DNA from: Anaerotruncus sp. | Lineage (GTDB): Bacteria; Bacillota; Clostridia; Oscillospirales; Ruminococcaceae | Assembly (NCBI GenBank): GCA_021770005.1 | Contig: JAETRV010000006.1 | Span: 4,372 to 68,371, forward strand | Reading direction: 5' to 3' | Length of the DNA: 64,000 bases | Shown: positions 1 to 64,000 of the stretch, in pieces | How positions within the stretch are numbered: position 1 is the first letter of the stretch | Layout of the letters: every line of letters starts with the position of its first letter | Notes under the pieces: model-generated | Database searches by the model: none | What the model was told of the DNA's origin: nothing | What the model saw: only the letters and a program-made list of their open reading frames with translations | Position numbers and translations under genes: made by a program

Positions 1-740
1 CCGTTAATCACATAGGAGTCGAACCCGGTTTCCCCCTGCCGCATCTTTGCATGAATCTGCGCAAGCGTTTTAAGGGAAGCGTCTTTCTGCGCCTCCTCCT
101 CAATGTTCTGCACCATAATGGTATCTATTGTATTGTCTGCGATGGTCATACCGTTGGCATTGATTGCATAGGCAGAGCTGTTCTCGCTGATACGTACTTT
201 GGAGACAATGTCGTTCAAAAAGGTTTCCGGGGGAACGAAATAGACCACCCCTACCACCTTCGTGCCTGGGATGCCACCTTCCCAGAGCGGTGCAGACACA
301 ATGATCGAAGTTTTCCCCGTAGTCCTGCTCAGAAGCGGATCGGAAATACAGGTCTTCCCCTGCATCGACTGGATAAAGTAATCGCGGTCAGAATAGTCTG
401 TGCCGTCAAAAATACTTTTTCCATCCAAGCCAATGATGTTACCTCTTAGAAATCCATGTGTCTCACACCGCTGGTTGATGATCTCCTGCTTTGCCTGTGT
501 GCTCTGGGAAAAATCCGCCAGCCTCGCAATCGCGCCCGCATCTGTTGCAACATTGGCATAGGAAACCAGCTCCTGTTCCACCCGCACCGCAGCGATCTGT
601 GCAGTTTCGCCCATCGTCTGTTCCAACAGCGTCCTGCTGCTTGTATAGGTGAGGACAATGCTTGTCAATCCCAAGACAGACAAAAGAATCAGCACTGTCA
701 TCAGCATAGAAAACAGTATCTTTCCCCGTATGCTTTTCAT
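1..740 (-). CDS. Cache-domain sensor protein (methyl-accepting chemotaxis protein-like), N-terminal fragment; the gene continues past the left edge
   Basis: Not in the ORF track because it has no stop in the window. My minus-strand translation from ATG 740-738 (GGAGGAA upstream) stays open to nt 1: MKSIRGKILFSMLMTVLILLSVLGLTSIVLTYTSSRTLLEQTMGETAQIAAVRVEQELVSYANV...ETGFDSYVING. One N-terminal TM helix is followed by a Cache-like extracytoplasmic region. Confidence 0.6.
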   Translation of the reverse strand, partial: MKSIRGKILFSMLMTVLILLSVLGLTSIVLTYTSSRTLLEQTMGETAQIAAVRVEQELVSYANVATDAGAIARLADFSQSTQAKQEIINQRCETHGFLRGNIIGLDGKSIFDGTDYSDRDYFIQSMQGKTCISDPLLSRTTGKTSIIVSAPLWEGGIPGTKVVGVVYFVPPETFLNDIVSKVRISENSSAYAINANGMTIADNTIDTIMVQNIEEEAQKDASLKTLAQIHAKMRQGETGFDSYVIN

Positions 741-1048
741 TTGTAAATTCCTCCCCCCACGATGCCCTGCCTCAGAGACCGCCTGAGAAAATCAAGCAGC
801 CCCGGCCCGCCAACACCGACAGGCGGTATGCTTTCTGAAATGGAGCTATCCTTTCGCCGCAAACTTTCCATTTCTTAGCACCCGCATAGGCAAGCAATCT
901 GTTCTGTTGGAATTATAGCACATAGATGGTCAAAATAGCAATAGCGTTTGCATAAATTGTCAATGAAAACAGACCAATTGAATAAAAAAACGGTCGAAAG
1001 TTACAAAATTCTATAGGTTATAGCTCGCCGGCCTCTGCGTCCAATTAT

Positions 1049-1086
1049 CAAAAAACAACAGAAGCGGTTCAAAATGGAACCGCTTC
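1049..1086 (-). terminator. intrinsic terminator downstream of the cupin gene pair
   Basis: 10-bp stem gaagcggttc/gaaccgcttc (1061-1070/1077-1086), followed on the minus strand by UGUUGUUUUUUG. Confidence 0.55.
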
Positions 1087-1264
1087 CGCTGCTTTGCGCT
1101 TTCATAGCGAAAATTGTGACAAAAAGTTTTGTCCGCCTTTCCAGTCCGGCAGGGTCGTGACCTGTATTAATAACCGGAAAGTTTTGGATGTGCAGGGGAT
1201 TTTTCTGTCCCGCAAGCTGTTCCACTCTGTTGGACGGTAAAAGGTCTGCCCAGGCAGTGCCTTT

Positions 1265-2029
1265 TCAAAGCCCTGGGAACCCGTCCGGGCCCACCGGATA
1301 CCCATTGGTGGCCAGCTCGAGCCAGACATAATTGATCCGCTTGCCCTCCGCCGACCGGGAACCGTGCGGGGTGTTGGCCTCGGTATACGAGAGCGAACCC
1401 GGCCCCAGGTCCTGCTCGGTCCCGCCCGCAATGTAGGTGAACGAGCCGTCCGGCAGGACATAATACCACTGCACCAGGTGTTTATGGACATGCTCCCCGA
1501 TAAAGGTGGGGCCCATCCCTTCGTTCCAACCCATGCTCCAGCGGCCGCAGGCCCGCCCTTCGACCAGCAGCCGGGAGGTCACATTCGAACCTGCATCCCC
1601 GGTGAATCCCTCGGTATACTGGACGCACTGGTCAAAATTGCGGAACCGCGGCAGTTTGATGCACCAGTTGGCCATGGTTTCCCTGTCGTAGTCGTTCAAA
1701 TCCCCTACGATATGCAGGAAATGCAGGTCCTGCCCGCCTGCGTGGATCGAGACCTTTTCCCGATCATAATCAGGGACAAAGACCCCCTGCTCGATATTCC
1801 AGCTCTGGGTTTCGGTGCAGACAAAACCGGTCTGATTGGTGAAGAAAAACATCTGGATTTTCTCGCGGAAGGGGAAGAGCGGCGGCTCCCAGACGCTGCC
1901 CGCCTTCAAGGCGCACTCAAACAGTTTTGCTTCCTCGTTGGCCTCCGGCATCAGCGGCTGACGGGACAGCCCGTTTCCATCGAACCGGTGCTGGACCGAG
2001 CCCCCTTGCAACAGACGGATTTTACTCAT
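1265..2029 (-). CDS. cupin-fold protein of unknown function (paralog A)
   Basis: ORF 1265..2236 trimmed to ATG 2029, which is preceded by GGAGAGG. 254 aa, MSKIRLLQGGSVQHRF... It shares blocks with 2055..2783 (VPDYDREKVSIHAGG vs VPDFDKEEVSIHAGN; LPRFRNFDQ vs FPRFRPFSQ). Confidence 0.6.
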   Translation of the reverse strand: MSKIRLLQGGSVQHRFDGNGLSRQPLMPEANEEAKLFECALKAGSVWEPPLFPFREKIQMFFFTNQTGFVCTETQSWNIEQGVFVPDYDREKVSIHAGGQDLHFLHIVGDLNDYDRETMANWCIKLPRFRNFDQCVQYTEGFTGDAGSNVTSRLLVEGRACGRWSMGWNEGMGPTFIGEHVHKHLVQWYYVLPDGSFTYIAGGTEQDLGPGSLSYTEANTPHGSRSAEGKRINYVWLELATNGYPVGPDGFPGL

Positions 2030-2054
2030 ATGATCCTCTCCTTTCCCGAATCTC

Positions 2055-2783
2055 TCAGTCATAGGCCCGGTTGAGCGTATACCAGACATGATGGATGCGT
2101 CCGTCCGGCCCGCATTCGAAACGAAACCGGCTCCCATGCGGGATGTATGCAATGTCCCCTTCTCTGAGCGCGGCCTCCTCCTCATCGACCCACAGGGTGC
2201 AGCCGGCCTGTTCCAGGCAGAGGATAAACTGGTCATAGGTGGGGAGCATATCCTCCGTGACCTTCGAAGCGCCGGGCTGGGCCGACCGGAACAGTCCCAT
2301 GTTGTTCGCGCCCAACTTGCGGTTCTCGATCAGCACGAACGCCCGGGTGTTGGAGTCCTCCGCGTCGATGGTGTGCATCGTGTGTTCCCATGCCTGTGAG
2401 AACGGCCGGAACCGCGGAAAGACCATATGGCTCTTGCCGATCTGGTTGCAGTCCTCCTCGTTCATTTGGCTGACAATTCGGATACATTCGAGCGGGCGGT
2501 TTCCCGCATGGATCGAGACCTCTTCCTTGTCGAAGTCCGGCACAAACAAAGAAGGTTCGGTGATGTTGAACGCCTGCGCTGGAGTGGTTACATACCCGCC
2601 CGCCCCGAGGAAAAGGAACATCTGGGTCACCGCCGGACGCGGGAACAGGGTGGGTTTCCAGACACCTCCTGCCTGTACGGTACAGCGGAAGAGCTGCGCC
2701 CGGTCACAGGCTCCCTCAAGAACCGGAACCTCTTCAACCGGCCCCTGCTGTTTTCCAGCGGACTTTTTGCTGACCTGAATCAT
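2055..2783 (-). CDS. cupin-fold protein of unknown function (paralog B)
   Basis: ORF 2055..2798; ATG at 2783 has GTGAGG upstream. C-terminal motif GDIAYIPHGSRFRF is cupin-like. Paralogous to 1265..2029. Confidence 0.6.
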   Translation of the reverse strand: MIQVSKKSAGKQQGPVEEVPVLEGACDRAQLFRCTVQAGGVWKPTLFPRPAVTQMFLFLGAGGYVTTPAQAFNITEPSLFVPDFDKEEVSIHAGNRPLECIRIVSQMNEEDCNQIGKSHMVFPRFRPFSQAWEHTMHTIDAEDSNTRAFVLIENRKLGANNMGLFRSAQPGASKVTEDMLPTYDQFILCLEQAGCTLWVDEEEAALREGDIAYIPHGSRFRFECGPDGRIHHVWYTLNRAYD

Positions 2784-2806
2784 AAGCGAAAACCTCACTT
2801 TCTCAG

Positions 2807-2838
2807 CCGGACGGCAATCGTTTGTTTTATGCGTCCGG
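2807..2838. promoter_or_regulatory. inverted repeat in the cupin/LysR divergent promoter (candidate LysR-type operator)
   Basis: CCGGACG (2807-2813) and CGTCCGG (2832-2838) form a perfect 7-bp inverted repeat 18 nt apart. TATACT at 2845-2850 lies just before the LysR gene. Confidence 0.3.
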
Positions 2839-2895
2839 ACGTGGTATACTGTGATATATCAACGGATCGAATCCATGCAAAGGAGCGAAGTGCGG

Positions 2896-3825
2896 ATGAC
2901 CCAACAGGACATCGAAATCTTTTTTGCGGTGGTGGAGAAGCGCAACCTTTCCAAGGCGGCCAGTGCGCTTTATATGTCGCAGTCCACCCTCAGCCACCGG
3001 CTGGGGATGCTGGAAAAGGAGCTGAATGCGACCCTGTTCATCCGCCACAAGGGACACCGCACCCTCGAGCTGACCCCCTACGGCCGGGATTTTGTACGGA
3101 TCGCCGAGCGCTGGATGGCGCTCTGGGCGGAAGCGCAGGACCTGCACACGATGCATGGGAGCCACACCTTTTATATCGGGTCGGTGGCCAGCCTGATCCA
3201 GTACCTGTTCCCCCACCTCCTACAGGAGATTTTCCGGAAGGAACAGCACCAGATTCGCCTGATGGTCAAATCGATGCAGTCGGCCGCGCTCTACCCCGCG
3301 CTGGAAAATCGGGAGATCGACCTCGGATTTTCGGTGCTGCCGTCGTTTTACAGCAATGTCATCAACCAGCCGCTGCTCAGCGAAGAAAACGTGCTGATGG
3401 TGCAGAACGCTTCCCCGCTGCCGCCGGGGGAGTACGGGCCGGACGTCCACCCCAGCGAGCTGGACCCCGCTAAGGAAATCCTGTTCCAGTATCACCAAGA
3501 CTACCGGCACTGGCGCAACTACTGGTTCGGGTACTATACCGACCCGGCGATCGGGCTGGGGGACGCGCTGTTGGTGAAGGATTTTTTCTCGACCCCCAAC
3601 GACTGCTGGTGTGTGGCGCCGGTCTCGATGGCGCTGGAAATCCAGCGTTCGTGCAACATTTCAATTCACCGGTTCACCAACCCGCCGCCGCCCCGCACCT
3701 GCTATATGCTGACCCACCGGATTCCACGTACCGGCTACGAATCGAGCATGGAGCTGTTCATGGACTACCTGAACCGGTTTCTTCGGGACGAGGCGGCAGC
3801 GGGACACCTTCAGATTCTCATCTGA
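2896..3825 (+). CDS. LysR-family transcriptional regulator
   Basis: ORF 2851..3825 trimmed to ATG 2896, with AGGAG 10 nt upstream. N-terminal HTH: MTQQDIEIFFAVVEKRNLSKAASALYMSQSTLSHRLGMLEKEL. Confidence 0.85.
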   Translation: MTQQDIEIFFAVVEKRNLSKAASALYMSQSTLSHRLGMLEKELNATLFIRHKGHRTLELTPYGRDFVRIAERWMALWAEAQDLHTMHGSHTFYIGSVASLIQYLFPHLLQEIFRKEQHQIRLMVKSMQSAALYPALENREIDLGFSVLPSFYSNVINQPLLSEENVLMVQNASPLPPGEYGPDVHPSELDPAKEILFQYHQDYRHWRNYWFGYYTDPAIGLGDALLVKDFFSTPNDCWCVAPVSMALEIQRSCNISIHRFTNPPPPRTCYMLTHRIPRTGYESSMELFMDYLNRFLRDEAAAGHLQILI

Positions 3826-5575
3826 CCGCGGTGCGCAGTGCGCGGGTGGCCTCCGCATCGAGGGTGCAGATGCCGTCGCTGTCGCGGTTGATGGCCACTT
3901 TATACTGGTCGCGGGCCGCTTCGACCGAGACATACCCGTCCGCCACATCATCGAGCACCTTTTCGGGAGGACGGCGGAGCGGGTCCCCATAGCCGCCCGA
4001 TCCGGGCGTCAGCGCGATAAGGAGTTCCCCTTTTTCCATCCGGTTGCCGGTGCTCTTGCCTGGGAGCCGGGTACGTTTCCCGTCCATCTCCCGGTAAAAC
4101 GCGCCGGTCGCACCGTCCTTGCCGCCCTCCAGGCCGTAGGGGGCGAACTTCTGCCGGTCGCCGGTCGCCTTGCACTGGATGCCGTCGAGCAGCATCTCAA
4201 ATTCACGGTCGATCCCAAGCCCCCCGCGGAATTCGCCTGCCCCGCCGCTGTCGGTGCGCAGGCTGTATTTTTTGATCATCAAAATTGGGAATTCGGTCTC
4301 CATCGCCTCGATCGGCATGTTGGAGGTGTTGGTCATGTGGACCTGTACCGCGCTCAGACCGTCCGCATGCTTGCTCGCGCCCGAACCGCCCGCAATCGCC
4401 TCATGGCAGATCAGGGTATTGCCCGGATGGCGCGGGTCCTCCCGGGTGAATACAGTGGTCTGGCAGGTGCTGTTGCAGCCCGCGAGCACCCGTTCGCTGG
4501 CGACCTCGGCCAATGCGCCGAAGATGACATCGGGCAGCCGCTGGGCCGCGTTGATCGTGAGCCCCAGCGGGGCCGGGTCGATCGGGTTGACCAGCGAGCC
4601 CTTGGGCGCGACTACCTCGAACACCCGGAAGATACCGCTGGTGGCAGGGATATCCGCGCCGAACAGTGCCTTAAGCGAATAGAAGCAGGAGGCGAGCAGG
4701 GTGTTATACGAGATGTTCAGCGGCGCTTTGAGCTGTTTGCAGGTCTTGCTGAAATCAAAGAGGATGCTGTCGCCCGTGATGCGGATATCCACCGAAATGG
4801 TCTGCGGGTCCGGGCTGTTGTCGCCGCCGTCGTCCAGATAGTCGGTGTACGAGTAGACCCCGTCCGCCACGCTGGCGATCGCTGCCCGCAGCCGCCGCTC
4901 CGAGTAGTTTTGCAGCTCCTCCATGCAGGCGGTGAGCCGGTCGCCGTATTTGGCGAACGCTTCCTCCATCCGGCGCGCGCCCACCCGGTTGGAGGATATC
5001 TGGGCGGTCAGGTCGCCCTCCCGCTCCTCCCGGACGCGGGTGTTGCCCAGCAGGAGCTGGAACACGTCCTCATTGAGTTTTCCTTCGTTGCAGATGCGGA
5101 TGACCGGAATCCGGATGCCCTCCTGAAAGATGCTGTCCGCATAGCTCGAGGTCGAGCCGGGGACCATGCCGCCGATGTCCGAATGGTGGGCCATATTGAC
5201 CACCCAACCGATGATTGCGCCATCCCCGAACACCGGCATGGCGACCACGATGTCAGGGAGGTGGTTGCCGCCGCCGTGATAGGGGTCGTTGCCGATGAAC
5301 ATATCGCCCGGACGGATTTTGGCCCGGTCGAAATGCTGGTAGATATAAGGGATAAAGGTGAGGAAAGCGTTCAGATGAATCGGCAGATAGTCCGCCTGTG
5401 CTACGAGGTCCCCCTCCGGGCCGACCACTGCGGCGGAAACATCCCGCCGCTCCTTGATGTTGGTGGAATAGGCGCTCTTGATGATCGAAAGGCAGGTTTC
5501 CTCCGCAATCGAGAGCATGAGGTTCCCCACGATTTCAACGGTGACCGGATCGACCGGGTTTTGTTTTGCGCTCAC
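3818..5575 (-). CDS. hyuB: hydantoinase B/oxoprolinase-family protein
   Basis: 585 aa. The N-terminus ...VTVEIVGNLMLSIAEETCLSIIKSAYSTNIKERRDVSAAV...GNDPYHGGGNHLPD is typical of HyuB/OplaH-B. It overlaps the stop of the upstream HyuA gene by 4 nt. Confidence 0.85.
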   Translation of the reverse strand: MSAKQNPVDPVTVEIVGNLMLSIAEETCLSIIKSAYSTNIKERRDVSAAVVGPEGDLVAQADYLPIHLNAFLTFIPYIYQHFDRAKIRPGDMFIGNDPYHGGGNHLPDIVVAMPVFGDGAIIGWVVNMAHHSDIGGMVPGSTSSYADSIFQEGIRIPVIRICNEGKLNEDVFQLLLGNTRVREEREGDLTAQISSNRVGARRMEEAFAKYGDRLTACMEELQNYSERRLRAAIASVADGVYSYTDYLDDGGDNSPDPQTISVDIRITGDSILFDFSKTCKQLKAPLNISYNTLLASCFYSLKALFGADIPATSGIFRVFEVVAPKGSLVNPIDPAPLGLTINAAQRLPDVIFGALAEVASERVLAGCNSTCQTTVFTREDPRHPGNTLICHEAIAGGSGASKHADGLSAVQVHMTNTSNMPIEAMETEFPILMIKKYSLRTDSGGAGEFRGGLGIDREFEMLLDGIQCKATGDRQKFAPYGLEGGKDGATGAFYREMDGKRTRLPGKSTGNRMEKGELLIALTPGSGGYGDPLRRPPEKVLDDVADGYVSVEAARDQYKVAINRDSDGICTLDAEATRALRTAVR

Positions 5576-7641
5576 TGCTCTTCGCCTCCTTTATAGTTCA
5601 CATGCAGATTGAGATAACCATCGGTAAAGACGTCCCAATGGGGCGGGATGACGGTCGTGCAGTCCATCTGCTCAATAATCATCGGGCCTTGGGCTTTCAA
5701 GCCGGGGACAAACCCGTCGCGGTGATAGACCGGCGTGGGGATGTAATCACTTTCCCCGACAAACAGCACCTGACGGGTCTCCTGGGGCGCAGGCAGGGAC
5801 GCGCCCGGTACGAGCGGCTTGCAGACCAGAGCGGGCTTTTCGACCTCACCGACCGCGGACAGCCGGAAGTTGACCAGCTGCACATGGAACGCCTCGTTGC
5901 TGTATCCAAAATTTTTCTCGTGGGCCGCATGGAACTGCTGGATTGCGTCCTCGAGAATCTCCGCAGTGACCGCGGGGTCCCGTAGCGGGATGTTGATCTC
6001 ATAGTTCTGCCGCTCATACCGCGCGTCCACCGAGGCGGAGAAGCTGCGCTGTGCGGCGGGGATTTTTTCCCGGTCGAGCAGGTTGCTGCCCTCCTCGATC
6101 ATCTCCTGTAAGACCGCGTTGATTGCGGGGATGTTTTCGGGCTGGGCGAGCATGATGCGGGAGCGGGAGAGGTCAAACCGGGTGTCGGCCATCAGAAGCC
6201 CGAGGCTGCAAAGGGTGCCCGGATTGGGCGGGATCAGGACTTTCCGGATGCCCAGTTCCTCTGCGACCTCGCAGGCATGGAGCGGGCCCGCGCCGCCGAA
6301 CGCCATGAGCGCGAAGTCGCGCGCGTCGTAGCCGCGCTCCACGCTGACGATCCGGATGGCGCGCATCATGTTCGAATTTACGACGCTGATGATCCCGGCG
6401 GCGGCCTCCGAAAGGCTCAGGGAGGAACGGTCACAGATGCTTGCCTGAATCGCCTGTTTCGCAAGCTCCAGATCGACCTCCATCCGTCCGCCGAGGATTT
6501 TTTTCTGGTTGAGTTTTCCGAGCAGGATGTTTGCGTCGGTGACACACGGGTTGACCCCCCCACGCATATAGCAGGCCGGGCCGGGGGTTGCGCCCGCGCT
6601 CTGCGGCCCCACCTTGAGGGCACCGCCCTCGTCAATCCGGGCGATCGAGCCGCCGCCCGCGCCCAGTGTGATAATGTCGATCATCGGGATACGGGCCGGA
6701 TAGCCCTCGACCAGACGCTCGTTGCTCAGCTGGGGCTTGCCGTTCTCGATCAGACTGACATCGATGCTGGTGCCGCCCATATCGAAGGTGATGATATTGG
6801 GCAGGCCGCACAGCCCGCCCAGATAGGCCGCGCCGATTACACCTGCCGACGGGCCGGAAACCGCGGTCTTGATCGGGCAATCGATCGTCTCGCTGATCGA
6901 GATGATCGAGCCGTTCGACTGGGTGACATACGGGCTGACCTTGACCCCGACCTTTTTGACCGATTCCTCGAAGTGGCGGACATACGCTTTCATGACCGGC
7001 CCGAGGTAGGCGTTGAGGGCGGTGGTGCTCATGCGGGAATACTCCCGGAATTCGTGAACCAGCTCGTGGGAGACCGAGACGTAAGCCTCGGGGAAATGCT
7101 CGCGGATCAGCTCCTTAAGGCGGTTTTCGTGGACCGGGTTGAGATAGCTGAACAGGGTGCAGACCGCGATTGCCTGAACCTTCTGTTTTTTCAGGTAGCG
7201 AATCACCCGGATGGCGGCCTCCTCATCGAGCGGGGTTTTGACCGAACCGTCGCAGAGGATGCGCTCGGGCACCTCGCATTTTAGACCGGCGGGGACGATG
7301 CTCTGCGCCTTGGGGCGGAGCAGGTCGTAAAGGTTGGGGCGCTTCTGCCAGCCGATCTCCATCAGGTCCTTGAGGCCCTCGGTGGTGATAATCCCGATGC
7401 GCGCGCCCTTCTTCTCGATCAGGGCGTTGGTGGCCACTGTGGTGCCGTGTGCCAGGTAGGAGATCTGTTCGGCCTGCATCCCGAGCAGCTCGAGCAGTGT
7501 TTCGATGCCGGTCACGATTGCCTGGGACGGGTCCTGCGGGGTGGAGCTGAGCTTGTAGTTGAAGATCTGCTCGGTTTGGGTGTTGAACACGGACAGGTCG
7601 GTAAAGGTACCGCCAACATCCACACCTATCATGTAACTCAT
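5572..7641 (-). CDS. hyuA: hydantoinase A/oxoprolinase-family protein
   Basis: ORF 5572..7776 trimmed to ATG 7641 (AAGGTGA upstream). MSYMIGVDVGGTFTDLSVF... is the ASKHA-type HyuA N-terminus. Confidence 0.85.
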   Translation of the reverse strand: MSYMIGVDVGGTFTDLSVFNTQTEQIFNYKLSSTPQDPSQAIVTGIETLLELLGMQAEQISYLAHGTTVATNALIEKKGARIGIITTEGLKDLMEIGWQKRPNLYDLLRPKAQSIVPAGLKCEVPERILCDGSVKTPLDEEAAIRVIRYLKKQKVQAIAVCTLFSYLNPVHENRLKELIREHFPEAYVSVSHELVHEFREYSRMSTTALNAYLGPVMKAYVRHFEESVKKVGVKVSPYVTQSNGSIISISETIDCPIKTAVSGPSAGVIGAAYLGGLCGLPNIITFDMGGTSIDVSLIENGKPQLSNERLVEGYPARIPMIDIITLGAGGGSIARIDEGGALKVGPQSAGATPGPACYMRGGVNPCVTDANILLGKLNQKKILGGRMEVDLELAKQAIQASICDRSSLSLSEAAAGIISVVNSNMMRAIRIVSVERGYDARDFALMAFGGAGPLHACEVAEELGIRKVLIPPNPGTLCSLGLLMADTRFDLSRSRIMLAQPENIPAINAVLQEMIEEGSNLLDREKIPAAQRSFSASVDARYERQNYEINIPLRDPAVTAEILEDAIQQFHAAHEKNFGYSNEAFHVQLVNFRLSAVGEVEKPALVCKPLVPGASLPAPQETRQVLFVGESDYIPTPVYHRDGFVPGLKAQGPMIIEQMDCTTVIPPHWDVFTDGYLNLHVNYKGGEEQ

Positions 7642-7699
7642 GGCTGTATCACCTTTCTTTCCATCTTTGAAATCTGTTTCATAAACACTTTGCTGCGGC

Positions 7700-8165
7700 T
7701 CGCAGTCAAAGGCGGCGGGGCCGAGGGGCAGTGCGACAGCCGGACGTTTGGCCCCGGACCAAACGTCCAAGCACAAGGCGCTTTCCTCGGGGCTGCTCGG
7801 CTAACGCCGAAGCGCGGCATATGCCGCGATGCCCCTGCGGGCTGTCTTACGGGTTAGGGGGCAGCACCCCCTTCCCGTAGGCCCCACCCCGGCGGGCCTT
7901 GACAGCTCGATTCATCTCTCCACCCAGCTCACCGGGGGAGTTCTCACAAGAGGGGGGCACTGCCTCCCCTCTTGTGGGGCGCATCCTGCCCGAGCGTCGC
8001 GCGTGAGCGCGCTTCGGTCCGAAGGGCCGAGCAGCGAAGGGCGTTGTTTTGGTCGGGAACCCAAAACAACATGCGCCCTGAACAGGGGGTTGTTCCTGAT
8101 TTTGGGCGCAAAAAGCGGAGGCCGACCCAGCAGCCGACCTCCGCCGGTGCAAAACTCGATCTTTC
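7700..8165. repeat. tract of consecutive GC-rich hairpin modules (REP/BIME-like mosaic), tract 1
   Basis: Stacked palindromes, e.g. cgcggcat/atgccgcg at 7813-7828 and acaagagggggg...cccctcttgt at 7946-7975. Modules recur at 14956-15001 (direct) and 18586-18800 (inverted). Confidence 0.75.
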
Positions 8166-8198
8166 AACAGAGTTTTTGTCCCATTGTCTGGTATCTGG

Positions 8199-9305
8199 TC
8201 AGGATTTCATTGCCGTCGCATAGGCGATCAGCTCCGGATCGTTGAAGAAGGATTCCTCCTCCAGCTGGGTGTAGAACCCCTGCATGTTTTCGATCCACTC
8301 GTTGCGGTCAATATCAAGGAAGATTGCGCCCTCTTCGATCATGGTGGGGCGATAGGCTTCGAACTCCGCATAGCATTTCTCGTTGTACTCGTCCGCGGCC
8401 TCCTGTGCGCAGTCGAGCATGATCTGCTGCTGTTCCGGGCTGAGCGAGAGGAACGCCTCGTTGGACATGACAATGCAGTCGAGCGGATACTGGAAGTTGA
8501 CTTCCGCGATGTAGGGCGCATAGAGGTGGAACTTGGAAGTCGAGAACGACTCACTGCTCGTCTCGCCCGCATTGACAACCCCCTGCATCAGCGCTTCCGG
8601 ATACTCGTTGAAGCCGATCTGGTTGACGGTGCCGCCCCAATACTGGAACATCTTCGCCTGGAGCGGGATGTTCGCGACCCGGAATTTTTTGCCTTTGAGG
8701 TTTTCCGGATGGGTGATATCCTCGGTGGAGATCAGCACACGGGGCAGGCGGACAAACTCATAGTTCAGAACCTTGAGGTTCGCGTCGTTCGCGAGCGAAT
8801 CGAGCATGCCCTGTCCCTTTTCGGACGCCATGAATTCGAGCACCGAATCCGCATCCTCAAACAGGAACGGGACCGACAGGATACCAAGGTCGTTGCACCA
8901 GGTGGAATAGGAGTCGAGCGCGGTCGCAACGCCGCCCTGGTTGTTGGCCATCGTCGCTTCGATCTGTGCGGTGCCGTTGCCGAGCTGGCTGGCGGGGTAC
9001 CACTCACAGACCACCGCGCCGTTGGTGCGCTCGGTGACATTGGCGCAGAACTTCTCCATCACAACGCTGCCGAGCTTGTCCGGCGCGCTCGAGTTGCCGA
9101 ATTTCAGGGTAATTGGTTTTTCCGCAGTGGGGCCTTTTGCAGCCTCGGGCTGGCTGGCCGGAGCCGCCTGACTGGGTGCAGCTGCCGAACTGGCAGGCTG
9201 CTGGCTGGAAGCCGGCGCGCTGCTTGCGCTCGAGGAACCGCCGCAGCCGCTGAGTGCCGCGCCTGTCAAACAGAGTGCCAACAACAGGGATAGTGCCTTT
9301 TTCAT
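8199..9305 (-). CDS. dctP: TRAP transporter substrate-binding lipoprotein (DctP family)
   Basis: 368 aa. Lipobox LTGAALSGCGG with a Ser/Ala/Pro-rich linker, then DctP-like sequence (ITLKFGNSSAP...YPASQLG...). Confidence 0.8.
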   Translation of the reverse strand: MKKALSLLLALCLTGAALSGCGGSSSASSAPASSQQPASSAAAPSQAAPASQPEAAKGPTAEKPITLKFGNSSAPDKLGSVVMEKFCANVTERTNGAVVCEWYPASQLGNGTAQIEATMANNQGGVATALDSYSTWCNDLGILSVPFLFEDADSVLEFMASEKGQGMLDSLANDANLKVLNYEFVRLPRVLISTEDITHPENLKGKKFRVANIPLQAKMFQYWGGTVNQIGFNEYPEALMQGVVNAGETSSESFSTSKFHLYAPYIAEVNFQYPLDCIVMSNEAFLSLSPEQQQIMLDCAQEAADEYNEKCYAEFEAYRPTMIEEGAIFLDIDRNEWIENMQGFYTQLEEESFFNDPELIAYATAMKS

Positions 9306-9354
9306 AAGAATATCCTCCTTTATGATTGGGTCTTGAAAATGGGTGCTTTGTGTT

Positions 9355-10635
9355 TTACATCAACCCCAACAGGGATGGGACTGCGGTAGAAAGCGCGGGG
9401 ATATAGGTGAGCATCAGCAGCAGGACCGCGAGCGGGATCAACAGCCAGATTGCGGGCCGGAGCGCCTTCTCAAAGCTGACATTGCAGCATTTGCAGGTGG
9501 TGAACAGCGCTGGAGCCATCGGCGGGGTGGTGCCTCCGATCATGGTGGTGAGCACCAGTACGACGCCCAGATGTACCAGATCGAATCCCATCTCGAGCGA
9601 CAGGCTCATGATAAACGGGGTCATCAGGATCAGGATCGAGCTGCCGCCCATGAAGCAGCCCTCAAACAACAGGATCGCATCCAGCGCGAGCAGCACCAGG
9701 AATGGGTTGCTCAGGCTCATCATACCGTCCAGCAGTTTGCCCATCAGGCCACAGGTGGTAATCATATTGTTGAAAATCTGCCCGGCGCCCATCATAAACA
9801 GGACCATTGTGGTGGTGGTCACCGAGGAGCGCAGGGTCTCCCAGAGGTTTTTGAACGAGAACCGGCGGTAGATGAGCGAAAGCACGACCACATAGACCGA
9901 CGCCATGACGCCGCCCTCGGTAGCGGTGAACATCCCCCCGCTCATTCCGCCCAGCAGGAGCGCCGGCGCGCCCAATGCGGGCAGCGCTTTCACGCCGCTT
10001 TTCAGCGCGACCATCAGCGATTGCTTGGGGGTGGTTGGCGCGATTTCGGGGTTCCGCTTGGCCATGATGTAGCACATAATCATCAGGCTGATCCCCATCA
10101 GGACGCCCGGGAGGAACCCCGCCATAAACAGGGTCAGGATCGAAATCGAGGTCATCGACCCGTAGATCACGAAGCTGATGCTCGGCGGGATGATCGGCCC
10201 GATCCCGGCGCTGGTCGCGGTGACTGCGGCGGAAAAACCATCGTCATAGCCTGCGTCGGTCATCGCTTTGACCTCGATCGCGCCCAAGCCGCCCGCGTCC
10301 GCAATCGCGCTCCCGCTCATGCCCGCAAAGATCATCGACGCCAGCACGTTGGCGTGTGCCAGGCCGCCGGTCCGGTGCCCCACGAGGGCTTTCGCAAAGT
10401 CAAAGATGTCGTCCGAGAAACCGAGCAGGTTCATATAGGAGCCGACAAAGATAAAGGTCGGGATTGCCAGCATGGTAAAACCGGCCATCGCGTTGGACAT
10501 GGTATTCGCAAATAAGCTGAAGTTGGTGGCTGTCTCGAAGCAGTAGAGCGCGGTGGTGGTCATCATCGAGAACGAGATCGGCACATCCAGCAGCATCAGC
10601 ACCAGAAACAGAATCAGATAGATCCAGATGCTCAT
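9355..10635 (-). CDS. dctM: TRAP transporter large permease (DctM family)
   Basis: 426 aa, polytopic membrane protein. Its start overlaps the stop of the small-permease gene by 4 nt. Confidence 0.85.
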   Translation of the reverse strand: MSIWIYLILFLVLMLLDVPISFSMMTTTALYCFETATNFSLFANTMSNAMAGFTMLAIPTFIFVGSYMNLLGFSDDIFDFAKALVGHRTGGLAHANVLASMIFAGMSGSAIADAGGLGAIEVKAMTDAGYDDGFSAAVTATSAGIGPIIPPSISFVIYGSMTSISILTLFMAGFLPGVLMGISLMIMCYIMAKRNPEIAPTTPKQSLMVALKSGVKALPALGAPALLLGGMSGGMFTATEGGVMASVYVVVLSLIYRRFSFKNLWETLRSSVTTTTMVLFMMGAGQIFNNMITTCGLMGKLLDGMMSLSNPFLVLLALDAILLFEGCFMGGSSILILMTPFIMSLSLEMGFDLVHLGVVLVLTTMIGGTTPPMAPALFTTCKCCNVSFEKALRPAIWLLIPLAVLLLMLTYIPALSTAVPSLLGLM

Positions 10636-11168
10636 ATAATATCCCCTCCTTCTCTTGCCTTTTCATCCTGCACATAGATGCGGATGATCTGGCTCAGGCA
10701 GACCAACACGAGCAGAATGCCCATCACGATCATCGGAAGCGCGTAGTAGTAAACACGTCCAAACGGGAGCCCGCCCTGCGGGACCGCTTTGACCTGTACC
10801 CGGTAGAGCCGGAGCCCGCCCTCCACCATCAGCACGCTGACCATCCCGCCCAGCAGGTAGGCCAACGCATTGACCGCCTTTTTGACCTGTCCCGGCAGGA
10901 AGCGCAGGAAAAATTCCACCTGTGCGTGCCCGTTCTGACGGGTCACCACTACCGCGCCGAGCGCCGCAAACCAGACCATCGCGGCTGTGACCCCCTCCTC
11001 AATGCCAAAGATCGGCGATTTGAAAAGGGTGCGGCGGAAAATCTGAACCGCCAAAGCCGCCATCAGCAGCCCCAACAGGACGGCTGCAATCTTCCATGCA
11101 ATTTCTACCACCAGATCAATCAGGTCGCAGTAGCGCAGCAACAGCTTTTTGGTGTTCACTCGTATCAT
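10632..11168 (-). CDS. dctQ: TRAP transporter small permease (DctQ family)
   Basis: 178 aa with four predicted TM segments, immediately upstream of dctM. Confidence 0.75.
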   Translation of the reverse strand: MIRVNTKKLLLRYCDLIDLVVEIAWKIAAVLLGLLMAALAVQIFRRTLFKSPIFGIEEGVTAAMVWFAALGAVVVTRQNGHAQVEFFLRFLPGQVKKAVNALAYLLGGMVSVLMVEGGLRLYRVQVKAVPQGGLPFGRVYYYALPMIVMGILLVLVCLSQIIRIYVQDEKAREGGDII

Positions 11169-11254
11169 CTCCCTTTCGTTTTTATCGCAGTGAAAAATTA
11201 CATCAGCCTTTCTATCCGAACGAAAAGTTTCGCCAGCCTTTGGCCGCGCTCGAA

Positions 11255-11500
11255 CCCCTTAGAGCCTGTTCAAAATCTTTTGCAGGGGGGCTTTTTCACT
11301 TGCAAAAAGCCCCCTCTTGCCGCCAAAACGGCGGCAATTCACCCCAAAAAATGCGCTTCTCAGGATAAAATGTTCCGCCGCGTGTGCGCGGCGGCAGGGG
11401 CTCTGCCCCTTGACCTCGCGATTTTTTGACTGCCGCCGCAGCGGCGTGCACAGGCCAACCGATGCGAAGCATCGGCTCTTGGGCCGGAGCAAAAAATCGA
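11255..11500. repeat. GC-rich hairpin-module tract 2
   Basis: gggggcttttt...aaaaagccccc at 11286-11314; ttgccgcc-aaaa-cggcggcaa at 11317-11337; ccgccgcgtgtgcgcggcgg; ccgatgc-gaa-gcatcgg. Confidence 0.7.
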
Positions 11501-11527
11501 GTAAAACTTTAGATCTTGAATAGGCTC

Positions 11528-12385
11528 TTAGCCGCTTAGCCCGTTGGCTTTCAGCCATGCGACATTCTTGTTCAGCGCCTCGTCAGGGTTAAGCAGGTAA
11601 CGCTTGTCATTAATCTCGAACGACAGGATACCGGTATATCCATTGCGCCGGATCTCTTCCAGATAGCGCGCCATCGGGAAACTGCCATCCCCCAGAGCGA
11701 CATGCGCGCCCGGCCCATCGGTGAAATGGATGTGCCGCAGGTCGCTGCCCAGATTTTGGAAATATTCATCAACCGATTCGCCCATATAGTTCATCACGCC
11801 GATATCCATCATGCTTTTCAGGAATGGGGAGTTGACCTCCCGGATCATCCGCGCGGCATCCCGGCTGGTATTCACCAGATTGGCGGTAGTCGGGGTGAGC
11901 GGCTCGATGGTGATGACGACATGGTTCTCCTGTGCGGTATCCGCCAACTCCTCAAGGGATCTGCGGCTGTGCGTCCACGAGATCTCCTTGCTCTGGTTCT
12001 GGTATCCGAATCCGGGGGAAACCAGCATGGTTTCGCAGCCCATCTTTCCAGCAATCCGCAACGCCTTTTTCAGCATCCGGACCGTCCGGCGGCGCACCGG
12101 CTCCTCGTCAATCGCAATGTTCATCGGGTAGGCGCCCTGTGCCGGGCAAAAGCTGGACAGCTTTAATCCCCGCTTCTGGCATTCATAGATCACCTGTTCG
12201 ACTAACAGGTCGTCCACATCGTCCAGAAAAAAATGGGGCATCGCGCCGAAGAGTTCAAGCTCCCGAAATCCGAAGCGTTTTGCCGCATCCAGAAAATAGG
12301 TTAGCGGGAATTTGATATAATGGCAGTTCATCACCGCCAGGCGGAATGGGGATTCCACCGGGATATACCGCGTTTGTCCGCTCAT
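11528..12385 (-). CDS. sugar phosphate isomerase/epimerase-like TIM-barrel protein (xylose isomerase-like fold)
   Basis: 285 aa. The pattern ...FGFRELELFGAMPHFF...ITIEPL...IHFTDG... is typical of the AP_endonuc_2/IolE-like family. Confidence 0.7.
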   Translation of the reverse strand: MSGQTRYIPVESPFRLAVMNCHYIKFPLTYFLDAAKRFGFRELELFGAMPHFFLDDVDDLLVEQVIYECQKRGLKLSSFCPAQGAYPMNIAIDEEPVRRRTVRMLKKALRIAGKMGCETMLVSPGFGYQNQSKEISWTHSRRSLEELADTAQENHVVITIEPLTPTTANLVNTSRDAARMIREVNSPFLKSMMDIGVMNYMGESVDEYFQNLGSDLRHIHFTDGPGAHVALGDGSFPMARYLEEIRRNGYTGILSFEINDKRYLLNPDEALNKNVAWLKANGLSG

Positions 12386-12409
12386 GCGTAACCTCCTCCT
12401 ATTGGCCCG

Positions 12410-13165
12410 TCAGCTCCGGGGATAGCTGACCAGATAATCCTTCTCCTGCACATAGTGTTCAAACCAGATGTAGTGGATATTCTTGCCCGGTTTACATTGG
12501 AGCGAGTGGTCCAGCCCTGCCGGTACATAGCTGAAATCCCCGCTCTCCTGCTCCACCGTTTCCCCGTTCACCGTCAGGAGCATCTCGGTGTCCCCGAACG
12601 GGACGTTCCACTGGGCAACCGCCGGGTGTCCCTTTTCGAAGCAGCCTTCGGGCTGGGTGCTGTGCTCCGCAGACGCCTCGCCTACCCCCATCAGGACCCG
12701 GCAGAGCCGCTTGGTTGGGATGACCGAAAAGCTCCGGGAACTTGCGGACTTGCAGTCCTGGCAGTACTCCACACACTGGGATAGGCCCTTGAAGAACGGC
12801 AGCTTCATATGAAAAGCGTGGAACCGTTCGACATCCGCGGGCTTCTGCTCCACGACAAACATCGTGTAGGTCATATCGGTTGCCGCGTGAAAGGTAAAAT
12901 GGGAATCCGGGTCAGCGACATAGAACGAAACCTCATCAATACAATACGCCCGCTCCGGAGTGATGATCGCACCTTTGCCATCGGTCAGGCAGAACACCTG
13001 CAAGGTATTTTCGATCATCTCCGGGCTGACCTGACAGCCCGCATCCAGCTTGCATCGGTAGGCGCGTACCCCGCCCGGATAGCTGCCTGCCAGCAGTTCG
13101 GTCTGGCCAAACCCCTGTTTCATCTCCAGATGGATATCGGCCTTTTTCACATATGAAATTGCCAT
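12410..13165 (-). CDS. cupin-fold protein of unknown function (paralog C)
   Basis: ORF 12410..13180 trimmed to ATG 13165 (GGAGGGAAAGAAA upstream). C-terminal motif GDFSYVPAGLDHSL is cupin-like. First gene of the TRAP/Hyu operon. Confidence 0.6.
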   Translation of the reverse strand: MAISYVKKADIHLEMKQGFGQTELLAGSYPGGVRAYRCKLDAGCQVSPEMIENTLQVFCLTDGKGAIITPERAYCIDEVSFYVADPDSHFTFHAATDMTYTMFVVEQKPADVERFHAFHMKLPFFKGLSQCVEYCQDCKSASSRSFSVIPTKRLCRVLMGVGEASAEHSTQPEGCFEKGHPAVAQWNVPFGDTEMLLTVNGETVEQESGDFSYVPAGLDHSLQCKPGKNIHYIWFEHYVQEKDYLVSYPRS

Positions 13166-13404
13166 TTTCTTTCCCTCCATTGCCAGTTTCTATTGTGAAG
13201 TGTGCGGATTCTGTTGCGTCCACCTCCGGTTTTGTTATCTTCATTGTAGCATGGAACGAATCAGAATAAAAATACTGTTTTTTCTCATTAAATAACGAAA
13301 ATATTGAGACCTTTTTTATCCAGATGTTCCTTTGCAAGATTAGATGCGGTTTTTCATGTCCAGCCTCCTGCTATAATTTCCAAAAAACTGGTGTTTTTAG
13401 AACG

Positions 13405-13438
13405 CAAAAAACCCCTCGAAACCCAAGGTTTCGAGGGG
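13405..13438 (-). terminator. intrinsic terminator after tRNA-Thr
   Basis: 11-bp stem cccctcgaaac/gtttcgagggg, followed on the minus strand by UUUUUUGCG. Confidence 0.8.
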
Positions 13439-13439
13439 T

Positions 13440-13515
13440 TGGAGCTAGTGACCTGGCTCGAACAGGCGACCTGCGCATTACGAATGCGCTGCACTACCGA
13501 CTGTGCTACACTAGC
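13440..13515 (-). tRNA. tRNA-Thr(CGU): tRNA-Thr (anticodon CGU), CCA encoded
   Basis: Manual cloverleaf of GCTAGTG-TA-GCAC-AGTCGGTA-GTGC-A-GCGCA-TTCGTAA-TGCGC-AGGTC-GCCTG-TTCGAGC-CAGGT-CACTAGC-T-CCA (76 nt). Confidence 0.9.
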
Positions 13516-13530
13516 AAAGGACGCTTATTT

Positions 13531-13559
13531 AGTATAGCAGTTTCGCTGCCGGACGTCAA
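13531..13559 (-). promoter_or_regulatory. sigma-70-type promoter of tRNA-Thr
   Basis: On the minus strand: TTGACG (13559-13554), 17-nt spacer, TATACT (13536-13531). The -10 ends about 15 nt before the tRNA 5' end. Confidence 0.6.
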
Positions 13560-13773
13560 TATCTTTTCGGCAAAATTCTCCCCCAGCCGGAAAAAACGCC
13601 CTTCCTTTCACACCTCTTTTTTGTTTCCCTCCAAAATTTCACAAAATTATGTCGATTCCTATTGACGGGCAGGGGGATACGCTATAAAATAGGCTTTATG
13701 ACCAAACGGTTTCAAACTTCTATATGGTTTTGAAGCCACTTTTGTCCTATCAAATCCTTATGGAGGTAGCGCT

Positions 13774-14565
13774 ATGCTGCTCGCAATCGACATCGGCAAC
13801 ACCAATATGGAATTTGGAGTCTTCAGCGGGAACGAGATCATTGCTTCGTTCCGCCTGGTCACCAACCGCGACATTACTTCGGATGAGATTGGGCTGTTCA
13901 CCAGCCAGTTTTTTCAGGAGAACAGCCTCGACCGCCGGGACATCAGCGACATTGTCATCGCTTCGGTCGTGCCGCAGGTGATGTACTCGATCACCAACGC
14001 GGTCAAAAAATACTTTTATAATAAGGTACCGCTGATCGTGGGGGATAATCTTCCGTTTGATATTGTAAACTGTTACGACAATCCGCGGGATGTGGGCGCC
14101 GACCGGCTGGTCGCCGCGATTGCTGCACATAAAAAGTATGGCGGGCCGTTGATCGTGGTTGATTTCGGTACCGCTACCACCTTTGACGCAATCGGCCCAG
14201 CAGGGGAATACCTCGGCGGCGCAATCTACCCGGGCATCAAGATTTCGATGGACGCGCTCTTCACCAAAGCGGCCAAGCTCCCGCGGGTTGAACTGGTGCG
14301 CCCCGCATCGGTGATCGGACGCAACACCGTCACCAGCTTGCAGTCCGGGGCGGTCAATGGATATGTCGGCGCGGTCTGCAACATTGTCAGTCTGATGAAA
14401 CGTGAGATGGGCGGCGATGTGCGGGTCGTCGCCACCGGCGGCCTTGCCAAACTGGTTGGGGACGAGACCGATATCTTCCTCGCGATTGACCGCTCACTCA
14501 TGCTTGACGGGCTCTACCTCCTCTATGAATCCTACCAGAAAAAACAGGCGCAGACCACCCTTTGA
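13774..14565 (+). CDS. coaX: type III pantothenate kinase
   Basis: 263 aa. MLLAIDIGNTNMEFGVF...VVDFGTATTFD...GGLA is the CoaX/ASKHA signature. Confidence 0.85.
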   Translation: MLLAIDIGNTNMEFGVFSGNEIIASFRLVTNRDITSDEIGLFTSQFFQENSLDRRDISDIVIASVVPQVMYSITNAVKKYFYNKVPLIVGDNLPFDIVNCYDNPRDVGADRLVAAIAAHKKYGGPLIVVDFGTATTFDAIGPAGEYLGGAIYPGIKISMDALFTKAAKLPRVELVRPASVIGRNTVTSLQSGAVNGYVGAVCNIVSLMKREMGGDVRVVATGGLAKLVGDETDIFLAIDRSLMLDGLYLLYESYQKKQAQTTL

Positions 14566-14569
14566 GAAT

Positions 14570-15050
14570 CTGCTGCTCTTTTCAGAGCGCATGTGTTGCG
14601 GGGAGCCCGCCCCCATGCAGCGGTCCTTTTTGTGCAGCTGCGCAGCACGTTGCCTTTTTTAATTTTAATAAGAGTGCCGCCTTTCCGGCGGCAGGAGATG
14701 CCCGGTCCCGTCCGGGCAGACGGCTTGTTTTTTGCCTGTGCAAAAAGCAAGAGAAAAAGCACACATAAGCGGGGTTCCACCCCTCTTATGGAGCTCCCCG
14801 GAAAGGCGCCCGACCCAAGCCAGGCGGAAACGACGCGCATGTCAGCGCTCGTCTCGACCTGTTTTTTGGGACAGACAAGCCTTGTCCACTCGACCCGGGC
14901 TAGAAGCAAAACGCCTCCACGTGGCTGCTCGATCGAATGGGACACCCGGCCCGGAGGGGGAGTTCTTACAAGAGGGAGGCGCTGCTGCCCCTCTTGTGGG
15001 GTGCGCCGAGCGGCTGTCCCTTTGCCCATCAACCATCTATCATTGATGGG
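14570..15050. repeat. GC-rich hairpin-module tract 3
   Basis: gccgcc-tttc-cggcggc; tgcccgg-tcccg-tccgggca; cttgttttttgc-ctgt-gcaaaaagcaag at 14724-14751. Unit 14956-15001 matches 7935-7979. Confidence 0.75.
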
Positions 15051-15081
15051 TATTTTAAAAATTTTTTTAAATTTAGGCAGC

Positions 15082-15112
15082 AAAAAAGCGGTTGCTGGCA
15101 CAACCGCTTTTT
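15082..15112. terminator. bidirectional intrinsic terminator
   Basis: Stem agcggttg/caaccgct (15087-15094/15101-15108), flanked by an A-run on the left and a T-run on the right. Confidence 0.65.
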
Positions 15113-15250
15113 ATTGTGTTGAGTGTTGCAAGGCTGATCAGACCCTACGATTTTGAAACTGATTTTTCAGGAGGGTTTCAGGCCGTTTACCGTAGCCCTT
15201 AACCTTGGTTATATTATATCCTGTCACGCTTCTGAAATCCTCCTTTTTCG

Positions 15251-15309
15251 GTTACAAAGTGGTTACAAAACGGTAACAGATGCGGGCCAAAAATAACAAA
15301 CCGGTAACA
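15251..15309. promoter_or_regulatory. phased hexamer boxes (GTTACA / TGTAAC), candidate OmpR/WalR-type response-regulator site
   Basis: GTTACA at 15251 and 15262, GTAACA at 15273 (exact 11-bp phasing); ATAACA at 15293 and GTAACA at 15304 (11 bp apart). On the other strand these read TGTAAC-N5-TGTAAC-N5-TGTTAC. Confidence 0.4.
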
Positions 15310-15340
15310 AGCCATCCGCGTGGGATTCTCCTGGCCTTTT

Positions 15341-15679
15341 TCAGCTGATATAATCCTCAATCAGAGCGGTGAGCTTCTGGTAATCCTCCACCCGGACCCC
15401 CCGTTCCAGCTCCTTCTGGTCATATTCAGGGAGTGACTGCACATAAACATCAAACACAAGATCCGGCTCAACCAGATCATCTGTAAAGACTGCGAGCTTG
15501 CCATCATAAGCACGCAACAGATAAGGATAACCGGAAGTATCCTTACGGGCGGGGGGCTGCGGCTCACTGGAAGCCACCAGCTCGGGCGGAGCCTCCACCG
15601 GGGACGAATGTGCTGCCGCAATCGTGATGATCGAAACCAACACCACTCCGATTAAGGTCAATAATATCGCATTTCTCAT
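15341..15679 (-). CDS. membrane-anchored hypothetical protein
   Basis: ORF 15341..15748 trimmed to ATG 15679 (GAGGTG upstream). MRNAILLTLIGVVLVSIITIAAA is a signal anchor, followed by a small soluble domain. Confidence 0.55.
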   Translation of the reverse strand: MRNAILLTLIGVVLVSIITIAAAHSSPVEAPPELVASSEPQPPARKDTSGYPYLLRAYDGKLAVFTDDLVEPDLVFDVYVQSLPEYDQKELERGVRVEDYQKLTALIEDYIS

Positions 15680-15931
15680 TCGGAAACACCTCAATCTATT
15701 TTTGAAACTGGGTTTAAACAGTAAGGCCACAAGCCGCTCCAGGGGCATAGCGGCTGACCCTATTTTTGACGGGGTTTGGATGAAATATACAGTCTGGCAA
15801 CTTTTCCATTATAATATAGAAGCTTCCTCGAAATTTCGTTTAAAAAATGGTAACACTTTATCACGGAAGTGTGCTATACTATAATGGTTGTTAAGACCCC
15901 ATCCTTTTGGACAGGAGGAGATTCCCTACCG

Positions 15932-18205
15932 ATGAGTGCTCATAAGAAACGACGTTCGGCCGGCAGCATGATCGCGGCAGCGTTCGGAAACTTTTTCCGG
16001 TTTATCGCTGCGTTGATTATGGTCATGATTATTACCGGCTGTATTGTCGCATCGGTACTAACCGTCTACATCCTGCGCTATATCAACGCAGATGAACAGA
16101 TCACGTTGGACGATGTGACAATGAAATACACCTCTATTATTTATGCGGGTGACGAGGTCGATCCAGAGACCGGCCTGCCTAAAGAACTGCAACAGCTCCA
16201 AACCGCAGAAAACCGCATCCCGATCAAAGACTACTCGGAAATCCCCAAGCATATGGTGGATGCACTGGTTTCAATCGAGGATAAGCGGTTTTGGGAACAC
16301 CACGGTGTGGACTGGAAACGTACGGTTGGTGCGGCCGTCAACCTATTTATCCCCTCGCGGGCCTCGTTCGGTGGTTCGTCCATTACCCAGCAGCTGATTA
16401 AGAACATCACCGGTGACGACGATTACCGGATCGAACGCAAGGTGCAGGAGATTTTCCGCGCCCTCAAGCTCGAACAGCACTACTCCAAGGAGCAGATTGT
16501 CACCGCCTACCTGAATGTGGTATTCTTTTCCAACCACGCCTATGGCGCGAAAGCTGCGGCAAACACCTATTTCGCGAAGGACCTTTCCGATCTTTCGCTC
16601 GCCGAGTGTGCGTCGATCATCGCAATTACCAACTACCCTACCTATTATAATCCGCTGCTCTATCCGGAACACAACAAGGAACGTCAGGAGTTCATCCTGT
16701 GGGAGATGCTCGACCAAGGGCGGATCACCCAAAAAGAGTATGAGGATGCGATCAATGAAGAGCTGGTGTTCCATACCGAGGTCGCACAGGCGCAGGTCTC
16801 GCCGGTCTACAGCTATTTTGTGGACCACGTGATCGAAGAGGTCATCGATGACCTGATGGACGAATATGGCTACACCTATGAAACCGCCCAGCAGATGGTC
16901 AACGGCGGCGGCCTGCGCATCTATACCACCATTGATACCCAGATGCAGGATTGGGTGACCCAGTATTATAGCGATGTCGCCAATTTCCCCGCAGTCGGAA
17001 ACGCGACCTACCCACAGTCGGCCTGCGTGATTACCGATCCAAATGGCAAGGTGCTTGCCATGGCGGGCGGGATCGGCGAGAAGAAAGGGATGCGTGAATT
17101 CAACCGCGCAACCGGCATGACCCGTCAATGTGGATCTTCGATCAAACCGATCGCCGCCTATCTCCAGGCAATCGAAAACGACATTGTCACCTGGTCCACC
17201 AAGCTGGACGACACCCCGGTAAAATCCAGCGCGAAAGCGGCGGGCGGCGAGGAGGAAAATGACGAGGAAAGCCTGAAAAATCTGGTTGGCTGGCCGGTCA
17301 ACCACTACCGCACCTACCTCGGCCCGATTACGATCGACGAGGCGATCCAGCGCTCTACCAATACCATCCCGGTCAAGCTGGTAGAGCTGGTCACCCCGCG
17401 CAAGGTGTTCGATTTCCTGCACGACAAGCTTGGAATGGAAACACTCGTGGACCGGTATGTCTCGAACGGCGTGGTCTTTTCGGATGTTGACCTCTTCCCA
17501 ATGGCGCTCGGCGGTCTGACCAACGGCGTTTCTCCGCTGGAAATGGCGGGCGCTTATCAGATTTTCGCCAATGGCGGCTATTTCACCAAACCATACTCCT
17601 ATACCCGGGTGCTCGATGCGACCGGCGACCTCATCCTTGAGAAGGACACCACCCCACGCCGGGTGATCTCGGAGGAAACCGCGACCATCATCAACAAACT
17701 GATGCAGCGGGTCACCGGAGGCCCTTACGGTACCGGTACCACCGCCCGCTTCCAGCAGGTGCAGGGAATCCCGGTCGCGGGCAAGACCGGCACCACCGAT
17801 GACGACCGCGACCAGTGGTTCATGGGGATCACTCCATACTATGTCACAGCGGTCTGGCTCGGCTTTGATACACCCGAGCGGATCACCTACTACAGCTATC
17901 CGCCACCGATCATCTACCGCCAACTGATGGAACCGCTCCATCAGAACCTCGAACCAAAGGATTTCCCGGTTTCAGACCTGGTTGAGGAAAAGACCTACTG
18001 TGTCGAGAGCGGCGGTATTGCAGGGGGCGAATGCAGCACTGTTGCGACCGGCTGGTATAAAAAATCCTATGATGGCGGGCCTTGCAATGCGATGCATGGG
18101 AGCAGTTCGATCAATCTGGATGATGACGACCGTTCTTCCACCGTCAAACGCCCCAACCGGCGCAAAACCCAGAGCGGCCTCACCATCATTGATAATGATG
18201 ACTAA
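15932..18205 (+). CDS. class A penicillin-binding protein (glycosyltransferase GT51 + transpeptidase)
   Basis: ORF 15869..18205 trimmed to ATG 15932 (AGGAGGAG upstream). Motifs: EDKRFWEHHGVDW, GGSSITQQLIKN, SSIKP, KTGTTD. Confidence 0.9.
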   Translation: MSAHKKRRSAGSMIAAAFGNFFRFIAALIMVMIITGCIVASVLTVYILRYINADEQITLDDVTMKYTSIIYAGDEVDPETGLPKELQQLQTAENRIPIKDYSEIPKHMVDALVSIEDKRFWEHHGVDWKRTVGAAVNLFIPSRASFGGSSITQQLIKNITGDDDYRIERKVQEIFRALKLEQHYSKEQIVTAYLNVVFFSNHAYGAKAAANTYFAKDLSDLSLAECASIIAITNYPTYYNPLLYPEHNKERQEFILWEMLDQGRITQKEYEDAINEELVFHTEVAQAQVSPVYSYFVDHVIEEVIDDLMDEYGYTYETAQQMVNGGGLRIYTTIDTQMQDWVTQYYSDVANFPAVGNATYPQSACVITDPNGKVLAMAGGIGEKKGMREFNRATGMTRQCGSSIKPIAAYLQAIENDIVTWSTKLDDTPVKSSAKAAGGEEENDEESLKNLVGWPVNHYRTYLGPITIDEAIQRSTNTIPVKLVELVTPRKVFDFLHDKLGMETLVDRYVSNGVVFSDVDLFPMALGGLTNGVSPLEMAGAYQIFANGGYFTKPYSYTRVLDATGDLILEKDTTPRRVISEETATIINKLMQRVTGGPYGTGTTARFQQVQGIPVAGKTGTTDDDRDQWFMGITPYYVTAVWLGFDTPERITYYSYPPPIIYRQLMEPLHQNLEPKDFPVSDLVEEKTYCVESGGIAGGECSTVATGWYKKSYDGGPCNAMHGSSSINLDDDDRSSTVKRPNRRKTQSGLTIIDNDD

Positions 18206-18211
18206 CAACAC

Positions 18212-18261
18212 AAAAGGATACGCCGTACAGATGCATTTCCATCTGTACGGCGTATCCTTTT
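18212..18261 (+). terminator. long stem-loop terminator after the PBP gene
   Basis: 22-bp perfect stem aaaaggatacgccgtacagatg / catctgtacggcgtatcctttt. Confidence 0.65.
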
Positions 18262-18284
18262 GTGCCTCTCTAATAATACATTTG

Positions 18285-18835
18285 TCCAAGCCCCCCCTCT
18301 TGTGGAAACCCCTCTCTGGCAGCGCGCTCGTTTGATCCCAGAGCAAAACAACGCGCTTCGCTTAGGGTATGCCGCCGAGCGGCATGGGGATGCGGGGAGT
18401 CCGCCCCCGCGCGGCGGATTGCTTTTCGGATGCACGAAAAGCAATCAAAAGTGCACGTAAGGGGAGAGCCCCTTACGTATCCCCCAAGCCCCCAGACGAA
18501 GCGCTCATGCTCAAGGCTGACTTGCACCATTGGATGCCCCCAAGCGTCCAAAGATAGATAGAACGGACAAAGCACCCAGCCCGGAAGGGTGAGGACTCCC
18601 CCGGCAAGCTGGGTGGGGAAGCAGGGCGCCAAAGCTTGTCGGGGTGGGGCCTACGGGGAGGGGTCGCCGACCCCTAGCCCGTAAGACAGCCCGCAAGGGG
18701 CGTCGCGCGAAGCGCGCTTCGGCGTTAGCCGAGAAGCCCCGAGGAAGGCGCCTTGCGCCTGAAAGTTTGGTCAGGGGCCAAACTTTCGCTGTCAAAAAGT
18801 GCCCGCACCTGTGGAGGCAGGCGCGGGCATCTAGT
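18285..18835. repeat. GC-rich hairpin-module tract 4
   Basis: ttgcttttcg-gatgca-cgaaaagcaa at 18419-18444; gtaagggg-agag-ccccttac. 18586-18800 is an inverted, diverged copy of 7735-7950. Confidence 0.75.
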
Positions 18836-18852
18836 GCAACTTGATATAGGAG

Positions 18853-20061
18853 TTATCTGGAAACTTTTTTGAAAGCAACCGCGCCGGCAGCGGCCAGTGT
18901 GCCGATTCCGCCAAGGATCGCGGCTGTGACCATATCAGAGCCACCGGTCGAAGGAACCGGCTTTTTCAGGCTGACTTTTTCAATGATATCATCCTGTACC
19001 GCATCGAGATCCAGCTCGGTATCCGAAACGATATAGTTGGTCAGCTTGCGGGTCTTGATGCTCCATCCCTCAATATCATCCCAGTTTTCATAGTAGGTAA
19101 ACTCACTGGTAATATCAGAGAGGGTGCCGTCCGAATTGCGGGTGTAGATGTAAACGTTTTTCGGGTTCAGCGCGTTGTCCGAATCGGTATCCCACGGCAC
19201 ACCCAGTGTCAGGGTCGCGCGGGAAGTGGAAGGAACGGTCGGCGCGCCAACAAAAGTATAGAACCAGAGCTCTGCACCTACCGGGTCCGCATACTTGCGG
19301 TAGATCTCGCTATCCGCCTTGGTGGAGAGCTTCGCATAGAACTTGGATGCTTCGCTGCTCGCGTCAAACCGGAGGGTCGCCATCTCGCCCCACGAGATAT
19401 AGTTTTCGTCGTTGGATTCAGGCTTGAAGATAAACGCGTCGCCTGCTTCCGCGTCGGCGGAGGAACCCGACATTTCATCGTTGCTGATCCAGAAGGTCAG
19501 CTCATACTCCGCGGTATCGTATGTATCTACCGAAACACCGTTGTCCACCAGGATATCCTTGTAAACGCTGGTGGCAATATCCCCGGCATTGACATACTTG
19601 CGGGGCTTGAACGTCACTTCTACAGTCGCTTTTTTCTCCCCGGCTTCATGGGTGGAGCCGGTGGAAACCTTCAGATAAGCGGTGCGCCTATCGGGCGTAC
19701 TTCCGCCGAGGTTTTTGCCGTTGACCAGCTCAACCGATTTGATCAGCGAGCGGCCTTCCCCTTTTTTGGATGCTTTGAAGCTGAAGAGGCTGCCGTCCCC
19801 CAGCTTATTGATTGCATTGGCATTTGCGCCGCTGTCCTTTACCTGATAGGTGGAGCCGTCCCGTTTGGTAAAGGTGATGCTGGAGTCAAGGTCTTCAACC
19901 GGGATATAGTAGGTGCTGTCCGGGCGGACTTCGTCAAACACCAGCCCATTTCCAGAGAGTGTCAGGTCACCATGGCTGTTATACGCATCGGCGGCAAGGG
20001 CGGATACCCCCATACCAGCAACCAGCGCAACGGCCATCACGCAGGAAAGGATTCTCTTCAT
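18853..20061 (-). CDS. sortase-anchored cell-surface protein
   Basis: ORF 18853..20121 trimmed to ATG 20061 (AAAGGAGG upstream). Signal peptide MKRILSCVMAVALVAGMGVSALA. C-terminal sorting signal VPSTGG, then a hydrophobic stretch and KKVSR. Confidence 0.75.
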   Translation of the reverse strand: MKRILSCVMAVALVAGMGVSALAADAYNSHGDLTLSGNGLVFDEVRPDSTYYIPVEDLDSSITFTKRDGSTYQVKDSGANANAINKLGDGSLFSFKASKKGEGRSLIKSVELVNGKNLGGSTPDRRTAYLKVSTGSTHEAGEKKATVEVTFKPRKYVNAGDIATSVYKDILVDNGVSVDTYDTAEYELTFWISNDEMSGSSADAEAGDAFIFKPESNDENYISWGEMATLRFDASSEASKFYAKLSTKADSEIYRKYADPVGAELWFYTFVGAPTVPSTSRATLTLGVPWDTDSDNALNPKNVYIYTRNSDGTLSDITSEFTYYENWDDIEGWSIKTRKLTNYIVSDTELDLDAVQDDIIEKVSLKKPVPSTGGSDMVTAAILGGIGTLAAAGAVAFKKVSR

Positions 20062-20349
20062 TCGTAATTTGCCTCCTTTGAAAAATCCAGCTTTGAAATC
20101 GTAACCAACAGGGTCCTCCAATCCCTCTCTGTTACATTTCCAAGTATAACTATTTGTATATTCAATGTCAAGGCGTTCTACTTTCCAAATTATTCATATT
20201 GCACTATATATGCACCCATTTAGCCAATATATTCCGTCTATACTGCTGAATTATTCCAATAAAAAGGACTTTTATGAAAAGGCTGCCTCCATTTCCTAAT
20301 ATATTTATATACTTTAAGTATTATTTTCCTGTCCTACCAAATATTTTGG

Positions 20350-20388
20350 AAACAACACAAAGCCCCGCTGTGTTACCACAGCGGGGCT
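20350..20388 (-). terminator. intrinsic terminator ending the orphan 630-nt unit
   Basis: 12-bp stem agccccgctgtg/cacagcggggct with loop ttac, followed on the minus strand by UUUGUGUUGUUU. Confidence 0.7.
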
Positions 20389-20979
20389 TACATTTCCATA
20401 TACCCGCGCACAGGGCGGTTGGAGAGACCCGTCCCGTTTTGAGGGTTGCGTGCGGCTGCCCGGAGGGGACCCCCGCATACCTGAGGATTCCAGCCAACTT
20501 TGCAGCCTGCTTTCCACCTCGGGCTGGGCTTGCATGTGATACCGTTCCTCCAGCCTCCATCCCCTCCGGGCCAGACAGCAGCCTTTTGTTGACTGCTGTA
20601 TCCGGAAGGCATAAAAGGTCTATACGGTGAAACATACTTCCCACCGAATCCTGCTTCACAGGACCCGGCTGTTCAATTTGTCGCACGCGAAACCAACTCA
20701 GGGTCAGGCTCGCGAGAACTTGTCCGCGTGCTTTCGCTTGCGCTGGGTACGCGGGCGGATGCAAAGCGCCACTCCCCACTTTCCAACCGTCAGAAAGCTG
20801 TTCTGTGCGAACACGATCCAGATTTCCTCCCAGCTGGGTCCGCAGGATGTGATGCTGTAAACCCGGATGGTCAAATGTCGGTCAAGCCTCCTCCGAAGAG
20901 AAAACCTCCCATGCCCAGTTGTCCTTCCGGAAGCAATCAGTTCTGTCAACGACTGGAACCCTCCGTTCCATTGATTGCT
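20350..20979 (-). ncRNA. candidate large non-coding RNA (family unknown) or decayed gene
   Basis: Bounded by a consensus promoter (20986-21014) and a terminator (20350-20388). No ORF has an RBS. Local helices include GNRA-capped elements (ccgcgt...gcGCAAgcGAAAgc...acgcgg at 20724-20753). Helix ccuuccgg/ccggaggg around acagcag/cugcugu (20562-20609) has a G-U pair only if read on the minus strand. Confidence 0.4.
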
Positions 20980-20985
20980 GAATTT

Positions 20986-21014
20986 ATTATACCTCGAATC
21001 AGACGGAAAGTCAA
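20986..21014 (-). promoter_or_regulatory. near-consensus sigma-70 promoter
   Basis: On the minus strand: TTGACT (21014-21009), 17-nt spacer, TATAAT (20991-20986). Confidence 0.65.
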
Positions 21015-21021
21015 TCCATTT

Positions 21022-21069
21022 TGTAACCGTTTTGTAACTTTTATAATCTTTTTGTAACCGGTTTGTAAT
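21022..21069. promoter_or_regulatory. phased TGTAAC boxes abutting the -35 of the orphan promoter
   Basis: TGTAAC at 21022, TGTAAC at 21033, TATAAT at 21042, TGTAAC at 21053, TGTAAT at 21064. Spacing is 11, 9, 11, 11 bp. Confidence 0.4.
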
Positions 21070-21374
21070 TGTTTCCGCCCGTTGTACCTCTGTTCGACCT
21101 TTTTCTGCCCTTCTTACCGGCTTCCTGAGCGCTCGCCAATGACCCATGATGAAAAGATTTATGTCCATATTTCACACTCTGTTCAAAAAAAGATGCTATA
21201 ATATCCGCAAAGTAGCTATTATACCGGGCTTATGGCCAGAACGATTCGCGGGCAGCCGCCTGCTCCCGTTCCAATGGCCAATTATAGCATCTCGCTGCGC
21301 TTCATGCTATAATAGCAGTTGTGGAGTGGTATGTTATGCTTTTGCAAATAGTCTGATATTACGGGAGGATCATC

Positions 21375-22418
21375 ATGATATTAAAACGGTTTCTTGCTTT
21401 ATTCTGTGCATTCGCTGTTCTGCTCGGCGGATGTGGAAAGGAGGATTCCACACCTGAAAACCCAGAGGAGACATCTTCTGTCTCAGAATCGGAAGAGACG
21501 GAAGCGCCCGAATCGGAACCTGATGCGTCTGATACAGAGTCTGATCCGAGTTCCGATGCATCCGAGACGGCGGACGAAAGCAGCGCGGAGGCTTCCTCTG
21601 GTGAAGCGGATGCCGAACCGGTTCCGGAACAGCCGAAATCCCCTCCTCGCGTCTCGCTTTCCAACCGCATCATTGAACTGGGCGAGGTATTGGTTTTGCA
21701 CATCTCCAATGTGGAAAGTTCAGAGGTCGTTGCTGACACGGATCTCCCACACAATTCCCTGTTCTATCCGGATGGCGACGGTCTGACCGTCCTACTCCCG
21801 ATCTCCTATAATGAAACGCCGGGTAATTATACCCTTTCGATTCAGGCGCGGGATAAAACATTTGACTATACGATTATGGTGGCTGACCGGGAGTTTGAGA
21901 TTCAAAACCTCACCATCTCTGAATCTACAGTTGGTTCGACCAATACCGCAGAGGCGAATCAGGAATGGGAACAGAAAATTGAACCGCTCAAAATGCTTGC
22001 AAGCCCAGACAAATACTGGGAAGGACTTTTTATGCAGCCTGTGCAGGGAGAGATCACCACTGAATTTGGCAGCATCCGTTATACCAATGGTTCTGCAACC
22101 TCGACCCGGCATAGCGGCATCGACATCGCGGCTGCCCAGGGCACACCAGTCGCAGCCGCCAACAATGGAAAAATCCTTTTTGCAGATTTTTTGCAGCTCA
22201 CCGGGAATACGGTTGTGATTGACCATGGATTTGGCCTCAAGAGCTTCTATTACCATATGGATTCCCTGGATGTCAAGGAGGGGGATATGGTGAAAACGGG
22301 AGATATCGTGGGTGCAGTTGGCTCCACAGGCTATTCGACCGGACCTCACCTCCACTACAGTTTGTTGGTAAACAATGTGTTTATCAATCCATGGACCGCA
22401 TTTGAATCTGGGATATAA
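21375..22418 (+). CDS. M23-family metallopeptidase lipoprotein (LytM-like cell-wall hydrolase)
   Basis: 347 aa. Lipobox LLGGCGK, an acidic Ser/Glu/Asp linker, then HSGIDIAA...GNTVVIDHG...GSTGYSTGPHLHYSL. Confidence 0.85.
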   Translation: MILKRFLALFCAFAVLLGGCGKEDSTPENPEETSSVSESEETEAPESEPDASDTESDPSSDASETADESSAEASSGEADAEPVPEQPKSPPRVSLSNRIIELGEVLVLHISNVESSEVVADTDLPHNSLFYPDGDGLTVLLPISYNETPGNYTLSIQARDKTFDYTIMVADREFEIQNLTISESTVGSTNTAEANQEWEQKIEPLKMLASPDKYWEGLFMQPVQGEITTEFGSIRYTNGSATSTRHSGIDIAAAQGTPVAAANNGKILFADFLQLTGNTVVIDHGFGLKSFYYHMDSLDVKEGDMVKTGDIVGAVGSTGYSTGPHLHYSLLVNNVFINPWTAFESGI

Positions 22419-22443
22419 GCACTGATAAAACCCATCTGAAAAA

Positions 22444-22473
22444 ACGGCGCAGCCTTTGGTTGCGCCGTTTTTT
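22444..22473 (+). terminator. intrinsic terminator after the M23 gene
   Basis: Stem acggcgca/tgcgccgt followed by TTTTTT. Confidence 0.75.
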
Positions 22474-22538
22474 CAGACTTTTTGCCACATGTGATTTAGA
22501 GTCCCTACAAAAAAAGATAGAAAATTAAAAAATAGGGC

Positions 22539-22567
22539 TTGCAATTTAGATTGGTATGTGCTATACT
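22539..22567 (+). promoter_or_regulatory. promoter of tRNA-fMet
   Basis: TTGCAA (22539-22544), 17-nt spacer, TGcTATACT extended -10 (TATACT at 22562-22567). Confidence 0.55.
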
Positions 22568-22602
22568 AATCGAGTACTAAAAATTGTGCAAAAAGTGGAT
22601 AT

Positions 22603-22679
<77 letters not shown>

Positions 22680-22871
22680 AAAGACCCGCATGGCAAGCCG
22701 CTTTGCGGGTTTTCTCTTGCCATTTTTCCCTCACAATTTTGTTGCAGTAGGGATTTTTTTACTCGTTAGGAAGAAGTGCAGCAAAAGTGAATAAATTCTG
22801 GGCGGTTTTCAGTGCGATTTGGATTGCTGCACTTTTGTTGCAGCCCTATTTTTTGCCGGGAAAAATCTTCC

Positions 22872-24160
22872 CTACTGTGGAGTGTCCCTACTCGGTTCCT
22901 CTGTCCCCGGAAGGAAACCGCTCATCCGGTCGATGGCCTTCCGCTTTTCATCGTCCAGCACATGAGAGTACCGCTCGGTAGTGACGATGGAGGAGTGGCC
23001 CATAAGGTTCTGGATGATGCGAATGGGGACATTCTGCTCCATCAGTCGGGTGGCGAAGGTATGCCTGAGTGCGTGGACATTGACCCCTTGCAGCTCGCAC
23101 CGTTTGCAGACCGCCTGTACCCGTTTCTGGTAGGTTCGGGGGTCGGTGTAGATCCCCCGCTTGGAGGGGAAGATGAGGTTTTGGGGATTGGGCTGTCCCT
23201 CGTGAAGCTGAACCTGCCGGTGGAGCATGAGCAGCCGCTAGATGTTTTCATAGACCGGCGTTTCCCGGTTGCTGGTTTTGCTCTTAGGGGTCTCCTGGAG
23301 GATCAGCTCGGTCTTTTTGCCGGATGGGTCGTCAAAGAGCTGCACCCGTTCCAGATCCTTGCAGATACGGATGGTCCGCTTCTTCTCGTTGAGGTCGCCC
23401 CACTCCAACGGTAATATTTCCCCATCCTCGCCCCCGTAAAGAGGGAAAGGAGCATTGCCACCCGCAGGCGCTCGGAGAAGATTTCCTTGATGAAAATTTC
23501 CATCTCCTCCACCGTCAGCACCCGGCGTTCGGTGGGCTGAACCTCCGGGAGCCGAAGCTCGGCGGCGGGGTTTTCAATGATGATCTTCCCCCTGGCTTTC
23601 TCCAAGGCGGCATTCAGCACCACGAAGATGTTGTAGATGCTCTTGGGAGAAAGCCCGCCTTTCCTGTCCAGTCGCCCATTGGTTTGCAGAAAGTTGAGAT
23701 AGGTCTGCATATCAGCATCGGTCACTTTGTTCAGCGGCGTCTGGCCGAAGAAGGGCAATATCTGTGTCTGGTAAGTCTGCATATAGGAAGAATAAGTGGT
23801 GCGCTTCACCGAAGGCGGGGTCTTGTAGGTCTGGATAAAGTACAGCACCCAGTCGGAAAGGGAGATGTCTATGTCGATCCCCGCCGGGGGTTTCAATCCG
23901 AGGGGCGCACCTGCCAGCATCCGGTAGGCTTCCTGCTGGCGCTGTCCCCGAATTTCCTTCACCCGTTTCAAGAACTCCTTGTACTTTTTGGCAAGCTGCT
24001 CCTCGGTCTTGCCGGTGAAGGTCACCCGCCGGTATTTGTCGTTCTCATCGGTCTCATATTTCTGGAAAATGAGGTATCCATCCTTGCGGAGATAGAGGGT
24101 GCCGCCCTCGAAAATCTTGGCGTGTTTGGACGAAGGCGTGTAGCTTTTACTTTCTGCCAT
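22872..24160 (-). pseudogene. int: tyrosine recombinase/integrase, disrupted
   Basis: The N-terminal part is ORF 23303..24160 and the C-terminal part is ORF 22872..23228 (HALRHTFATRL...LMGHSSIVTTERYSHV). The frame is lost in the G4 run (plus-strand C4 at 23420-23423), where ...GARMG should continue EILPLEWGDLNEKKRTIRI... There is also an in-frame TAG at 23240-23238. Confidence 0.8.
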
Positions 24161-24455
24161 TGGTAACTCCTCCTGTTTTTAGCTTTGTGAGAATACAAGA
24201 ATCGTCAACAACAGCAGTTGAACGCTTTCCGGCTGCTATGGGGAAAGGCGAGGAGCCTGGATAGGATACAGGCCCGAAGTTAGTTCGCATCCAGAGGTAA
24301 AATTCCTCCTCCGGTATCCGGTAGCTGCGCCCCACCCGGATGACGGGGAACTCCCCGCTGTGGATAAGGCGGTAGGCCGCTACCTGGCCGATCTGGAGGA
24401 TGCTCTGGACATCCTTCACCTTCAAAACCTTTGGACAGGATAAAACGCCATTCAT
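24147..24455 (-). CDS. xis: excisionase-like MerR/Xis-type HTH DNA-binding protein
   Basis: ORF 24147..24536 trimmed to ATG 24455 (GGAGGGGGAG upstream). LKVKDVQSILQIGQVAAYRLIHSGEFPVIRVGRSYRIPEEEFYLWM. Overlaps the int start. Confidence 0.65.
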   Translation of the reverse strand: MNGVLSCPKVLKVKDVQSILQIGQVAAYRLIHSGEFPVIRVGRSYRIPEEEFYLWMRTNFGPVSYPGSSPFPIAAGKRSTAVVDDSCILTKLKTGGVTNGRK

Positions 24456-24788
24456 AAAAGCTCCCCCTCCCTTGTGGGCAGCCGGTTTCACCGCAGTATG
24501 TGCCGCTGGGATCAGCAGCATTTTTTCAAGGTACAAAGGCTCTTCAAGCTAATTGTACCAGCGGCGGGACGAAAAGCAAGAGCTTCACAGGCCCGAACCG
24601 GACTTTATTTTTAACTTCTTTTTTCCTACGGAGAAAAGGCCGCAGAAATACAAAAAAGACTTCCGGCGCCCCAGAGGGGTACCGGAGGTCTTCCTTTTTT
24701 CACGCTTTTATTCTACCTCAAAACAGAGAAAAAAGCAATACCCCAAAGAGGGGAATTTGGGGGGAACTTTGTGGTAGGGGTAAGGCAA

Positions 24789-24829
24789 GTGCAAGGCAAG
24801 TTTAGGGCAGGTGCAAGGCACATTTAGGG
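24789..24829. repeat. two 19-bp direct repeats with 22-bp phasing upstream of xis-int
   Basis: gtgcaaggcaagtttaggg (24789-24807) and gtgcaaggcacatttaggg (24811-24829). Further GCAAGG copies flank them. Confidence 0.6.
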
Positions 24830-24867
24830 AACGAGTAAGGTCGATTTGGGGCAAGGTATGTACCCGA

Positions 24868-25380
24868 TCAGGGGAACAGCTCCTTCTCCCCCTCTGTGAT
24901 CACCGACAGGGAGAACAGCAGCGCGTACTGCTCTGTCAAAGAAGCGACCGCCGTATCCCGCATCTTCCGCAGGGTCTTTACGGCCAGCTCTGTCCCCTCC
25001 TGCATCTCCCGCCAGGTCCGGCGTTCAAAGTAATACCCCCGAAGCACCTCCACCTGGGCCTTGTCCAGTTGACCCAGGTAGAAATCCAGCCGTTCTATGG
25101 CGTTTTCCAAGGCGCTCAGCCTGTGAATGACCGCTTTGTAGGCTTCCTCGTTCACTCGGTCGGCCACCTCTCGGTAGCGCAGAGCCACATCGGTGGTCTT
25201 ATCTGAAATGCGCCCGGAGCGGATGCCATCCCCCATTTGGTGGGATAAGGCCATCCCCTCTATAATCTCATCATCCCCGATCCTCACAAAGTTCTTCAGC
25301 TCGAACCGGAGGGAAGCGGCCTCCCGTACCATCCGGCTGTGGTTTTTCAGCAGCATGACAACATATTCCTTTGGCTCCAT
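24868..25380 (-). CDS. sigma-70 region-4-like / phage late-activator-like transcription factor
   Basis: 170 aa. The C-terminal part LDKAQVEVLRGYYFERRTWREMQEGTELAVKTLRKMRDTAVASL resembles a sigma region 4 HTH. Confidence 0.5.
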   Translation of the reverse strand: MEPKEYVVMLLKNHSRMVREAASLRFELKNFVRIGDDEIIEGMALSHQMGDGIRSGRISDKTTDVALRYREVADRVNEEAYKAVIHRLSALENAIERLDFYLGQLDKAQVEVLRGYYFERRTWREMQEGTELAVKTLRKMRDTAVASLTEQYALLFSLSVITEGEKELFP

Positions 25381-25600
25381 CGAAAGCCCCTCCTTTACAG
25401 CGATAATGCTATTGCTGTTTTTGGCAGAATAAGCCGCTATCTTGCGGATATTCGCACATCTTCCAGGAATAGGACCATCAAAAGGGTATGGCTCTATCGC
25501 ACAATAGCCTTATAAAATTATCCTGATTTCCTCCAGTTTCCTGGTCACTCATGCCTATCACCGTCCTTTCGTTGGGCCCTGGCATAAGCATAACCGAAAA

Positions 25601-26056
25601 CTACCCGGAAGAAACTGCAAAGTGGGTCTGCCACCGGTTCCCGTTTACCAACCGGCAAACGAGCCTGGAAAGCCACCCAGGAGGGGATTCCGAAATCTTT
25701 TTTCGGAGCAGGACGCGCCCGAAACCGGGCAAAGGTGAAAACAGCTCTGCGGCCATAGGCAGGAATATCCGCATGAGCCACAGATAGAGCCGCCGGAAAT
25801 CATTGTCGTCACAGCAGACATCCCACCGGTTTCCGCTGTAAACCTTCTCGAAGGTTGTGGCGGTGTGCCGCTTGTAAGGCAGGAGAAAATCCGGCAGCTC
25901 GTGGTGGATATGTCCGCAGCCTTCACAACGAAAGCGGCGGATCATCAGGATCGCCCTTGTCCCGTTGTCCTGGATAAAGTGCCGCCTGCGGGTGCCGATG
26001 GCGTGGAGCCTGCCCTCGCAGATCGGGCAGAGGCACGGCGCAGCTCTGCTCCTCAC
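25601..26056 (-). CDS. zinc-ribbon protein (resembles the DUF6431-type transposase-associated domain)
   Basis: 151 aa. CPICEGRLHAIG...IRRFRCEGCGHIHHELPDFLLPYKRH has two CxxC pairs. Confidence 0.5.
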   Translation of the reverse strand: MRSRAAPCLCPICEGRLHAIGTRRRHFIQDNGTRAILMIRRFRCEGCGHIHHELPDFLLPYKRHTATTFEKVYSGNRWDVCCDDNDFRRLYLWLMRIFLPMAAELFSPLPGFGRVLLRKKISESPPGWLSRLVCRLVNGNRWQTHFAVSSG

Positions 26057-26432
26057 ATAAAAAGGTTATTATCTCCCTCCTCGATCCTGTAATTCTCGCT
26101 GTCAATGCTGACCATCCTGTCACTTTCCCGCGTGATAGAAAGCTATCTCCTCCTTCCGTCCAGACGCCATTGCAAAAAACAAAAAACGCGGAAGCCCCCT
26201 TTCCAAAGGGCCTCCGCGTTTGACAACTTATGTCTATTTGCCGGTATCTGTTTGGTTTTCTTCTACGACCTGAGTTAGCAGTTTGAGAAAAAAGCGCCGC
26301 TGCTCCTTGGTACACAAAAGCAGCTTTTCCTGAATTTCCGGCCATTCATCCTAATATTCAAAAAGAAAACCGGCAGGGGTGTCCCTGGCTGGAAAGCATC
26401 ATTACCATATTGAAGGGCTGTTTCATGGCGGT

Positions 26433-26660
26433 TCAAGCCCGCCCTTCTTCCTGGGGCGGGCTGTCCGGAATATACTCTGCAATATCTTCTAATTTGCAGG
26501 ACAAAACCGCACACAGCTTATTCAGCGTTTTTGTTTCCATATTATCGTTTGCCCGAAGCCGCCGGACGGTCTTGCTGTCAATACCGCATTTTTCCCGCAG
26601 CTGGTAAGTTGAAACACCCCGTTCCCTCATCACCTGCCACAGCTTGTCGAATACGATCAT
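26433..26660 (-). CDS. XRE-family HTH regulator
   Basis: ORF 26433..26795 trimmed to ATG 26660 (GGAAGGGGGG upstream). MIVFDKLWQVMRERGVSTYQLREKCGIDSKTVRRLRANDNMETKTLNKLCAVLSCKLEDI. Confidence 0.75.
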   Translation of the reverse strand: MIVFDKLWQVMRERGVSTYQLREKCGIDSKTVRRLRANDNMETKTLNKLCAVLSCKLEDIAEYIPDSPPQEEGRA

Positions 26661-26762
26661 CCCTGTGCCCCCCTTCCTGTGTTGACAGGTATTAGTATGG
26701 GGGTTATAATCTTCTTTATTAAGGGGATATAACCCCCATATAGGGAAGAGGGGAAAACTTTT

Positions 26763-27284
26763 ATGAAAGAAATGTCCTGTGCTTTTACAGGCCATCGACC
26801 ATATAAATTCCCATGGGGATATGATGAGTCAGATAAGCAGTGTACTGCGCTAAAAGTAGCGATGGACGCTGAGATCGAAAAACTGATAACCGAAGGAATC
26901 ACCAGCTTCTTTTCCGGTATGGCGGAGGGTGTTGACCAGTGGGCGGCGCTTTCCGTTTTAACAAAGAGAAAGAGTAACCTGGCAATAAAGCTGAACTGCA
27001 TTCTGCCTTGGAAGGGACAAGCAGATGGATGGAGCCAAGCGTCACAAAGACGCTACCAGGAGATATTGAGGCAGGCGGATACCGTGACTTATGTGGGACA
27101 GGACTACCAAAAGGATTGCCTGTTAAAGCGCAACCGGCATCTTGTTGACTCTGCAGCTGTTTTGCTGGCCGTCTACAACGGTGAGTGGAGGGGCGGCACA
27201 GCGGCCACCGTGCGGTACGCGCAAAAAGCCGGTAGAAAAATTATCCTGATTGAGCCGATAACCTTAAAGATAACTTATCTGTAA
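26763..27284 (+). CDS. SLOG-superfamily protein (YpsA/DUF1273-like)
   Basis: 173 aa. N-terminal CAFTGHRPYKFPWGYDE... followed by ...FFSGMAEGVDQWAA...RNRHLVDSAAVLLAVYNGEWRGGTAATVRYA matches the YpsA-type pattern as I remember it. Confidence 0.6.
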   Translation: MKEMSCAFTGHRPYKFPWGYDESDKQCTALKVAMDAEIEKLITEGITSFFSGMAEGVDQWAALSVLTKRKSNLAIKLNCILPWKGQADGWSQASQRRYQEILRQADTVTYVGQDYQKDCLLKRNRHLVDSAAVLLAVYNGEWRGGTAATVRYAQKAGRKIILIEPITLKITYL

Positions 27285-27292
27285 AAAGAAAA

Positions 27293-27315
27293 CCGGCTGG
27301 GGATACCCCAGCCGG
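27293..27315 (-). terminator. terminator ending operon A
   Basis: Stem ccggctgggg/ccccagccgg with loop ata, followed on the minus strand by UUUUCUUUUU. Confidence 0.65.
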
Positions 27316-27396
27316 AAACGCAAACCCGCGTTTTGTATAGCCCCTGCTATATAAGCCTTTGGAAAACAGCCGGAGTACCAGCTATTTTCCTGCCCT

Positions 27397-28341
27397 TCAA
27401 GCGGCGTTTTTCTGCCGCTCCTGTCGCTGCACCCGAACCTGAAGATCCTGGGAGAACATCTGAAGGGTGGAAAATTCGTCGTTCAGGTCGTCCAGCTGGC
27501 GGCGGAGGATACCTTCATAGTGCCGCCGCTTTTCTTCCAGCGCATCAATTTTGGCGATCCAGCGGTTCATCACCGCCGGGCTGGTGATGTTGGTGTCGAT
27601 GAAGTGCTTCACCCGTTCCTGGTAAAGCTCCACCTCCCGGCGCATGGCGATGTAGAACTCCTGGGCCATTTTGTCCCGCTGCTTCTGGTCGTCCAGCACA
27701 TACATACTGTTGACGACAAGCTGGCCGCTGTTCTGGTTGTTGGCGTTCAGGGCCTCGATGAAGTCCTCGAACAGCGTCACCTCCTGCATATGGGTGCGGG
27801 GGACAAAAAACAGCTTGCCGTGGATGGAAATAGGCAGGGCCTCCATCCGGGCAAGGAAAAGGTCGGTCAGACCTTCCACCTGTTTGCGGGTGGCACAGCG
27901 TTTATAAAGCCCGAACAATTCCTCCGCCTTCTGGCAGTAATCCCAGGGGTCCACCAGGCTGTCCACAGCCAGGTTGTCGTACCCCGTCTGCCGGTCCATC
28001 CAGAGGTTGGCCAGCTTGGTGTATTGGTTGGTGGTCTCCCCCAATTCTTCCTTCACCAGCTCCCGGCTGATGATCTGGGGGGATTTTTCGTTGTCCCGGC
28101 AGTAAATTTTGAAGATGCGACTGCCCTGGGTCTTTCGAGCCCGGATGTCCTTGGTGGCGCTGCGGAAGGCGTCCGCTTCACTTAACCGACTTCCTTTGGT
28201 GTATGGCAGATCCACCGACTGACAGAGCTGCTGCAACACCGGCTTTTCGATGAGGATCTTAGCAAGGGAGAAATACAGAATCTTTCCCAACACATCGCTG
28301 CTATCGCCCTTGACTGCCATAAAGTTGCTCATGTTCGTCAT
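27397..28341 (-). CDS. hypothetical protein with a coiled-coil C-terminus
   Basis: 314 aa with protein-like composition. Last gene of operon A. Ends ...QKNAA. Confidence 0.6.
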   Translation of the reverse strand: MTNMSNFMAVKGDSSDVLGKILYFSLAKILIEKPVLQQLCQSVDLPYTKGSRLSEADAFRSATKDIRARKTQGSRIFKIYCRDNEKSPQIISRELVKEELGETTNQYTKLANLWMDRQTGYDNLAVDSLVDPWDYCQKAEELFGLYKRCATRKQVEGLTDLFLARMEALPISIHGKLFFVPRTHMQEVTLFEDFIEALNANNQNSGQLVVNSMYVLDDQKQRDKMAQEFYIAMRREVELYQERVKHFIDTNITSPAVMNRWIAKIDALEEKRRHYEGILRRQLDDLNDEFSTLQMFSQDLQVRVQRQERQKNAA

Positions 28342-28364
28342 AGAGATACGCTCCTTTTCTTTGG

Positions 28365-29441
28365 TTATATAGATGGGATTTGCTCCACTTGTCCGGTGGA
28401 ATAGAGATGCCGGGCGTAGAGGAAATCATCGATCCCCTTAAACCGGGCGTCCCATTCCAGTGGCTCAAACAAAAGTCCGTTCTGGCGGGCGATCTTCTCC
28501 ACCTGGGAGAAGGCGTCCCGCACCTGGGGATTTTCCAGCTTGTCCATATCGTAGGCCCCCACCACCTTTTTCAGCGGCAGGCCGTTCAGTGTTTCGGGGA
28601 GGTACCGCAGGCTGTTGACCCCCGGCACGCAGACAAAGAGGGCGTCCCCCAGAAAATAGCTGGCGACATCCCCTTTGAGCCCGCCCTCGGTGACACAGGC
28701 CACCTTGCTTTGGGAGTCTCCGGTGACATGGACCCAGGTCTGGGCCTTGGTCCCCAAGGTAAAGCCCTTGGCGGGATTGCTGGAGAACCAGCGGTACTTC
28801 ATGCCGCCCTCGGCCCGGTCGGAACGGATCTGCATCCCCTGGATGTACCCGTCCTTGTTGTAGATGGGGATGAGATACCCGCCGTTTCCGGCAAAGGTCC
28901 ACGCCCCGTCCCGGAGGTAGAATCCGGGGACGCCTTTTAGCGGATAGCTGGCCGAGAGCTTGGCCGCGATCCTTTTTCTTGCGGAGTAGGAGGCCGGCAT
29001 CGAGCGATACCGGTTCTCCTTGATCCGCTCCAAGGACAGCCCTCGTTTTAAGAGCTGCTTCTGGTGAAAATCCGAAAGGGTCAGAAGGTCCAGCAGGTCG
29101 TAGTAAACATCATGGCGCAGGGCCAGAGGGGCCAGCTTTGAGGCTGGCTTTTTGGAGGGTGGGATTTTAGCGATTCCTTCCACTTTCTCCACAAGCTGGC
29201 GGTAGGCCGTTTTGTTGTCCACGCCGGTGATTTTGGCATACAGCGTGACGCTGTTGCCGCCTGTCCCGCAGCGGTGGCAGTAACAGAGATCCTCCTCGGT
29301 ATTGAGATACAGATGGTGGCTTTTGTCATCGCAAAAGGGGCACCGGGCCTGTACCTCAATATCATCCAGGGTGGACGGCTTCATCTGGAGGCCGCATAGA
29401 GCGGCAGCCTCCAGAATAGGGATGCGAATATAACCGTCCAT
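28365..29441 (-). CDS. DNA primase-like protein (CHC2 zinc finger + Toprim)
   Basis: 358 aa. CPFCDDKSHHLYLNTEEDLCYCHRCGTGG is a CHC2 finger; VTEGGLKGD and AYDMD are Toprim acidic motifs. AGGAGG RBS. Confidence 0.75.
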   Translation of the reverse strand: MDGYIRIPILEAAALCGLQMKPSTLDDIEVQARCPFCDDKSHHLYLNTEEDLCYCHRCGTGGNSVTLYAKITGVDNKTAYRQLVEKVEGIAKIPPSKKPASKLAPLALRHDVYYDLLDLLTLSDFHQKQLLKRGLSLERIKENRYRSMPASYSARKRIAAKLSASYPLKGVPGFYLRDGAWTFAGNGGYLIPIYNKDGYIQGMQIRSDRAEGGMKYRWFSSNPAKGFTLGTKAQTWVHVTGDSQSKVACVTEGGLKGDVASYFLGDALFVCVPGVNSLRYLPETLNGLPLKKVVGAYDMDKLENPQVRDAFSQVEKIARQNGLLFEPLEWDARFKGIDDFLYARHLYSTGQVEQIPSI

Positions 29442-29461
29442 GAAAAAACCTCCTAATACTC

Positions 29462-29579
29462 ATTTTCGATAAATCGAAAATACGCACGCTTCGCGTGCTG
29501 GTGTCGCTTCGCGCCACCCCGTCTCATCGAAAATCCAATCAAGCAGTTTTCGGTAAATCTGATTTTGATTGGATTTTCG
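29462..29579. repeat. cluster of four inverted repeats with TTTTCGRTAA-type motifs (candidate ori/ssi or RNA element)
   Basis: ATTTTCGAT-aa-ATCGAAAAT at 29462-29481; gcacgc-ttc-gcgtgc at 29484-29498; ggtgtcgc-ttc-gcgccacc at 29500-29518; 15-bp perfect arms cgaaaatccaatcaa (29528-29542) / ttgattggattttcg (29565-29579). Confidence 0.6.
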
Positions 29580-31425
29580 GATAACTGGCTTTTTTGAGGG
29601 GGGCGGGGGCCGACTGGCCGGGGGTCACAACAGAGAGGGGCGCATTGGGCACCACCCTGGCCAGCAAGATCTGGTCCGGCAGCTTGGGCAGTCCGGTGAT
29701 GCTCTCCACATCGTCTATAAAGACGGGGTAGCGCCGCCCGGTGAGCCGCTTCATCAGCTGGGAGACCTCCAGGCCCGCCCGCAGCTTCTCCGAATGGGAA
29801 AGCCGCCGGTAATCCCTGCCGTTAAACTGAAAGCGGAAGGCGCTTTTCAGCTCCCCGGTGGTCTTCACCAGGTCGTAGAGAGAAATTTTCACCTGGGGCA
29901 TGGAGAGGCTGGCAAAGGAAAGCTCGTTTCGCACCGCCAGATAATTGACCGCGGCGCTCATCAGCAGCTTTTTTTGCCGGATCAATTCGTCCACTTCCTT
30001 TTCGCGGGCGTCCAAATCGGGGCCCGGCCGTGCGGCGACCTTCTCCAGAGCGGCCAGTTCTTCCTCCGCCTCCTGTTTCCTGGCGTGGAGCTCGGAAAGC
30101 CGCCGCATCTCCTCATCGTCCAGGTTTCCATAGGTCAGGCTGGCGTTATGCCCTTGGATTTGGCTGTCCAGAGCAGAAAGGGCTTCTCCGTGTTCCCGAA
30201 GCTCCTGTTCCATCTTTGCCCGCTGCCCGTGCAATCGGGCCAGCAGGGCGGCGTTTTTCTCCACATCTTCCTTGTGGAATTGTTCAAAGGTTTCCTGCGC
30301 TTGCTTTTCCAGTGCGGTCAGGTCGTTCAGCTGGGAACGCAGTCCCTGGCCTCGTGAGGTGACTTCCCCCAGCTTTTTGCGAAGATTTTCCTGAGCCTGG
30401 GCTACCGCATCAGCCGGGAGCGGCTGTTTACAGGTGGGGCAGATCGCGCCTGGCTGGGTACGGGAGAGCAGGACGCTTACCTGCTTATGCTCCGCCGCCG
30501 CAGCCTGGAGCGCCGCCTGAGTCTCGGCCAAAGCAGCGGTGAATTTGCCCTCGTAGCTTTTCACCCGCAGCCGTTCCTGGGCCAGCTCCGCCTGGCGCAG
30601 CTGTTCCAGCAGTTCCGGAGGAACCTCCTCCGGCTTGTCCCGAAGCAGCTCCTCGTACCGCTGGTGCAGCCCTTCCAGCTGTTTTTCCAAGGCGGGGCGG
30701 TCGATACCGGCCTCCCTTTTCTGTTCAAGAATGCTGATCTGGGCTTCAAGCTGGGCCAGCTGTTCCTTGCCCTGGGAGATAGCTTCCCTGTTTTCCTTCT
30801 GCTGCCGGAGCAGCTGGACCTTCTGGCCCTCCAGCACCAACTTTCCTTCCTCCAGGTCCCGAATTTCTTCCCGCATGGTTTTCAGAAAGGTCTCCGGCGA
30901 CAGGAGAGAGACATTCTCTAAAAGGGTCTGTTCCGGCTCGGCGAGCCGTTCCAACACCGCCTTGTGGTCGATGAGGGGAAGGTTTTTCTGAAGGAGAGTC
31001 TGTCCATCGTTCCCCAGCGTTTCAATGAAATAGAGGGGATTGAAGATGGAGAGAAATTCGTCCCGTTCCCCGAACATTCTGGCAAGGTCGGCCTGCCGGA
31101 TGGCGTAGCCGTCCCAGGTGACCTGCATCTTGTCCCGTTTCCGGGTGCGGACCAGCTCGTGGGAAACTCCCTTGTCGTCCTTGATCCAGAGGTGAATTTC
31201 AATGTCCGGCAAAGTCTCACAGTAGAGCTTGTCGATATGGGCCCCGCCGAAGCGGTCCTGGCCGGTGACAGCAAAGGCGATGGCATCCGCCACCGAGGTC
31301 TTTCCGGCGTGATTGGCTCCGGTGACAAAGCTCACCGGGCCGAAGTCGAAGGTCTGCTCCTCCCGGAAGCACTTGAAGCCGGAGACGGATAAACTGGTGA
31401 TTTGAAACCCGCTGATTTTTTCCAT
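29539..31425 (-). CDS. Rad50/SbcC-like SMC-family ATPase with coiled coil and CxxC hook
   Basis: ORF 29539..31434; ATG 31425 has AAGGAG 8 nt upstream. Walker A GANHAGKTS, a long heptad-rich middle containing GAICPTCKQPL, and a C-terminal VFIDDVESI (Walker B/D-loop). Confidence 0.7.
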   Translation of the reverse strand: MEKISGFQITSLSVSGFKCFREEQTFDFGPVSFVTGANHAGKTSVADAIAFAVTGQDRFGGAHIDKLYCETLPDIEIHLWIKDDKGVSHELVRTRKRDKMQVTWDGYAIRQADLARMFGERDEFLSIFNPLYFIETLGNDGQTLLQKNLPLIDHKAVLERLAEPEQTLLENVSLLSPETFLKTMREEIRDLEEGKLVLEGQKVQLLRQQKENREAISQGKEQLAQLEAQISILEQKREAGIDRPALEKQLEGLHQRYEELLRDKPEEVPPELLEQLRQAELAQERLRVKSYEGKFTAALAETQAALQAAAAEHKQVSVLLSRTQPGAICPTCKQPLPADAVAQAQENLRKKLGEVTSRGQGLRSQLNDLTALEKQAQETFEQFHKEDVEKNAALLARLHGQRAKMEQELREHGEALSALDSQIQGHNASLTYGNLDDEEMRRLSELHARKQEAEEELAALEKVAARPGPDLDAREKEVDELIRQKKLLMSAAVNYLAVRNELSFASLSMPQVKISLYDLVKTTGELKSAFRFQFNGRDYRRLSHSEKLRAGLEVSQLMKRLTGRRYPVFIDDVESITGLPKLPDQILLARVVPNAPLSVVTPGQSAPAPLKKASYPKIQSKSDLPKTA

Positions 31426-31455
31426 GCTTTTCACTCCTTTGGAAATATCAGGTCC

Positions 31456-32252
31456 TTACGCGGCGATCTCATAGCTTTCCAGCAGATTGACCACCTCGTT
31501 GTTTCTGCCCCGCTGCTGATTCAGCCGCACATTCCGCAGGCAGATGCCCTGGGCCAACTGCCGGTCGTCTCCGGGCCGCAGGCAGACGATCTGCCGCCCC
31601 TGCCGGTCGCAGAGGCTGAGGGCGGTGAGTTTTCCGTCCGGGGAGAGCTTCCTGTCTTGAACGGTGTAATCGAAGGTGAAGGAGCCGGACTTGGCCGGTT
31701 GGAAGGCGGAAGGTGCTGCCGCCGGTCTGGGCGCAGCTGTTCCTTGGGGCGCCGCCTTTTGCGGTGCTGGGGCTTTCCCCTGGAGCATCTGGGTGTACCT
31801 GGCGTCCAGGGACTTGCGTCCTGTCTCGGTGATGTAACAGTTTTTCCCTTCTGTTCCACATCCACCCAGACAGCGCCCAGGGAGTAGAGGTACCGGCCAA
31901 TGCCCCACTGGACAGCGGCCCGCTTGAAGGAATCGGAAAGCCCGCCCTTCACCGGCTCGATGTCGCTGTTCTCGGCCCCGTCGGTCTTGGTGACCCACTC
32001 CTTGCGCTCCTCATCGTAGATGGAGAGGGCACAGAGCTGGGAGCCGTTGCCGATCTGGTGCCAGGGGGCAAAGGTGGTTTTCCAGTGGAAGGGCCCCACC
32101 GTTTCGTCCAGCCGCTTCTGGATGGCCCGGCTGGTGATGAAGGCCACCGCCAGCCCCCGGCTTTTGTCCTGGGTGGTCTGTTGGATGCGCCACTCCACAT
32201 CCTGCGCCTCAAAGGGGGCGGTCAATTTCTGGATCAGTTCCTGCTCATTCAT
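31456..32252 (-). CDS. Rad52/Rad22-type single-strand annealing protein; the reading frame needs a -1 shift at 31848-31842
   Basis: The N-terminal part is ORF 31521..32252 (FEAQDVEWRIQQT...GLSDSFKRAAVQWGIGRYLY). After ...VDVEQKGK the zero frame becomes Arg/Pro/Ser-rich, while the -1 frame (ORF 31456..31998) reads NCYITETGRKSLDARYTQMLQ...NLLESYEIAA. Confidence 0.65.
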
Positions 32253-32265
32253 GGGGAAACTCCTT

Positions 32266-32928
32266 TCATTTCAGAAAATCCTTCAAAGTCCGCCCGCTGG
32301 GGATGAGGACTTTTTCGTAGTAGTGATCCGGTTCCTTATCCTTCATATATTCCAGAAGATCCCGGTGCCCCAGCTTCAGCTGGTTGTTGCGTGAGGTAAA
32401 ATGGTCGTCGTTGTTGGGCATCTCCAGAATCAAGTAGGGCAGAGAGGACAGGGTGTGCAGGCTCTTGCACTCCGGCAAGACATTCCCGCCGGTACACAGG
32501 TGAAAGCCGCTGACATTGGAAAAAGGGTAGTGGAACATGGGGGTGTCCGGCGTCAGCCGGCCCTCAGCCACTACGCCCATCTGGCAGTTTTGCACCCGCA
32601 GCCCCATATGCAGGCCAAAGCGGAAAACCAGCCTTGGTAGGGGAAAATGGGGATACACGGTATTCCCATAGGTGATGTCTGCGTATCGGGCCGGGTGTTC
32701 GATGGAAACGGAACGATAGCCGTTATTTCCGGCGTCAAAGGAGATGCAGCCTGTGGGCAACAGTCCGCTTTGGACCATTTCCCGCTGCAAACTCCCCTTG
32801 ATGCACTCCACCAGGGCGTTATACCCGATGCGCTTGGTGATGATGCTCCCCTCTGAGGAGCGGCTCTCCACCTTGATGGTGGCGGAGCCTGGGTCGATGT
32901 GTAAAATCAGTTCTTGTTCGGGGTTCAT
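32266..32928 (-). CDS. E2-like (UBC-fold-like) protein, putative
   Basis: 220 aa. FHYPFSNVSGFHLCTGGN resembles the HPN...Cys active-site strip of ubiquitin-conjugating enzymes and prokaryotic E2 families. Same operon as E1 and JAB. Confidence 0.45.
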   Translation of the reverse strand: MNPEQELILHIDPGSATIKVESRSSEGSIITKRIGYNALVECIKGSLQREMVQSGLLPTGCISFDAGNNGYRSVSIEHPARYADITYGNTVYPHFPLPRLVFRFGLHMGLRVQNCQMGVVAEGRLTPDTPMFHYPFSNVSGFHLCTGGNVLPECKSLHTLSSLPYLILEMPNNDDHFTSRNNQLKLGHRDLLEYMKDKEPDHYYEKVLIPSGRTLKDFLK

Positions 32929-33539
32929 CAGGCGGCCTCCTTCCAGTTTTCCGGTCTCGGCAACGGCAGGTAGAGGACCTTCGCCTTCCGCTCCCGGTCA
33001 TACTTCCAGATCTCATACCGCAGCTCCTCCACCATATGCTTGTAATAATCGAAGATATGGGCGAGGGCTTTTAACAGAGAAAACTCCTGGTTGAACTCCG
33101 GGGAGAGGTAAAGGGTGATCCCGCTGGCCCACCGGTGGTTGACTTTCGTGCTGTAACGGTAGGTGTAATAATAGGAATATAGGCTGTCCAGCTGTTCCTC
33201 CAGCTCCGTCTTTGCCTGTTCCATATAAGGATTTCGCCGCAGGGGGACTCCTCTTTGTCTGGACCAATCCCGGCACAGGCGGTAAAAATCCATCATGCTC
33301 CGGTGGCTGAAAAACCAGCAGGTATCCATATAGGGTCCAACCTCTCGGCATTTCCAGAAGTCACAGACAGTGGTCACTCCCTCGATGATGTAGGAGTAAT
33401 AATCCTCCGCCACGATTGGCAATGCGCCGATCCCTTCCAGGTAATCCTCTTCCCTTCCGGCGTCGCTGAGGACCTTGCCGACCAGGATGGGGATGGGGAT
33501 AAGGCTCAGCTCAAAATTCTCATACTCGTAATCGTCCAT
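32928..33539 (-). CDS. hypothetical protein (aromatic-rich, 203 aa)
   Basis: GAAGGGGG RBS. Its stop overlaps the start of the E2-like gene (TGATG). Ends ...NWKEAA. Confidence 0.55.
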   Translation of the reverse strand: MDDYEYENFELSLIPIPILVGKVLSDAGREEDYLEGIGALPIVAEDYYSYIIEGVTTVCDFWKCREVGPYMDTCWFFSHRSMMDFYRLCRDWSRQRGVPLRRNPYMEQAKTELEEQLDSLYSYYYTYRYSTKVNHRWASGITLYLSPEFNQEFSLLKALAHIFDYYKHMVEELRYEIWKYDRERKAKVLYLPLPRPENWKEAA

Positions 33540-33552
33540 CCCACAGCCCCCT

Positions 33553-33858
33553 TCAGCAAAAGGCCCGCCGGAGGCTTTGGGAAATCGACCGACTGCAAAG
33601 CTGCCGGTTCATTTCCCATAAATAGAAGCGGCGATGGTAGTGGATCTTCGCCCCGTCCAGCAGGTCGTATAGGTCATCCAGGGTGAACCGGGAGTAGTCG
33701 ATTTGCTTGGGGATCAGCGGCTCTCCGTTCAAAATGGGGGAACAGACAGCTTCCATTAGGTAAGGGTCTATCTCTGCAAACTCGTTTTCGGCGGTATCCT
33801 CTGAGGTATCTTCCAGCAGCTGCCGGAAGGTCTGGGAATTTAATTCATACATTTTCAT
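33553..33858 (-). CDS. hypothetical acidic protein (101 aa)
   Basis: AAGGAG RBS directly after the methyltransferase stop. MKMYELNSQTFRQLLEDTSEDTAENEFAEIDPYL... Confidence 0.5.
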   Translation of the reverse strand: MKMYELNSQTFRQLLEDTSEDTAENEFAEIDPYLMEAVCSPILNGEPLIPKQIDYSRFTLDDLYDLLDGAKIHYHRRFYLWEMNRQLCSRSISQSLRRAFC

Positions 33859-33864
33859 TCTCCT

Positions 33865-35283
33865 TTATGCCAGCGCCTTGAAGCCGGCGGCGGTCAATAT
33901 GTGGAACACCATCTTGTTGGTCTGGGTCTCGGTGATCTCGGTCACCAGTGGTTTCCCTGTCAGGGCGTCTGTGCTGGTGACATGAGAATCGGTGAGCTGC
34001 TCCTTGACAATCCGCCCCTTGATGATATGGGGGCTGTCGCAGGGCATGAGGCCGTTAATGAGGCCGGAGCCGCCGATGAGTCCCACCTGTCCCACTGTCA
34101 GGGGGAGGGGCGGGCGCTTTTCTTTGCTATCCAGAGGACTTTGTTCCAATAGTTTTTTGAAGCTGTCCGATAGTTTTTTGAAGCTGTCCGAGGCGGCAAG
34201 CTGCCTTGCCAGCTCCGGGACATTGAACACCGCCCCCTTGAAGATGGGAACCTTCTCCGGGTGGGCGGGCAGCGGGTAGCTTTTCTCCGGCAGCTGGGTC
34301 AGCTCCGGAATTTTGTCCGCATCCTGCACCTGCCGGAGCAGGCCAGGGACCTCCTTGGAGCCATTGTCCCGTGGCTTGTGGATGCCCAGCACCGCCACCT
34401 GGCGGAACCGCTGGAACTCCGTGCCGCAGAATTTGTACACCGAGAGCCGCTCAAAGTTGTCGCAGAGGATGCGGGCGATGTCGGCGGTCAGCCGGTAATA
34501 GGGGATGATGTAGACCAGCAGGCCGCCCACCATGAGGTGGGAAAAGCTGTTTACCAGGAACCGCTTTTCATCCCGGCCGGTCTGGCCGTTCTTCCCCAGC
34601 ACCGAGAGGTAGGGGGGATTGAGGAACAGGGCGTGAAACGCCTCGTGACTGATCCGGGCGCTGAAATAGCTGCCGATGGCCACCCGGTGGAGCCTGGTCT
34701 GGGCCTCCTCCGCCCGGCGTTCGTCCAGCTCTACCCCGTAGGCGTAGCAGTTGTTGCCGGTGGCCATGAGGCGCAGGGCGATGCCGTCCCCGCAGCAGGG
34801 GTCCAGAAGGTTGGTGGTCACCCCGTCAGGAAATTCGATCCCCTTGGTGATGAGCTTCACATGGTCCGGGTCGGTGGGGTAAAATCCCATCCTCACATGG
34901 TTCATCAGCCGCCCGATGATGGCGGCGCTGGCGGTCTTATCCCCGGTATCCGGCATCCCCTTCACAAAGGCGGAGAGGGTGTCGCAAAGCCGGGAGTAGT
35001 CCGGGGTGGAAAGCTGGAACTTCGCCACCGCTTTCCCCAGGCCAAGGGCCGCAGCCGCCAGGTCGGGCAGGGAGAGGCGGCAGTCCTCCAAAGCGGCCAG
35101 CAGGCAGGCTTGATGGGAGCGCAGCGTCTGATACCAGTCCTTGGCCCCGTTGGGGTCTTTTTTCAGCTGTTTCTCAATCTTTTTCCTGGCGGCGGGCATT
35201 TCCTCCTTTGCCAGCAGGATGACCCGCTTGGACTGTTCCAGCCGGTCTACGGCGTATAGCTGCTGTTCGTTGACTTCTTCCAT
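33865..35283 (-). CDS. SAM-dependent N6-adenine (NPPY) DNA methyltransferase-like protein with a long C-terminal extension
   Basis: 472 aa. Motif I is LLDPCCGDGIAL and motif IV is LFLNPPY. Contains a 21-bp tandem duplication (SDSFKKL x2). Confidence 0.7.
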   Translation of the reverse strand: MEEVNEQQLYAVDRLEQSKRVILLAKEEMPAARKKIEKQLKKDPNGAKDWYQTLRSHQACLLAALEDCRLSLPDLAAAALGLGKAVAKFQLSTPDYSRLCDTLSAFVKGMPDTGDKTASAAIIGRLMNHVRMGFYPTDPDHVKLITKGIEFPDGVTTNLLDPCCGDGIALRLMATGNNCYAYGVELDERRAEEAQTRLHRVAIGSYFSARISHEAFHALFLNPPYLSVLGKNGQTGRDEKRFLVNSFSHLMVGGLLVYIIPYYRLTADIARILCDNFERLSVYKFCGTEFQRFRQVAVLGIHKPRDNGSKEVPGLLRQVQDADKIPELTQLPEKSYPLPAHPEKVPIFKGAVFNVPELARQLAASDSFKKLSDSFKKLLEQSPLDSKEKRPPLPLTVGQVGLIGGSGLINGLMPCDSPHIIKGRIVKEQLTDSHVTSTDALTGKPLVTEITETQTNKMVFHILTAAGFKALA

Positions 35284-35365
35284 CGTTAGAAACCTCCTAT
35301 TACAAGGAGGGGCAGGATCAGATGACCCAGCCCCTCCGATTTTTGCCCCAAATGGGTGTTTTCTT

Positions 35366-35974
35366 TTATGCCGCCAGCTCCTGAACAGGCTGGGCCTCCT
35401 CCTGGATGCGGGAAACGATGTAGCCCTTTTCCCGCAGGACTTCCAGAATGGCAGATACCAGCTCGCTATCCGGTTCCGGCTTTGGCGCAGGCTCCTTTGG
35501 CAAGGAAAGCACCGGCTTTTTGGCCGCTTTTTTCTTCGGCTTTATCATCCTGCGGAAAGGCGCAGTCAACAGCCTTTTCAGCCCGGACAGCAGCTTATTG
35601 GGGAGATACCGGCGCAGGCTCACTACCTCCTGGGCGGTGCAACTGCCGATGTTGGAGCGGTTCACCACCAGCCGCTTAGCCGAGACCTCCAGCGCCTGGA
35701 CAAAGTTCTTGGCGCAGAGAGTTCCTCTGGCCTTGCAGGTGGTGGCGTACAGTTCCCCAAAGGCCCCGCCGCCGATCTCCTCCTCCCGGATAAAGCCGGT
35801 ACGGAGGTTGACGGTATCCGCCTCCAGGCGGCGGGCGTCTACGATTCCCCGGCCCAGAAGCCGCCGAACCTTGAGGGTCCCGTTTACCTTCAGAACACCG
35901 TTGACAACCAGAGTATCCGTGGAAAGGATGCTGTAAAGGGCTGTCTTCCCCTTTTCGATGGTAATGGTTTTCAT
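35366..35974 (-). CDS. hypothetical protein: N-terminal beta-rich repeat region (bactofilin-like impression only), Lys/Pro linker, small C-terminal domain
   Basis: 202 aa. ATGA overlap with the E1 stop. LVVNGVLKVNGTLKVRRLLGRGIVDARRLEADTVNL... Ends ...VQELAA. Confidence 0.5.
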   Translation of the reverse strand: MKTITIEKGKTALYSILSTDTLVVNGVLKVNGTLKVRRLLGRGIVDARRLEADTVNLRTGFIREEEIGGGAFGELYATTCKARGTLCAKNFVQALEVSAKRLVVNRSNIGSCTAQEVVSLRRYLPNKLLSGLKRLLTAPFRRMIKPKKKAAKKPVLSLPKEPAPKPEPDSELVSAILEVLREKGYIVSRIQEEAQPVQELAA

Positions 35975-36744
35975 CTCCTTTTTTCTTTAATCGTAGGCCG
36001 CATATTGACGCTGGTGGTGGAAAAGGAGACCGCTTGGACATTGGTTTCCCCTCTCACCAGGATGTTGTAGACCAGAGCTACCACTGCGCAGGCCGCCGTG
36101 ATGTTGGCGGTAATGGCCTGTGGCGCCGAGACTGAAGCCTCGGCACAGGAAAGCTCGGTGGGGAACTTGTCGGTTCCGTCTAAGATTTCGGGGTACAGGG
36201 CCCCAACCGGCTTGTGGCAGGTGCGCCCGCCGCTGCGGACGCCGCACACCACCTGGCCGGTGTACTCCCCGTTGCCGCTGTCGATGTACACCAGGTCTTT
36301 CATCTGATAGAACACCTTATGGCAAAGGCTCCGGGACTTGTTGTTGTCCACCGCGCCGATGAGGATGACCAGCTCGGTGAGGGTTTTGTCGTGCCATTTC
36401 CCCTCTGAATAATACTGGCCGGTTTTCCAGATACGGGGCGTCACCAGCTTTTTCAATTCCTCTTCACTCTCAATGTAAGCGGGGATGTACTCGGTTTCCA
36501 GGCCAAAGACGGAGGAATACCGCTCGGCCAAAACCTTGGCTTTGTTTTCCCCTAAGTCCGCCTCAATGAAGTTCTGGCGGACCAGGTTCTTTTTCTCCAC
36601 CAGGTCGCCGTCCACAATGAGAAAACGGCAGTTTTCCTGGTCCAGCGCATAGAGCAGGCGGTAAAGGTGGGGGGCGATATGGCCTCCGGTGCCCCCTGCC
36701 CCCAGCATCACGATCTTGACCGGGCGATTTCGGGAAAATCTCAT
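35971..36744 (-). CDS. ThiF/MoeB/E1-like adenylyltransferase
   Basis: 257 aa starting from ATG 36744. MRFSRNRPVKIVMLGAGGTGGHIAPHLY...FLIVDGDLVEKKNLVRQNF carries the GxGxxG and D.D..E..NL.RQ motifs. As sequenced it is also the C-terminal part of ORF 35971..38175. Confidence 0.8.
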   Translation of the reverse strand: MRFSRNRPVKIVMLGAGGTGGHIAPHLYRLLYALDQENCRFLIVDGDLVEKKNLVRQNFIEADLGENKAKVLAERYSSVFGLETEYIPAYIESEEELKKLVTPRIWKTGQYYSEGKWHDKTLTELVILIGAVDNNKSRSLCHKVFYQMKDLVYIDSGNGEYTGQVVCGVRSGGRTCHKPVGALYPEILDGTDKFPTELSCAEASVSAPQAITANITAACAVVALVYNILVRGETNVQAVSFSTTSVNMRPTIKEKRR

Positions 36745-38133
36745 GCCGCCATCGCCCCTTTCAGGGTGAAACCGTCTTCCTCCCCCGTGATGGGGAAGGA
36801 GTCTTCCAGCAGTTGTATCCGGTTGCTCCACCAGTCGGGGAATGCCTTTGGCACCCCCCTCCAGCACATCGCCGGGGTGGATGGGCAGGAAAGTCCCGCC
36901 GTTGCAGATCCGGGCGGATACCTCCGGGAAGTATTGATCCAGCCGGCCCATGACGAGGTACAGGCAGTTTCCCTTCTCGTCGGCGTCGTCAATGCTGGAA
37001 AACTGGGCTGCCATGGAGTTATGCGAGTGTATATCGGCGTAGTAGATCAGCCCGTCCTCCTTCTCCGGGTCGATGGGGATGTCCGCAAAGATGCGGGCCT
37101 TGCTCACCTTCTGGTGGGGGATGTCCAGCAAAAATCTTTCCTCCAGCCGGTTCCAGTAGACCCGGACCAGGGCTTCGGTCTCGGCCCCGTCCCGCATACA
37201 GGAGCGGAAGAAGCCAATGACCTGCTGCACCAGCTCAAAGGGGATGAGGGGAAGGTTGGAATAAAAGCCCTCCCGAACTTCGCCCAATTCTGGGATTTCT
37301 TTTGGTCTGGTGATGAAGCGGCCGGACTCCATACAGCGAATTTCATACACATGGCCATCCCTGGCCGGGACAAAGTTGATGACCTTGGGGGCCTTCTCCA
37401 TCTCCTCCAGGGAGGAAAAAAGACCCTTATACGAGGCGATGCCCTTGGACTGGGCGGCGATGTGGGGGCGCACCTTGCAGGTGAAGTCCCTATCCTTGGC
37501 CTTTTTCAGCATATCCCGGAAGCCTTCGGACTTTTCTATCTCCGCCTTCATGTCGTGGATAACGGAGTCTTTGGGCTTGGGGATGGTTTTGGTGATCTTC
37601 CCGTACTCCATCGTCCAGGAAACACGCTTGCCATCCTCCAATTCGGGGAAGTCCGTCTCCTTCTCCTTGCGGAGTTGCTCAAAGGTCTTTTTCGAGTCGG
37701 TGATCTCCTCCGTCACGCCGCTAAACTGGAAAACCGGCGGCTTTTGGAGCAGTTCCCCGGCAAGGTCCTCGGTAATCTTTTCCTCCACCTGGCGCATGGC
37801 TGCCTCAAAGGGGTTTGCGGGCGCAGCAGACGGTTTGGCTGCCGCCTTGGGAGCCGCAGGCTTTTTTTCTGGGGCAGCGGCCGGTTGGGGCGGGGCTTCG
37901 GGTTCTTTTTCTTCTGGGACATTTGCATCCTCCTTCTTTTCTTTGGGCTCCGGCGTTTCGGCAGGGGCCTCTTTGGGCTGGGCGGTTTCTGTGGTTTCCG
38001 GAGCTTTTTCTTCCGGGGGCTGGGGCGCCGGTTCCTTCTCCGCGAACAGGGCGTCAAAATCCTCCCTGCCGCTGCCAAGGTCCAGGCTGCCCTCTCCTCC
38101 GAAAATCGCCATGAAATCCATGTTGTCACTCAT
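36741..38133 (-). CDS. JAB/MPN (JAMM) metallopeptidase with a long N-terminal region. The native C-terminus is in another frame: one extra G in a G6 run fuses it to E1 as sequenced.
   Basis: ATG 38133 has AAGGAGGA upstream. JAMM motif HSHNSMAAQFSSID (HxHx7Sx2D) at about 37029-36988. Deleting one G at 36854-36859 gives ...HPGDVLEG-VPKAFPDWWSNRIQLLEDSFPITGEEDGFTLKGAMAA-stop, and that stop forms an ATGA overlap with the E1 start. Confidence 0.7.
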
Positions 38134-38162
38134 TGTGTTTTCCTCCTTCTTTGTTTTGGGAC

Positions 38163-38205
38163 AAAAAAAGACCACAGCCGGGCCCTTTTGGGCTGGCTAT
38201 GGTCT
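38163..38205 (-). terminator. intrinsic terminator at the 3' end of leader copy A, about 30 nt before the JAB start
   Basis: Minus-strand RNA reads agaccauagccagccc-aaaa-gggcccggcuguggucu followed by UUUUUUU. Confidence 0.7.
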
Positions 38206-38376
38206 TTCTGTCTGGTCGTATTTCGGTTTTCGTGTTGGACGGATTACGGCGGGGCGCACTGGCCCCTGGGGTCTTTCGCTCCTACCTTGGGCGGCACAAG
38301 GGGCCGCGCCACACTCCTACCTGAAATACAGGTCTATTTTAGCATGAGGAGGAGAGGGTGTACACTTGCACTTTTG
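38163..38376 (-). promoter_or_regulatory. promoter + ~165-nt structured leader + terminator cassette, copy A
   Basis: Extended -10 TGcTAAAAT (TAAAAT at 38341-38336). Conserved core contains two AGGUAGGAG repeats. Roughly 85-90% identical by manual alignment to 60061-60268. Confidence 0.65.
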
Positions 38377-38526
38377 AAAAATTTATTTCTCAATATGAAG
38401 AACAAAAGCGACGATAGGGTGATTTTTTATTTTTGTCTGTTGCGGTTACAGAGAGAACCTATCATAGTTCAGACAGTGCTTAACGATTGTGAATACCAGC
38501 TCTTAGCGCCTTTAATTGATACTCTC

Positions 38527-39864
38527 TCACCCGTTCCATCCCTCCACCCGAATGAGCAGCTGCCGGGTGTAGGTGTAAGCGCTGACCGGAAAATCCCGCA
38601 GATCTGCGGTGTTGGAACAGATCAGGTAGTCTACAACATTGCCTTCCTCATCGGTCACCACATCGCTGATCAGTACAGCATGTCTCCACCGGTCGGCCGT
38701 GCCCATATGGATAATATCCCCCGGCCTGCCTGTATCGTAGGGGGCGTCAGTGACCGCAACCAAACCGTAACCTCTGTTTTCTTTCGCATAGCTCAAAAAG
38801 TCCTCCACCGCCGACCAGGAGGCGGAGCGTCCCGCCGCTCTGGAGAGGTTGTCCGGGGTGCTGCCATACCACTTCCAAATACCGGGGGCAGAAATATCCA
38901 TGGGGATGCCTCCGGCCAGCAGGCACTGGGAGACAAAATTCTGGCAGTTGCCGCCGTTGCGGCTGTAATCCGGCCAGCTGCTGCTGCGGTCCCCTACCCA
39001 CTGACGGGCGTAGGCAACTGCCCTTTCCCGGTCATAGGGATGGCTGGCCGCCACCGCCTTTTCCTCCCCTTGGGAAAGACGCCGCGCTACATCCTCTCTT
39101 GCAGCTTCCAGCATCCGCGCGGTCTGTTCCTTGTAGTAGGCTTCCAGCTCCGTTAAGGACGGGGTCGAGGGAGAGGAGCGGCGATACGCATACCGCCCCA
39201 TCACAGTCCAATACAGGCGCTCCATCTGGCTGTGGGCCGTGACGGTCCAGCGATCCTCCCCCAAAGATGTCAGGGTAAATTGGTGATAGACATTTTTTTG
39301 CTCCGAATCCACTTCCGGGGTGGCCCGGAAATTCTGGATGCTGTCTTCCGACACCCAGAGGGTAACGGAACCGTCCTCCCCCTCCTCCAAATTCCGGCAG
39401 GTCAGCTCCACCTGATAGGAGAGCAGGGAAAGGTCGGCACGCTGCATCTTTCGTATCTCCACGATGTATTCCCAGATCGCCCGGTTCCCCAGCCGTTGGG
39501 CGTCGGCTCCGGGGGTAAAAAGATCATCCGGCTTTTGCAGCTCCAGCCCCGCAAGGGTGTCGTAGTATCGGGTCATCAGCGCCAGCACGATCTCCTGCTG
39601 CCCCAAAGTCATTTCCCCAGGGTCGGCAAAACCCACCGTTCCGATCCCCAACGGCTCCGGTGGGCTGTCTTCCGCGTCAGGTTCCTCCAGCGGCAATATG
39701 ACCGCCTCCGAAGCCGGCTGTTCCGACTGCGAAGAAGCGCTGTATGAAAAATCGGACCTTGGCAGGTCCGATCCCGAAGGAACAGAAGCGCATCCGGCCA
39801 AGGCTCCGGCCAGCAGCAGCGCGGCAAAATGTTCCAGAAAAGCTGTCAAAATAACACCTCCCAT
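38527..39864 (-). CDS. secreted lipoprotein with a C-terminal amidase/cysteine-peptidase-like domain
   Basis: ORF 38527..39873 (ATG at 39864). Lipobox LAGALAGCAS. The C-terminal part ...RNGGNCQNFVSQCLLAGGIPMD...WRHAVLISDV resembles the putative amidase domain family. Confidence 0.6.
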   Translation of the reverse strand: MGGVILTAFLEHFAALLLAGALAGCASVPSGSDLPRSDFSYSASSQSEQPASEAVILPLEEPDAEDSPPEPLGIGTVGFADPGEMTLGQQEIVLALMTRYYDTLAGLELQKPDDLFTPGADAQRLGNRAIWEYIVEIRKMQRADLSLLSYQVELTCRNLEEGEDGSVTLWVSEDSIQNFRATPEVDSEQKNVYHQFTLTSLGEDRWTVTAHSQMERLYWTVMGRYAYRRSSPSTPSLTELEAYYKEQTARMLEAAREDVARRLSQGEEKAVAASHPYDRERAVAYARQWVGDRSSSWPDYSRNGGNCQNFVSQCLLAGGIPMDISAPGIWKWYGSTPDNLSRAAGRSASWSAVEDFLSYAKENRGYGLVAVTDAPYDTGRPGDIIHMGTADRWRHAVLISDVVTDEEGNVVDYLICSNTADLRDFPVSAYTYTRQLLIRVEGWNG

Positions 39865-39889
39865 AGCGGGCAAGAGGCCAGCAGCCCTG

Positions 39890-40393
39890 TTAATCCACCT
39901 CTCCCACGATATTTTCCTTCATGGCGGCCACAACATCAGGCTGATTCTCACAGTCACAGGGCAGGTGGGAAAAGACATTGATCAAAAGCTCCAGCCCTCT
40001 TTGAAGGTCCGCAACATCCTGATCGCTCAGCGCCTCCAGCAGCGGACGAAAACAGCTTGCGTCATGCTCCAGAAAATGCTCGGTGTATCCGGTGGCCTTG
40101 TCCGTCAGCCGGATGCGGATGATCCTGCGGTTTGTGGGATCATAGACCCGATCCACCAGCTCCTGTTCCACCAGGCGGTTTACCATGGCGGTCATCTGCT
40201 GCTTCTGCATTTTGGTCCACCTGGCCAGCTCGGACATGGTCATGATCCCGCCGCCCCACTGCAAGGTCTTGATGCAGTAGTACATCTCCAGGCTGATCCC
40301 CTCCTCCAAAAGCTGTTTGAACGGCTTCGCAACACGGTAATTCCACTGGGGCAGCAGCGTCAGAAACATCTCCTGTATTTTTGTAAAATCCAT
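39890..40393 (-). CDS. MarR-family transcriptional regulator
   Basis: 167 aa. Winged HTH ...MSELARWTKMQKQQMTAMVNRLVEQELVDRVYDPTNRRIIRIRLTDKATG. Confidence 0.8.
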   Translation of the reverse strand: MDFTKIQEMFLTLLPQWNYRVAKPFKQLLEEGISLEMYYCIKTLQWGGGIMTMSELARWTKMQKQQMTAMVNRLVEQELVDRVYDPTNRRIIRIRLTDKATGYTEHFLEHDASCFRPLLEALSDQDVADLQRGLELLINVFSHLPCDCENQPDVVAAMKENIVGEVD

Positions 40394-40461
40394 AAAATCT
40401 CCCTCTTTATTTCAGCATAGGTCTTGACAAAATATAAAGTTGACTATATACTTTCATTTAT

Positions 40462-40479
40462 AGTAAATCTCGTTTTACT
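40462..40479. promoter_or_regulatory. candidate MarR operator palindrome
   Basis: AGTAAA-tctcgt-TTTACT lies in the marR/MATE divergent intergenic region. A third AGTTTACT half-site sits 10 nt downstream. Confidence 0.35.
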
Positions 40480-40577
40480 GAATATTTTAGTTTACTGTAC
40501 TTAGATTATACGCGATATTTGCGGAAAAGGCAAGAGAAAAAATAAATTTCTCAAAAAATCTGTCTGGAATAGGGGGC

Positions 40578-41960
40578 ATGATCTTGACAGCAGAACATGA
40601 GGACCGCGACCTACATCTTATGGCAAGGGCGCCGGTCTCACAAGCGATCCTGAAACTCTCCATCCCAACGGTACTCAGCAACATCGTTTCCCTGCTCTAT
40701 AACCTGACCGACACCTATTTCATCGGCCTGTTGGACGACCCGGTGCAGCTGGGGGCTATCTCTCTGGCCTTCCCGGTGTTTATGCTCATCCAGGCCATCG
40801 GCAATGTCTTCGGCAACGGCGCGCCTTCCTACATCTCCCGCTGTTTAGGCGCCAAGCAGTATGACGAGGTAAAGCGGACCAGCGCCGTGTCGGTGTACAT
40901 CTCTTCCGCCGCCACCGTGGTACTCGGTATCGCTATCTTTCTCTTTATGGACCCCATCCTCCGCCTGCTGGGGACCAGCGAGGCCAACATCGGCCCTACC
41001 CGCGCCTATCTGGAAGTGATCGTCGCCTTCGCCGTGGTCATCATCCTGCAAGTCATCCTGTCCAGTATGCTCCGGGCTGTGGGCAAGGTGAAGGAGGCGG
41101 TGATCGGCATCATCGTTGGCACGGTGCTGAACATCGTCCTGGACCCGGTTTTCATCTTAGTGTTCCGTCAGGGTGTGGCGGGGGCGGCTATCGCCACCAT
41201 TCTCGGCAACCTTGTGGGGGTGATCTACTACCTGTTTGTTTACATCAAGAGGGAGAGTCCCCTTTCCATCCACCCAAAGGACTGCCGCCCCAGCGCGCGG
41301 ATCTTCTCGGAGGTCCTGAAGATCGGCCTGCCCAACTCCATCTCTGTTATCATCATGAGCTGTTCCACCATCATTCTGAACAATCTGGCCTCCGGCTTTG
41401 GCGACCATGTGGTGTCCGCCTACGGCGTTTCCGGAAAGCTCATCCAGATGGTCTACATGATCGTGGTGGGATATGTCACCGGCTATATGCCCTTTGCAGG
41501 GTATAACTACGGCGCGGGCAACTTCAAGCGGATGCTTTCCGCCCTGAAATTTACCATGCTGTCCGGGACGGGGGTCTGTCTGGCGCTGCTGGTCCCCTTT
41601 GTCTGGCTCTCCCCGAACTTTGTAGGGGCCTTTACCACCGACGCGCAGATCATCGATGTGGGGGTCCGCTTTCTCCGGGCCCAGGCTTGGGCGGTCCCCA
41701 TCATGGCGGTGCAGACCACCATGATGGTCACCTTCCAGGCCACCGGGCAGGCGATCCGGGCCATGACCGTCAACATGGGGCGGCAGCTGCTGTACAATAT
41801 CCCCTTCCTTTTCCTGTTCAGCCATCTATGGGGCCTCGACGGACTGCTCTACGCCCAGATGGCGGCGGACTATTGTACCGTCATCACGGCGGTCCTGATC
41901 GGCATTCCGCTGCTTCGCAGCCTGTACCAAAAAAGCAAACAACAAACAGACGACCTTTGA
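40578..41960 (+). CDS. MATE-family efflux transporter
   Basis: 460 aa, 12-TM pattern. ...ILKLSIPTVLSNIVSLLYNLTDTYFIG... Confidence 0.85.
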   Translation: MILTAEHEDRDLHLMARAPVSQAILKLSIPTVLSNIVSLLYNLTDTYFIGLLDDPVQLGAISLAFPVFMLIQAIGNVFGNGAPSYISRCLGAKQYDEVKRTSAVSVYISSAATVVLGIAIFLFMDPILRLLGTSEANIGPTRAYLEVIVAFAVVIILQVILSSMLRAVGKVKEAVIGIIVGTVLNIVLDPVFILVFRQGVAGAAIATILGNLVGVIYYLFVYIKRESPLSIHPKDCRPSARIFSEVLKIGLPNSISVIIMSCSTIILNNLASGFGDHVVSAYGVSGKLIQMVYMIVVGYVTGYMPFAGYNYGAGNFKRMLSALKFTMLSGTGVCLALLVPFVWLSPNFVGAFTTDAQIIDVGVRFLRAQAWAVPIMAVQTTMMVTFQATGQAIRAMTVNMGRQLLYNIPFLFLFSHLWGLDGLLYAQMAADYCTVITAVLIGIPLLRSLYQKSKQQTDDL

Positions 41961-41974
41961 AGGAGGAAATTTTT

Positions 41975-43102
41975 ATGAACAAGAAGAAACTGGGCTTCGG
42001 CCTGATGCGCCTGCCGCTCCTGGACCCGTCTGATGTGACCAAGATCGACTACGAGACGCTGTGCAAAATGGCGGACCGCTACCTGAAGGCGGGCTTCAAC
42101 TACTTCGACACGGCGTTTCCCTATCACAACGGCGGCAACAGCGAGATCGCCTTCCGGGAATGTGTCGCCAAGAGGCACCCTCGTGACGCCTACACCCTTA
42201 CCGACAAGCTGAGCTTCTTTGTGGTCCAGAAAGCGGAGGAATTGGAGGATTTCTTTGCCGGTCAGCTGGAGCGGTGCGGCGTGGAATACTTTGACTACTA
42301 CCTGCTCCACTCCATGAACAAGGACTACCTGGAGCTGGCGGAGAAGATCGGCGCCTTTGACTTTGCCGCCCGGAAAAAGGCGGAGGGGAAGATCCGCCAT
42401 GTTGGTTTCTCCTTCCACGACAAGGCGGATGTGCTGGATGAGATTCTGACCCGCCACCCGGAGATGGAGTATGTGCAGCTGCAAATCAACTACGCCGACT
42501 GGGAGAATGCAGAGGTGCAGTCCCGGAAGTGCTACGAGGTGGCGGTCAGGCACAACAAGCCGGTGCTGGTCATGGAGCCGGTGAAGGGCGGACTGCTGTC
42601 CGATGTCCCGCCGGAGGCGGAGAAACTGTTGAAAAAGGCCCGCCCAGAATGGTCGGTGGCCTCCTGGGCGGTGCGGTTTGCCGCCAGCCTTCCTAATGTG
42701 GCGATGGTGCTGTCCGGCATGACCACCCCGGAGCAGATGGAGGACAACCTCTCCTACATGGACGGTTTCCAGCCCCTCACCGAGGAAGAAATGCAGCTTG
42801 TGAAAAGGGTCGCCGGGATCATCACCTCGAAGGAGACCATTGCCTGCACCGGCTGCCGGTACTGCGTGGACGGGTGCCCGCAGAAGATCGGTATTCCCGA
42901 CTTTTTCAAGCTGGTCAACGATGTGGATAAGTTCGGCGAGCGGCAGATCCCCCTTGCGAAAAACTATTACAACCACTATACGACTACGCTGGGGATGGGC
43001 AAAGCCTCGTCCTGTATCGGCTGTGGGCAGTGTGAGGAACATTGTCCCCAGCACCTGCCCATCAGGAAGCATCTGGAGAAAACCGCAGAAATACTGGAAT
43101 AG
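41975..43102 (+). CDS. aldo/keto reductase with a C-terminal 4Fe-4S ferredoxin-like domain
   Basis: ORF 41687..43102 trimmed to ATG 41975 (AGGAGG upstream). MNKKKLGFGLMRLP... Cys clusters CTGCRYCVDGCP and CIGCGQCEEHCP. Confidence 0.8.
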   Translation: MNKKKLGFGLMRLPLLDPSDVTKIDYETLCKMADRYLKAGFNYFDTAFPYHNGGNSEIAFRECVAKRHPRDAYTLTDKLSFFVVQKAEELEDFFAGQLERCGVEYFDYYLLHSMNKDYLELAEKIGAFDFAARKKAEGKIRHVGFSFHDKADVLDEILTRHPEMEYVQLQINYADWENAEVQSRKCYEVAVRHNKPVLVMEPVKGGLLSDVPPEAEKLLKKARPEWSVASWAVRFAASLPNVAMVLSGMTTPEQMEDNLSYMDGFQPLTEEEMQLVKRVAGIITSKETIACTGCRYCVDGCPQKIGIPDFFKLVNDVDKFGERQIPLAKNYYNHYTTTLGMGKASSCIGCGQCEEHCPQHLPIRKHLEKTAEILE

Positions 43103-43210
43103 CAGCTTGATTTTACGATCCGGTTATACGGCTTCGGAGACAGAAAGACGCAGTATCTGTACATTGGAGCCTGTCATAACAATAAAAAGGAAACACAGGA
43201 GGAACTTATC

Positions 43211-44335
43211 ATGAAGCGAAAAATGGCGAGCATTTTGTCCCTGCTCCTGGTGATGGGGATGATCGGGGGCTGCGCCTCTGCTCCAGCACCGGAGACCCCA
43301 TCCCAGGCCCCAAGCGTGCCTGCATCGGAAAGCGCCCCTGCGTCGGAAAGCACGCCTGCGCCGGAGAGCTCCAGCGAAGACGGGGAGGAAGAGTCTGCCG
43401 GCGGCTATGAAATCTCGGGAATGCCGCCGGAGGAGATGGTGGCCCATGTGAACCATAAGACCGAGGACGAGTCCGCGCCCATTGTCTATTTCACCTCGGA
43501 TGTGAGCCCGGAAGGTCTCAAGAAGGTCTATGACGCTCTGGGGCATACCCTCGAGGGCAAGGTGGCGGTAAAGATCTCCACCGGCGAGCAGGGGAACCAG
43601 AACTATCTGCGCCCGGAGCTGATTGGGGATCTGGTGCAGTCCCTGGACGGAACCATCGTGGAGTGCAACACGGCCTATGACCGGGCAAGGGCCAGCACGG
43701 CGATGCACCTTCAGGTCGCGGAGGATCACGGCTTTACCGCAATTGCGGATGTGGACATTATGGATGCGGACGGCTCCATCGAAATTCCCGTAGAGGGCGG
43801 CACCTATCTTACCGAGGACATTGTGGGAAGCCACCTGACCAACTATGATTCCATGCTGGCCCTTTCCCACTTCAAGGGCCATCCCATGGGCGGGTTCGGC
43901 GGCGCACTGAAGAACATCTCCATCGGCGTTGCCTCCCGGAGCGGCAAGAGCTGGATCCACAGTGCGGGAACCGCCAAGGAGGGGATGCAGATGTGGCCGC
44001 AGAATCCTTTCCTCCGTTCCATGGCCGAGGCGGCCTGGGCGGTGGATCATCACTTTGGGGAGCAGATCTCCTATGTGAATGTGTTGAACAATATCTCTGT
44101 GGACTGCGACTGCGTGGCGGAAGCGGCAGATCCGTCGATGGCCGATATTGGGATCATGGCTTCCCTCGATCCGGTGGCTATTGATTCCGCCAGCGTGGAT
44201 ATGATCTATGACGCCCATGACGGCCATGAACTGGTGGAGCGGATCGAGTCCATGAACGGGCTCCTGATTTTGGAGCACGGGGAGAAAATGGGGATCGGCA
44301 GCCAGAATTACCGTCTGGTCAACCTGGACGAATAA
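43211..44335 (+). CDS. DUF362-like lipoprotein (putative Fe-S-binding)
   Basis: 374 aa. Lipobox MGMIGGCAS. SHFKGHPMGGFGGALKNISIG and DCDC motifs. Confidence 0.6.
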   Translation: MKRKMASILSLLLVMGMIGGCASAPAPETPSQAPSVPASESAPASESTPAPESSSEDGEEESAGGYEISGMPPEEMVAHVNHKTEDESAPIVYFTSDVSPEGLKKVYDALGHTLEGKVAVKISTGEQGNQNYLRPELIGDLVQSLDGTIVECNTAYDRARASTAMHLQVAEDHGFTAIADVDIMDADGSIEIPVEGGTYLTEDIVGSHLTNYDSMLALSHFKGHPMGGFGGALKNISIGVASRSGKSWIHSAGTAKEGMQMWPQNPFLRSMAEAAWAVDHHFGEQISYVNVLNNISVDCDCVAEAADPSMADIGIMASLDPVAIDSASVDMIYDAHDGHELVERIESMNGLLILEHGEKMGIGSQNYRLVNLDE

Positions 44336-45220
44336 ATGGGTGCAGAAATCATTCGGTTGGTCCGCAGGGAACTCATCTACCTTGCCTATTATTTTGAGAT
44401 CCAGTTAGGGCAGATCCTGCCCTACTGGGTCCTGGGCATCATCATCGGGTCGGTGGTGTCGGTCTTCGGAAAGCAAAAGATCCACCGGCTTTTCCTGTCC
44501 ATGCAGAAGCACCGGCTGGGCATCGCTTCCCCCCTATGTATGTACGGGACGATCCCCATCGCGGCTTCCTTCTCGGAACAGGGGATGGCTGACGACTGGC
44601 TGGCGGCTTTTATGATGAGTTCTATTCTTCTGAACCCCCAGCTGATGATCTACACCTCCGCGTTGGGGGAGGCCGCCTTTTGGGTCCGGTTCGTCTCCAG
44701 CTTTCTGTGCGGATGCTGTGCGGGGGTGCTGATCCGAATTTTTTACAAGGATAAAAAGTTTTTCAATTTTGAAGGCTTTGGCTCCGGCGGCAACAGGGAT
44801 ACCGACCCAAACCCGCTTCTGCGGCTGCTGAAAAACATGGGGCGGAATGTAAAGCGGACGGGGCCCTATTTCCTGCTGGGCATCCTGCTGGCCTCCCTCT
44901 TTCAGATCCATGTGCCGTCGGAAGCCTTTGCGGACCTCTTCTCCGCCGACCGGCGCTTCGGCATTTTCATGGCGGCCACCATCGGGGTCCCCATGTATGC
45001 CTGTGGCGGAGGAACCATTCCGCTTTTGCGTCAATGGCTTCTGTCTGGAATGAGTATGGGGGCCGCCGCTGCCTTTATGATCACCGGACCGGCCACCAAG
45101 ATCACAAATCTGGGCGCCATGAAAACGGTTTTGGGGCTCCGACGGTTTTTACTGTATCTGGGATTCTCTATGCTGTTCGCTTTTGTTTGTGGACTGGCCG
45201 TTGATCAGGCGGGCATTTGA
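44336..45220 (+). CDS. permease (ArsP/DUF318-like)
   Basis: 294 aa, polytopic. ...CMYGTIPIAASF...PMYACGGGTIPLL... Confidence 0.6.
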   Translation: MGAEIIRLVRRELIYLAYYFEIQLGQILPYWVLGIIIGSVVSVFGKQKIHRLFLSMQKHRLGIASPLCMYGTIPIAASFSEQGMADDWLAAFMMSSILLNPQLMIYTSALGEAAFWVRFVSSFLCGCCAGVLIRIFYKDKKFFNFEGFGSGGNRDTDPNPLLRLLKNMGRNVKRTGPYFLLGILLASLFQIHVPSEAFADLFSADRRFGIFMAATIGVPMYACGGGTIPLLRQWLLSGMSMGAAAAFMITGPATKITNLGAMKTVLGLRRFLLYLGFSMLFAFVCGLAVDQAGI

Positions 45221-45268
45221 ATCCCGCCATCACAAGCTCAAAAGGGGCAGGAAAAAGGAGGTGGAAAA

Positions 45269-45703
45269 TTGACGGATAGGGCGGAAAAAGCATTGGAGCT
45301 GCGTTCCAAAAGGTATAACTGTTGTCAGGCGGTGGTCTGCGCCTTTGCCGACACGGTGGGCGTAGACGAACAGATCCTTTTCAAAGCCGCCGAGGGCTTT
45401 GGCGCTGGCATGGGCGGGCAGCGGTGCGTCTGTGGCGCCATTGCGGGCGCTGTTATGATCAGCGGGCTGCTGCAAAGCTCTGGACAGGCTGGAGATATGG
45501 ATTCTCTGCTTCGCTCCCTGGAATGCTCCCGGCAGCTTACAGAGAGCTTTGAGCGGCAAAATATGTCTTTGATCTGTAAGGATCTGAGATCCCCCGATGC
45601 GGGAAAAACACAAGCCATCTGCAACGGATATGTTGCGGATGCTGTAAAATTAGTGGAAGATATTATTTTGAATCCCAAAAAGGAGGGCTCCAACGATGCC
45701 TGA
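45269..45703 (+). CDS. C_GCAxxG_C_C-family protein
   Basis: 144 aa. YNCCQAVVCAF...CVCGAIAGAV matches the family-defining motif. Confidence 0.7.
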   Translation: MTDRAEKALELRSKRYNCCQAVVCAFADTVGVDEQILFKAAEGFGAGMGGQRCVCGAIAGAVMISGLLQSSGQAGDMDSLLRSLECSRQLTESFERQNMSLICKDLRSPDAGKTQAICNGYVADAVKLVEDIILNPKKEGSNDA

Positions 45704-47447
45704 ATACTTGGATCGCATCAATTCCCCGGCAGACCTGAAAAAACTATCGCCGGAGCAGCTTCCTGATCTGGCGGCGGAGATCCGGGAGACGCTGCTGATC
45801 CGTCTGATGACCACCGGCGGTCATGCCGGCCCCAACCTGGGCATGGTGGAGGCCACCATCGCCCTGCACTATGTATTCGATTCCCCCAAGGATCAATTCG
45901 TTTTTGATGTTTCCCACCAGTGTTATGTCCATAAGATGCTCACCGGGCGCCGGGACGGCTTTACCGATCCGGCGCGGTACGGGGCCTACTCTGGCTACAC
46001 CAACCCGAAAGAGAGCGAACACGACATATTTACTGTGGGCCACACCGCTACCGCCATCAGCCTGGCTACCGGTCTGGCGATGGCCCGTGACCTGAAGGGC
46101 GAAAGCAACAATGTGGTGGCTATCGTGGGCGATGGCTCCATGTCCGGTGGTGAAGCCTTTGAAGGATTGAACAACGCCTCTATGCTTGGCAGCAACTTCA
46201 TCCTCCTGTTCAACGACAACGGCATTGCCATCGCCCCTAACCATGGCGGGATGTACCGGAATTTTTCCCGGCTGCGAGAAACAAACGGTTTGGAGGAATG
46301 TAATTTCTTCCGATCCTTTGGCATGGATTACCTCTATGTTCCCAATGGAAACGATGTTCTGGCGCTGGTGGAGGCTTTCCGGGCGGTGAAAGACACAAAG
46401 CTTCCCGTGGTGGTCCATATCCACACCGAGAAAGGCAAGGGCCTCCCCTGGAACAAGGAGAATATGGAGGGGACCCACTTTGTTATGCCCGGCCTCGCCC
46501 CCCTGGATGACTTTATGAGCCAGTATCCCAGCTGCGGCGCGATGATGGCGGAGCATCTGCTGGAAAAGATCAAGGCCGATCCCACCATCATGGTTCTCTC
46601 CCCCGCCACGCCGGGACAATCTATGCTCCTGCCGGAGTTTCGGGAAAAGGCGGGGAAGCAGTTCCTGGATGTGGGCATCGCGGAGCAGCACGCGGTAGCG
46701 GTAGCCGCCGGACTTGCCAGCAGCGGGGCCAAACCGGTGCTGTGTATCGTGGCTTCCTTTATGCAGCGGGCCTTTGACCAGCTGCTGCTGAATCTGTCTC
46801 TGGACAAAAGCCCGGCGATCATTTTGGTGTCCAACGCCACCATCAACCCTGGAGACGCCACCCACTGCGGCATCTACGACATCGCCATGACCAGCCCCAT
46901 CCCCAACCTTATCTGCCTGGCTCCTGCCACCGTAGAAGAGTACCTTGCGATGTTTGACTGGGCGCTGGAACAGGTCGAGGCCCCGGTGATGATCCGGGAG
47001 CCCGGTATGCTCATCTCCGCCGGGCGAAACATTGCCTTTACCGACGCCGATGTGGGCAAGTATGAGATCACCGAGCGGGGCTCGAAAGTGGCTCTGTTAG
47101 GTCTGGGCAATTTTTATCACCGAGCCGCCCAGGTCAAAGCGTTGTTAAAGGAAAAGGCCGGCGTTGACGCAACACTCATCAACCCCCGGACCTGGTCCGC
47201 TTTGGATGAAGGAACGCTGGAAAAACTGAAGGCGGCGCATACCGTGGTGGTGACTTTGGAGGACGGTGTTGTTACCGGCGGCTTTGGTCAGAGGGTCGCC
47301 AGCTTCTACGGACCATCTGCCATGAAGGTATTGAACTACGGCGCGGCCAAGGAGTTCCGGGATCGGGTGCCCGTCGAAGAGCAGTACCTGCGGGACCGTC
47401 TGACCCCGGAACAGATCACGGAAGATATTTTATGCTGCCTCCAATAA
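45696..47447 (+). CDS. 1-deoxy-D-xylulose-5-phosphate synthase-like transketolase-family enzyme (short paralog-type)
   Basis: 583 aa. LDRINSPADLKKLSPEQLPDLAAEIRETLL...GGHAGPNLGMVEATIALHYVFDSPKDQFVFDVSHQCYVHKMLTGR. Confidence 0.75.
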   Translation: MPEYLDRINSPADLKKLSPEQLPDLAAEIRETLLIRLMTTGGHAGPNLGMVEATIALHYVFDSPKDQFVFDVSHQCYVHKMLTGRRDGFTDPARYGAYSGYTNPKESEHDIFTVGHTATAISLATGLAMARDLKGESNNVVAIVGDGSMSGGEAFEGLNNASMLGSNFILLFNDNGIAIAPNHGGMYRNFSRLRETNGLEECNFFRSFGMDYLYVPNGNDVLALVEAFRAVKDTKLPVVVHIHTEKGKGLPWNKENMEGTHFVMPGLAPLDDFMSQYPSCGAMMAEHLLEKIKADPTIMVLSPATPGQSMLLPEFREKAGKQFLDVGIAEQHAVAVAAGLASSGAKPVLCIVASFMQRAFDQLLLNLSLDKSPAIILVSNATINPGDATHCGIYDIAMTSPIPNLICLAPATVEEYLAMFDWALEQVEAPVMIREPGMLISAGRNIAFTDADVGKYEITERGSKVALLGLGNFYHRAAQVKALLKEKAGVDATLINPRTWSALDEGTLEKLKAAHTVVVTLEDGVVTGGFGQRVASFYGPSAMKVLNYGAAKEFRDRVPVEEQYLRDRLTPEQITEDILCCLQ

Positions 47448-47586
47448 GCGCCTGTTTGTCCAAAGATAAGGGACCCTTGTTGTATGATAAAATTTGTCCA
47501 TCCCGGATAGGCGAACGCAGGGGTGCGAGGCGGTGTGGAATCGGAAAACCACCTGAAATTAGCCAGTCAAAAAGGAGCGTGAAAAA

Positions 47587-48678
47587 ATGAAGCGGCTGCT
47601 TGCCTTATTTCTTGCCCTCTTCTTGTTGGGAGGATTGACCGCCTGCGGGAGCCAAAGCTATCCGGAAACCGAGACGACCAACGGAAGCGCAGGCTCCCCG
47701 GCGGTCGAAGCGCCGGAGGAGAGCGGAATGGCTGAGCCTGGCCCCTCTTTTGCAGCGCAGGCCCAACCGGAGGAACCGGTCTATCCAGACCCGGCGGAGG
47801 AGCTGCCCTCCACCCAGGATTACATTCATCAGGTGGTACGGGAGCATGTCGATCAGATCGAACAGCCGGGCATGACCGAATTTGAAAAGGTGAAGGCCGC
47901 TACCGACTATTTGATCGCGCTGGGCTACTATTGTCAATCACCGGCCCTGGATGTTTGGCGCTGGCGCACCGCCGGGGATACCATGCCCACCTACGAGGAA
48001 ATGCGGGCGCTCAGTATGCTGCTTTTCGGGGCAGAGACCTGCGAAGGGTACACCTCGGCTTTGAATCTGCTGTTGGAGGAGATGGGGATCGAGACCCGGT
48101 ACATGACCGGGATGACCTACAGCGTCCGGGGAGATCTGGTCTACCACTCCTGGAGCCAGGTCAAGGTGGACGGGGTCTGGTATCATTTGGACAGCGACCT
48201 GACGGACAACATCGCCAGGGACGGAGTGGTGAACTACCGCTATTTTCTCAAGGGCGACGCCACTATGAGCGCCTCCCACTTCTGGGGGCAGAGGCTCATC
48301 GACTCGGGGCGGCTGGAGCCGAAGCAGGTGGAGGAGGTACGCACCAACTATATGGGGGAAAATTGCCCACAGGACTATCCCACCCCGGCAGCGGCGATTA
48401 TCGCAGTCACACCAAAACCAGACATTAACGCCATCCGGGAAGAACTGAACAAGGAATTGGCCGCCTATGAAGAGCGGTACGGCAAGCTGGAATACATGGA
48501 ACTGGATATTCTGCCGCCGGTGTTCATCCGCGGACATGGATTTTCAGAGGATGAGCCCCTCAGACAATGGGCAGCGGATTACCAGGCGCTGCACTGTCTG
48601 ATCCCCCCGCCGGGGCAGGAGATCATAACCGGGGACCCCTTTGAAGATTGGGACGCAGAGTCCGGTTTTCCAAAGTAG
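47587..48678 (+). CDS. transglutaminase-like lipoprotein
   Basis: 363 aa. Lipobox LGGLTACGS. The core carries the Cys-His-Asp arrangement: ETCEGYTSALNLLL...YHSWSQVKVDGVWYHLDSD. Confidence 0.75.
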   Translation: MKRLLALFLALFLLGGLTACGSQSYPETETTNGSAGSPAVEAPEESGMAEPGPSFAAQAQPEEPVYPDPAEELPSTQDYIHQVVREHVDQIEQPGMTEFEKVKAATDYLIALGYYCQSPALDVWRWRTAGDTMPTYEEMRALSMLLFGAETCEGYTSALNLLLEEMGIETRYMTGMTYSVRGDLVYHSWSQVKVDGVWYHLDSDLTDNIARDGVVNYRYFLKGDATMSASHFWGQRLIDSGRLEPKQVEEVRTNYMGENCPQDYPTPAAAIIAVTPKPDINAIREELNKELAAYEERYGKLEYMELDILPPVFIRGHGFSEDEPLRQWAADYQALHCLIPPPGQEIITGDPFEDWDAESGFPK

Positions 48679-48768
48679 CGCCGGGATAGGATCATCGTGT
48701 TATCCGTCTTGGCGGGAGTCGCAAAGTCGGTTTATAACGATCCGGGTGAAGGGTAAAACAAAGTGAAT

Positions 48769-49335
48769 ATGAATAAGACAGCAAAAAATCTTGTATTGGC
48801 CGCCATGTTTCTGGCGATTGGAATGCTTTTACCTATTTTTACAGGACAGATCAAGCAGATCGGGAATATGCTCCTCCCTATGCACCTGCCGGTCTTTTTG
48901 TGCAGTTTGATCTGTGGATGGCAGTATGGAGCAGCGGTCGGCTTGGTTTTGCCCTTGCTGCGTTCCGTTCTATTTGGTATGCCGCCCTTATTTCCGACTG
49001 CCATTGCGATGGCGTTTGAATTGGCTTCTTACGGGCTGGTGGCGGGGTTGCTCTATGGACATTCGCGCTGGCAGTGCATCTTTGCTCTTTATCGTTCCCT
49101 GATCACAGCCATGATTGCAGGCCGGATCGTTTGGGGAGCAGCACAGATCGTATTGCTTGGCTTGAGCGGAAGCACCTTTACATGGCAGATGTTTATGGCC
49201 GGAGCATTACTGAACGCCATTCCCGGAATCATCGTTCAACTGATTTTGATTCCTGTTATTATGCAGACACTCAATAAAACTGGCCTGGTTCCGTTTAAGA
49301 AAATGAAAGCGAAAGAATCTGTGGCTTCATTTTAG
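48769..49335 (+). CDS. ECF-transporter S component (substrate unknown)
   Basis: ORF 48763..49335. ...LLPMHLPVFLCSLICGWQYGAAVGLVLPLLRSVLFGMPP... is typical of ECF S components. Confidence 0.65.
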   Translation: MNKTAKNLVLAAMFLAIGMLLPIFTGQIKQIGNMLLPMHLPVFLCSLICGWQYGAAVGLVLPLLRSVLFGMPPLFPTAIAMAFELASYGLVAGLLYGHSRWQCIFALYRSLITAMIAGRIVWGAAQIVLLGLSGSTFTWQMFMAGALLNAIPGIIVQLILIPVIMQTLNKTGLVPFKKMKAKESVASF

Positions 49336-49622
49336 AACTAAAAACGGAGCGTATAAACGGCAGGATTGTATCATGTTTTCTTTGTGATCGCGGCAAGACG
49401 ATTGGTACATATTTTTTAGATTATTTGTCTCCGCAAAACAGGGATGCCGAATACGAGGTAAGTATATCTTATCGAAAGGTCAATCTACCTTGTGCGGATT
49501 GGCCTTTCGACATTACATTAGCGAAAACCATACTGATAAGGAAGATTGCTTTCGGATACAGCGCAGTTTGAATAAAAAACAGTTTAGATCAAAATGTAGA
49601 AGGGAGGAAAAGTTTTACGGAG

Positions 49623-49949
49623 ATGTTGCGAACCCATTTGCGAAAAGCGCGTGAAGCCAGAAAACTCTCTCAAAGTGTCTTAGGCCGCCTTGCTGGCTGC
49701 GGTCAGGAAAAAATCAGTGCCTATGAAACCGGCAAAAGCCGGCCTCAATACCAAACGCTGATCCACTTGGCGGATGCTTTGCAGGTCTCCACAGACTACC
49801 TCCTTGGCCGGACAGACGAGATGGAGCCGATAATCACTCTTGAAGATGTACTGGAAGAAGATGAAGTAGAGCTAATTCTCAAATACCGGTCTTTGCCCAA
49901 AGAAAAGAAAATCAAGCTGTCCGGCATCGCCATCGGCCTAAGCGAATAA
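49623..49949 (+). CDS. XRE-family HTH regulator
   Basis: 108 aa. LRKAREARKLSQSVLGRLAGCGQEKISAYETGKSRPQYQTLIHLADALQVSTDYLLG. Confidence 0.8.
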   Translation: MLRTHLRKAREARKLSQSVLGRLAGCGQEKISAYETGKSRPQYQTLIHLADALQVSTDYLLGRTDEMEPIITLEDVLEEDEVELILKYRSLPKEKKIKLSGIAIGLSE

Positions 49950-49953
49950 GAAA

Positions 49954-49996
49954 AAGGCAGGGAAGAAAGAGCGTTCTGCTCCTTCTTCCCTGCCTT
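49954..49996. terminator. bidirectional terminator ending operon B
   Basis: 14-bp stem aaggcagggaagaa/ttcttccctgcctt with A/T runs on both sides. Confidence 0.7.
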
Positions 49997-50017
49997 TTGG
50001 CTGTCAGCCAAATCTTT

Positions 50018-50335
50018 TCAGACCAAATCTCTAAACACAAGACGGTTGGCGCAGCTCTCGATGGTATCCCGCACATCCTCCATGTAGCGGGTCTCCAGCT
50101 TCTGCCACTCCCGGTAAATATCCGCCAGAGGACAGGGAGAATCCAACAGGGCGCTGCCCTGCTCCACCGTAACATCCCGTTCCTCCAGCGCCATGAGAAT
50201 ATCCTCTCGGACACTGTACTCATAGGCGTGGTCTAAAATCTCCATGGGCGACAAGCCCAAAAGCCAGTCTCGGTAGGTATCCTGCTCCGCTTTCATCTTC
50301 CGGTACAAAATCGTAGTGAGTTCTTCCGCTGTCAT
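50018..50335 (-). CDS. hypothetical protein (resembles DUF3848-type proteins of Clostridia mobile elements)
   Basis: 105 aa. MTAEELTTILYRKMKAEQDTYRDWLLGLSPMEILDHAYEYSVREDILMAL. Confidence 0.5.
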   Translation of the reverse strand: MTAEELTTILYRKMKAEQDTYRDWLLGLSPMEILDHAYEYSVREDILMALEERDVTVEQGSALLDSPCPLADIYREWQKLETRYMEDVRDTIESCANRLVFRDLV

Positions 50336-50350
50336 ATCATCAATACCTCC

Positions 50351-51943
50351 TTAAATCCTGCCGGAAAGCAGCCGCTCGGCCACCTGCTGGCCGCCCAGCT
50401 CGCTGATCCGGTAGATCTCATCGCAGAAGGGCGCCAGGGTAAACTTCATCCCAGGGGTGGCCTGGTCCATCAGGATGCCGGTGATGGTGAATCCCATCGC
50501 CGCCTTTTTCTTCTGAAGCTCCCGGACAAAGGGCTCGGACACCCTGCATTCCCCATCGGTGATGAATACCACATCCGCCTGCCGGAACTCCCCGGTCTCC
50601 ATGAGCCGGAAAGCCTCCCGCAAGGAGGTCTCGTAGTCGGTGCCGCCGTCCAGGAAGGTGGAGGCGGAGGTCAACACATCCTCCGGGGCATACTGGCCGG
50701 GACGAAAAATATCTGTCCTGAAATCATCTTCATCGGAGAAGTGGATAAGGGCAAAATTCCGCCGATGGAATCCGGTAACATCCAGCAGGGCATAGGCCAC
50801 AGCCTTGCCCCAGGCGGCGTTGTCCCCGCCATGCTGCATGGTGGAGCCAGATTCATCCAGACAGACGATCTTATCCCCCTGGCCCTTGCAGACCTTTTCC
50901 CGTCGCTGGTGCTGGAGCAGCGCCCTTCGCTGGTATTTCCGCAGAAAGAGGGGGATGGTCTCCGGGGCGGCCAGCGGCCCGAACTCGGAGGAAAGCACGC
51001 TCCGCAGCCGGTTGCCCAGCTCCAGGCCGTATTTTTCGCCCCTGCCGTAGACGGTGGCGTTTTTGCGCTTCATTCGCATCATCTCCCGCAGGCGGCCCAG
51101 GTATTGGGAAATCTTCACCAGCTGTTCGTTCTGCCGGACCTTTTGGAGCAGCTGCCCGTTGAGGGCATCCGGCCGCATATTTCCGGGGTCGGTCCCCCAG
51201 GACAAAAGAATCTGGGCCGTTTCCTCTGCTTTCTCCATAGCGGCCTGTTCAGCGGCGGACAGCACAGCCTCCACCTGTTCCTGGTGATGGAGAAGGTTGT
51301 CCTCCACCATCTTCTCCAAAGCGGCCAGCTGCCGCACCTTGCTTTCGGCCCGGTTTGCCAGCCGGAGAATTTTTTTCTCCAGCTTGGAGTCCGGTTGGGA
51401 GGGGTCGTGGCGATCCAAGAGCTGTCGTAGCTGTTCCAGCCGTTCCTCCTGTTTGACAGTCTCCTTTTCCAGCACCGAAAGGCTCTGCTTCGGCCCGTTG
51501 GCGGCGTCCATCAGCCGGTCCAGGTTTTCGCAGGCCTGGCGCATGAACTCCTCCGCCGCATCGTAAGCGGGCAGCTCGTTTCCCTCGCAGACGGCCCTCA
51601 TGGCTGGGTAGACGGGGGACTGCATCAGCTGGCGCAGGATAGGACGGTGGAACTTTTTTGCCATGGGGGAAAGCTGCTCCTCCGGTTTCTCCCGAACATT
51701 CATGCTGAACAGGCTTTGGAACACATCACGGGAAAGGCCCCCGATACCGGGCAGCTTCCCCTGAGCCTGCTTTTCCAGCTTGCTCAACATATCGTCCCTG
51801 CCCTCTCGGACCTCCCGGTAAATTTCGTCCTCGATCCTCCTGGAGTAGAGGGTCCGGTTCTCCTTCCCGAACACCGTTTTCAGGCGGTCGCAAAAGAAGG
51901 CCGATTTCATCAGCCTGCCGAAATCAATAAAAGCGTCTCTCAT
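50351..51943 (-). CDS. von Willebrand factor A (VWA) domain protein, CoxE/NorD-like partner of the MoxR ATPase
   Basis: 530 aa. MIDAS motif VCLDESGST...DVVFITDGEC in the C-terminal third; long helical N-terminal region. Confidence 0.7.
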   Translation of the reverse strand: MRDAFIDFGRLMKSAFFCDRLKTVFGKENRTLYSRRIEDEIYREVREGRDDMLSKLEKQAQGKLPGIGGLSRDVFQSLFSMNVREKPEEQLSPMAKKFHRPILRQLMQSPVYPAMRAVCEGNELPAYDAAEEFMRQACENLDRLMDAANGPKQSLSVLEKETVKQEERLEQLRQLLDRHDPSQPDSKLEKKILRLANRAESKVRQLAALEKMVEDNLLHHQEQVEAVLSAAEQAAMEKAEETAQILLSWGTDPGNMRPDALNGQLLQKVRQNEQLVKISQYLGRLREMMRMKRKNATVYGRGEKYGLELGNRLRSVLSSEFGPLAAPETIPLFLRKYQRRALLQHQRREKVCKGQGDKIVCLDESGSTMQHGGDNAAWGKAVAYALLDVTGFHRRNFALIHFSDEDDFRTDIFRPGQYAPEDVLTSASTFLDGGTDYETSLREAFRLMETGEFRQADVVFITDGECRVSEPFVRELQKKKAAMGFTITGILMDQATPGMKFTLAPFCDEIYRISELGGQQVAERLLSGRI

Positions 51944-52014
51944 AAGTTGTCCTTTCCGGCGTCCAAAATGGGGAGAGCCGAAGCCCTCCCCGTGGTAACG
52001 CCACAGTTTATTTT

Positions 52015-52530
52015 TTAGAACGGCAGGTCTCCGGTCTCCTCTACTTCCTCGAAGGAAGAGGAAAAGCTGGATACCAGACCATCAAAGCCCGCAAAAGCGG
52101 CACTGAAGTCGGCGGCGGCCGGTGCAGCTGCGGGAGCCGCGGCCGGGGCTTGTGCCGGGGCCGCAGGCTGGGGCAGATAAGAGGGCCTTTCCGCTGTCCC
52201 GTCTGCCGGGACGGTTTCGATGGGGGCAAAGCCCACCCGTTCGGCCAGGATACGCACCCCCTCATGCTTGCTGCCATTTTTGTCCGTCCAGGGGGCGGCC
52301 TGCAAGCTGCCGGTGACTTCGATGAGCTTTCCCTTCTGGAAGTTGTTGGCGATAAACTCCGCCGTGGAACGCCACGCCTCCACATTAAAGAAGTCGGCCT
52401 TTTTCTCCTTGCCCTTGCCGGCGTACCGGTCACAGGCGATGCGAATGCCCACATGGAATACCCCCGCCGGGGTCTGGCGCAGCTCCGGGTCTTTGGTGAG
52501 CCTGCCGGTGATCACGATTGCGTTTGCCAT
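52015..52530 (-). CDS. ssb: single-stranded DNA-binding protein
   Basis: 171 aa. OB fold MANAIVITGRLTKDPELRQTPAGV..., an Ala/Pro-rich linker, and an acidic tail ending DLPF. Confidence 0.9.
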   Translation of the reverse strand: MANAIVITGRLTKDPELRQTPAGVFHVGIRIACDRYAGKGKEKKADFFNVEAWRSTAEFIANNFQKGKLIEVTGSLQAAPWTDKNGSKHEGVRILAERVGFAPIETVPADGTAERPSYLPQPAAPAQAPAAAPAAAPAAADFSAAFAGFDGLVSSFSSSFEEVEETGDLPF

Positions 52531-52872
52531 TTATGGTTCCTCCTGTTCTTTTAGGGCGGGATTTTCCCTGCCCTGCTTGTCGTAGATATTCCAGAGGATG
52601 TGCCGGAGCGTTTCCCGCCAATCCCGCCGTTCGTACCGAAACCAACGGCAAAGGGTCAAAAGAGGATGGGGAAACCGGTTCAGATACAGCAGATGCTCCT
52701 CATTCCAATCCCCGATACCGGAAAGCCGGCGGTAGAGGGTCTCACAGACAGCGATCTCTTCTGACCTGGCAAGAAACGCCTGGGGCGTAAGCCCGGAAAT
52801 CCTCTGACGAAAGGTGGCGTAGTCCAAGTCCAGCTTGTCCCGAAGCCCCTGTGGAAGATCATTTCTGCCCAT
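52531..52872 (-). CDS. hypothetical protein (113 aa)
   Basis: ORF 52531..52971 trimmed to ATG 52872 (GGAAGGTGG upstream). Confidence 0.45.
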   Translation of the reverse strand: MGRNDLPQGLRDKLDLDYATFRQRISGLTPQAFLARSEEIAVCETLYRRLSGIGDWNEEHLLYLNRFPHPLLTLCRWFRYERRDWRETLRHILWNIYDKQGRENPALKEQEEP

Positions 52873-53062
52873 TTGCAGACCACCTTCCCAGCCCCTTGCG
52901 AAAGCCCGCAAGGAAATTCTCTGCCAGCTTGCCGAGGAAAACGGCCAGTCCACCCAGCAGCCACAGGCCAATGAGAACCTGCGCCACCCTGGAGCGCAGC
53001 AGGCAGAGCAGCAGGATAACCAGGGTGATGCCGATGAGTACCGAAAGCAGCTTGTGTTTCAT
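52859..53062 (-). CDS. small membrane protein (67 aa, two TM segments)
   Basis: MKHKLLSVLIGITLVILLLCLL...VLIGLWLLGGLAVFLG. Fills the gap between the MoxR gene and the downstream gene. Confidence 0.45.
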   Translation of the reverse strand: MKHKLLSVLIGITLVILLLCLLRSRVAQVLIGLWLLGGLAVFLGKLAENFLAGFRKGLGRWSANGQK

Positions 53063-53078
53063 AACTTAGTCCTTTCCT

Positions 53079-54458
53079 TTAATTCTGGTTGCCGGGGCCC
53101 ATCAGGGCCTCCAGCTCGTTCAGTGGGATGTAGGTGAGATTGGTGGCGGCGTGGGCCTTCTGGCTGGCCTTTTCCAGTTCCTCCAGCAGCCCGTCCACCT
53201 GGGCAGTTTCGGTGTCGTTCTGGGCGTAGGCCCGCAGAGCGGTGATCTTGCGGTAAAGCTCCACCGCCTCGGTGCGGAACCGCTGGAGCGCCCGCACCAC
53301 ATCCCCGTCCGGGGTCTGCTCAAACCGGGCCACAGTATCCACCACCGCCTTGCGGATCTCAGAGATCTTCCCGCCCAGGGGATTCTCGCAGAGGCGGGTC
53401 AGCACCTGGCTGATCTTGGGCAGCTCCTCCGGGCTGGTCCATAGGTAGTTGCGGAGGATGATCAGGTCTGTCCCGATTACCTCATCCCTGCCGCAGAGCC
53501 AGGCGTGGGCCTGGACGATGGGGTAATAGCCGAAATATTTCCGGTCGGAGACATGGACTCCCTGCCGGCGCAGTTCCATGAGGATGTCGTCCATCAGCTC
53601 ATTCACCGCAGCCGGGACACGCACCGAGGAAACCTCCTTCTGCATTTCACAGAGTTCCTCCAGGGTGATGGTGGGCCCGGTAAGAGGGGCCTCCTTGTCC
53701 TCGGCCTGCTTTTTGACCAGCATCGCCAGCCGGGTATTCCGGTCCTCTATGTACTTGACATAGAGCTTCAGCTCCAGCCGGTCGTAGAGGGGCCGGAGGA
53801 TGGACTCAGCGGGGTCGTTGAAATTGGGAATTTCATTGGACGCCGTGAAGAAGGAGATGGTGGGAATGTCCACCGTCACCCCCTCGTTGGTGTACCGCCG
53901 CTCGTTGAGGGCGGTGAGCAGGGAGTTTAAGACCCCATCGCCAGCCTTAAACAGCTCGTCAATGAAGACAATATGGCTCTCTGGGATCTTCCCCTTAGTC
54001 TTGATATGGGGGTCGTTGCCGTGAAGCTCCGCCAGGGCCTTTCGGTAGTCCTGGGTAAGCTGTGCCATTTCCCCCACCTGCCGGAGCCGTTCCGGGGCGG
54101 GGTCGTTGGCTAGGTTTTGCCGGGCATCAGACAACCCCTTTCGCAGGGACTGATAAACGCTGTCCTGCTCCAGAACCTCCTCGGAGACATTTCCGGGGAT
54201 GAGGCTCCCCAGGTCCAGGCGGCCAAAAAGCTGCTCCTCGTCACTCTGCTTGGAGATGAGCCGCTCAAACTGCTTCGCCCCCAGGATGCGGCGGCGGAAC
54301 CGGTTGATGGCGTAGCTTTTGGCCGCGCCGGTATCCCCCAGGATAAAGAGGTTTTTCCTGGTGAGCAGACAAACGGCGATCATGTTGATAAGCTCCCGGC
54401 GTTCGGCCACTTCCTCATTGACAGCACTGATAACAGCGATCATTTTTTCCTTCAGCAT
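53079..54458 (-). CDS. MoxR-like AAA+ ATPase
   Basis: 459 aa. Walker A GDTGAAKS, Walker B IVFIDELFKA, followed by NSLLTALNERRY. Confidence 0.75.
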   Translation of the reverse strand: MLKEKMIAVISAVNEEVAERRELINMIAVCLLTRKNLFILGDTGAAKSYAINRFRRRILGAKQFERLISKQSDEEQLFGRLDLGSLIPGNVSEEVLEQDSVYQSLRKGLSDARQNLANDPAPERLRQVGEMAQLTQDYRKALAELHGNDPHIKTKGKIPESHIVFIDELFKAGDGVLNSLLTALNERRYTNEGVTVDIPTISFFTASNEIPNFNDPAESILRPLYDRLELKLYVKYIEDRNTRLAMLVKKQAEDKEAPLTGPTITLEELCEMQKEVSSVRVPAAVNELMDDILMELRRQGVHVSDRKYFGYYPIVQAHAWLCGRDEVIGTDLIILRNYLWTSPEELPKISQVLTRLCENPLGGKISEIRKAVVDTVARFEQTPDGDVVRALQRFRTEAVELYRKITALRAYAQNDTETAQVDGLLEELEKASQKAHAATNLTYIPLNELEALMGPGNQN

Positions 54459-54766
54459 TTTCCATTCCTCCTAACATACCAGCCCATGACATCACAGATC
54501 TTCCGGCTCTCCTCGATGGCGGCGGCGTCAGACCTGTCCAGGTCCGTCTCCTCGGCCAAGCGGGTAATCAGCAGCGCGGCGATGCGGTAAAGGCCGGTGT
54601 TACTTTCCTCCTCCGAGCCTGCCAGCAGGCAGTCTACAAACCGGTTATAGTTTTCCGGCTGGCTGGCCATAGAACCGGCGAATTTCTTCAGTTCCATGGC
54701 AAGGTTCCCGGCGGAGATAGTACGCTCCGCCCGCTGGGGTCTCAAAACTCTTGTTGTCTCGCGCAT
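54452..54766 (-). CDS. hypothetical protein (104 aa)
   Basis: Tightly packed in the operon: it overlaps the MoxR start by 7 nt and begins 1 nt after the stop of the upstream gene. Confidence 0.45.
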   Translation of the reverse strand: MRETTRVLRPQRAERTISAGNLAMELKKFAGSMASQPENYNRFVDCLLAGSEEESNTGLYRIAALLITRLAEETDLDRSDAAAIEESRKICDVMGWYVRRNGKC

Positions 54767-54767
54767 A

Positions 54768-55145
54768 TTACGCAGCCTCCTTTTTCATTTCCTCGTTGCA
54801 GATCTCAATGACCTCCTGGCACTGGGCCATGGTAAACTGGGCGATATGGGTGCGGTAGTCGGGAAGCTTCATCTTTTTTGCCAGCCAGTGGTAGGCTTCG
54901 CTCCGTTTTAGCCCCTTTTTTCTCCACAGGGGGTCAAAAGCGTTGTGGGCTTCCCGGCGCTTGCTTCTCAGGGCGGCGTTGGCCAGCGTCCCAAGGGGCT
55001 TTTTTGTCCCATCGTGGACGCCCACATAGGCCCCGCAGTTGGTGCAGTAGTAGATGTTCCCATAGCTTTTGCCGTGGTAGACGATAGCGGAATCGGTGAA
55101 GATCACCTTGCCGCCGCAGTAATCGCAGATAGTGGGGATTTTCAT
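54768..55145 (-). CDS. zinc-ribbon protein
   Basis: ORF 54768..55172 trimmed to ATG 55145 (GGAGG upstream). CDYCGG...CTNCGAY has two CxxC pairs. Ends ...KKEAA. Confidence 0.55.
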   Translation of the reverse strand: MKIPTICDYCGGKVIFTDSAIVYHGKSYGNIYYCTNCGAYVGVHDGTKKPLGTLANAALRSKRREAHNAFDPLWRKKGLKRSEAYHWLAKKMKLPDYRTHIAQFTMAQCQEVIEICNEEMKKEAA

Positions 55146-55161
55146 AGAGATGACCTCCTTC

Positions 55162-55758
55162 TTATGCCGCAAGCTGTACCCGCAGCTTTTTCCTTGTCCG
55201 GTAGAGGCAGTTATCTACCGTCTTGGGGTCCATGCCGGAACGCTCCGCGATCTCAGCGTAGGTATGGCCGAAGGAGCGCAGGCGCAGCACATTCCCCTGG
55301 CGGACAGTGACCAGCTTTTTGGTTTTGTCCCACAGCTCGCTGAACTCCGCAGCTTCATAAGCCTCCCCGGATACCGAGGCATCGGAGAGAAAGCGCAGGG
55401 CCGCCTCATAGGCGGAGCTGTCCTGGTTTATCCGGGAGCGGCGGCGGGCCTCCTTTCGGATAAGCCCCAGCAGCTCCCAGCGCATGGCGTTGACCGCCAC
55501 GGTGGTGAAGCTGTATCTCCGTAGCTCCGGGCGTTCATCGTACTGCTGGACCGCCCGCATATACCCGTCCAGGGCGGCATCGTAAATATCCTCCTTCTCC
55601 AAAAAGGAAAAGGGGACTTCTTCGGAAGAACGACAGGCGTTCTTCTGGTTTACCCAGCGGAAGGAGAGGAACCATTTCAGGAGGCTGTAATGCTCCTCCA
55701 TGAAGCTGCTTTGCTCCGGAGTAAAGGGGTGCAGGGTGGTATTGGTTCTTTCACTCAT
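55162..55758 (-). CDS. sigma-70-family (ECF-like) RNA polymerase sigma factor
   Basis: 198 aa. Region 2-like DIYDAALDGYMRAVQQYD; region 4 HTH LRSFGHTYAEIAERSGMDPKTVDNCLYRTRKKL. Confidence 0.7.
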   Translation of the reverse strand: MSERTNTTLHPFTPEQSSFMEEHYSLLKWFLSFRWVNQKNACRSSEEVPFSFLEKEDIYDAALDGYMRAVQQYDERPELRRYSFTTVAVNAMRWELLGLIRKEARRRSRINQDSSAYEAALRFLSDASVSGEAYEAAEFSELWDKTKKLVTVRQGNVLRLRSFGHTYAEIAERSGMDPKTVDNCLYRTRKKLRVQLAA

Positions 55759-55770
55759 GACATTTTCCTC

Positions 55771-56958
55771 CTATGCGGCTTTGGCCGCGGTCTTTTTGGT
55801 TTTGGCGGTCTTTTTCTTGGCGGAAGCCTTTTCCTTCTGCTCCTGCTCTACTTTCGCCTTTTCCACGCGCTTGACCGGCCGTCTGGGGACCAGCATATAC
55901 TTCTCGCTCCCGTTGGCGGCAATCAGCACGCCGTCCTGGGAGACAGACAACGCCAGCATCCCCTCCATGAGGCGGATGCCCTGGAGAAAATCGGACGCCT
56001 TGTAATAGAAACCGGTGTCCCCCGGCATGGCGTTCAGCACCCCTGCCTCCAGCCAGGTGCTGGAGTTGACCCCGTTGGGGCCATCGCAGGAGAGAAAGAG
56101 CTTTTTGTCCAGGGAGAAGCGCAGCTGAAGGCTACTGTATCCATCGGTGGCAGCGGTGACCATCTCCACCGCCTGGCGGAGGGCCTTGGCTTCCACCAGC
56201 GCCCGGTATTTCCCCGGCGTGGCCAGAAGTCCGTCCACATCCAGATAGGGGATCTCCACGATCCGGGAGGTGAAGTACAGGCCCGGCCGGAAGAAAACGG
56301 CGCTGTGGTCCTGTATCCCCAGGTAGACGGTCTCCTTATCCTCCACCAGCCCCGCTAATACACGAAGGGACTTGGCGGGGAGCAGAAGCTCCAGAGCGCC
56401 GCCGCTTTCCGCCTTTTCCCTTGTTTCCACAAGGCGGCTGCCATCGCAGGCAACAGCCTGGACGGAATTGGGGGCGATCTCCAGGCGGACGCATTCCATC
56501 TGCTTCTGTTCGCTTTTCTTGGCGGCGGCAAAGGTGGTGGATCGCTCCAGAGAGGGCAGGCCGGTGAGCCGCACCAGGGTATCCGGCACCGGTATCTTCA
56601 CGCTGGTGAGGATGTCCGGCTTCAAGGTCCCAACGGTGTATTCGGTGTCCCGGCATTTTAGGCGGAGCAGCCCGTTTTTTAGGGACTCCACCGAAACGCG
56701 GTCTCCGCTGGTCAGGCCCAGCATACCGGTGAGCAGCTGGGCGTTGATGATGGCGGAGCCACCGGCCTCCACATCCGCCTGAACCTCGCAGCGGATGGCG
56801 ATCATCAGGTCGGCCCCGAAAAAGGATACCTGCCCGGTGTTTTCATCGGCTTCCACCAGGACACCGGTGAGTTCGGCGATGGGGGAGTTTTCGGGAGCCG
56901 CCTGGGCCGCCTTACGGGCGGCGGAGAGGGCTTGTTTTCTATCAATATGGAATTTCAT
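55771..56958 (-). CDS. dnaN: DNA polymerase III beta-subunit-like sliding clamp (element-encoded) with a Lys/Ala-rich tail
   Basis: 395 aa. MKFHIDRKQALSAARKAAQAAPENSPIAELTGVLVEADENTGQVSFFGADLMIAIRC... has a three-domain clamp-like layout. Confidence 0.65.
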   Translation of the reverse strand: MKFHIDRKQALSAARKAAQAAPENSPIAELTGVLVEADENTGQVSFFGADLMIAIRCEVQADVEAGGSAIINAQLLTGMLGLTSGDRVSVESLKNGLLRLKCRDTEYTVGTLKPDILTSVKIPVPDTLVRLTGLPSLERSTTFAAAKKSEQKQMECVRLEIAPNSVQAVACDGSRLVETREKAESGGALELLLPAKSLRVLAGLVEDKETVYLGIQDHSAVFFRPGLYFTSRIVEIPYLDVDGLLATPGKYRALVEAKALRQAVEMVTAATDGYSSLQLRFSLDKKLFLSCDGPNGVNSSTWLEAGVLNAMPGDTGFYYKASDFLQGIRLMEGMLALSVSQDGVLIAANGSEKYMLVPRRPVKRVEKAKVEQEQKEKASAKKKTAKTKKTAAKAA

Positions 56959-56976
56959 AGATGCCTCCTTTTGGTG

Positions 56977-59900
56977 TTAAGCAGAAATCTGCTCGAAGAA
57001 AGAGAGTTGGTTTTCGTCTGTTTCGGCAGGGGCCTTTTTCCTCCGGCGTGCCAGCTGGCTGTAAGTGATGAAGGTAAGGGGCTGGGTAGGCTCCGTCGGC
57101 TGTTCGGCCACCGGGAGCAGGACCACTGACTTGGGAATCGGCTTCTCCGGGGGCGGCAGTTGCCGCACCTCGCCTTGTGGGTGCAGAAAGGCCATCTTCT
57201 TAAAGACAGCGCCGATATCCTCTACCTCGCTCTTGATCCCCAAAGCCAGCTCCTTGGCCAGCTGGGAGGTCATATCCTGGCAGTTGGACATGGCGGCAAG
57301 GCCCTCATCGGTGATGTTCCCCTCGATGATACCGGCCACCGCCAGCTTGGAGGCCATGAGCTGCATGGCCCGCTCCTGGATGGTGTGCTTGTAGTAGAAG
57401 AAGTACACTTCCACTCTGGGGGCGGTCTGGTTGATCCGCCAGCTGCGGCGGGAGGCTTGGCGCAGGGTGAACAGGTTGTACCCCATGTTATAGAAGATGA
57501 GGGTGGTAAAGGCATTGGCGTCCAGCCCCGTCTCAATAAGGGAGGGGTTGCAGATGAGGACCTCCAGGCCGTTTGCCAGCTGCTTTTCGATCCACCGCTC
57601 CCGCTTGATGGGCTCAATGTTCGCAGGCAGCACGGCGGCGCGGCAGCCCCGTTGGGTCAAAAGCCCCAAGAGCTTTTGCTGGGTGTCGATCCGCACCCAG
57701 CTGGTGTAGATCAGTACCTTTTCCCCCTTCTCCACCTTCTGCCGGACCAGCTCCAGGACTTTCATATCCTTCTGGTGCAGTTCCTCCGGCTGGGCGGTGT
57801 CCATGGGAATCACCAGCGGCCTGCCATCGTAGTCCAGCACCGGCGGGATGCCGTAGGGTTGGTCGGGGTAGACCGTGAGGGTGTTGAGATAGGCAGAAAG
57901 GAGCTTCCTGGCGGTTTTCCGGTCCGAGCGCATCAGGCTTTGGAAGGCTTCGGTGAGGCGTTTATACTCCCGCTCCACCTCCGGGCGCATGGCAAGCCCG
58001 ATGGGAATTTCCTCGTATTCGGGTAGGTCCTTCCCCATATCCATCAGGGAGAGAAAGGCCGTGTTTTCCAGGAGAAAACGGGAGTAGACCAGAGGGGAGA
58101 CCCCCGGCAGCATCCGTTCCCCTTTTTTCGTGCGGGAGGCCCTGCGGTTGGCGTTGTACTTCGCCTCCTTGGCCTCGAAGGTGCTTTCCACCACGCCGTA
58201 CTCATAGCAAAAATGCTTGGGAGCAGCATACGCCTGACCGTCCGCCACCATCTCCGCCGGGGCCAGCCGGAACAAGAGGTGGAAGATGCCGGAGGCATAG
58301 CCGTTGATAAGGGTGGCGGTCATACCCACCACCTTTTTTGCCGTCCCCGCGATCTCCGCCATAGCGTCCCCCTGGCCGCTGTCCTGGGCATACTGGTGAA
58401 GTTCATCCGCAAGGAGGGAGTCGATCTTTCCCTTCATCTTCCGTCTGATGAAGGAGCTGATGGGGAATCGCCGGCAGCCATAGGAGGGATTGTCGAACCT
58501 TTCCGGGTTTTGGGAAAGCTCCCGCAGCGAATCCAGTACCTGGGGCGACCGGGTCTTGTTCTGGTAGGTCCAGAGGAAATCCCGATGGACAAAACCGAAG
58601 CCGCCGATTTTTGCCCATTCGTGAAAACGGGAAGATGGGGCAGCAGCACAAAGAAACTGTTCTGGTTTGCAGAAGGGCTCCCACAGAACGCCGCCGCACT
58701 CTTTGCACTTGTGGTTTTTGCTGTTCTCCCGCAGAAAAAAGGCCGGTTCGGCTGGGACATCATAATGAATCCTGCCTTCGCTGATCTCCTCCATAATAGG
58801 GTTATGGCAGTGTGGACAGAGGAAAGCCTTTTTTCGTCGGTTCCACTGGACAGCGGGGGCCCGCAGATACCCGTCCCTGGCCCGCTCTTTGGAGAGGATA
58901 GCGTAGGCGGTGCGGTCTCCCTTTTCGTAGGCCCGGTAGAGTTTTTTCAGGTCCCGGATGCTGGTGACGATGCCGGCAAAGGCGTCCGGGACTGTTTCCT
59001 CCACCTCCCGCACCCACTTTTCGGTGATGTGGGAGGGGCAGAGGACTACATTGAAGGTCTTTTTCTTTCCGACGGCCAGGTGGCTGGCGGTGAGAGCGGT
59101 GAGGCCGATCTTCGTTTTTCCCACACCACATTCCGCCACCAGCAGGGCGGGCTGGTGTTGATCCAGCCTTCGCTTCAGCCCTTCAGCTGCGGCAAGCTGG
59201 GCATCGTAGAGGGGGTATCCGGCCTTCCGGCGGATGTTGTCGTTGACGGTCAGGACGCTCTGGGAAAGCGCCTCCGATGCCGGGTCGAACAGGGGGACAA
59301 ACTGCCCCTTGATCCGCTGGGCGATGTTGGCCCCGAATTTTTGCAGATACCCGGTGACCGTCTGAATGTCCTCGAAAGCGGCGGCGTTCTCCGGCGTGGA
59401 GCCGGGGATGGAGATGCTACCGCTTTTCAGCCCGTCCTCCACGACCTGGACGATGTTCCTGTCGTCCTTGGTGCAGGTGAGCTGCCAGGCGTCAAACCGC
59501 TTGGTGCGGCTGATGACCTCCAGCTTTCGCAGGATGCTCCGCTCTTGCAACTCCGCCAGCAGGTAGTCCCGGAAATCGGGGATGAGGAGGACGCCGATGC
59601 GCTTGTCGATCTCGCTGAACAGGCGGTCCCTGTCCCCCTGGGGGCAAAAGATGTAGCGTCTCAGCGGCGGGCCCTCCAGTTTCGTCTGCCCTTTCTGGGC
59701 TTTTTCCTGTGCCGCCGGTTCCGGTTCGCTGTCCCGCAGGAACAGGGTAGCCTCGGCGTAGATACCATCGTGGGTAAGCTGCCGCTGGTATTGCTTGGGA
59801 AGGGTGTCCAGCTTTAAGTCCGGCTCCACCTCCACAGTGCCGCCGCCATAGATGGCGTCCGCAAGCCCCCGCACCTTTTCCGGTTCCCCGCCAAAGCGGA

Positions 59901-60024
59901 TGGCCGCCAGCTGGGGGCCATTGTCTCCGGCCGGGTCGTACACGATGGTATCCGCATAGCAGTCGAGCCGAATGCCTCCTTTCTTGTCCTCGTAGGTCAC
60001 TTTCCAAAGTTGTGGCTGGCTCAT
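56977..60024 (-). CDS. SNF2/DEAD-like superfamily-2 helicase with an inserted zinc ribbon and a ~280-aa unknown N-terminal domain
   Basis: 1015 aa. Motif I AECGVGKTK, motif II LADELHQY, zinc ribbon CPHCHNPI...CKECGG, and a helicase-C region ...QASRRSWRINQ. Confidence 0.8.
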   Translation of the reverse strand: MSQPQLWKVTYEDKKGGIRLDCYADTIVYDPAGDNGPQLAAIRFGGEPEKVRGLADAIYGGGTVEVEPDLKLDTLPKQYQRQLTHDGIYAEATLFLRDSEPEPAAQEKAQKGQTKLEGPPLRRYIFCPQGDRDRLFSEIDKRIGVLLIPDFRDYLLAELQERSILRKLEVISRTKRFDAWQLTCTKDDRNIVQVVEDGLKSGSISIPGSTPENAAAFEDIQTVTGYLQKFGANIAQRIKGQFVPLFDPASEALSQSVLTVNDNIRRKAGYPLYDAQLAAAEGLKRRLDQHQPALLVAECGVGKTKIGLTALTASHLAVGKKKTFNVVLCPSHITEKWVREVEETVPDAFAGIVTSIRDLKKLYRAYEKGDRTAYAILSKERARDGYLRAPAVQWNRRKKAFLCPHCHNPIMEEISEGRIHYDVPAEPAFFLRENSKNHKCKECGGVLWEPFCKPEQFLCAAAPSSRFHEWAKIGGFGFVHRDFLWTYQNKTRSPQVLDSLRELSQNPERFDNPSYGCRRFPISSFIRRKMKGKIDSLLADELHQYAQDSGQGDAMAEIAGTAKKVVGMTATLINGYASGIFHLLFRLAPAEMVADGQAYAAPKHFCYEYGVVESTFEAKEAKYNANRRASRTKKGERMLPGVSPLVYSRFLLENTAFLSLMDMGKDLPEYEEIPIGLAMRPEVEREYKRLTEAFQSLMRSDRKTARKLLSAYLNTLTVYPDQPYGIPPVLDYDGRPLVIPMDTAQPEELHQKDMKVLELVRQKVEKGEKVLIYTSWVRIDTQQKLLGLLTQRGCRAAVLPANIEPIKRERWIEKQLANGLEVLICNPSLIETGLDANAFTTLIFYNMGYNLFTLRQASRRSWRINQTAPRVEVYFFYYKHTIQERAMQLMASKLAVAGIIEGNITDEGLAAMSNCQDMTSQLAKELALGIKSEVEDIGAVFKKMAFLHPQGEVRQLPPPEKPIPKSVVLLPVAEQPTEPTQPLTFITYSQLARRRKKAPAETDENQLSFFEQISA

Positions 60025-60060
60025 TTACAATGGTCTTCCTCCTTTTTCTTAAATTCAAAC

Positions 60061-60103
60061 AAGAAAAGACCACAGCCAGGCCCTTGCGGGTTGGCTATGG
60101 TCT
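60061..60103 (-). terminator. intrinsic terminator at the 3' end of leader copy B, about 40 nt before the SNF2 start
   Basis: Minus-strand RNA reads agaccauagccaaccc-gcaa-gggccuggcuguggucu followed by UUUUCUUGUUUG. Confidence 0.65.
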
Positions 60104-60268
60104 TTCTGTTAGGTGTATTCAGGTTTGGTGGACAGGTTACGGCGGGGCGCACTGGCCCCTGGGGTCTTTCGCTCCTACCTTGGGCGGTCTTTGGGGCCGC
60201 GCCACACTCCTACCTAAAATACAGGTCTATTTTAGCACGAGGAGGAGGGGGTTTACACTTGCACTTTT
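60061..60268 (-). promoter_or_regulatory. promoter + ~160-nt structured leader + terminator cassette, copy B
   Basis: Extended -10 TGcTAAAAT (TAAAAT at 60234-60229). Same conserved core as 38163-38376. Confidence 0.65.
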
Positions 60269-60513
60269 CAGAGAATGAGAGGAACAGATGCTATTTCTGT
60301 ATTATGCCTTCCGGTTATATCAATTCATCAAGGATAGGTATTTGACCTACCACGCTGTCGGGTGATAAAATTAAGAAAACACATTGGGAGGGTTTTCCAT
60401 AAAAATAGAGGATATGGGGATTTTTACCGCCTATGGCAAGGAAAACAAATCGGAGGAGCTTCTTTCACAGCTGCGGGAAGCTGGGCGAAAGCTGAAATGA
60501 TGGGGGAAATAAG

Positions 60514-61608
60514 ATGGAATACAGGACCTTGCCCCACGGCGGGGAAAAAATCAGCGTTATCGGCTTAGGAGCAGGCAGCCTGCCGGAAGATGTGGAGCAG
60601 GCCACAAAAATTTTAGACACCGCCATCCAAAACGGTATCAATTTCTTTGACCTGGCGCCGTCCATTCAGGCGCCCTTCTATGCTTATGCCCAGGCTTTTG
60701 CCGGGCGCAGGGACCGGATACTCACGCAGATGCACTTCGGCGCGGTGTATGCGGGCGGAAAATACGGCTGGACCAGAGAGCTGAAGGAAATCAAAGAGCA
60801 GTTTGCCTGGAATTTGCAGACAGTAGGCACCGACTATACCGATTTCGGCTTTATCCACTGCACCGATGACCAGGAGGATCTGGATAAGGTATTGGCTCCC
60901 GGCGGGCTGTGGGATTATATGAAGTTCCTGAAATCGGAGGGAAAAATCCGCCACCTGGGTTTTTCCTCCCATGAACCGGGTGTTGCCCGGCAACTCCTGG
61001 ACACCGGGCTTATCGACCTGTTTATGTTCAGCATCAATCCGGCCTATGATTACCAGAAGGGCGAGTACAGCAAAGGCGAGGTAGCACAGCGCGCCCAACT
61101 CTACCGGGACTGCGAAAAAGAAGGGGTGGGTATCTCGGTGATGAAGCCCTTTGCAGGCGGACAGCTGCTGGATGAAAAGACCTCTTCATTTAAGCGCACC
61201 TTGACCCATACCCAGTGCATCCAGTATGCCCTGGACCGGCCCGCCGTGATGACGGTTCTGCCGGGCGTCCGCAGCTTGGAGGACCTGCATACCGCTTTGG
61301 GATATGTCAGCGCTGCTCCTGAAGAACGGGACTATTCCATCATTGGGGAATTTACCCCAGCTACCGCGGAAGGGGGTTGTGTCTACTGCAACCACTGCCA
61401 GCCCTGTCCTATGGGGCTGAATGTGGGCCTTATCAATAAATATTACGATTTGGCGCTGGCCGGGGACGAGCTGGCAAAAGGGCACTATGACAAGCTGCCT
61501 CTCCATGCCGGTGACTGTGTGAAATGCGGGTACTGTGAAAGCCGCTGTCCTTTCCATGTAAAACAGGAAAGCCGTATGGATGAGATCGCAGCGTATTTTT
61601 CAAAATAA
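60514..61608 (+). CDS. aldo/keto reductase with a C-terminal Fe-S cluster domain
   Basis: 364 aa. MEYRTLPHGGEKISVIGLG... Cys motifs CVYCNHCQPCP and CVKCGYCESRCP. Confidence 0.8.
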   Translation: MEYRTLPHGGEKISVIGLGAGSLPEDVEQATKILDTAIQNGINFFDLAPSIQAPFYAYAQAFAGRRDRILTQMHFGAVYAGGKYGWTRELKEIKEQFAWNLQTVGTDYTDFGFIHCTDDQEDLDKVLAPGGLWDYMKFLKSEGKIRHLGFSSHEPGVARQLLDTGLIDLFMFSINPAYDYQKGEYSKGEVAQRAQLYRDCEKEGVGISVMKPFAGGQLLDEKTSSFKRTLTHTQCIQYALDRPAVMTVLPGVRSLEDLHTALGYVSAAPEERDYSIIGEFTPATAEGGCVYCNHCQPCPMGLNVGLINKYYDLALAGDELAKGHYDKLPLHAGDCVKCGYCESRCPFHVKQESRMDEIAAYFSK

Positions 61609-61630
61609 ATATCGTCAGGAGGTTTTCCCT

Positions 61631-62758
61631 ATGAATGCCAAAAAGCTGGGCTTCGGCCTGATGCGCCTGCCCACAAACGACCCCGCCAACGCCGGGGACA
61701 TTGACATAGAACAGGTCAAAAAGATGGTAGACCTGTTTCTATCGAAGGGCTTTACCTACTTTGATACCGCCTGGATGTACTGCGGCTTTAACAGCGAAGC
61801 CACAGCCAAAACGGTTTTGGTGGATCGTTACCCCAGGGACAGCTTTACCCTGGCCACCAAGCTGCACAACGGCTTTTTCAATTCCCTGGAGGACCGGGAC
61901 AAAATCCTCCGGGAGCAGCTCACCAAGACCGGCGCAAGCTATTTTGACTACTATATGCTCCACGGCATTGAGGAGGGCAGCTACCCCAAATACGAGCAGT
62001 TCGACTGCTTCCATTGGCTCAAGGAGAAAAAGGAGCAGGGGCTGATGAAAACCATCGGCATCTCCTTTCATGCCGGCCCGGAACTGCTGGATGAGATTCT
62101 GACAAAGTATCCGTTTATCGAGTTTGTCCAGCTTCAGATCAACTATCTGGATTGGGAAAGCCAATGGATCCAGTCCCGGCGTTGTTATGAAACTGCGGTG
62201 AAGCACGGCAAGCCCATCATCGTTATGGAGCCGGTGAAGGGCGGCACTCTGGCCAGGGTGCCCGCAGAGGTGGAGAATCTGTTTCGAGCGCACACGCCGG
62301 ATGCCTCCCCCGCCTCCTGGGCCATCCGGTTCGCCACCAACCTGCCGGGGGTGATGATGGTGCTTTCCGGCATGAGCAGTCTGGCCCAGATGGAGGATAA
62401 CCTCCGCTTCATGGAAAACTTCCGGCCGCTGACGGGGGAGGAAAAAGCCTTAACAACCAAGGCGGCGGAACTCATTAACGCCCAGATTGCCGTTCCCTGC
62501 ACCGGCTGCTCCTACTGCACCGAAGGCTGCCCCCAGAAAATCGCTATCCCCCAGTATTTCTCCCTCTACAACGAGGATATGCGGGAGCATCTGGAGGAAA
62601 AGGGGTGGACGGTGAATTTTACAAACTACGAGAATTTGACGAAAAAATTCGGCAAGGCGGGGGACTGTATTGGCTGCGGCCGGTGTGAGGAGATGTGTCC
62701 CCAGCACCTGCCCATTATCCAACATCTGAAAGCGGTGTCCCAGCATTTTGGCGAGTAA
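61631..62758 (+). CDS. aldo/keto reductase with a C-terminal 4Fe-4S domain (paralog of 41975..43102)
   Basis: ORF 61580..62758 trimmed to ATG 61631 (CAGGAGG upstream). MNAKKLGFGLMRLP... Cys motifs CTGCSYCTEGCP and CIGCGRCEEMCP. Confidence 0.8.
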   Translation: MNAKKLGFGLMRLPTNDPANAGDIDIEQVKKMVDLFLSKGFTYFDTAWMYCGFNSEATAKTVLVDRYPRDSFTLATKLHNGFFNSLEDRDKILREQLTKTGASYFDYYMLHGIEEGSYPKYEQFDCFHWLKEKKEQGLMKTIGISFHAGPELLDEILTKYPFIEFVQLQINYLDWESQWIQSRRCYETAVKHGKPIIVMEPVKGGTLARVPAEVENLFRAHTPDASPASWAIRFATNLPGVMMVLSGMSSLAQMEDNLRFMENFRPLTGEEKALTTKAAELINAQIAVPCTGCSYCTEGCPQKIAIPQYFSLYNEDMREHLEEKGWTVNFTNYENLTKKFGKAGDCIGCGRCEEMCPQHLPIIQHLKAVSQHFGE

Positions 62759-62816
62759 TATTCGTCAACATACAAGAGGCCCAGGTCCCCCTGTTATCGG
62801 GGGCCTGGGCCCTTTA

Positions 62817-63698
62817 CTATGCTCCGCACAGCTCCCGCATCTTCTCCAGAAACTTCTGAGCGGGCTTAGAGAGCAGCTGGTACTTCTTCCAGATCATACT
62901 GGCCGTCACCTCGAAGGCAGGGTGCAGAGGGCGGAAACAGAGGTTCGTCCCCTCGGTGTTGATGAGCCGATCAAAGCAGATGGCGTACCCCAGCCCCTCC
63001 GCCACCAGCAGGGAGCCGTTATACAGCAAGGTGTAGGAGGCCACCACATTGAGTTTGGAGGGGTCCTCCGAAACGGCCTGTAGCGTCCGTCCCCCTTCCC
63101 GGCGCTCTTGGGCGGAGATGATGAGGGGCTTGTCCGCGAGGTCTTTCGGGTCTATGAACTCCTTTGCCGCCAGGGGGGAGTCCCGGCGCATCAGCACGCC
63201 GAAGGTGTCGGAAGAGGGCAGGCGGATGGATTCATATTTGGCGTGATCCACCGGAACGTACACCAGCCCAAAGTCGATGAGCCCCCGGTCCAGCTGCTCT
63301 AAAACAAAGACCGCGTTTCCACTGGAAATATGAAAGGAAATGTCCGGGTAGTGTTCCCGCAGCTGGAAAGCCGCCCGGCCCAGGAGGCGGTTTACATCCG
63401 ATTCCCCCGCCCCGATGTAAACATCCCCGGAGACAGCCTCGTCGGAAAGGGCAATCTCATCCTCGGTCTTTTTCATCAGCTGGATGATCTCCTCCGCGCG
63501 TTTACGGAGGATCATCCCCTCCTCGGTGAGAGCGATGCCCTTGTTGCTCCGGGTAAACAGCTGCTTGCCCAGCTCATCCTCCAGGTCCTTTAACTGCCGG
63601 GAGAGGGTGGGTTGGGAGAGGTGCAGCGACTCCGCCGCCCCGGAAAGGCTCTGCTCCCTAGCCACCGCCAGAAAGTATTGCAATACACGAAATTCCAT
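62817..63698 (-). CDS. LysR-family transcriptional regulator
   Basis: ORF 62817..63731 trimmed to ATG 63698. MEFRVLQYFLAVAREQSLSGAAESLHLSQPTLSRQLKDLEDELG. Confidence 0.85.
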   Translation of the reverse strand: MEFRVLQYFLAVAREQSLSGAAESLHLSQPTLSRQLKDLEDELGKQLFTRSNKGIALTEEGMILRKRAEEIIQLMKKTEDEIALSDEAVSGDVYIGAGESDVNRLLGRAAFQLREHYPDISFHISSGNAVFVLEQLDRGLIDFGLVYVPVDHAKYESIRLPSSDTFGVLMRRDSPLAAKEFIDPKDLADKPLIISAQERREGGRTLQAVSEDPSKLNVVASYTLLYNGSLLVAEGLGYAICFDRLINTEGTNLCFRPLHPAFEVTASMIWKKYQLLSKPAQKFLEKMRELCGA

Positions 63699-63848
63699 AA
63701 AATAGCACCTCCAATATTGGCAGTATAGCACAGATAACTATGTCTGTCAAACATAAACAAATATTTGAAATAAGTATTTGTTATCTTTATTTTCTCATGC
63801 TATCATAAAAGCCAGTAAAAGAGTTTTCCCGAAGGAGGAGCGCATCCC

Positions 63849-64000
63849 ATGAAAAAAACAGTTTCCCTGCTCAGCCTGTTTTTGACTTTCTCTTTGCTTC
63901 TGACAGGCTGCGGTGTCGGGCAGACAACATCTCAGTCTTCCCCTCCGGCCAACAGCTCTTCCCGCAGCCAAGCAACATCCATCTCGAAAAATGAGGCTTC
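63849..64000 (+). CDS. lipoprotein, N-terminal fragment (runs off the right edge)
   Basis: ATG 63849 with AGGAGGAG upstream. MKKTVSLLSLFLTFSLLLTGCGVGQ has a lipobox. Confidence 0.55.
   Translation, partial: MKKTVSLLSLFLTFSLLLTGCGVGQTTSQSSPPANSSSRSQATSISKNEA

Follow-up and report, generated by a model that had tools for sequence, protein, structure and literature searches.

What is a gene set resembling a ubiquitin conjugation pathway doing among the replication and recombination genes of a bacterial mobile element, and what might it join to what? The question is raised by a stretch of Anaerotruncus sp. (Ruminococcaceae) DNA of 64,000 nt, referred to here as the window (assembly GCA_021770005.1, contig JAETRV010000006.1, positions 4,372-68,371 of the forward strand). 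From 38133 to 32266, its minus strand holds genes for a JAMM/JAB peptidase and a ThiF-type E1, together with a DUF6094 NPPY methyltransferase and a Prok-E2_D/PRTRC_B-like protein that bears a Cys. The E1-E2-JAB set shares a single compact operon with genes for Rad52, an SMC/Rad50-like ATPase, a primase and a DUF6744 protein; this is the operon for replication and recombination of a mobile element in a gut Clostridium. The features, listed in descending coordinates, are as follows.

38134..38400, minus strand: promoter-like region and leader of ~190 nt, from reading of the sequence
36741..38133, minus strand: JAB protein gene (PRTRC_A 8.4e-12, Prok-JAB 5.5e-5)
37582..37740, minus strand: predicted Ubl domain (PRTRC_C/Prok_Ub-type β-grasp) within the JAB protein, residues 132-184 (AlphaFold2, Foldseek, HMM)
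36988..37029, minus strand: JAMM metal-binding motif HSHNSMAAQFSSID (59/59 homologues)
35971..36744, minus strand: E1-like adenylating enzyme, 257 aa (PRTRC_ThiF 3e-28, ThiF 3.7e-12)
35366..35974, minus strand: 202-aa protein ending LAA (tblastn, 18 loci)
33865..35283, minus strand: DUF6094 NPPY methyltransferase, 472 aa (PF19587 1.6e-116)
33553..33858, minus strand: 101-aa acidic protein (positional orthologue in 73 loci)
32928..33539, minus strand: 203-aa Tyr/Trp-rich protein ending EAA (positional orthologue in 79 loci)
32266..32928, minus strand: E2-like protein, 220 aa, Prok-E2_D family (family HMMs and motif)
31456..32252, minus strand: Rad52/Sak-type single-strand annealing protein ending IAA (PF04098 9.1e-15)
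29539..31434, minus strand: SMC/Rad50/SbcC-like coiled-coil ATPase, 631 aa (AAA_23, SMC_N, PHROG SbcC-like)
28365..29441, minus strand: primase with Zn-ribbon and DUF3854/Toprim domain (family matches)
27397..28341, minus strand: DUF6744 protein ending NAA, the final operon gene (PF20529 1.9e-99)

The JAMM, E1 and E2-like signatures reported in the initial annotation all lie at the positions it gave, on the minus strand, and the genes interleaved with them are those it described, a methyltransferase and ORFs of 202, 101, and 203 aa. The JAMM motif is complete (HxHx7Sx2D) and is retained in every full-length JAB homologue of the 59 compared; 638 homologues were found in all, and PRTRC_A is the best NCBIfam model. 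The E1 carries GAGGTGG (36682-36702), IVDGDLVEKKNLVRQNF (36568-36618), a DGD..R motif, and a crossover-loop Cys200 within ELSCAE (36139-36156) that is 98% conserved; GxGGxG together with the crossover-loop Cys motif is found in 58 of 61 homologues. The enzyme scores 98.8 bits against PRTRC_ThiF versus at most 37 bits against ThiF models, with MoeB at E = 0.023, and all of its plasmid tblastn matches that were inspected are either PRTRC ThiF or ThiF proteins of large Firmicute plasmids. Grouping with the MoeB/ThiF sulfur-carrier activators, which the initial annotation had named as one outcome that would count against its reading, was not observed.

The 220-aa protein is less straightforward. 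Its motif YPFSNVSGFHLCTGGN (32482-32529) includes the candidate catalytic residue Cys145 (32494-32496), which is invariant in a 30-sequence alignment, and PFSNV..C is present in 83/84 homologues. The protein matches PRTRC_B at 1.6e-5 and Prok-E2_D at 5.2e-5 (23.5 bits, against a cutoff of 25), and the majority of its 409 homologues have a precomputed PF14460 match. A Foldseek search of the PDB with the AlphaFold2 model (pLDDT 85.8) returned no match at E <= 1e-3, the top 50 entries included none of UBC type, and a small hhalign test against four canonical E2s was negative (probability 0.5%). Thus, of the two attributes originally proposed for this protein, the conserved Cys stands and the UBC fold was not recovered by either comparison. 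A putative UBC-like fold is suggested only by the HMMs, the motif, and the order of secondary-structure elements.

Homology and synteny identify the set, very probably, as a Clostridial sister of the PRTRC/operon-type-6d ubiquitin-like conjugation cassette that has been built into the element's replication/recombination operon. We are equally confident of its likely components: a ThiF-type E1, a Cys-bearing Prok-E2_D E2, the 101- and 203-aa proteins, and a JAMM peptidase with a PRTRC_C-type Ubl at its N-terminus. The initial annotation had pointed to PRTRC and to E1-E2-JAB cassettes of plasmids and ICEs, which proved the correct family space, with PRTRC_ThiF, PRTRC_A, and PRTRC_B as the best NCBIfam models. 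Conversely, HMMs of the cassette recover PRTRC_ThiF (4e-30), PRTRC_B (2e-7), and PRTRC_C (4e-4) from plasmid pQBR55. The PRTRC cassette (operon type 6d; Iyer et al. 2006), the closest kind described, is defined bioinformatically only, and our literature searches found no experimental study of one. Gene neighborhoods were compared across 80 genome loci and 80 metagenome loci, 54 of the latter being cassette-type. The order JAB-E1-...-MT-small-mid-E2-Rad52-SMC-(primase-DUF6744) is kept in practically all loci of sufficient length, more than 130 of them in Clostridia, in agreement with the co-conservation expected of such a cassette. The loci occur in two settings, namely small tRNA-integrated int/xis elements and conjugative elements, where they adjoin ArdC, coupling protein, and relaxase.

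The proteins encoded between E1 and E2 differ in how widely they are shared. The methyltransferase, with its NPPY motif at 34609-34620, is present in all related loci and is probably a DNA methyltransferase; PADLOC gives partial matches to mad2 and type II methyltransferases. The 202-aa protein, which matched nothing in family searches, is a variable component; tblastn detects it in roughly one in five of the related loci. The 101- and 203-aa proteins, previously listed as unknowns, are conserved core partners of the Prok-E2_D E2 family, which is a new point. The former has a conserved aromatic-hydrophobic C-terminus (..AFC), nearly all of the 73 orthologues ending in [FY][CVIFLM], and its family HMM finds a 103-aa protein of pMU3262 (5e-7). 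PRTRC_E proteins are also Phe-terminated, and the 101-aa protein is possibly their counterpart. For the 203-aa family, whose stop codon in the window overlaps the E2 start, the HMM finds a 181-aa protein of pMU3262 (9e-5) and a 152-aa protein of pBL141-2 (0.03).

Three genes of the window are frameshifted. Uncorrected, JAB runs in frame into E1 as a single 734-aa ORF (38175..35971), because one extra G is present in a G6 run at 36854-36859, a +1 frameshift revealed by comparison with homologues. Read with G5, the JAB protein has 463 residues, the last of them ...KGAMAA, and the JAB stop codon (TGA) and E1 start codon (ATG) overlap at 36741-36744. The initial annotation had given the same separate JAB gene; its boundaries stand, with a correction made tacitly and left unstated, as the 1393 nt they enclose are not divisible by 3. 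Rad52 has a −1 frameshift in an A5 run near 31855, and the integrase is frameshifted near 23417-23435. Each of the three genes carries a 1-nt shift, which falls in a homopolymer run in JAB and Rad52. In addition, the window's E1 ends ..KRR and its SMC protein ends ..KTA, both without the Ala-Ala tail discussed below. Given these features, the window copy may be inactive. Upstream, the leader has two copies of the repeat AGGTAGGAG and, just 5′ of the JAB ribosome-binding site, an intrinsic terminator hairpin with a T7 run. It matches no Rfam family at the gathering threshold and is kept in loci L008 and L001, where the hairpin is changed on both arms.

The JAB protein consists of a disordered Lys/Glu/Pro-rich N-terminus, the Ubl domain, a JAB-N region, and the JAMM/JAB peptidase; some homologues also contain LPD11, a domain that occurs in the "polyvalent proteins" encoded by conjugative elements (PMC5512222). 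Residues 132-184, which the initial annotation had singled out as a candidate modifier, are predicted by AlphaFold2 to form a ββ-α-ββ unit (pLDDT 82-90). The top Foldseek matches are ubiquitin-fold almost throughout (FERM-F1, RA, PB1, DWNN, USP7-UBL), no single one being significant (probability <=0.99, E >= 0.07). In searches of small databases, the segment HMM matches PRTRC_C (4e-4), a 129-aa Bacillus protein (6.6e-7), and a 124-aa Thermoanaerobacterium protein (4e-3), indicating homology to PRTRC_C and to free Gly-terminated small plasmid proteins. The fusion of a PRTRC_C-type Ubl to the JAB N-terminus is a new point. It is found in all JAB homologues examined and accounts for the lack of a free Ubl, in keeping with the earlier remark that no free-standing small Ubl ORF is present. 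At the Ubl-JAB junction, the residue is not fixed: it may be G, D, E, K, T, or S, and is Asp in the window. Roughly half of the homologues have a Gly in the junction, which then reads DPKG or NPGS. The linker is short and, with the helices that follow, is predicted to be ordered (pLDDT 84-89). In the sister plasmid systems pBL141-2, pMU3262, and pHSJD-312, the Ubl is free and ends K-K-G or N-K-G. The Paraburkholderia PRTRC_C extends three residues past the Gly (..AKGSYA), and among the canonical PRTRC loci examined this one alone has PRTRC_A (JAB); in the other three, where PRTRC_A is not annotated, PRTRC_C stops exactly at Gly.

The operon proteins themselves have a distinctive C-terminus. 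An Ala-Ala end is found in 247 of 613 operon ORFs (40%) versus 19 of 376 flanking ORFs (Fisher p = 2e-39), so that the pattern first suggested by the initial annotation is statistically very strong. The 19 flanking cases are all on the operon strand and no farther than 3.6 kb from the cassette; on the opposite strand, no such end is found among 141 ORFs. Each of the four Ala codons and each of the three stop codons is used, and the sequence downstream varies; selection therefore operates at the protein level. The tail is present in 60/60 Rad52, 42/55 SMC-like ATPase, and 26/29 DUF6744 homologues and in the 203-aa orthologues of 63/79 loci, versus 0/67 for E2, 0/60 for the methyltransferase, and 2/21 for JAB. 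Variant ends also consist of small residues (AS, AG, VA, TA), and Lys is the residue most often seen at position −3 (31%). On a few contigs, Ala-Ala-tailed proteins occur where the available sequence encodes neither E1 nor E2 nor JAB. In one of these, L098 and L115 make up a whole 31.8-kb contig; L185 and L196 are further cases. The L098 DUF6744 is 98-99% identical to that of a cassette-bearing element, which indicates a recent rearrangement, and the case therefore carries little weight. One clade combines a fused Ubl with Ala-Ala tails, versus three lineages in which the Ubl is free and such tails are missing; in pBL141-2, pMU3262, and pHSJD-312, none of the neighbors is Ala-Ala-terminated. 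The putative link between tail and E1 is drawn from this co-occurrence, which amounts in essence to a single evolutionary event.

How might these parts work together? The conserved catalytic residues suggest that an acyl group is probably transferred from E1 to E2 to a target, with JAB hydrolyzing the product. E1 would adenylate a free C-terminal carboxylate, the acyl group would move to the crossover-loop Cys200 and then to Cys145 of E2, and E2 would pass it to an amine on the target, probably Lys; JAB would hydrolyze this conjugate. We tentatively prefer, at slightly under even confidence, a mechanism in which E1 and E2 conjugate the element's Ala-Ala tails and JAB reverses the reaction. Somewhat more tentative still is the proposal that the acyl donors are the element's own x-Ala-Ala proteins and that the Ubl docks the JAB protein on E1; the reason for looking to these donors is that the fused Ubl has neither a free C-terminus nor a conserved small junction residue. 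Donors would include Rad52, the SMC-like ATPase, DUF6744, the 203-aa protein, the primase, E1 itself, and SNF2/DnaN-like neighbors. The integral Ubl would serve in docking, and the Lys-rich JAB N-terminal tail would perhaps be an acceptor. Such conjugation would resemble that of type II CBASS, in which Cap2 conjugates a non-Ubl protein, the CD-NTase; the C-terminal Gly or Ala through which it does so is conserved only in systems that have Cap2 and Cap3 (PMC10097602).

A canonical Ubl cascade is the main rival, a less probable account though not a negligible one. JAB would cut off its own N-terminal part (disordered tail plus Ubl) in the linker after strand β4, E1 and E2 would conjugate the Ubl to host or element proteins, and the Ala-Ala tails would have nothing to do with E1, acting instead as ClpXP-type degrons that limit the lifetime of the replication and recombination proteins. 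An Ala-Ala C-terminus is a recognition motif for ClpX and marks proteins for ClpXP, as in the ssrA tag, CtrA, and RqcH Ala-tails, which could account for the tails with E1 playing no part. The tailed proteins on a few contigs without E1, E2, or JAB also favor this account. The homology to PRTRC_C and to free Gly-ended Ubls, the extended Paraburkholderia PRTRC_C in a locus with JAB, and the Gly-containing junctions also favor a cleavable Ubl, and the JAB domain of BubCD frees a Ubl encoded as a fusion to E2 in type I Bub operons (PMC11601596). However, the junction residue is not conserved, many relatives having Lys, Glu, or Thr there, and the linker is short and predicted to be ordered. Degrons also fail to explain why the tails are restricted to this element family, absent from E2 and the methyltransferase, and rare in JAB.

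Two further readings dispense with conjugation of the tails. It is very improbable that the basic Ala-Ala ends are export signals by which proteins travel with the DNA to a recipient, independently of E1, E2, and JAB. Type IV secretion substrates do have C-terminal, often basic signals, and some cassettes reside in conjugative elements, but the tails also occur in small int/xis/primase elements without conjugation genes, the relaxase, coupling protein, and ArdC have none, and the two final residues are strictly conserved, which suggests recognition of the terminus itself. The remaining reading places E1 with the sulfur-carrier or cofactor-type MoeB/ThiF enzymes or with MccB-like peptide-adenylating enzymes, beside an unrelated "E2" and with no protein conjugation; it can draw on weak ThiF matches (2.7e-9 and below) and on the UBC fold that Foldseek and hhalign did not recover. 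The margin by which PRTRC_ThiF outscores ThiF and MoeB, the lack of thiamine, molybdopterin, and RiPP genes nearby, and the strict linkage of E1 to a Cys-bearing Prok-E2_D, JAB, and Ubl domain in all loci make it extremely improbable.

Apart from the chemistry, the cassette could be a conflict system, although this seems unlikely: an anti-defense device expressed soon after entry that, for example, modifies or de-modifies host defense proteins or reverses host Cap2/Bil-type conjugation, or a Bil/CBASS-like antiphage defense. Its neighbors are typical of anti-restriction and establishment regions (orphan methyltransferase, SNF2 helicase, ArdC, relaxase, and coupling protein), LPD11 in some JAB homologues fits this setting, and all bacterial E1/E2/JAB systems characterized to date act in phage defense (PMC11601596). 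Against it, PADLOC finds no match for E2, JAB, or the 101-, 202-, and 203-aa proteins, there is no effector, CD-NTase, or defense-island context, and the set always lies amid replication and recombination genes, in int/xis and conjugative elements alike. This context suggests that the role is control of the element's DNA replication and recombination proteins, with phage defense less likely. If the preferred conjugation of Ala-Ala tails is correct, the cassette would allow the replication and recombination proteins to be controlled, or assembled, through reversible covalent bonds while the element establishes or maintains itself.

The E1, E2-like and JAB genes form the upstream portion of a densely packed minus-strand operon. 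Neighboring genes are at most 97 nt apart and at the least overlap by 4 nt.

Genes of the minus-strand operon, with family matches (E-values).
38133-36741, minus strand: JAB protein (PRTRC_A, 8.4e-12; Prok-JAB, 5.5e-5), motif HSHNSMAAQFSSID at 36988-37029
36744-35971, minus strand: E1 (PRTRC_ThiF, 3e-28; Pfam ThiF, 3.7e-12)
35974-35366, minus strand: 202-aa protein, no family match
35283-33865, minus strand: DUF6094 methyltransferase (PF19587, 1.6e-116), NPPY at 34609-34620
33858-33553, minus strand: 101-aa protein, no family match
33539-32928, minus strand: 203-aa protein, no family match
32928-32266, minus strand: 220-aa E2-like protein (Prok-E2_D, 5.2e-5, 23.5 bits with a cutoff of 25; PRTRC_B, 1.6e-5)
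32252-31456, minus strand: Rad52 (PF04098, 9.1e-15)
31434-29539, minus strand: SMC/Rad50-like ATPase (AAA_23, SMC_N)
29441-28365, minus strand: primase (Zn-ribbon, DUF3854)
28341-27397, minus strand: DUF6744 protein (PF20529, 1.9e-99)

As written, the window encodes a 734-aa ORF in which JAB continues in frame into E1. Comparison with homologues traces this fusion to a G6 run (36854-36859) that is one G too long. Once it is corrected to G5, the JAB protein is 463 aa long and ends in ...KGAMAA, and its TGA overlaps the E1 ATG. The Rad52 gene is frameshifted relative to its homologues by one A missing from an A5 run at ~31855, and the integrase changes frame near 23417-23435. Three single-nucleotide frameshifts thus fall within ~16 kb, at least two within homopolymers, and point either to long-read indel errors or to a decaying copy.

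The element adjoins tRNA-Met (22603-22679) and also encodes a tyrosine integrase, an Xis-like HTH protein, a sigma-like protein, DUF6431, a Cro/C1-type HTH protein and a YpsA/SLOG protein. Genes past 38527 (Amidase_6, MarR, MATE) look host-like. No repeat of the tRNA-Met 3' end of at least 12 nt that could serve as an att site was found near the right border, so the right end of the element is undefined. A megablast search of phage and plasmid collections gave no DNA match to 27000-39000. A conserved promoter-like sequence, GTGCAAGTGTAC ... CATGCTAAAATAG, lies 5' of the JAB gene (38134-38400, minus strand); the ~190-nt leader after it contains two AGGTAGGAG repeats and an intrinsic terminator hairpin with a T7 run immediately 5' of the JAB RBS. 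Both arms of the hairpin are changed in a related locus (L001). The only Rfam matches at gathering thresholds are two tRNAs, with none for the leader, which looks like an attenuation or antitermination type.

Two other operon products deserve brief description. The N-terminal half of the 202-aa protein has a repetitive G/V/L-rich β-strand pattern (VVNGVLKVNGTLKV...) recalling bactofilin-like β-helix proteins; a basic linker and an LAA terminus follow. For the DUF6094 methyltransferase, PADLOC returns partial DNA-methyltransferase matches (mad2 at 1e-15, type II methyltransferases), and the weak NCBIfam matches include the protein-glutamine methyltransferase PrmC (E = 0.012). A DEAD-box helicase adjoins DUF6094 in Thermoanaerobacterium pMU3262. 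The predicted substrate of the DUF6094 enzyme is likely DNA.

The initial annotation had allowed that the E1-like protein might cluster with MoeB/ThiF, which is not borne out. The protein scores 98.8 bits with PRTRC_ThiF versus 37 bits at most with ThiF models, and MoeB matches at E = 0.023. All of the plasmid relatives inspected are PRTRC ThiFs or Prok-E2_D-linked ThiFs. The motifs GAGGTGG, DGD..R and ELSC200AE are conserved; the crossover-loop Cys is kept in 98% and is common to PRTRC ThiFs and the Firmicute plasmid relatives. These motifs, the Cys and the affinity to PRTRC_ThiF place E1 in the putative conjugating branch of the E1-like superfamily. The JAB metal site, HxHx7Sx2D, is found in 59/59 homologues, with an upstream Glu in ETEALVRVYW, and by this site the protein is a predicted JAMM/JAB metallopeptidase.

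In the E2-like protein, the motif P[FLWY]SN[VI]x2-7C occurs in 83/84 homologues, and the candidate catalytic residue, C145, is invariant in a 30-sequence alignment (A1), as expected of the catalytic-type Cys of Prok-E2_D. The Prok-E2_D model (PF14460) matches the window protein below its gathering cutoff and a Bacillus relative at 35 bits; it is precomputed on most homologues of 45-60% identity, and the RefSeq name of the C. difficile relative is 'prokaryotic E2 D family protein'. The AlphaFold2 model (pLDDT 85.8) has a helix at 36-46, a six-strand meander at 61-120, the C145 loop and helices at 157-169, 188-195 and 202-207, a predicted order of elements that appears UBC-like by eye. Foldseek of this model against the PDB identifies nothing at E <= 1e-3; its top 50 contain no E2 and are led by PUR-alpha and HCMV pentamer subunits (TM < 0.2). 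Alignment of the family with four canonical E2s by hhalign, a weak test owing to the tiny UBC profile, gives a probability of 0.5%, and a PDB sequence search with the E2 and JAB family profiles yields no match. A UBC fold is therefore a tentative prediction for this protein, drawn from its Pfam family, its motif and the succession of its helices and strands. PADLOC and PHROGs have no match for the E2, JAB, 101-aa, 202-aa and 203-aa proteins, so the set is not classed as a known defense or phage family.

The E2-like protein has 409 homologues, most of them carrying PF14460. Searched against 1.84 billion cluster representatives, its family profile matches 1107 (E <= 1e-3), of which 615 reach E <= 1e-10. 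Against BFVD, Foldseek pairs the E2-like model with three uncharacterized phage proteins (A0A7R7G2H5, A0A172Q0C7 from Acinetobacter phage vB_AbaM_ME3, and A0A6J5MFC0; 1.7e-9 to 7e-4), and a homologue with 43% identity is encoded in the human fecal phage record MT835919.1. The E2 family therefore has relatives in phages as well.

With one genome scanned per species, 80 loci were recovered, nearly all of them labeled Clostridia (Oscillospiraceae, Lachnospiraceae, Acutalibacteraceae, Defluviitaleaceae); one contig is from a MAG labeled Opitutales. Cultured carriers include Acetatifactor muris DSM 23669, Clostridium leptum DSM 753, Solibaculum intestinale and Pseudoflavonifractor, and the closest relative is an Angelakisella MAG (94% identity). 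The initial annotation had made co-conservation of the genes a test of its proposal, and tblastn with the window proteins recovers the order JAB-E1-(variable)-methyltransferase-101-aa-203-aa-E2-Rad52-SMC-(primase-DUF6744) in practically every sufficiently long locus. The same order is seen in IMG/VR contigs and in 54/80 metagenome loci, and gut metagenomes of humans and animals often contain this Clostridial variant. The 202-aa protein is the variable component, found in 18 loci by tblastn. The cassette resides either in small int/xis/primase elements, as in the window, or in conjugative elements, where it adjoins an SNF2 helicase, ArdC, a coupling protein and a MobA/MobL relaxase. A second module, comprising a 1010-aa helicase, a DnaN-like clamp, bpMoxR, SSB and VWA, is present in some related loci (such as L135:11107-20839, L160:13093-20897 and L098:779-8870), and its helicase and clamp likewise end in Ala-Ala. 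This helicase-DnaN-MoxR-SSB-VWA module adjoins the cassette in L135, L160 and L192. L098 is a rearranged serine-recombinase element that keeps the helicase-DnaN module and DUF6744 and has no E1, E2 or JAB.

The window has no free small ubiquitin-like (Ubl) ORF ending in Gly, in agreement with the initial annotation, which had pointed to a segment of the JAB protein as one candidate modifier. This segment, residues 132-184, is the best-conserved stretch of the N-terminal half and is predicted by AlphaFold2 to fold as ββ-α-ββ (pLDDT 82-90). The Foldseek list for this segment is almost entirely ubiquitin-fold (FERM-F1, RA, PB1, DWNN, USP7-UBL, Elongin B, Ub/SUMO-PCNA), with probabilities up to 0.99 and all E-values at least 0.07.

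Three Firmicute plasmids, B. licheniformis pBL141-2, Thermoanaerobacterium pMU3262 and C. difficile pHSJD-312, share the core order 101-aa-type, 203-aa-type, E2_D. In pMU3262 and pHSJD-312, ThiF lies downstream of the core, right after a free protein of 123-124 aa; in pBL141-2, ThiF comes before the core, with a free 129-aa protein after E2. These free proteins consist of a Lys/Glu-rich disordered N-terminus and a Ubl domain like that in JAB, and terminate in K-K-G or N-K-G. An HMM of the window-clade Ubl segment matches them (6.6e-7 and 4e-3) as well as PRTRC_C of pQBR55 (4e-4). The 101-aa family HMM finds its positional plasmid equivalent at 5e-7, and that of the 203-aa family finds its equivalents at 9e-5 and 0.03. 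By these homologies to the sister systems, the conserved core therefore consists of five proteins or domains: the E1, the E2, the Ubl and the two accessory proteins of 101 and 203 aa. In the window clade, JAB is added to this core and bears the Ubl.

The 101-aa family ends in [FY][CVIFLM] in nearly all of 73 loci, and PRTRC_E proteins end in Phe; this aromatic C-terminus is the only feature the two share. The aromatic/hydrophobic ending (33553-33858 in the window, L089:7047-7358, L090:6230-6517 and L116-L119 among related loci) often follows an acidic stretch, with examples such as ..DEDFF, ..EEEEIY, ..KASEF and ..RRAFC. The SSB tail is likewise acidic and Phe-terminated, and by analogy the C-terminus of these proteins may be a docking motif. 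PRTRC_C stops exactly at Gly (..DRG, ..TKG) in three PRTRC loci with no annotated PRTRC_A (L116:5466-5678, L117:4466-4678, L118:689-907). The fourth (L119:4121-4339), the sole one with PRTRC_A, has a 3-residue extension, ..AKG-SYA. This pattern, from four loci only, fits JAB as a processing peptidase.

The closest known kind is PRTRC (ParB-related, ThiF-related cassette; TIGR03735-03742), which corresponds to operon type 6d of Iyer, Burroughs & Aravind (2006). The parts described for type 6d are a JAB extended by an N-terminal domain, a small Ubl, an α-helical protein and an E2 that has the Cys but lacks the HPN His (PMC1779556). PRTRC and the window set, both known from bioinformatics only, share a ThiF-type E1 with the Cys in its crossover loop, an E2-like protein in which a Cys is conserved and the HPN His is missing, a JAB extended at its N-terminus, a small PRTRC_C-type β-grasp Ubl, an aromatic-ending accessory protein (PRTRC_E there, the 101-aa protein here), residence on plasmids or ICEs and an occasional link to an SNF2 helicase. 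Each PRTRC model is the best match but falls below its trusted cutoff (ThiF, 98.8 of 144.75 bits; PRTRC_A, 45.1 of 101.8; PRTRC_B, 24.4 of 131.45), so that the window JAB and E2 are homologous to PRTRC_A and PRTRC_B, short of equivalog level. The ParB, PRTRC_E and PRTRC_F HMMs have no match among the operon and element proteins tested. The Ubl is part of the JAB protein here, whereas in PRTRC it is a separate protein that ends in Gly. The window set is also linked to Rad52, an SMC-like ATPase, DUF6094, a primase and DUF6744, and has many neighbors ending in Ala-Ala (AA), an ending that shows no enrichment in the four canonical PRTRC loci inspected. The hosts are Clostridia for the window type and Proteobacteria for PRTRC. 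The set is thus not PRTRC in the TIGRFAM sense, given the sub-cutoff scores, the lack of ParB, E and F matches and a Ubl that is not free.

It probably belongs to the Prok-E2_D branch, already named by RefSeq. The Firmicute plasmid systems of this branch resemble the window in the order small (~100 aa), mid-sized (150-260 aa) and E2_D proteins, in the Lys/Glu-rich disordered N-terminus of the Ubl, in an E1 33-37% identical to that of the window and in their DNA-metabolism context (RecA, SSB, UDG, ArdC, DUF6094 with helicase). They differ in having a free 123-129-aa Ubl (K-K-G/N-K-G), no JAB annotated nearby and no AA-tailed neighbor.

Type II CBASS (operon type 6b) has the E1, E2 and JAB chemistry predicted for the window, and its acyl donor is an operon-encoded enzyme rather than a Ubl (PMC10097602). 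However, Cap2 is an E2-E1 fusion that acts on a single substrate, the CD-NTase, alongside an effector and in a defense context. The window E1 matches the PADLOC Cap2 models weakly (1e-7) and over the nucleotide-binding N-terminus only. With no CD-NTase or effector and with E1 and E2 in separate genes 3 kb apart, the set does not fit type II CBASS. Bub (type 6E) and Bil also combine Ubl, E1, E2 and peptidase on mobile elements, and type I Bub encodes its Ubl as part of a fusion, with JAB either joined to E1 or next to it (PMC11601596). In contrast to the window, where both the E1 and E2 Cys are conserved, Bub forms Ser/Tyr oxyesters without a catalytic Cys; its Ubl is fused to E2, not JAB, and it includes a DUF6527 protease that the window lacks. 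Bil has a free ISG15-like Ubl. The conserved Cys residues and the lack of DUF6527 and of PADLOC matches to either system do not fit Bub or Bil.

The AA tails are a very strong sequence signal. They terminate 247/613 non-redundant cassette ORFs versus 19/376 flanking ORFs (p = 2e-39), and all 19 of the latter lie on the operon strand within 3.6 kb of the operon. Among opposite-strand ORFs the count is 0/141.

Proteins ending in AA, by cassette family.
Rad52: 60/60
202-aa protein: 11/12
DUF6744: 26/29
203-aa family: 63/79
SMC: 42/55 (plus AS 6, AG 5)
E1: 20/47 (plus VA 8)
Primase: 17/41
JAB: 2/21
E2: 0/67
Methyltransferase: 0/60

Selection for AA acts at the protein level, because all four Ala codons, all three stops and varied downstream contexts are used. 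These features, with the variable spacing, led us to reject a nucleotide-level cause such as an RBS or translational-coupling motif. Lengthened Rad52 tails terminate in AA again, e.g. ..YEIAAPVEQAA. In conjugative relatives, the SNF2 helicase at the operon head is tailed, and the coupling protein, relaxase, ArdC, resolvase and toxin-antitoxin are not. The second replication operon of L135 (helicase, DnaN-like clamp) has AA tails as well. Neither the three related plasmids nor the four canonical PRTRC loci show the enrichment. A few contigs carry AA-tailed proteins without E1, E2 or JAB, namely L098 plus L115 (together a complete 31.8-kb contig), L185 and L196. Scans for DUF6744 in IMG/VR and metagenomes return mostly cassette-bearing loci, the exceptions (L098, L185, L196) being rearranged or incompletely sequenced. 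In L098, DUF6744 shares 98-99% identity with its counterparts in L084 and L121-L150, which marks the locus as a cassette-bearing element that was rearranged recently; it therefore has little weight as a counter-example.

The original observation of an E1-E2-JAB set is confirmed and its interpretation supported, and the mechanism is partly resolved. The conserved catalytic residues of E1, E2 and JAB imply a putatively active acyl-transfer cascade, which would require a free C-terminus with small residues. We tentatively prefer the AA-tailed element proteins as the C-termini that E1 and E2 would conjugate. This choice accounts for the confinement of AA tails to this element family and for their absence on E2 and the methyltransferase and rarity on JAB; moreover, the tails appear exactly in the clade without a free Ubl terminus. 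Cap2 offers a precedent, as it conjugates the CD-NTase via a terminal Gly/Ala that is conserved only with Cap2 and Cap3 (PMC10097602). The correlation between AA tails and the fused Ubl nevertheless amounts to a single evolutionary event. A C-terminal AA is also a classical ClpXP degron, which counts against conjugation of the tails, as do the few contigs that have AA-tailed proteins and no E1, E2 or JAB.

The fused Ubl, once released by JAB, could itself be conjugated, a route that we consider less probable. Type I Bub provides a precedent (PMC11601596), and PRTRC_C has its ..G-SYA extension where PRTRC_A is present, but the junction residue is unconserved (it is Asp in the window) and a short, predictedly ordered linker follows. 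Returning to the AA tails, and with rather low confidence, we propose that the E1-E2-JAB machine uses as non-Ubl modifiers the AA-marked replication and recombination enzymes, which would include the Rad52 annealase, the SMC/Rad50-like ATPase, the primase, the clamp-like protein, the helicase and DUF6744. Their coupling through the C-terminus would be covalent and reversible, with the Lys-rich tail of Ubl-JAB as a possible acceptor, in a multi-substrate generalization of the conjugation of CD-NTase by Cap2 for assembly or control of the element's replisome and recombination machinery. A role in controlling or assembling the element's own DNA machinery at establishment or maintenance is favored over phage defense, because the cassette is always found among replication, recombination and anti-restriction-type genes and its specific parts have no PADLOC match. 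An anti-defense role is also conceivable.

The set is of the computationally defined PRTRC/Prok-E2_D kind and to that extent is known already. What sets it apart is that Ubl and JAB are fused, that it is constantly linked to Rad52, the SMC-like ATPase, DUF6094, primase and DUF6744, and that AA tails occur across the element. In the literature on PRTRC, DUF6094/DUF6744 and Prok-E2, we found no functional or experimental study of the cassette or of the PRTRC/6d branch. The introduction to the Bub study lists type II CBASS and Bil as the characterized bacterial pathways, to which that work added Bub, and the paper describes further bioinformatically found operon families as functionally uncharacterized (PMC11601596). 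Encoded x-Ala-Ala tails on identifiable proteins offer an unusually clear substrate hypothesis. If the tails are E1 substrates, C-terminal protein-protein conjugation would be general in bacteria rather than an oddity of CBASS, and this general strategy would here be tied to Rad52, SMC and clamp proteins, whose eukaryotic counterparts are regulated by SUMO and ubiquitin. If they are degrons, the element would program the instability of its replication proteins throughout. Either reading would explain a very strong sequence signal and would give roles to the DUF6744, DUF6094, 101-aa and 203-aa partners.

Follow-up and report, generated by a model that had tools for sequence, protein, structure and literature searches.

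A one-nucleotide frameshift in a G6 run joins the reading frames of neighbouring JAB and ThiF/E1 genes in a clostridial mobile element

Introduction

In a 64,000-nt stretch of clostridial DNA (hereafter the window), a single minus-strand reading frame runs from a JAB domain into an E1 domain. Is this frame a natural two-domain enzyme, a pair of genes joined by a lesion, a genetic switch, or an error of the assembly? Mobile operons of E1 and JAB, with or without E2, were predicted by Iyer, Burroughs, and Aravind (2006, Genome Biol 7:R60; PMC1779556), and in their class 6e JAB is N-terminally fused to E1. A preliminary description of the locus, made from the DNA letters, read the frame as two genes fused by one extra G in a run of six. 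Here, we compare the locus with its homologues and weigh the possible origins of the sixth G.

Results

One extra G separates the fused frame from two overlapping genes

ORF 35971..38175 comprises 734 aa when read from the GTG at 38175. The ATG at 38133 is preceded by GAAGGAGG and is likely the true start, which gives 720 aa. In accordance, the gene call on an identical public contig has the same start and the same 720 aa. At the junction, the minus strand reads CTGGAGGGGGGTGCC, and its six G correspond to a plus-strand C6. Between the JAB domain and MRFSRNRPVKIVMLGAGGTGG comes the linker GGAKGIPRLVEQPDTTAGRLLPHHGGGRRFHPERGDGG. The segment GGAKGIPRLVEQPDTTAGR also lies within the 720-aa chimera.

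The alternative frame (ORF 36741..36992) encodes VPKAFPDWWSNRIQLLEDSFPITGEEDGFTLKGAMAA and ends in a TGA that overlaps the E1 ATG (ATGA at 36741-36744). When one G is deleted in silico, the fused frame resolves into proteins of 463 and 257 aa. The C-terminus of the homologue P0126 is VPKAFPDWWSNRIQLLEDSFPI and those of P0003 and P0122 are ITGEEDGFTLKGAMAA, the same as the alternative-frame peptide. Because this peptide is identical to the C-termini of genuine orthologues, the frame shift is more than a chance feature of the DNA.

All sequence statements of the preliminary description on the fused ORF are borne out. Sequence and homologues agree that the 734-aa ORF consists of two genes fused by an extra G. 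The 463-aa JAB and 257-aa E1 proteins coupled by ATGA are reproduced on removal of the G, the overlapping frame ends as described at 36744-36741, and a second 4-nt coupling at 35974/35971 is likewise ATGA. Residues ~441-477, described as off-frame-like, match the 38-aa Gly/Arg/Pro/His linker.

Table 1 Features of the JAB–E1 locus and the surrounding element (window coordinates).
Feature	Coordinates	Strand	Evidence or remark
Fused frame as sequenced: JAB, 38-aa out-of-frame linker, E1; 720 aa	35971..38133	-	
Ancestral JAB/MPN+ gene, 463 aa after removal of one G	36741..38133	-	Prok-JAB, PRTRC_A, orthologues
G6 homopolymer, frameshift site	36854..36859	-	orthologues: G5 (GAG GGG GTG = E-G-V) or GGGAG
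Abandoned ancestral frame for the conserved tail VPKAFPDWWSNRIQLLEDSFPITGEEDGFTLKGAMAA, 37 codons + stop	36741..36853	-	now read as linker in the E1 frame
ThiF/E1 adenylyltransferase gene, 257 aa	35971..36744	-	PF00899, PRTRC_ThiF
Downstream gene, 202 aa, no family match	35366..35974	-	coupled to E1 by second ATGA (35971-35974)
DUF6094 DNA methyltransferase, same operon	33865..35283	-	PF19587 E 1.6e-116
E2-like protein, 220 aa, same operon	32266..32928	-	Prok-E2_D E 5.2e-5; PRTRC_B E 1.6e-5
Conserved leader 5' of the JAB gene	38134..38375	-	extended -10 (TGCTAAAAT), structured segment, terminator hairpin
Tyrosine integrase pseudogene, same element	22872..24160	-	1-nt frameshift + in-frame TAG
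tRNA-Met gene adjoining the integrase	22603..22679	+	probable integration site

Homologues encode JAB and E1 as separate genes

More than 100 homologues are stand-alone JAB proteins of ~460 aa. The nearest of them are 462-465 aa long, share 77-92% identity, and terminate in the alternative-frame peptide. None of the 440 homologues is a full-length JAB–E1 fusion, and the few chimeras among them are singletons with deletions or frameshifts. The 90% cluster that contains the fused protein otherwise consists of separate JAB proteins (463 or 497 aa) and E1 proteins (256-274 aa), encoded on dozens of contigs.

At the orthologous loci, JAB and ThiF are called as two genes with a 4-nt overlap, the junctions read RTGA, and the stand-alone E1 orthologues are 256-274 aa long. 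Ten loci have G5 at the site and L003 has GGGAG, vs G6 in the window. Distant relatives on Bacillales megaplasmids are two genes too, with an overlap of 4-8 nt. The linker has no counterpart among the 207 database representatives matched by a junction-spanning protein query, which align to E1 N-termini only, and no linker-bearing sequence was found in Logan, ENA, or JGI. Neither the fused architecture nor the junction is conserved among the relatives, as both would be in a natural JAB–E1 fusion. The comparison with orthologous elements, proposed in the preliminary description, thus gives G5 or GGGAG with separate genes, and the pattern that would speak for an old fusion, G6 with a conserved linker, is absent. 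On these comparisons, the fusion is the derived state.

The frameshift removes a conserved tail of the JAB protein

The ancestral JAB protein begins with a disordered N-terminus rich in Pro, Glu, and Lys, followed by a middle domain that is conserved and by a JAMM domain containing HSHNSMAAQFSSIDD. It matches PRTRC_A (E 4e-12) and Prok-JAB (E 2.9e-5), with a Pfam score of 24.3 bits, slightly below the cut-off of 25. HSHNSMAAQFSSIDD lies upstream of the frameshift and contains the HSHx7Sx2D motif of JAMM/MPN+ metallopeptidases, and an ortholog structure model has the MPN fold. Residues E319, H368, H370, S378, and D381 are invariant in an alignment of 76 sequences. The model matches the folds of Rpn11, JAMM1, and AMSH with a Foldseek probability of 1.0. 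It thus resembles the JAMM/MPN+ deubiquitinases (Rpn11, PfJAMM1, AMSH) in fold and motif, with TM-scores on the target of 0.5-0.68, but the identity is only 11-17%, and the JAB protein differs from them by additional domains at its N-terminus and by an FPxxW tail specific to its family.

In this tail, 76 homologues of 41-92% identity all have P431 and W434, and nearly all have F430 and V438. In the ortholog model, residues 426-440 have a pLDDT of 87-90, and residues 432-436 form a helix. The conserved C-terminal FPxxW helix is absent from the fused product, and its invariant residues are destroyed. Judging from conservation and model, the lost tail probably matters. The abandoned frame is still identical to the ortholog peptides, which suggests that the fusion event was recent.

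The E1 protein is complete. It scores 50.2 bits against PF00899 (cut-off 28.1), matches PRTRC_ThiF with an E of 9e-30, and contains the nucleotide loop GxGxxG as the Rossmann motif GAGGTGG, which begins at residue 15. The sequence GAAAGGGG sits 10 nt 5' of the E1 ATG.

The operon lies in an element with a damaged integrase

The 202-aa gene downstream of E1 has no family match in profile searches, and the scores of the E2-like protein for Prok-E2_D and PRTRC_B are both under the curated cut-offs. The terminator hairpin of the leader directly precedes the ribosome-binding site of the JAB gene. A second copy of the leader, 88% identical, is located at 60059-60268, and the leader has no Rfam match.

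The integrase gene is interrupted twice, by a frameshift of 1 nt at ATGGGGAAATA (~23385) and by a TAG in frame (~23215). After repair, it encodes 429 aa and matches positions 3-170 of the 172 positions of Phage_integrase (E 2.1e-27). With these lesions, the element appears to be immobilised and decaying. The tRNA-Met gene is the probable integration site. An att direct repeat of its 3' end was not found within the window.

An IMG/VR protein scan returned no relatives and thus no support for a phage origin, and megablast of the locus against PLSDB plasmids gave no match. Exact-protein look-ups of the E1, an amidase, a MATE transporter, and a PBP returned no record, probably owing to start-codon choice or to proteins present only on the window's own record. 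Elsewhere in the window, a suspected extra frameshift at 52531-53062 resolves into two plausible small overlapping genes, and suspected antisense-ORF artefacts (2.4-3.5, 7.8-9.3, and 43.1-44.3 kb) leave real genes intact on the other strand or frame.

Relation to known systems

The JAB, ThiF/E1, and E2-like proteins appear to be remote relatives of PRTRC proteins A, ThiF, and B. Like the PRTRC cassette (TIGR03735 protein A, TIGR03736 ThiF, TIGR03737 protein B), the locus has neighbouring JAB and ThiF/E1 genes on a mobile element and an E2-like gene in the operon, and PRTRC models are the best NCBIfam matches for all three proteins. However, the scores are all far under the curated cut-offs (A, 46.1 vs 101.8; ThiF, 103.8 vs 144.75; B, 24.4 vs 131.45), and no match to ParB or PRTRC C-F was found among the operon proteins scanned (27.4-38.1 kb). 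In addition, the host belongs to Clostridia, not Proteobacteria, and the JAB protein has an extra ~270-aa N-terminal region.

Type II CBASS, with Cap2 (E1-E2) and Cap3 (JAB), and the fused cap2_3 of the 6A-MBL system also pair JAB with E1. CBASS E1-E2 models and NF058523 match ~70 residues of the E1 Rossmann region weakly (E 1e-7 to 1e-9), but no CD-NTase or effector is encoded nearby, and the JAB protein has no PADLOC match. As in the operons of Iyer et al. (2006), JAB and E1 are functionally linked on a mobile element, and those operons include JAB followed by E1 in one polypeptide as a natural architecture. Unlike those fusions, the one described here results from a 1-nt frameshift, has a nonsense linker, occurs in none of the relatives examined, and has lost conserved JAB residues. 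The closest likeness is to ordinary frameshift fusions of coupled overlapping genes in decaying elements, with which it shares a 4-nt ATGA overlap, a 1-nt homopolymer indel, read-through, and an inactivated integrase. The JAB–E1 fusion belongs to this class of frameshift fusion and pseudogenisation, and nothing essential differs.

Discussion

The account that we favour, by a modest preference, is a genuine slippage mutation of very recent date in an already decaying element, degenerative or neutral and not an evolved regulatory device. The pair comprises the first genes of an operon in a mobile element, probably integrated at tRNA-Met, of an Oscillospiraceae-type genome. In the family, the two genes are separate and translationally coupled by the 4-nt RTGA overlap, so that the E1 frame lags the JAB frame by one base. 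In the present lineage, G5 would have become G6 in the GAG-GGG-GTG run, 38 codons before the JAB stop, and ribosomes would therefore pass from the JAB frame into that of E1. Among the alleles examined, the E1 frame is free of stops before the E1 ATG in this allele only. The resulting protein is predicted to have 720 aa, with JAB residues 1-426 followed by a 38-aa nonsense linker and the full-length E1, and it keeps the JAMM catalytic core. E1 would be made as part of this chimera, and its own ATG behind GAAAGGGG may additionally give it in free form. Since natural JAB–E1 fusions occur in other families (PMC1779556), a loss of function is not proven.

It is also possible, though rather less probable, that the organism truly has G5 and two separate genes, and that the sixth G is an overcall in a metagenome-assembled consensus. 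A second NCBI assembly (GCA_021771975.1, contig JAETNU010000043.1) matches window positions 24006-39254 at 100% identity including G6, with zero differences over 15,249 nt, and other parts of the window occur at 100% identity in the Logan assemblies of three SRA runs. However, records of the G6 allele are limited to two NCBI contigs (15,249 and 93,244 nt, one of which was compared with the window), and these may come from one project or the same reads, in which case their agreement is not independent. The window contains ~424 homopolymers of at least 5 nt, among them 20 G/C runs of at least 6 nt besides ~400 others; no other large ORF is nonetheless broken, and a 6-nt run is not a typical short-read failure. 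The absence of the linker from the 207 representatives speaks for an error, as do similar frameshift or deletion chimeras among database singletons (for example P0018, P0012, and L008, the last at 3.3x coverage), and the perfect preservation of the abandoned frame is just what an assembly error would give. The integrase frameshift, likewise in a G run, fits a homopolymer error equally well, but the in-frame TAG next to it is a nonsense substitution, which cannot arise in this way and argues for genuine decay.

If the mutation is real, the chimera could be active and maintained, a snapshot of how natural JAB–E1 fusions arose from overlapping genes; we consider this unlikely. The JAMM core (HSHx7Sx2D) and the entire E1 lie in one frame, another class of bacterial operons commonly has JAB fused N-terminally to E1 in nature (class 6e, PMC1779556), and a fused cap2_3 family is listed in NCBIfam. 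Moreover, in no other allele examined is the E1 frame open over this 38-codon stretch. Four orthologous alleles read AGT AAC or TCT AAT at the position where this allele reads AGC AAC; the orthologous versions create TAA, and the difference may represent a second, enabling change. An AGC codon is, however, expected anyway at a genome GC3 of ~0.75. The fused state is not conserved in any of the 440 homologues, the invariant tail residues are destroyed, no substitutions have accumulated since the event, and the element is losing its integrase.

The preliminary description had also proposed a contingency locus, in which a phase-variable slippage tract would switch between separate and fused enzymes. 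This is very improbable. The homopolymer does lie in a coding region, and in this allele both length states give long ORFs, but the tract has just 5-6 nt. Characterised phase-variable tracts usually have at least 7 nt. The other assembly of the strain that was compared also has G6, with no length difference, and the L003 allele breaks the run as GGGAG. When one G is added in silico to L001, L002, L003, and L007, translation stops after 9-13 codons without fusion; because the added G truncates these four orthologous alleles, the family does not conserve a fused ON state. Across the family, neither a tract of suitable length (G5 or GGGAG in the orthologues) nor meaningful products in both states were found. 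Two gapped-pattern scans of JGI metagenome contigs for G5 and G6 alleles returned no match and gave no population information. Nor do the orthologues have the conserved slippery site and trans-frame product of programmed ribosomal frameshifting: their tail lies in the zero frame, and stops close their E1 frame 5' of the E1 start. A -1 slippage on G GGG GGU, considered as a way to restore the JAB tail, would lead to a third frame, not the ancestral one. Of the three origins named in the preliminary description, the slippage toggle is thus set aside, and a real recent mutation, which we favour, and an assembly error remain.

The finding is an ordinary one, since a lineage-specific lesion or a sequencing error involves no designed switch. 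For annotation, the 720-aa "JAB-ThiF" protein is not to be taken for a natural domain architecture; it already links JAB and E1 proteins in one 90% cluster of a large protein collection. In the improbable case that G6 is real and the 720-aa protein is active, a single slippage event would mark the birth of a JAB–E1 fusion from ATGA-coupled genes. The use of AGC, a Ser codon synonymous with the AGT and TCT of the orthologues, would then have removed the sole stop in the E1 frame and enabled the fusion, and the locus would illustrate an evolutionary route to the natural JAB–E1 fusions of other bacterial ubiquitin-like systems.

In the literature on PRTRC and DUF6094/ThiF, we found no functional report for the JAB/E1/E2-like module, and no experimentally established function. 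This module, which occurs in clostridial mobile elements and on Bacillales megaplasmids, is a better target of study than the frameshift. If the frameshift is real, as we favour, it would provide a clean example of the fusion of coupled genes with a 4-nt overlap by a single indel, and a further sign that the tRNA-Met element is immobilised and decaying.

The JAB–E1 frame and its shift site

On the minus strand, the window sequence at the shift site is GATGTGCTGGAGGGGGGTGCCAAAGG, where the G6 run occupies 36854-36859. In the fused frame, an ATG at 38133 is preceded by GAAGGAGG and is also the start used by the public gene call on the identical contig; translation from there gives 720 aa, of which residues 427-464 are rich in Gly, Arg, Pro, and His. 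The adjacent frame, that of the JAB (JAB/MPN+ metallopeptidase) gene, encodes VPKAFPDWWSNRIQLLEDSFPITGEEDGFTLKGAMAA up to a TGA stop that overlaps the ATG of MRFSRNRPVKIVMLGAGGTGG (ATGA at 36741-36744), the start of the E1 (ThiF/E1 adenylyltransferase) gene. A second ATGA, at 35971-35974, couples E1 to the following gene. In silico removal of one G yields proteins of 463 and 257 aa. All coordinates and sequences that the preliminary description gave for this frame are correct on re-reading of the window.

Features of the window and of the JAB/E1 operon
Feature	Position	Strand	Remarks
Fused ORF	35971..38175	-	734 aa from GTG
Tyrosine integrase pseudogene	22872-24160	-	Adjoins tRNA-Met, 22603-22679 (+)
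Conserved leader	38134-38375	-	Before JAB operon
Conserved leader, second copy	60059-60268	-	Before helicase/DnaN-like operon
Cargo genes	39890-49949		~10 kb, metabolic/cargo, between JAB operon and second operon; MarR, MATE, aldo-keto reductase/Fer4, DUF362-like, ArsP permease, DXP-synthase-like, transglutaminase, ECF S-component
Second operon	50018-60024		SNF2-like helicase, DnaN-like clamp, sigma factor, DUF3268, MoxR/RavA-like, VWA/ViaA-like, SSB, DUF3848
202-aa protein			JAB/E1 operon; function unassigned
DUF6094 methyltransferase			JAB/E1 operon
220-aa protein			JAB/E1 operon; weak Prok-E2_D and PRTRC_B similarity
Rad52-like protein			JAB/E1 operon
SMC/Rad50-like ATPase			JAB/E1 operon
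Primase-like protein			JAB/E1 operon
DUF6744			JAB/E1 operon

JAB and E1 are separate in relatives

The 720-aa query returns 440 homologues. The top ones (462-465 aa, 77-92% identical) align to just the JAB part, 60% of the query, and their C-termini correspond to the alternative-frame peptide of the window: VPKAFPDWWSNRIQLLEDSFPI is present in database homologue P0126, and ITGEEDGFTLKGAMAA in P0003 and P0122. The chimera is the link that joins the JAB and E1 families into one 90% cluster, whose remaining members, from dozens of contigs, are separate JAB (463 or 497 aa) or E1 (256-274 aa) proteins. JAB and ThiF are two called genes with a 4-nt overlap in eight orthologous loci, the ortholog junctions being ATGA or GTGA, and two annotated genes with a 4-8 nt overlap in remote relatives carried by Paenibacillus and Alkalihalophilus megaplasmids. 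The shift site reads CTGGAGGGGGTGCC (G5) in ten orthologous loci and GGGAG in locus L003; L006 also has GGGAG, but is a degraded remnant only. A few more two-domain chimeras exist in the database (P0009, P0010, P0012, and P0018), each a singleton that has internal deletions or a frameshift of its own. Sequence comparison shows the fused state to be derived. The proposal in the preliminary description that one extra G has fused two genes is thus supported by the separate homologues, the alternative-frame C-termini, and the G5 orthologues.

The L006 remnant (4001-4250, MGBC143783 contig) is a short degraded JAB 3' end inside unrelated sequence, with its own 1-nt deletion in a G run ahead of FPDWW. 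Among database singletons or near-singletons, P0018, from a relative at ~50% identity, has an independent frameshift leading from JAB to E1, P0012 a deletion plus frameshift, P0014 an E1 fused to a homologue of the 202-aa downstream gene, and P0118 an E1 joined with a DnaN-like protein; accidental fusion seems to be a tendency of RTGA-coupled genes. In L007-L014, the loci encoding P0004, eight independent assemblies of a related element all break ~590-640 nt into the ThiF gene, and the junctions of P0009 and P0010 likewise lie within E1. The breaks in L007-L014 suggest that E1 contains a repeat or a mosaic/recombination boundary.

Identity of the module and consequence of the shift

The repaired 463-aa protein matches Prok-JAB weakly (E 2.9e-5), and among NCBIfam models PRTRC protein A fits it best (E 4e-12). 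PF00899 (50.2 bits versus a cut-off of 28.1) identifies the 257-aa protein as ThiF/E1, which also matches PRTRC ThiF at E 9e-30. Because every PRTRC score of the module is well under the curated cut-off and no ParB-like protein is seen among the operon proteins scanned, the module is classed here as PRTRC-like rather than as a PRTRC member. No established function of such a module was found in the literature.

An AlphaFold2 model of P0003, the closest intact ortholog, was made from a 76-sequence alignment (mean pLDDT 74; >85 across most of residues 130-440). Foldseek matches the C-terminal domain of the model to Rpn11, PfJAMM1, and AMSH (probability 1.0). The N-terminal ~105-130 aa of JAB (36741-38133, minus strand) are disordered and rich in Pro, Glu, Lys, and Ala, with pLDDT <55 to residue 110 and a predicted helix from 107. 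The middle domain (~130-290) is conserved and confidently modelled, with many invariant residues (including F150, R154, W172, and Y176) and no family assignment.

The family motif (V/I)xE(G/S)xxxxFPxxWxxxV follows the shift site directly. In the 76-sequence alignment (41-92% identity), P431 and W434 do not vary, and F430 and V438 hardly do; in the ortholog model, residues 426-440 reach pLDDT 87-90 and include a short helix (432-436), and only the last ~20 residues of the tail are disordered. The frameshift therefore removes a structured conserved element, not a floppy tail. The JAMM core, with its motif HSHNSMAAQFSSIDD upstream of the frameshift, and the complete E1 are retained. The E1 ATG has GAAAGGGG 10 nt upstream, so E1 may to some extent also be made in free form from its own ATG.

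Integrase, leaders, and repeats

The element's integrase carries a 1-nt frameshift (between ARMG and EILPLEW) in ATGGGGAAATA at ~23385 and an in-frame TAG (ENI*RLL) at ~23215. Once repaired, the 429-aa protein aligns to Phage_integrase positions 3-170 of 172 (E 2.1e-27). No att repeat of the tRNA-Met 3' end was found within the window, and the window ORFs scanned showed no T4SS or relaxase genes.

The two leader copies are 88% identical, and the leader (~215-240 nt) also lies upstream of the JAB genes in L001, L003, and L007. Its elements are an extended -10 (TGCTAAAAT), a structured stretch rich in G+C, and, directly before the RBS, a strong terminator hairpin (GACCATAGCC...GGCTGTGGTCTTTTTTT). 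An Rfam search gives no match even at E <= 1. The leader may control the element operons through attenuation or antitermination. Intergenic G+C-rich repeats at ~7800-8240 and ~18270-18800, whose spurious translations resemble each other (RAVLR.RG..PLPVGPTP), probably represent a dispersed repeat of REP-like type.

Origin of the fused frame

We lean, by a modest degree, towards a real mutation, degenerative or neutral, as read from the assembled contigs. NCBI contig JAETNU010000043.1 (GCA_021771975.1, 15,249 nt) matches window 24006-39254 at 100%, with no mismatch or gap and the same G6, and the fused protein occurs on two NCBI contigs, the longer of 93,244 nt. Other parts of the window are matched at 100% identity by the Logan assemblies of SRR13008596, SRR13008615, and SRR13008619, indicating that the window consensus is accurate and that the strain is present in several runs. 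The window holds 20 G/C runs of at least 6 and ~400 further runs of at least 5, yet its long ORFs are intact. Since the integrase nonsense substitution is no homopolymer error, the element carries genuine inactivating mutations. An assembly error at G6 is the less likely account, though one to be taken seriously: the two NCBI contigs may derive from a common source, the linker-bearing sequence was not found in Logan, ENA, or JGI, the flawless ancestral frame is the appearance expected of an error, and both frameshifts (JAB–E1 and integrase) sit in G runs.

Phase variation of the tract, the slippage toggle raised in the preliminary description, is highly improbable. The tract is short, 6 nt in the window and 5 nt or interrupted in orthologues, and the one other readable assembly of the strain is also G6. 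An additional G simulated at the same place in the distinct alleles of L001, L002, L003, and L007 meets a stop after 9-13 codons in each, mostly a TAA from AGT AAC or TCT AAT (Ser-Asn codons), and would truncate JAB rather than fuse it. The window allele (AGC AAC) is the only one keeping the E1 frame open, which is unremarkable given a genome GC3 of ~0.75. A selected, functional fusion is also unlikely. Mobile bacterial operons encode E1-like proteins fused to or beside JAB, and in one operon class the JAB domain is on the N-terminal side of E1 (Iyer, Burroughs and Aravind 2006, PMC1779556). Therefore, a JAB-then-E1 polypeptide is not exotic, and by analogy the chimera could in principle work, but nothing marks it as a fusion that is being maintained. 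We regard the event as most probably an ordinary frameshift within translationally coupled genes belonging to a PRTRC-like module, to be annotated as two genes plus a frameshift and not as a new JAB–E1 architecture.

Follow-up and report, generated by a model that had tools for sequence, protein, structure and literature searches.

Why should two long operons of one mobile element, one beginning with a JAB+ThiF(E1) gene and the other with an SNF2-like helicase gene, be preceded by nearly the same short stretch of DNA? A sequence-only reading of the window (the whole 64,000-nt stretch analyzed here) had proposed that one promoter-leader-terminator cassette stands before both operons in the same orientation, 21.9 kb apart, and that similarity ends at the promoter on one side and at the terminator on the other. 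Both statements hold: the copies are approximately 90% identical, and MAFFT found the flanking sequences of copy A and copy B to be unrelated on either side of the shared block. The evidence presented here indicates that the cassette is very probably a conserved unit of leader and terminator that regulates in cis and serves these two operons specifically.

In the MAFFT alignment of the two regions (38163-38375 for copy A and 60061-60268 for copy B, both on the minus strand), the copies aligned almost without gaps from AAAAGTGCAAGTGTA (38375 and 60268) to where the U-run ends (38163 and 60061). A repeat search detected two blocks in direct orientation, 21,893-21,898 nt apart, the longer matching 38233-38375 to 60126-60268 (143 nt, 92%) and the shorter matching 38161-38216 to 60059-60114 (56 nt, 88%). 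For the nonamer AGGTAGGAG, 0.31 occurrences are expected in the window and five are present, four of them inside the two cassette copies. A covariance model built solely from non-window relatives identified exactly copies A and B as leaders in the window (E 5e-7 and 7e-6); its further matches at 24605-24741 and 26180-26266 were rejected, consisting of terminator hairpins only. Each copy contains, in order, an extended -10, a predicted start and a folded leader in which AGGUAGGAG occurs twice; a terminator ending in a U-run follows, and after it the start codon of the first gene (Table 1). The sequence 7 nt past the -10 reads GUAUUU(C/U)AGGU, and the terminator stem comprises 13-15 bp before the U-run. 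Copy B departs from copy A in its -35 (TGTAAA), its interrupted U-run (TTTTCTT) and the distance from U-run to start codon (36 nt). Compared with dinucleotide shuffles, the predicted RNA folds are unusually stable, at -75.8 kcal/mol for copy A (z -6.6) and -68.4 kcal/mol for copy B (z -4.6).

Table 1. Positions in the window of the two cassette copies, their components and the operons that they head.
Unit	Feature	Positions	Strand	Basis
Copy A	Upstream conservation edge AAAAGTGCAAGTGTA, including -35-like TGTACA (38364-38359)	38359-38375	-	MAFFT, promoter scan
Copy A	Extended -10 TGcTAAAAT	38336-38344	-	Promoter scan
Copy A	Predicted RNA 5' end (G 38329, 7 nt past -10) and P1 5' strand GUAUUUCAGGU	38319-38329	-	Start site inferred
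Copy A	Purine unit 1 AGGUAGGAG	38314-38322	-	Motif count
Copy A	GC-rich inter-unit segment GGCGCGGC...GCCGCCC	38289-38310	-	Fold
Copy A	Purine unit 2 AGGUAGGAG	38279-38287	-	Motif count
Copy A	Hairpin P2 GGGGC-CAGUGC-GCCCC, loop nAGUn, common to whole family	38251-38266	-	Fold, pair counts
Copy A	P1 3' strand ACCGAAAUAC, closing the leader domain	38218-38227	-	Fold
Copy A	A-rich linker	38206-38217	-	Sequence
Copy A	Intrinsic terminator, stem AGACCAUAGCC.../...GGCUGUGGUCU, then U7	38163-38205	-	Fold, pair counts, ensemble
Copy A	RBS GAAGGAGG and ATG (38133-38131) of JAB+ThiF gene, 29 nt past U-run	38131-38149	-	Sequence, ORFs
Operon A	Operon headed by copy A, JAB+ThiF(E1) gene first	27397-38133	-	ORFs, domain search
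Copy B	Upstream conservation edge and -35-like TGTAAA	60252-60268	-	MAFFT
Copy B	Extended -10 TGcTAAAAT	60229-60237	-	Sequence
Copy B	Predicted RNA 5' end (G 60222) and P1 5' strand GUAUUUUAGGU	60212-60222	-	Fold
Copy B	Unit 1 (60215-60207), GC-rich segment (60203-60182), unit 2 (60180-60172)	60172-60215	-	Motif count
Copy B	Hairpin P2	60144-60159	-	Fold
Copy B	P1 3' strand ACCUGAAUAC	60115-60124	-	Fold
Copy B	Intrinsic terminator, U-run UUUUCUU	60061-60103	-	Fold, terminator scan
Copy B	RBS AAAGGAGG and ATG (60024-60022) of SNF2-like helicase gene	60022-60045	-	Sequence, ORFs
Operon B	Operon headed by copy B, SNF2-like helicase gene first	50018-60024	-	ORFs, domain search

Operon A opens with a 720-aa JAB+ThiF ORF, contains further genes for a 202-aa protein, a DUF6094 methyltransferase, E2_D, Rad52-like, SbcC-like ATPase, primase-like and DUF6744 proteins, and has a strong terminator at its 3' end (27315-27293). 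The first ORF of operon B encodes a 1015-aa helicase (ResIII/Helicase_C), and the operon also encodes DnaN-like, sigma-H-like, DUF3268 zinc-finger, MoxR, SSB, VWA and DUF3848 proteins before a strong terminator at 49997-49953. A terminator scan found no strong same-strand intrinsic terminator inside either operon of the window, and one doubtful hairpin is a possible internal terminator in a single relative (L233). Genes upstream of the cassettes are cargo, including an amidase, MarR, MatE, aldo-keto reductases and a DXP-synthase-like gene. The element adjoins tRNA-Met (22603-22679) and carries a tyrosine-recombinase integrase gene (23303-24160), while a related contig has its SNF2 cassette immediately 3' of genes encoding a type IV coupling protein, a VirB4-like ATPase and RepA_N; the integrase, the tRNA-Met edge and these conjugation genes together identify it as an integrative conjugative element. 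Both copies are internal to the integrated element, in line with the earlier view that the cassette is not an element end, and an insertion sequence or element terminus was rejected because the copies are internal and always precede the same two gene families. A phage origin was likewise rejected: the full pattern matched one contig of the 2.9 million in IMG/VR, which argues against a typical phage, and an 18-mer scan of the same database returned chance matches only.

The cassette corresponds to no described RNA family, as the sequence-only reading had supposed. Rfam 15 reported only two tRNAs in the whole window at gathering thresholds, nothing relevant at E<=10 for copy A or for one leader of the common form described below, and no family at the leader in 12 related loci, where the only matches (a group II intron and a pemK motif) lay elsewhere. 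Comparison of the cassette with plasmid and phage collections by blastn gave no match, and a literature search for its motif sequences found nothing relevant. Homologous operons elsewhere do carry it, as had also been predicted: the cassette lay directly upstream in five of five protein-anchored look-ups (JAB proteins of 77, 44, 43 and 39% identity and a helicase of 52%), and this search is an unbiased test of linkage since it started from the proteins and not from the RNA. Pattern scans then supplied 89 stretches from bacteria, taking one genome per species, and at least 120 stretches from metagenomes. At least 135 distinct leader sequences were recovered, mostly from Oscillospiraceae MAGs and gut metagenomes. 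Nearly all genuine matches in the one-genome-per-species scan belonged to Oscillospiraceae (carriers include Oscillibacter, Flintibacter, Pseudoflavonifractor, Lawsonibacter, Angelakisella and Colidextribacter), and a small number came from Lachnospiraceae MAGs. Flintibacter muris DSM 110149 carries at least four copies (L039, L069, L092 and L094). Some of the conservation at nt 1-16 reflects ascertainment, both scans having been anchored there; the protein-anchored loci, collected without that anchor, show the same 5' end.

Linkage to the two operon types was nearly complete. Among the matches listed, approximately 95% of some 189 callable instances had a JAB-type (81) or SNF2-type (99) gene downstream, and the few exceptions look truncated or disrupted. 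The start codon lies 27-31 nt past the U-run in 147 of 153 cases among the matches listed, a distance that leaves no space for a second promoter, and no free-standing cassette was found among them. The cassette belongs to an undescribed family of leader RNAs that is widespread in gut Oscillospiraceae and strictly tied to two gene families.

All members share a 5' GUAUUYYAGG, helices P1 and P2, an A-rich linker and the terminator, and they fall into two forms. Type I, the form in the window, is a minority of nine distinct sequences in which two units flank a GC segment. Type II, the common form, has one to four tandem copies of a 15-nt unit, UAGGGCGGAGUAAGU, and then a final AGGGAGGAA(Y)GG or AGGG(C/U)GGAUG. 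Across relatives the total number of purine units (AGGnnGGAG) per leader ranges from two to five, the unit types being AGGUAGGAG, AGGGCGGAG and ...GGAUG, and the purine unit is the best-conserved internal sequence of the leader. Some arrays are very regular; that of L067 has a period of 15, 3.6 copies and 97% matches by Tandem Repeats Finder. P1 closes the domain, pairing UUUCAGG with CCUGGAA in type II and extending over 9-10 bp in type I, and P2 is a hairpin of the form GGGGCG-nAGUn-CGCCCC. In type II, P2 is stacked on P3 (CGGC/GCCG or UGG/CCR) and P4, the latter using the GG or GCGG of the last unit. One subtype (L063 and L086) has an extra insertion of approximately 50 nt past P2. The GC-rich segment of copy A (38289-38310) has alternative folds, either a local hairpin or long-range pairing with CCGUCCAACAC, and the nine type I sequences are too alike to choose between them. 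Reading of the leader sequences revealed no conserved leader-peptide ORF: type I has no start codon past the last unit, and start codons at that position occur only in some subtypes and in differing frames. This bears out the view that the duplicated unit is regulatory and not coding.

Substitutions across relatives preserve the proposed structure, another expectation of the sequence-only reading, as judged from pair counts in two alignments. In a MAFFT alignment of 59 type II sequences, 86% of pair cells were standard compared to 39-47% when the strands were slid by one to three columns. The corresponding values for 77 leaders aligned to a covariance model were 88% and 29-50%, although this model was built from the type II MAFFT alignment and realignment to it leans toward its own structure. 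Changes on both sides were seen in 19 of 35 pairs among the 77 leaders, compared to 10.7 +/- 1.5 in column shuffles, and none of 500 column shuffles matched the observed value by any measure; the sequences behind these statistics are mutually related. The terminator, P3 and P4 show the most marked compensatory change, as in the exchange of GCGGAU/GUCCGC for GUGGAU/GUCCAC in P4, and variation in P1 and P2 consists mostly of G-C or A-U pairs becoming G.U. Over all cells G.U/U.G outnumbered A.C/C.A by 421:80 (about 5:1), an excess which indicates that the sense strand folds, rather than its complement or the duplex DNA. In the terminator, 9 of 13 pairs changed on both sides and 92-97% of cells were paired. 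With its 13-bp stem, U7 and compensatory changes, it has the makeup of an intrinsic (Rho-independent) terminator.

The promoter is similarly well placed. A scan of copy A gave TGTACA-17-TAAAAT with an upstream TG (38364-38336, minus strand), a predicted extended -10 promoter of the sigma-70/SigA type (TGnTAnAAT with a -35-like hexamer 17 nt upstream). A TGnTA(A/C)AAT-like -10 lies 7 nt before the G of GUAUU in nearly all relatives, and from this constant spacing we infer that the conserved RNA begins at the predicted start. The putative start sites agree with those suggested earlier from the sequence, approximately 38329 and 60222. In many type II members the -35 is weak. About two-thirds of type II promoters carry a perfect inverted repeat of 6-9 bp at -52 to -36, with at least six arm variants that are all palindromic (GGTGGA/TCCACC, GTTGGA/TCCAAC, GTTGA/TCAAC, GGTGA/TCACC, CTTGCG/CGCAAG and CTTGAT/ATCAAG); from its sequence pattern it looks like an operator with diversified specificity. 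The type I copies in the window have the right half of this repeat only (GCAAGTGTACA). Two other roles for the promoter region were considered and rejected. Masking of the purine units by the promoter spacer, as part of transcripts reading through from upstream, was suggested by complementarity seen by eye in three subtypes, and the spacer varies freely within a subtype where the units do not; a single-stranded DNA (Frpo-like) promoter would need pairing of the -35/-10 region, for which no complementary partner was found by eye in the cassette.

How the unit controls its operons is a less certain matter. A strong terminator separates a good promoter from the first gene and leaves no space where another promoter could fit, so expression should depend on read-through. 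The leading but tentative explanation, to which we give somewhat less than an even chance, is a default-off gate opened by factor- or RNA-mediated antitermination. RNA polymerase would initiate at the G of GUAUUU from the extended -10 promoter, and the first 110 nt or so would form a domain closed by P1, the 5' end pairing with a CCUGAAAUAC-like sequence. This domain would present the two to five purine units, largely single-stranded, together with the GC hairpin and its nAGUn loop. Approximately 20 nt past the domain the very stable terminator would halt polymerase, yielding an RNA of about 165 nt, and the operon would be transcribed only if termination were suppressed, with the leader as the cis site of suppression. 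Suppression could come about in two ways: a sequence-specific factor might load on the purine units and the hairpin and render polymerase terminator-resistant, much as N recognizes nut, or the folded leader RNA alone might do so for the polymerase that made it, in the manner of put or canT. Since identical leaders stand at both operons, a single signal might activate both. Unmodified polymerases would be halted, for instance those reading through from cargo or host genes if a 5' extension disrupts the leader fold.

Several observations bear on this gate. The terminator pairs have a mean equilibrium probability of approximately 0.98, which stays the same with the units, or the units and the 5' end, blocked; read-through therefore requires more than thermodynamic refolding. 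The variation in unit number from two to five and the clean 15-nt array fit a multivalent platform better than a fixed tertiary fold, and a bound factor is favored because the units are the most conserved element, are predicted to be mostly unpaired and vary in number. It also counts in favor of an antitermination gate that cis-acting antitermination RNAs head operons of other Gram-positive conjugative elements (Tn916 canT and pLS20 conAn2). Processivity is not obviously needed, the operons being free of strong internal terminators. Searches of the small conserved operon proteins against Pfam, PHROGs and PDB sequences gave no RNA-binding or antiterminator match; the sole identification, from the PDB sequence search, was the 198-aa protein of operon B as sigma-H-like, and this protein more likely drives other promoters. 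An AlphaFold model of the DUF3268 zinc-finger protein (pLDDT 94) had no PDB match at E<0.3 in Foldseek. A bolder proposal, which we consider rather unlikely, is that the cassette represents a new structural class of antitermination RNA, in which the array of 15-nt units recruits an element or host factor, or polymerase itself, and so switches both operons. Were this the case, identical gates would control the operons for establishment and for DNA processing in a conjugative element family that is very abundant in gut Oscillospiraceae, and the abundant terminated RNA of about 165 nt could also titrate the recruited factor in trans.

There are several potential alternatives, of which the first two are each improbable. 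One is an attenuator that works by a structural switch: the ACCG... segment 5' of the P1 3' strand, which is also the P4 3' strand, would swap partners between the last unit (G(G/A)GG/GCGG) and the terminator 3' arm (CGGU...), a protein or 30S subunit on the purine units freeing the segment to act as antiterminator. The alternative helix has 72.6% standard pairs in register compared to 24-44% when slid, its four core pairs persist in 51-75 of the 76 sequences, P4 shows compensatory changes, and in some subtypes ACCGCAAC pairs with the terminator 3' arm without the wobbles of the terminator's own 5' arm. However, covariation in this helix is no higher than in shuffles, whether pairs or types are counted, and its duplexes are more stable than shuffled ones by only about 1 sd, with cognate partners at -10.9 kcal/mol and non-cognate partners at -10.1 kcal/mol. 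Moreover, a helix of 4-8 bp cannot compete with one of 13 bp, and the terminator keeps its probability near 0.98 with the repeats blocked. Pairing of the purine units themselves with the terminator 5' arm was tried and discarded (z +0.25, not complementary). A purely structural switch is thus weakly supported. The second reading, given the same small likelihood, regards the cassette as a gene for a stable small RNA of about 165 nt and/or a 5' stabilizer, with the operon fed by constitutive leakage through the terminator. The 5' helix and the Shine-Dalgarno-like units would protect the RNA, which could sponge a GGA/GGAG-binding protein or 30S; STAB-SD of Bacillus thuringiensis cryIIIA is a Shine-Dalgarno-like 5' mRNA stabilizer. 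With a promoter that looks strong and an efficient terminator, the short RNA should be the chief product, and its 5' end is sequestered in P1; in addition, the units hold GGAG/GGAGG, are followed by no consistent start codon and vary in copy number. Set against this, the cassette is never alone among the matches listed, its position and spacing relative to the two gene families are fixed, no target or complementary sequence was found within the window, and most units (GGCGGAG) appear to be poor anti-SD matches.

It is also conceivable, with a likelihood lower again, that the purine units act as DNA, either as operators for a roadblock repressor or in Q-like loading near a promoter-proximal pause, the terminated RNA being a by-product like lambda 6S RNA from PR'-tR'. 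The 15-bp direct repeat starts at +8 and varies in copy number, the succession of constitutive promoter, terminated transcript of about 165 nt and long operon mirrors PR'-tR', and the inverted repeat of type II promoters at -52 to -36 covaries as an operator would. Yet the RNA helices that include the last unit have compensatory changes (the P4 exchange given above), the preponderance of G.U over A.C reveals that selection acts on the transcript, P1, P2 and P3 would be left without a role, and the window-type copies have two units only, 35 nt apart. A small-molecule riboswitch acting on the terminator would account for a structured leader followed by an intrinsic terminator before an operon, and we consider it extremely improbable: tandem units number two to five, one subtype has insertions of about 50 nt, the family comprises two very different architectures, no alternative expression platform found support, and the downstream genes concern mobile-element DNA transactions rather than metabolism. 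A G-quadruplex was also rejected, type I having GG runs only.

The cassette matters beyond this locus. Oscillospiraceae make up a major part of the gut community in humans and animals and are poorly tractable, and conjugative elements abound in them. As a compact, easily synthesised control point found twice per element, the cassette offers a handle on element activation, and it may serve as a practical metagenome marker for this family of conjugative elements. In addition, it adds a repeat-based candidate family to the few antitermination and attenuation RNAs of Gram-positive mobile elements.

The nutL/nutR sites of lambda, which work with N, and the putL/putR sites of HK022 likewise come in two copies, each past the promoter of a long mobile-element operon and before a terminator, and P2 resembles the nut hairpin in being GC-rich and boxB-sized with a 5-nt purine-rich loop. 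Unlike these sites, with which it shares no sequence or Rfam similarity, the cassette has a terminator that precedes any gene, tandem purine units of variable number, and a conjugative element in a Firmicutes host; variable repeat number also sets it apart from put and EAR. By analogy, the arrangement (promoter-proximal, in two copies, with a terminator downstream) would be compatible with processive antitermination RNAs (put, EAR, canT, conAn2), but for these several operon-internal terminators are expected and the window operons have no strong ones. The cassette is also reminiscent of lambda PR'-qut-tR', which likewise couples a strong promoter to a short terminated transcript and a long operon needing antitermination. 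Lambda Q loads on DNA, and the terminated PR'-tR' transcript of less than 200 nt is the 6S RNA, whereas the transcript of the cassette has a conserved, covarying structure; no Q-like protein was found by the PDB sequence search or by Foldseek of the DUF3268 model.

The closest parallels in setting come from Gram-positive conjugative elements. Like the cassette, canT with T1 of Tn916 stands at the head of an ICE operon, and it couples a specific promoter to read-through, as is proposed for the cassette. Tn916 canT is a cis-acting RNA that heads the operon for DNA processing and conjugation, with terminators serving as insulators; it spans 341-452 nt with no defined motif and occurs once per element (PMC11658703). 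The cassette differs in its domain of about 110 nt, its two copies, its terminator 20 nt downstream and its element family. The conAn/cATT region of pLS20 also places a leader and an intrinsic terminator before the first gene of a long conjugative operon. There, conAn2 (260-600 nt) lies 3' of the conAn1 gene and its RNA component is responsible for antitermination (PMC8191782), and cATT, an attenuator of the zipper type, requires complementarity between a 5' segment and the terminator (PMC8191782, PMC13401043). In the cassette the leader precedes the first gene, which is JAB or SNF2 and not conAn1, and zipper complementarity is weakly supported. The cassette is therefore none of nut, put, canT or conAn/cATT, from which it differs in sequence or model, size and gene order. 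TRAP, HutP and CsrA-type GGA sites, too, place several short purine motifs in variable number before a terminator; in contrast, the cassette unit is the 15-nt UAGGGCGGAGUAAGU rather than NAG triplets with 2-4 nt spacers, its operons contain no gene for such a protein, and no antiterminator alternative is supported. To our knowledge, none of the antitermination RNAs described so far has a platform of tandem units like this one, and the triplet sites of TRAP and HutP are the nearest to it in spirit.

Approximately two thirds of the promoters of type II cassettes, the common form with tandem 15-nt purine units, contain a perfect inverted repeat at -52 to -36 from the predicted start (for example, those of the related loci L025, L011 and L032), and this repeat overlaps the -35 region. 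The arms occur in at least six variants, and since palindromy is kept in all of them, the repeat is considered a candidate operator (or hairpin). The full inverted repeat is absent from the type I copies in the window, which retain the right half alone.

The first gene of the operon headed by cassette copy A is a single ORF of 720 aa encoding JAB and ThiF/E1. In every homologous locus these are separate genes (~460 aa and ~257 aa) overlapping by 1-4 nt, while the JAB-ThiF junction of the window protein (..GAKGIPRLVEQPDTTAGRLLPHHGGGRRFHPERGDGGM..) looks out of frame; together, these features of the sequence suggest either that the two genes are truly fused or that a frameshift lies close to the 3' end of JAB. 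Three loci outside the window (L050, L135 and L169) are identical in sequence 3' of the leader. Here a type I leader and RBS are followed directly by unrelated AT-rich sequence, with neither a JAB nor an SNF2 gene, and this sequence may represent an insertion disrupting the first gene. Another related locus, L019, has two leaders merely 2.2 kb apart (600-770 and 2807-2975); the first lies upstream of an SNF2 gene missing its first ~340 codons, with a nucleotidyltransferase/HepT pair lying in between. The same locus contains a group II intron domain (6272-6348), and a pemK RNA motif is present in L082 (7015-7072).

The left boundary of the integrated conjugative element is likely the site where the tRNA-Met adjoins a tyrosine-recombinase gene, whose product has an N-terminal SAM-like domain as the sole domain detected; the right boundary lies outside the window. 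Two related terminator-like hairpins (76% identical; common pattern AAAAGAAAACCGGC.GGGG...CCC..GC.GGAAA) each sit at the end of a transcription unit, and these units are neighbours. Two weak additional matches to the covariance model were rejected as leaders, being only terminators. One aldo-keto-reductase/4Fe-4S paralogue occurs in each cargo block, upstream of each cassette, with a DNA identity of 73-78% and a spacing (19,653 nt) that differs from that of the cassettes. Outside the element, TRAP-transporter, tRNA-Thr and PBP genes are flanked by two inverted-repeat pairs adjacent to each other, which measure 76 and 70 nt, are 84-88% complementary and have a spacing of 10.7-10.9 kb. A direct repeat of 62 nt with a hairpin within it was also observed.

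Positions of features in the window
Feature	Position	Strand
Inverted-repeat pairs	7741-7901 / 18630-18788	
Direct repeat	7921-7982 / 14943-15004	
tRNA-Met	22603-22679	
Tyrosine-recombinase gene (285-aa ORF)	23303-24160	
Weak covariance-model matches	24605-24741; 26180-26266	
Terminator-like hairpins	26351-26395; 27274-27318	
JAB + ThiF/E1	35971-38133	-
Aldo-keto-reductase/4Fe-4S paralogues	41961-43075; 61617-62728	+
DUF3268 protein gene	54768-55172	-

The DUF3268 protein of the SNF2 operon has four invariant or near-invariant Cys and a confident predicted structure (pLDDT 94) comprising a zinc ribbon and a three-helix bundle, for which a structural search of the PDB returned no match at E<0.3. 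Because its gene always adjoins the sigma-like gene in this operon, the protein could be an anti-sigma or other polymerase-binding factor.
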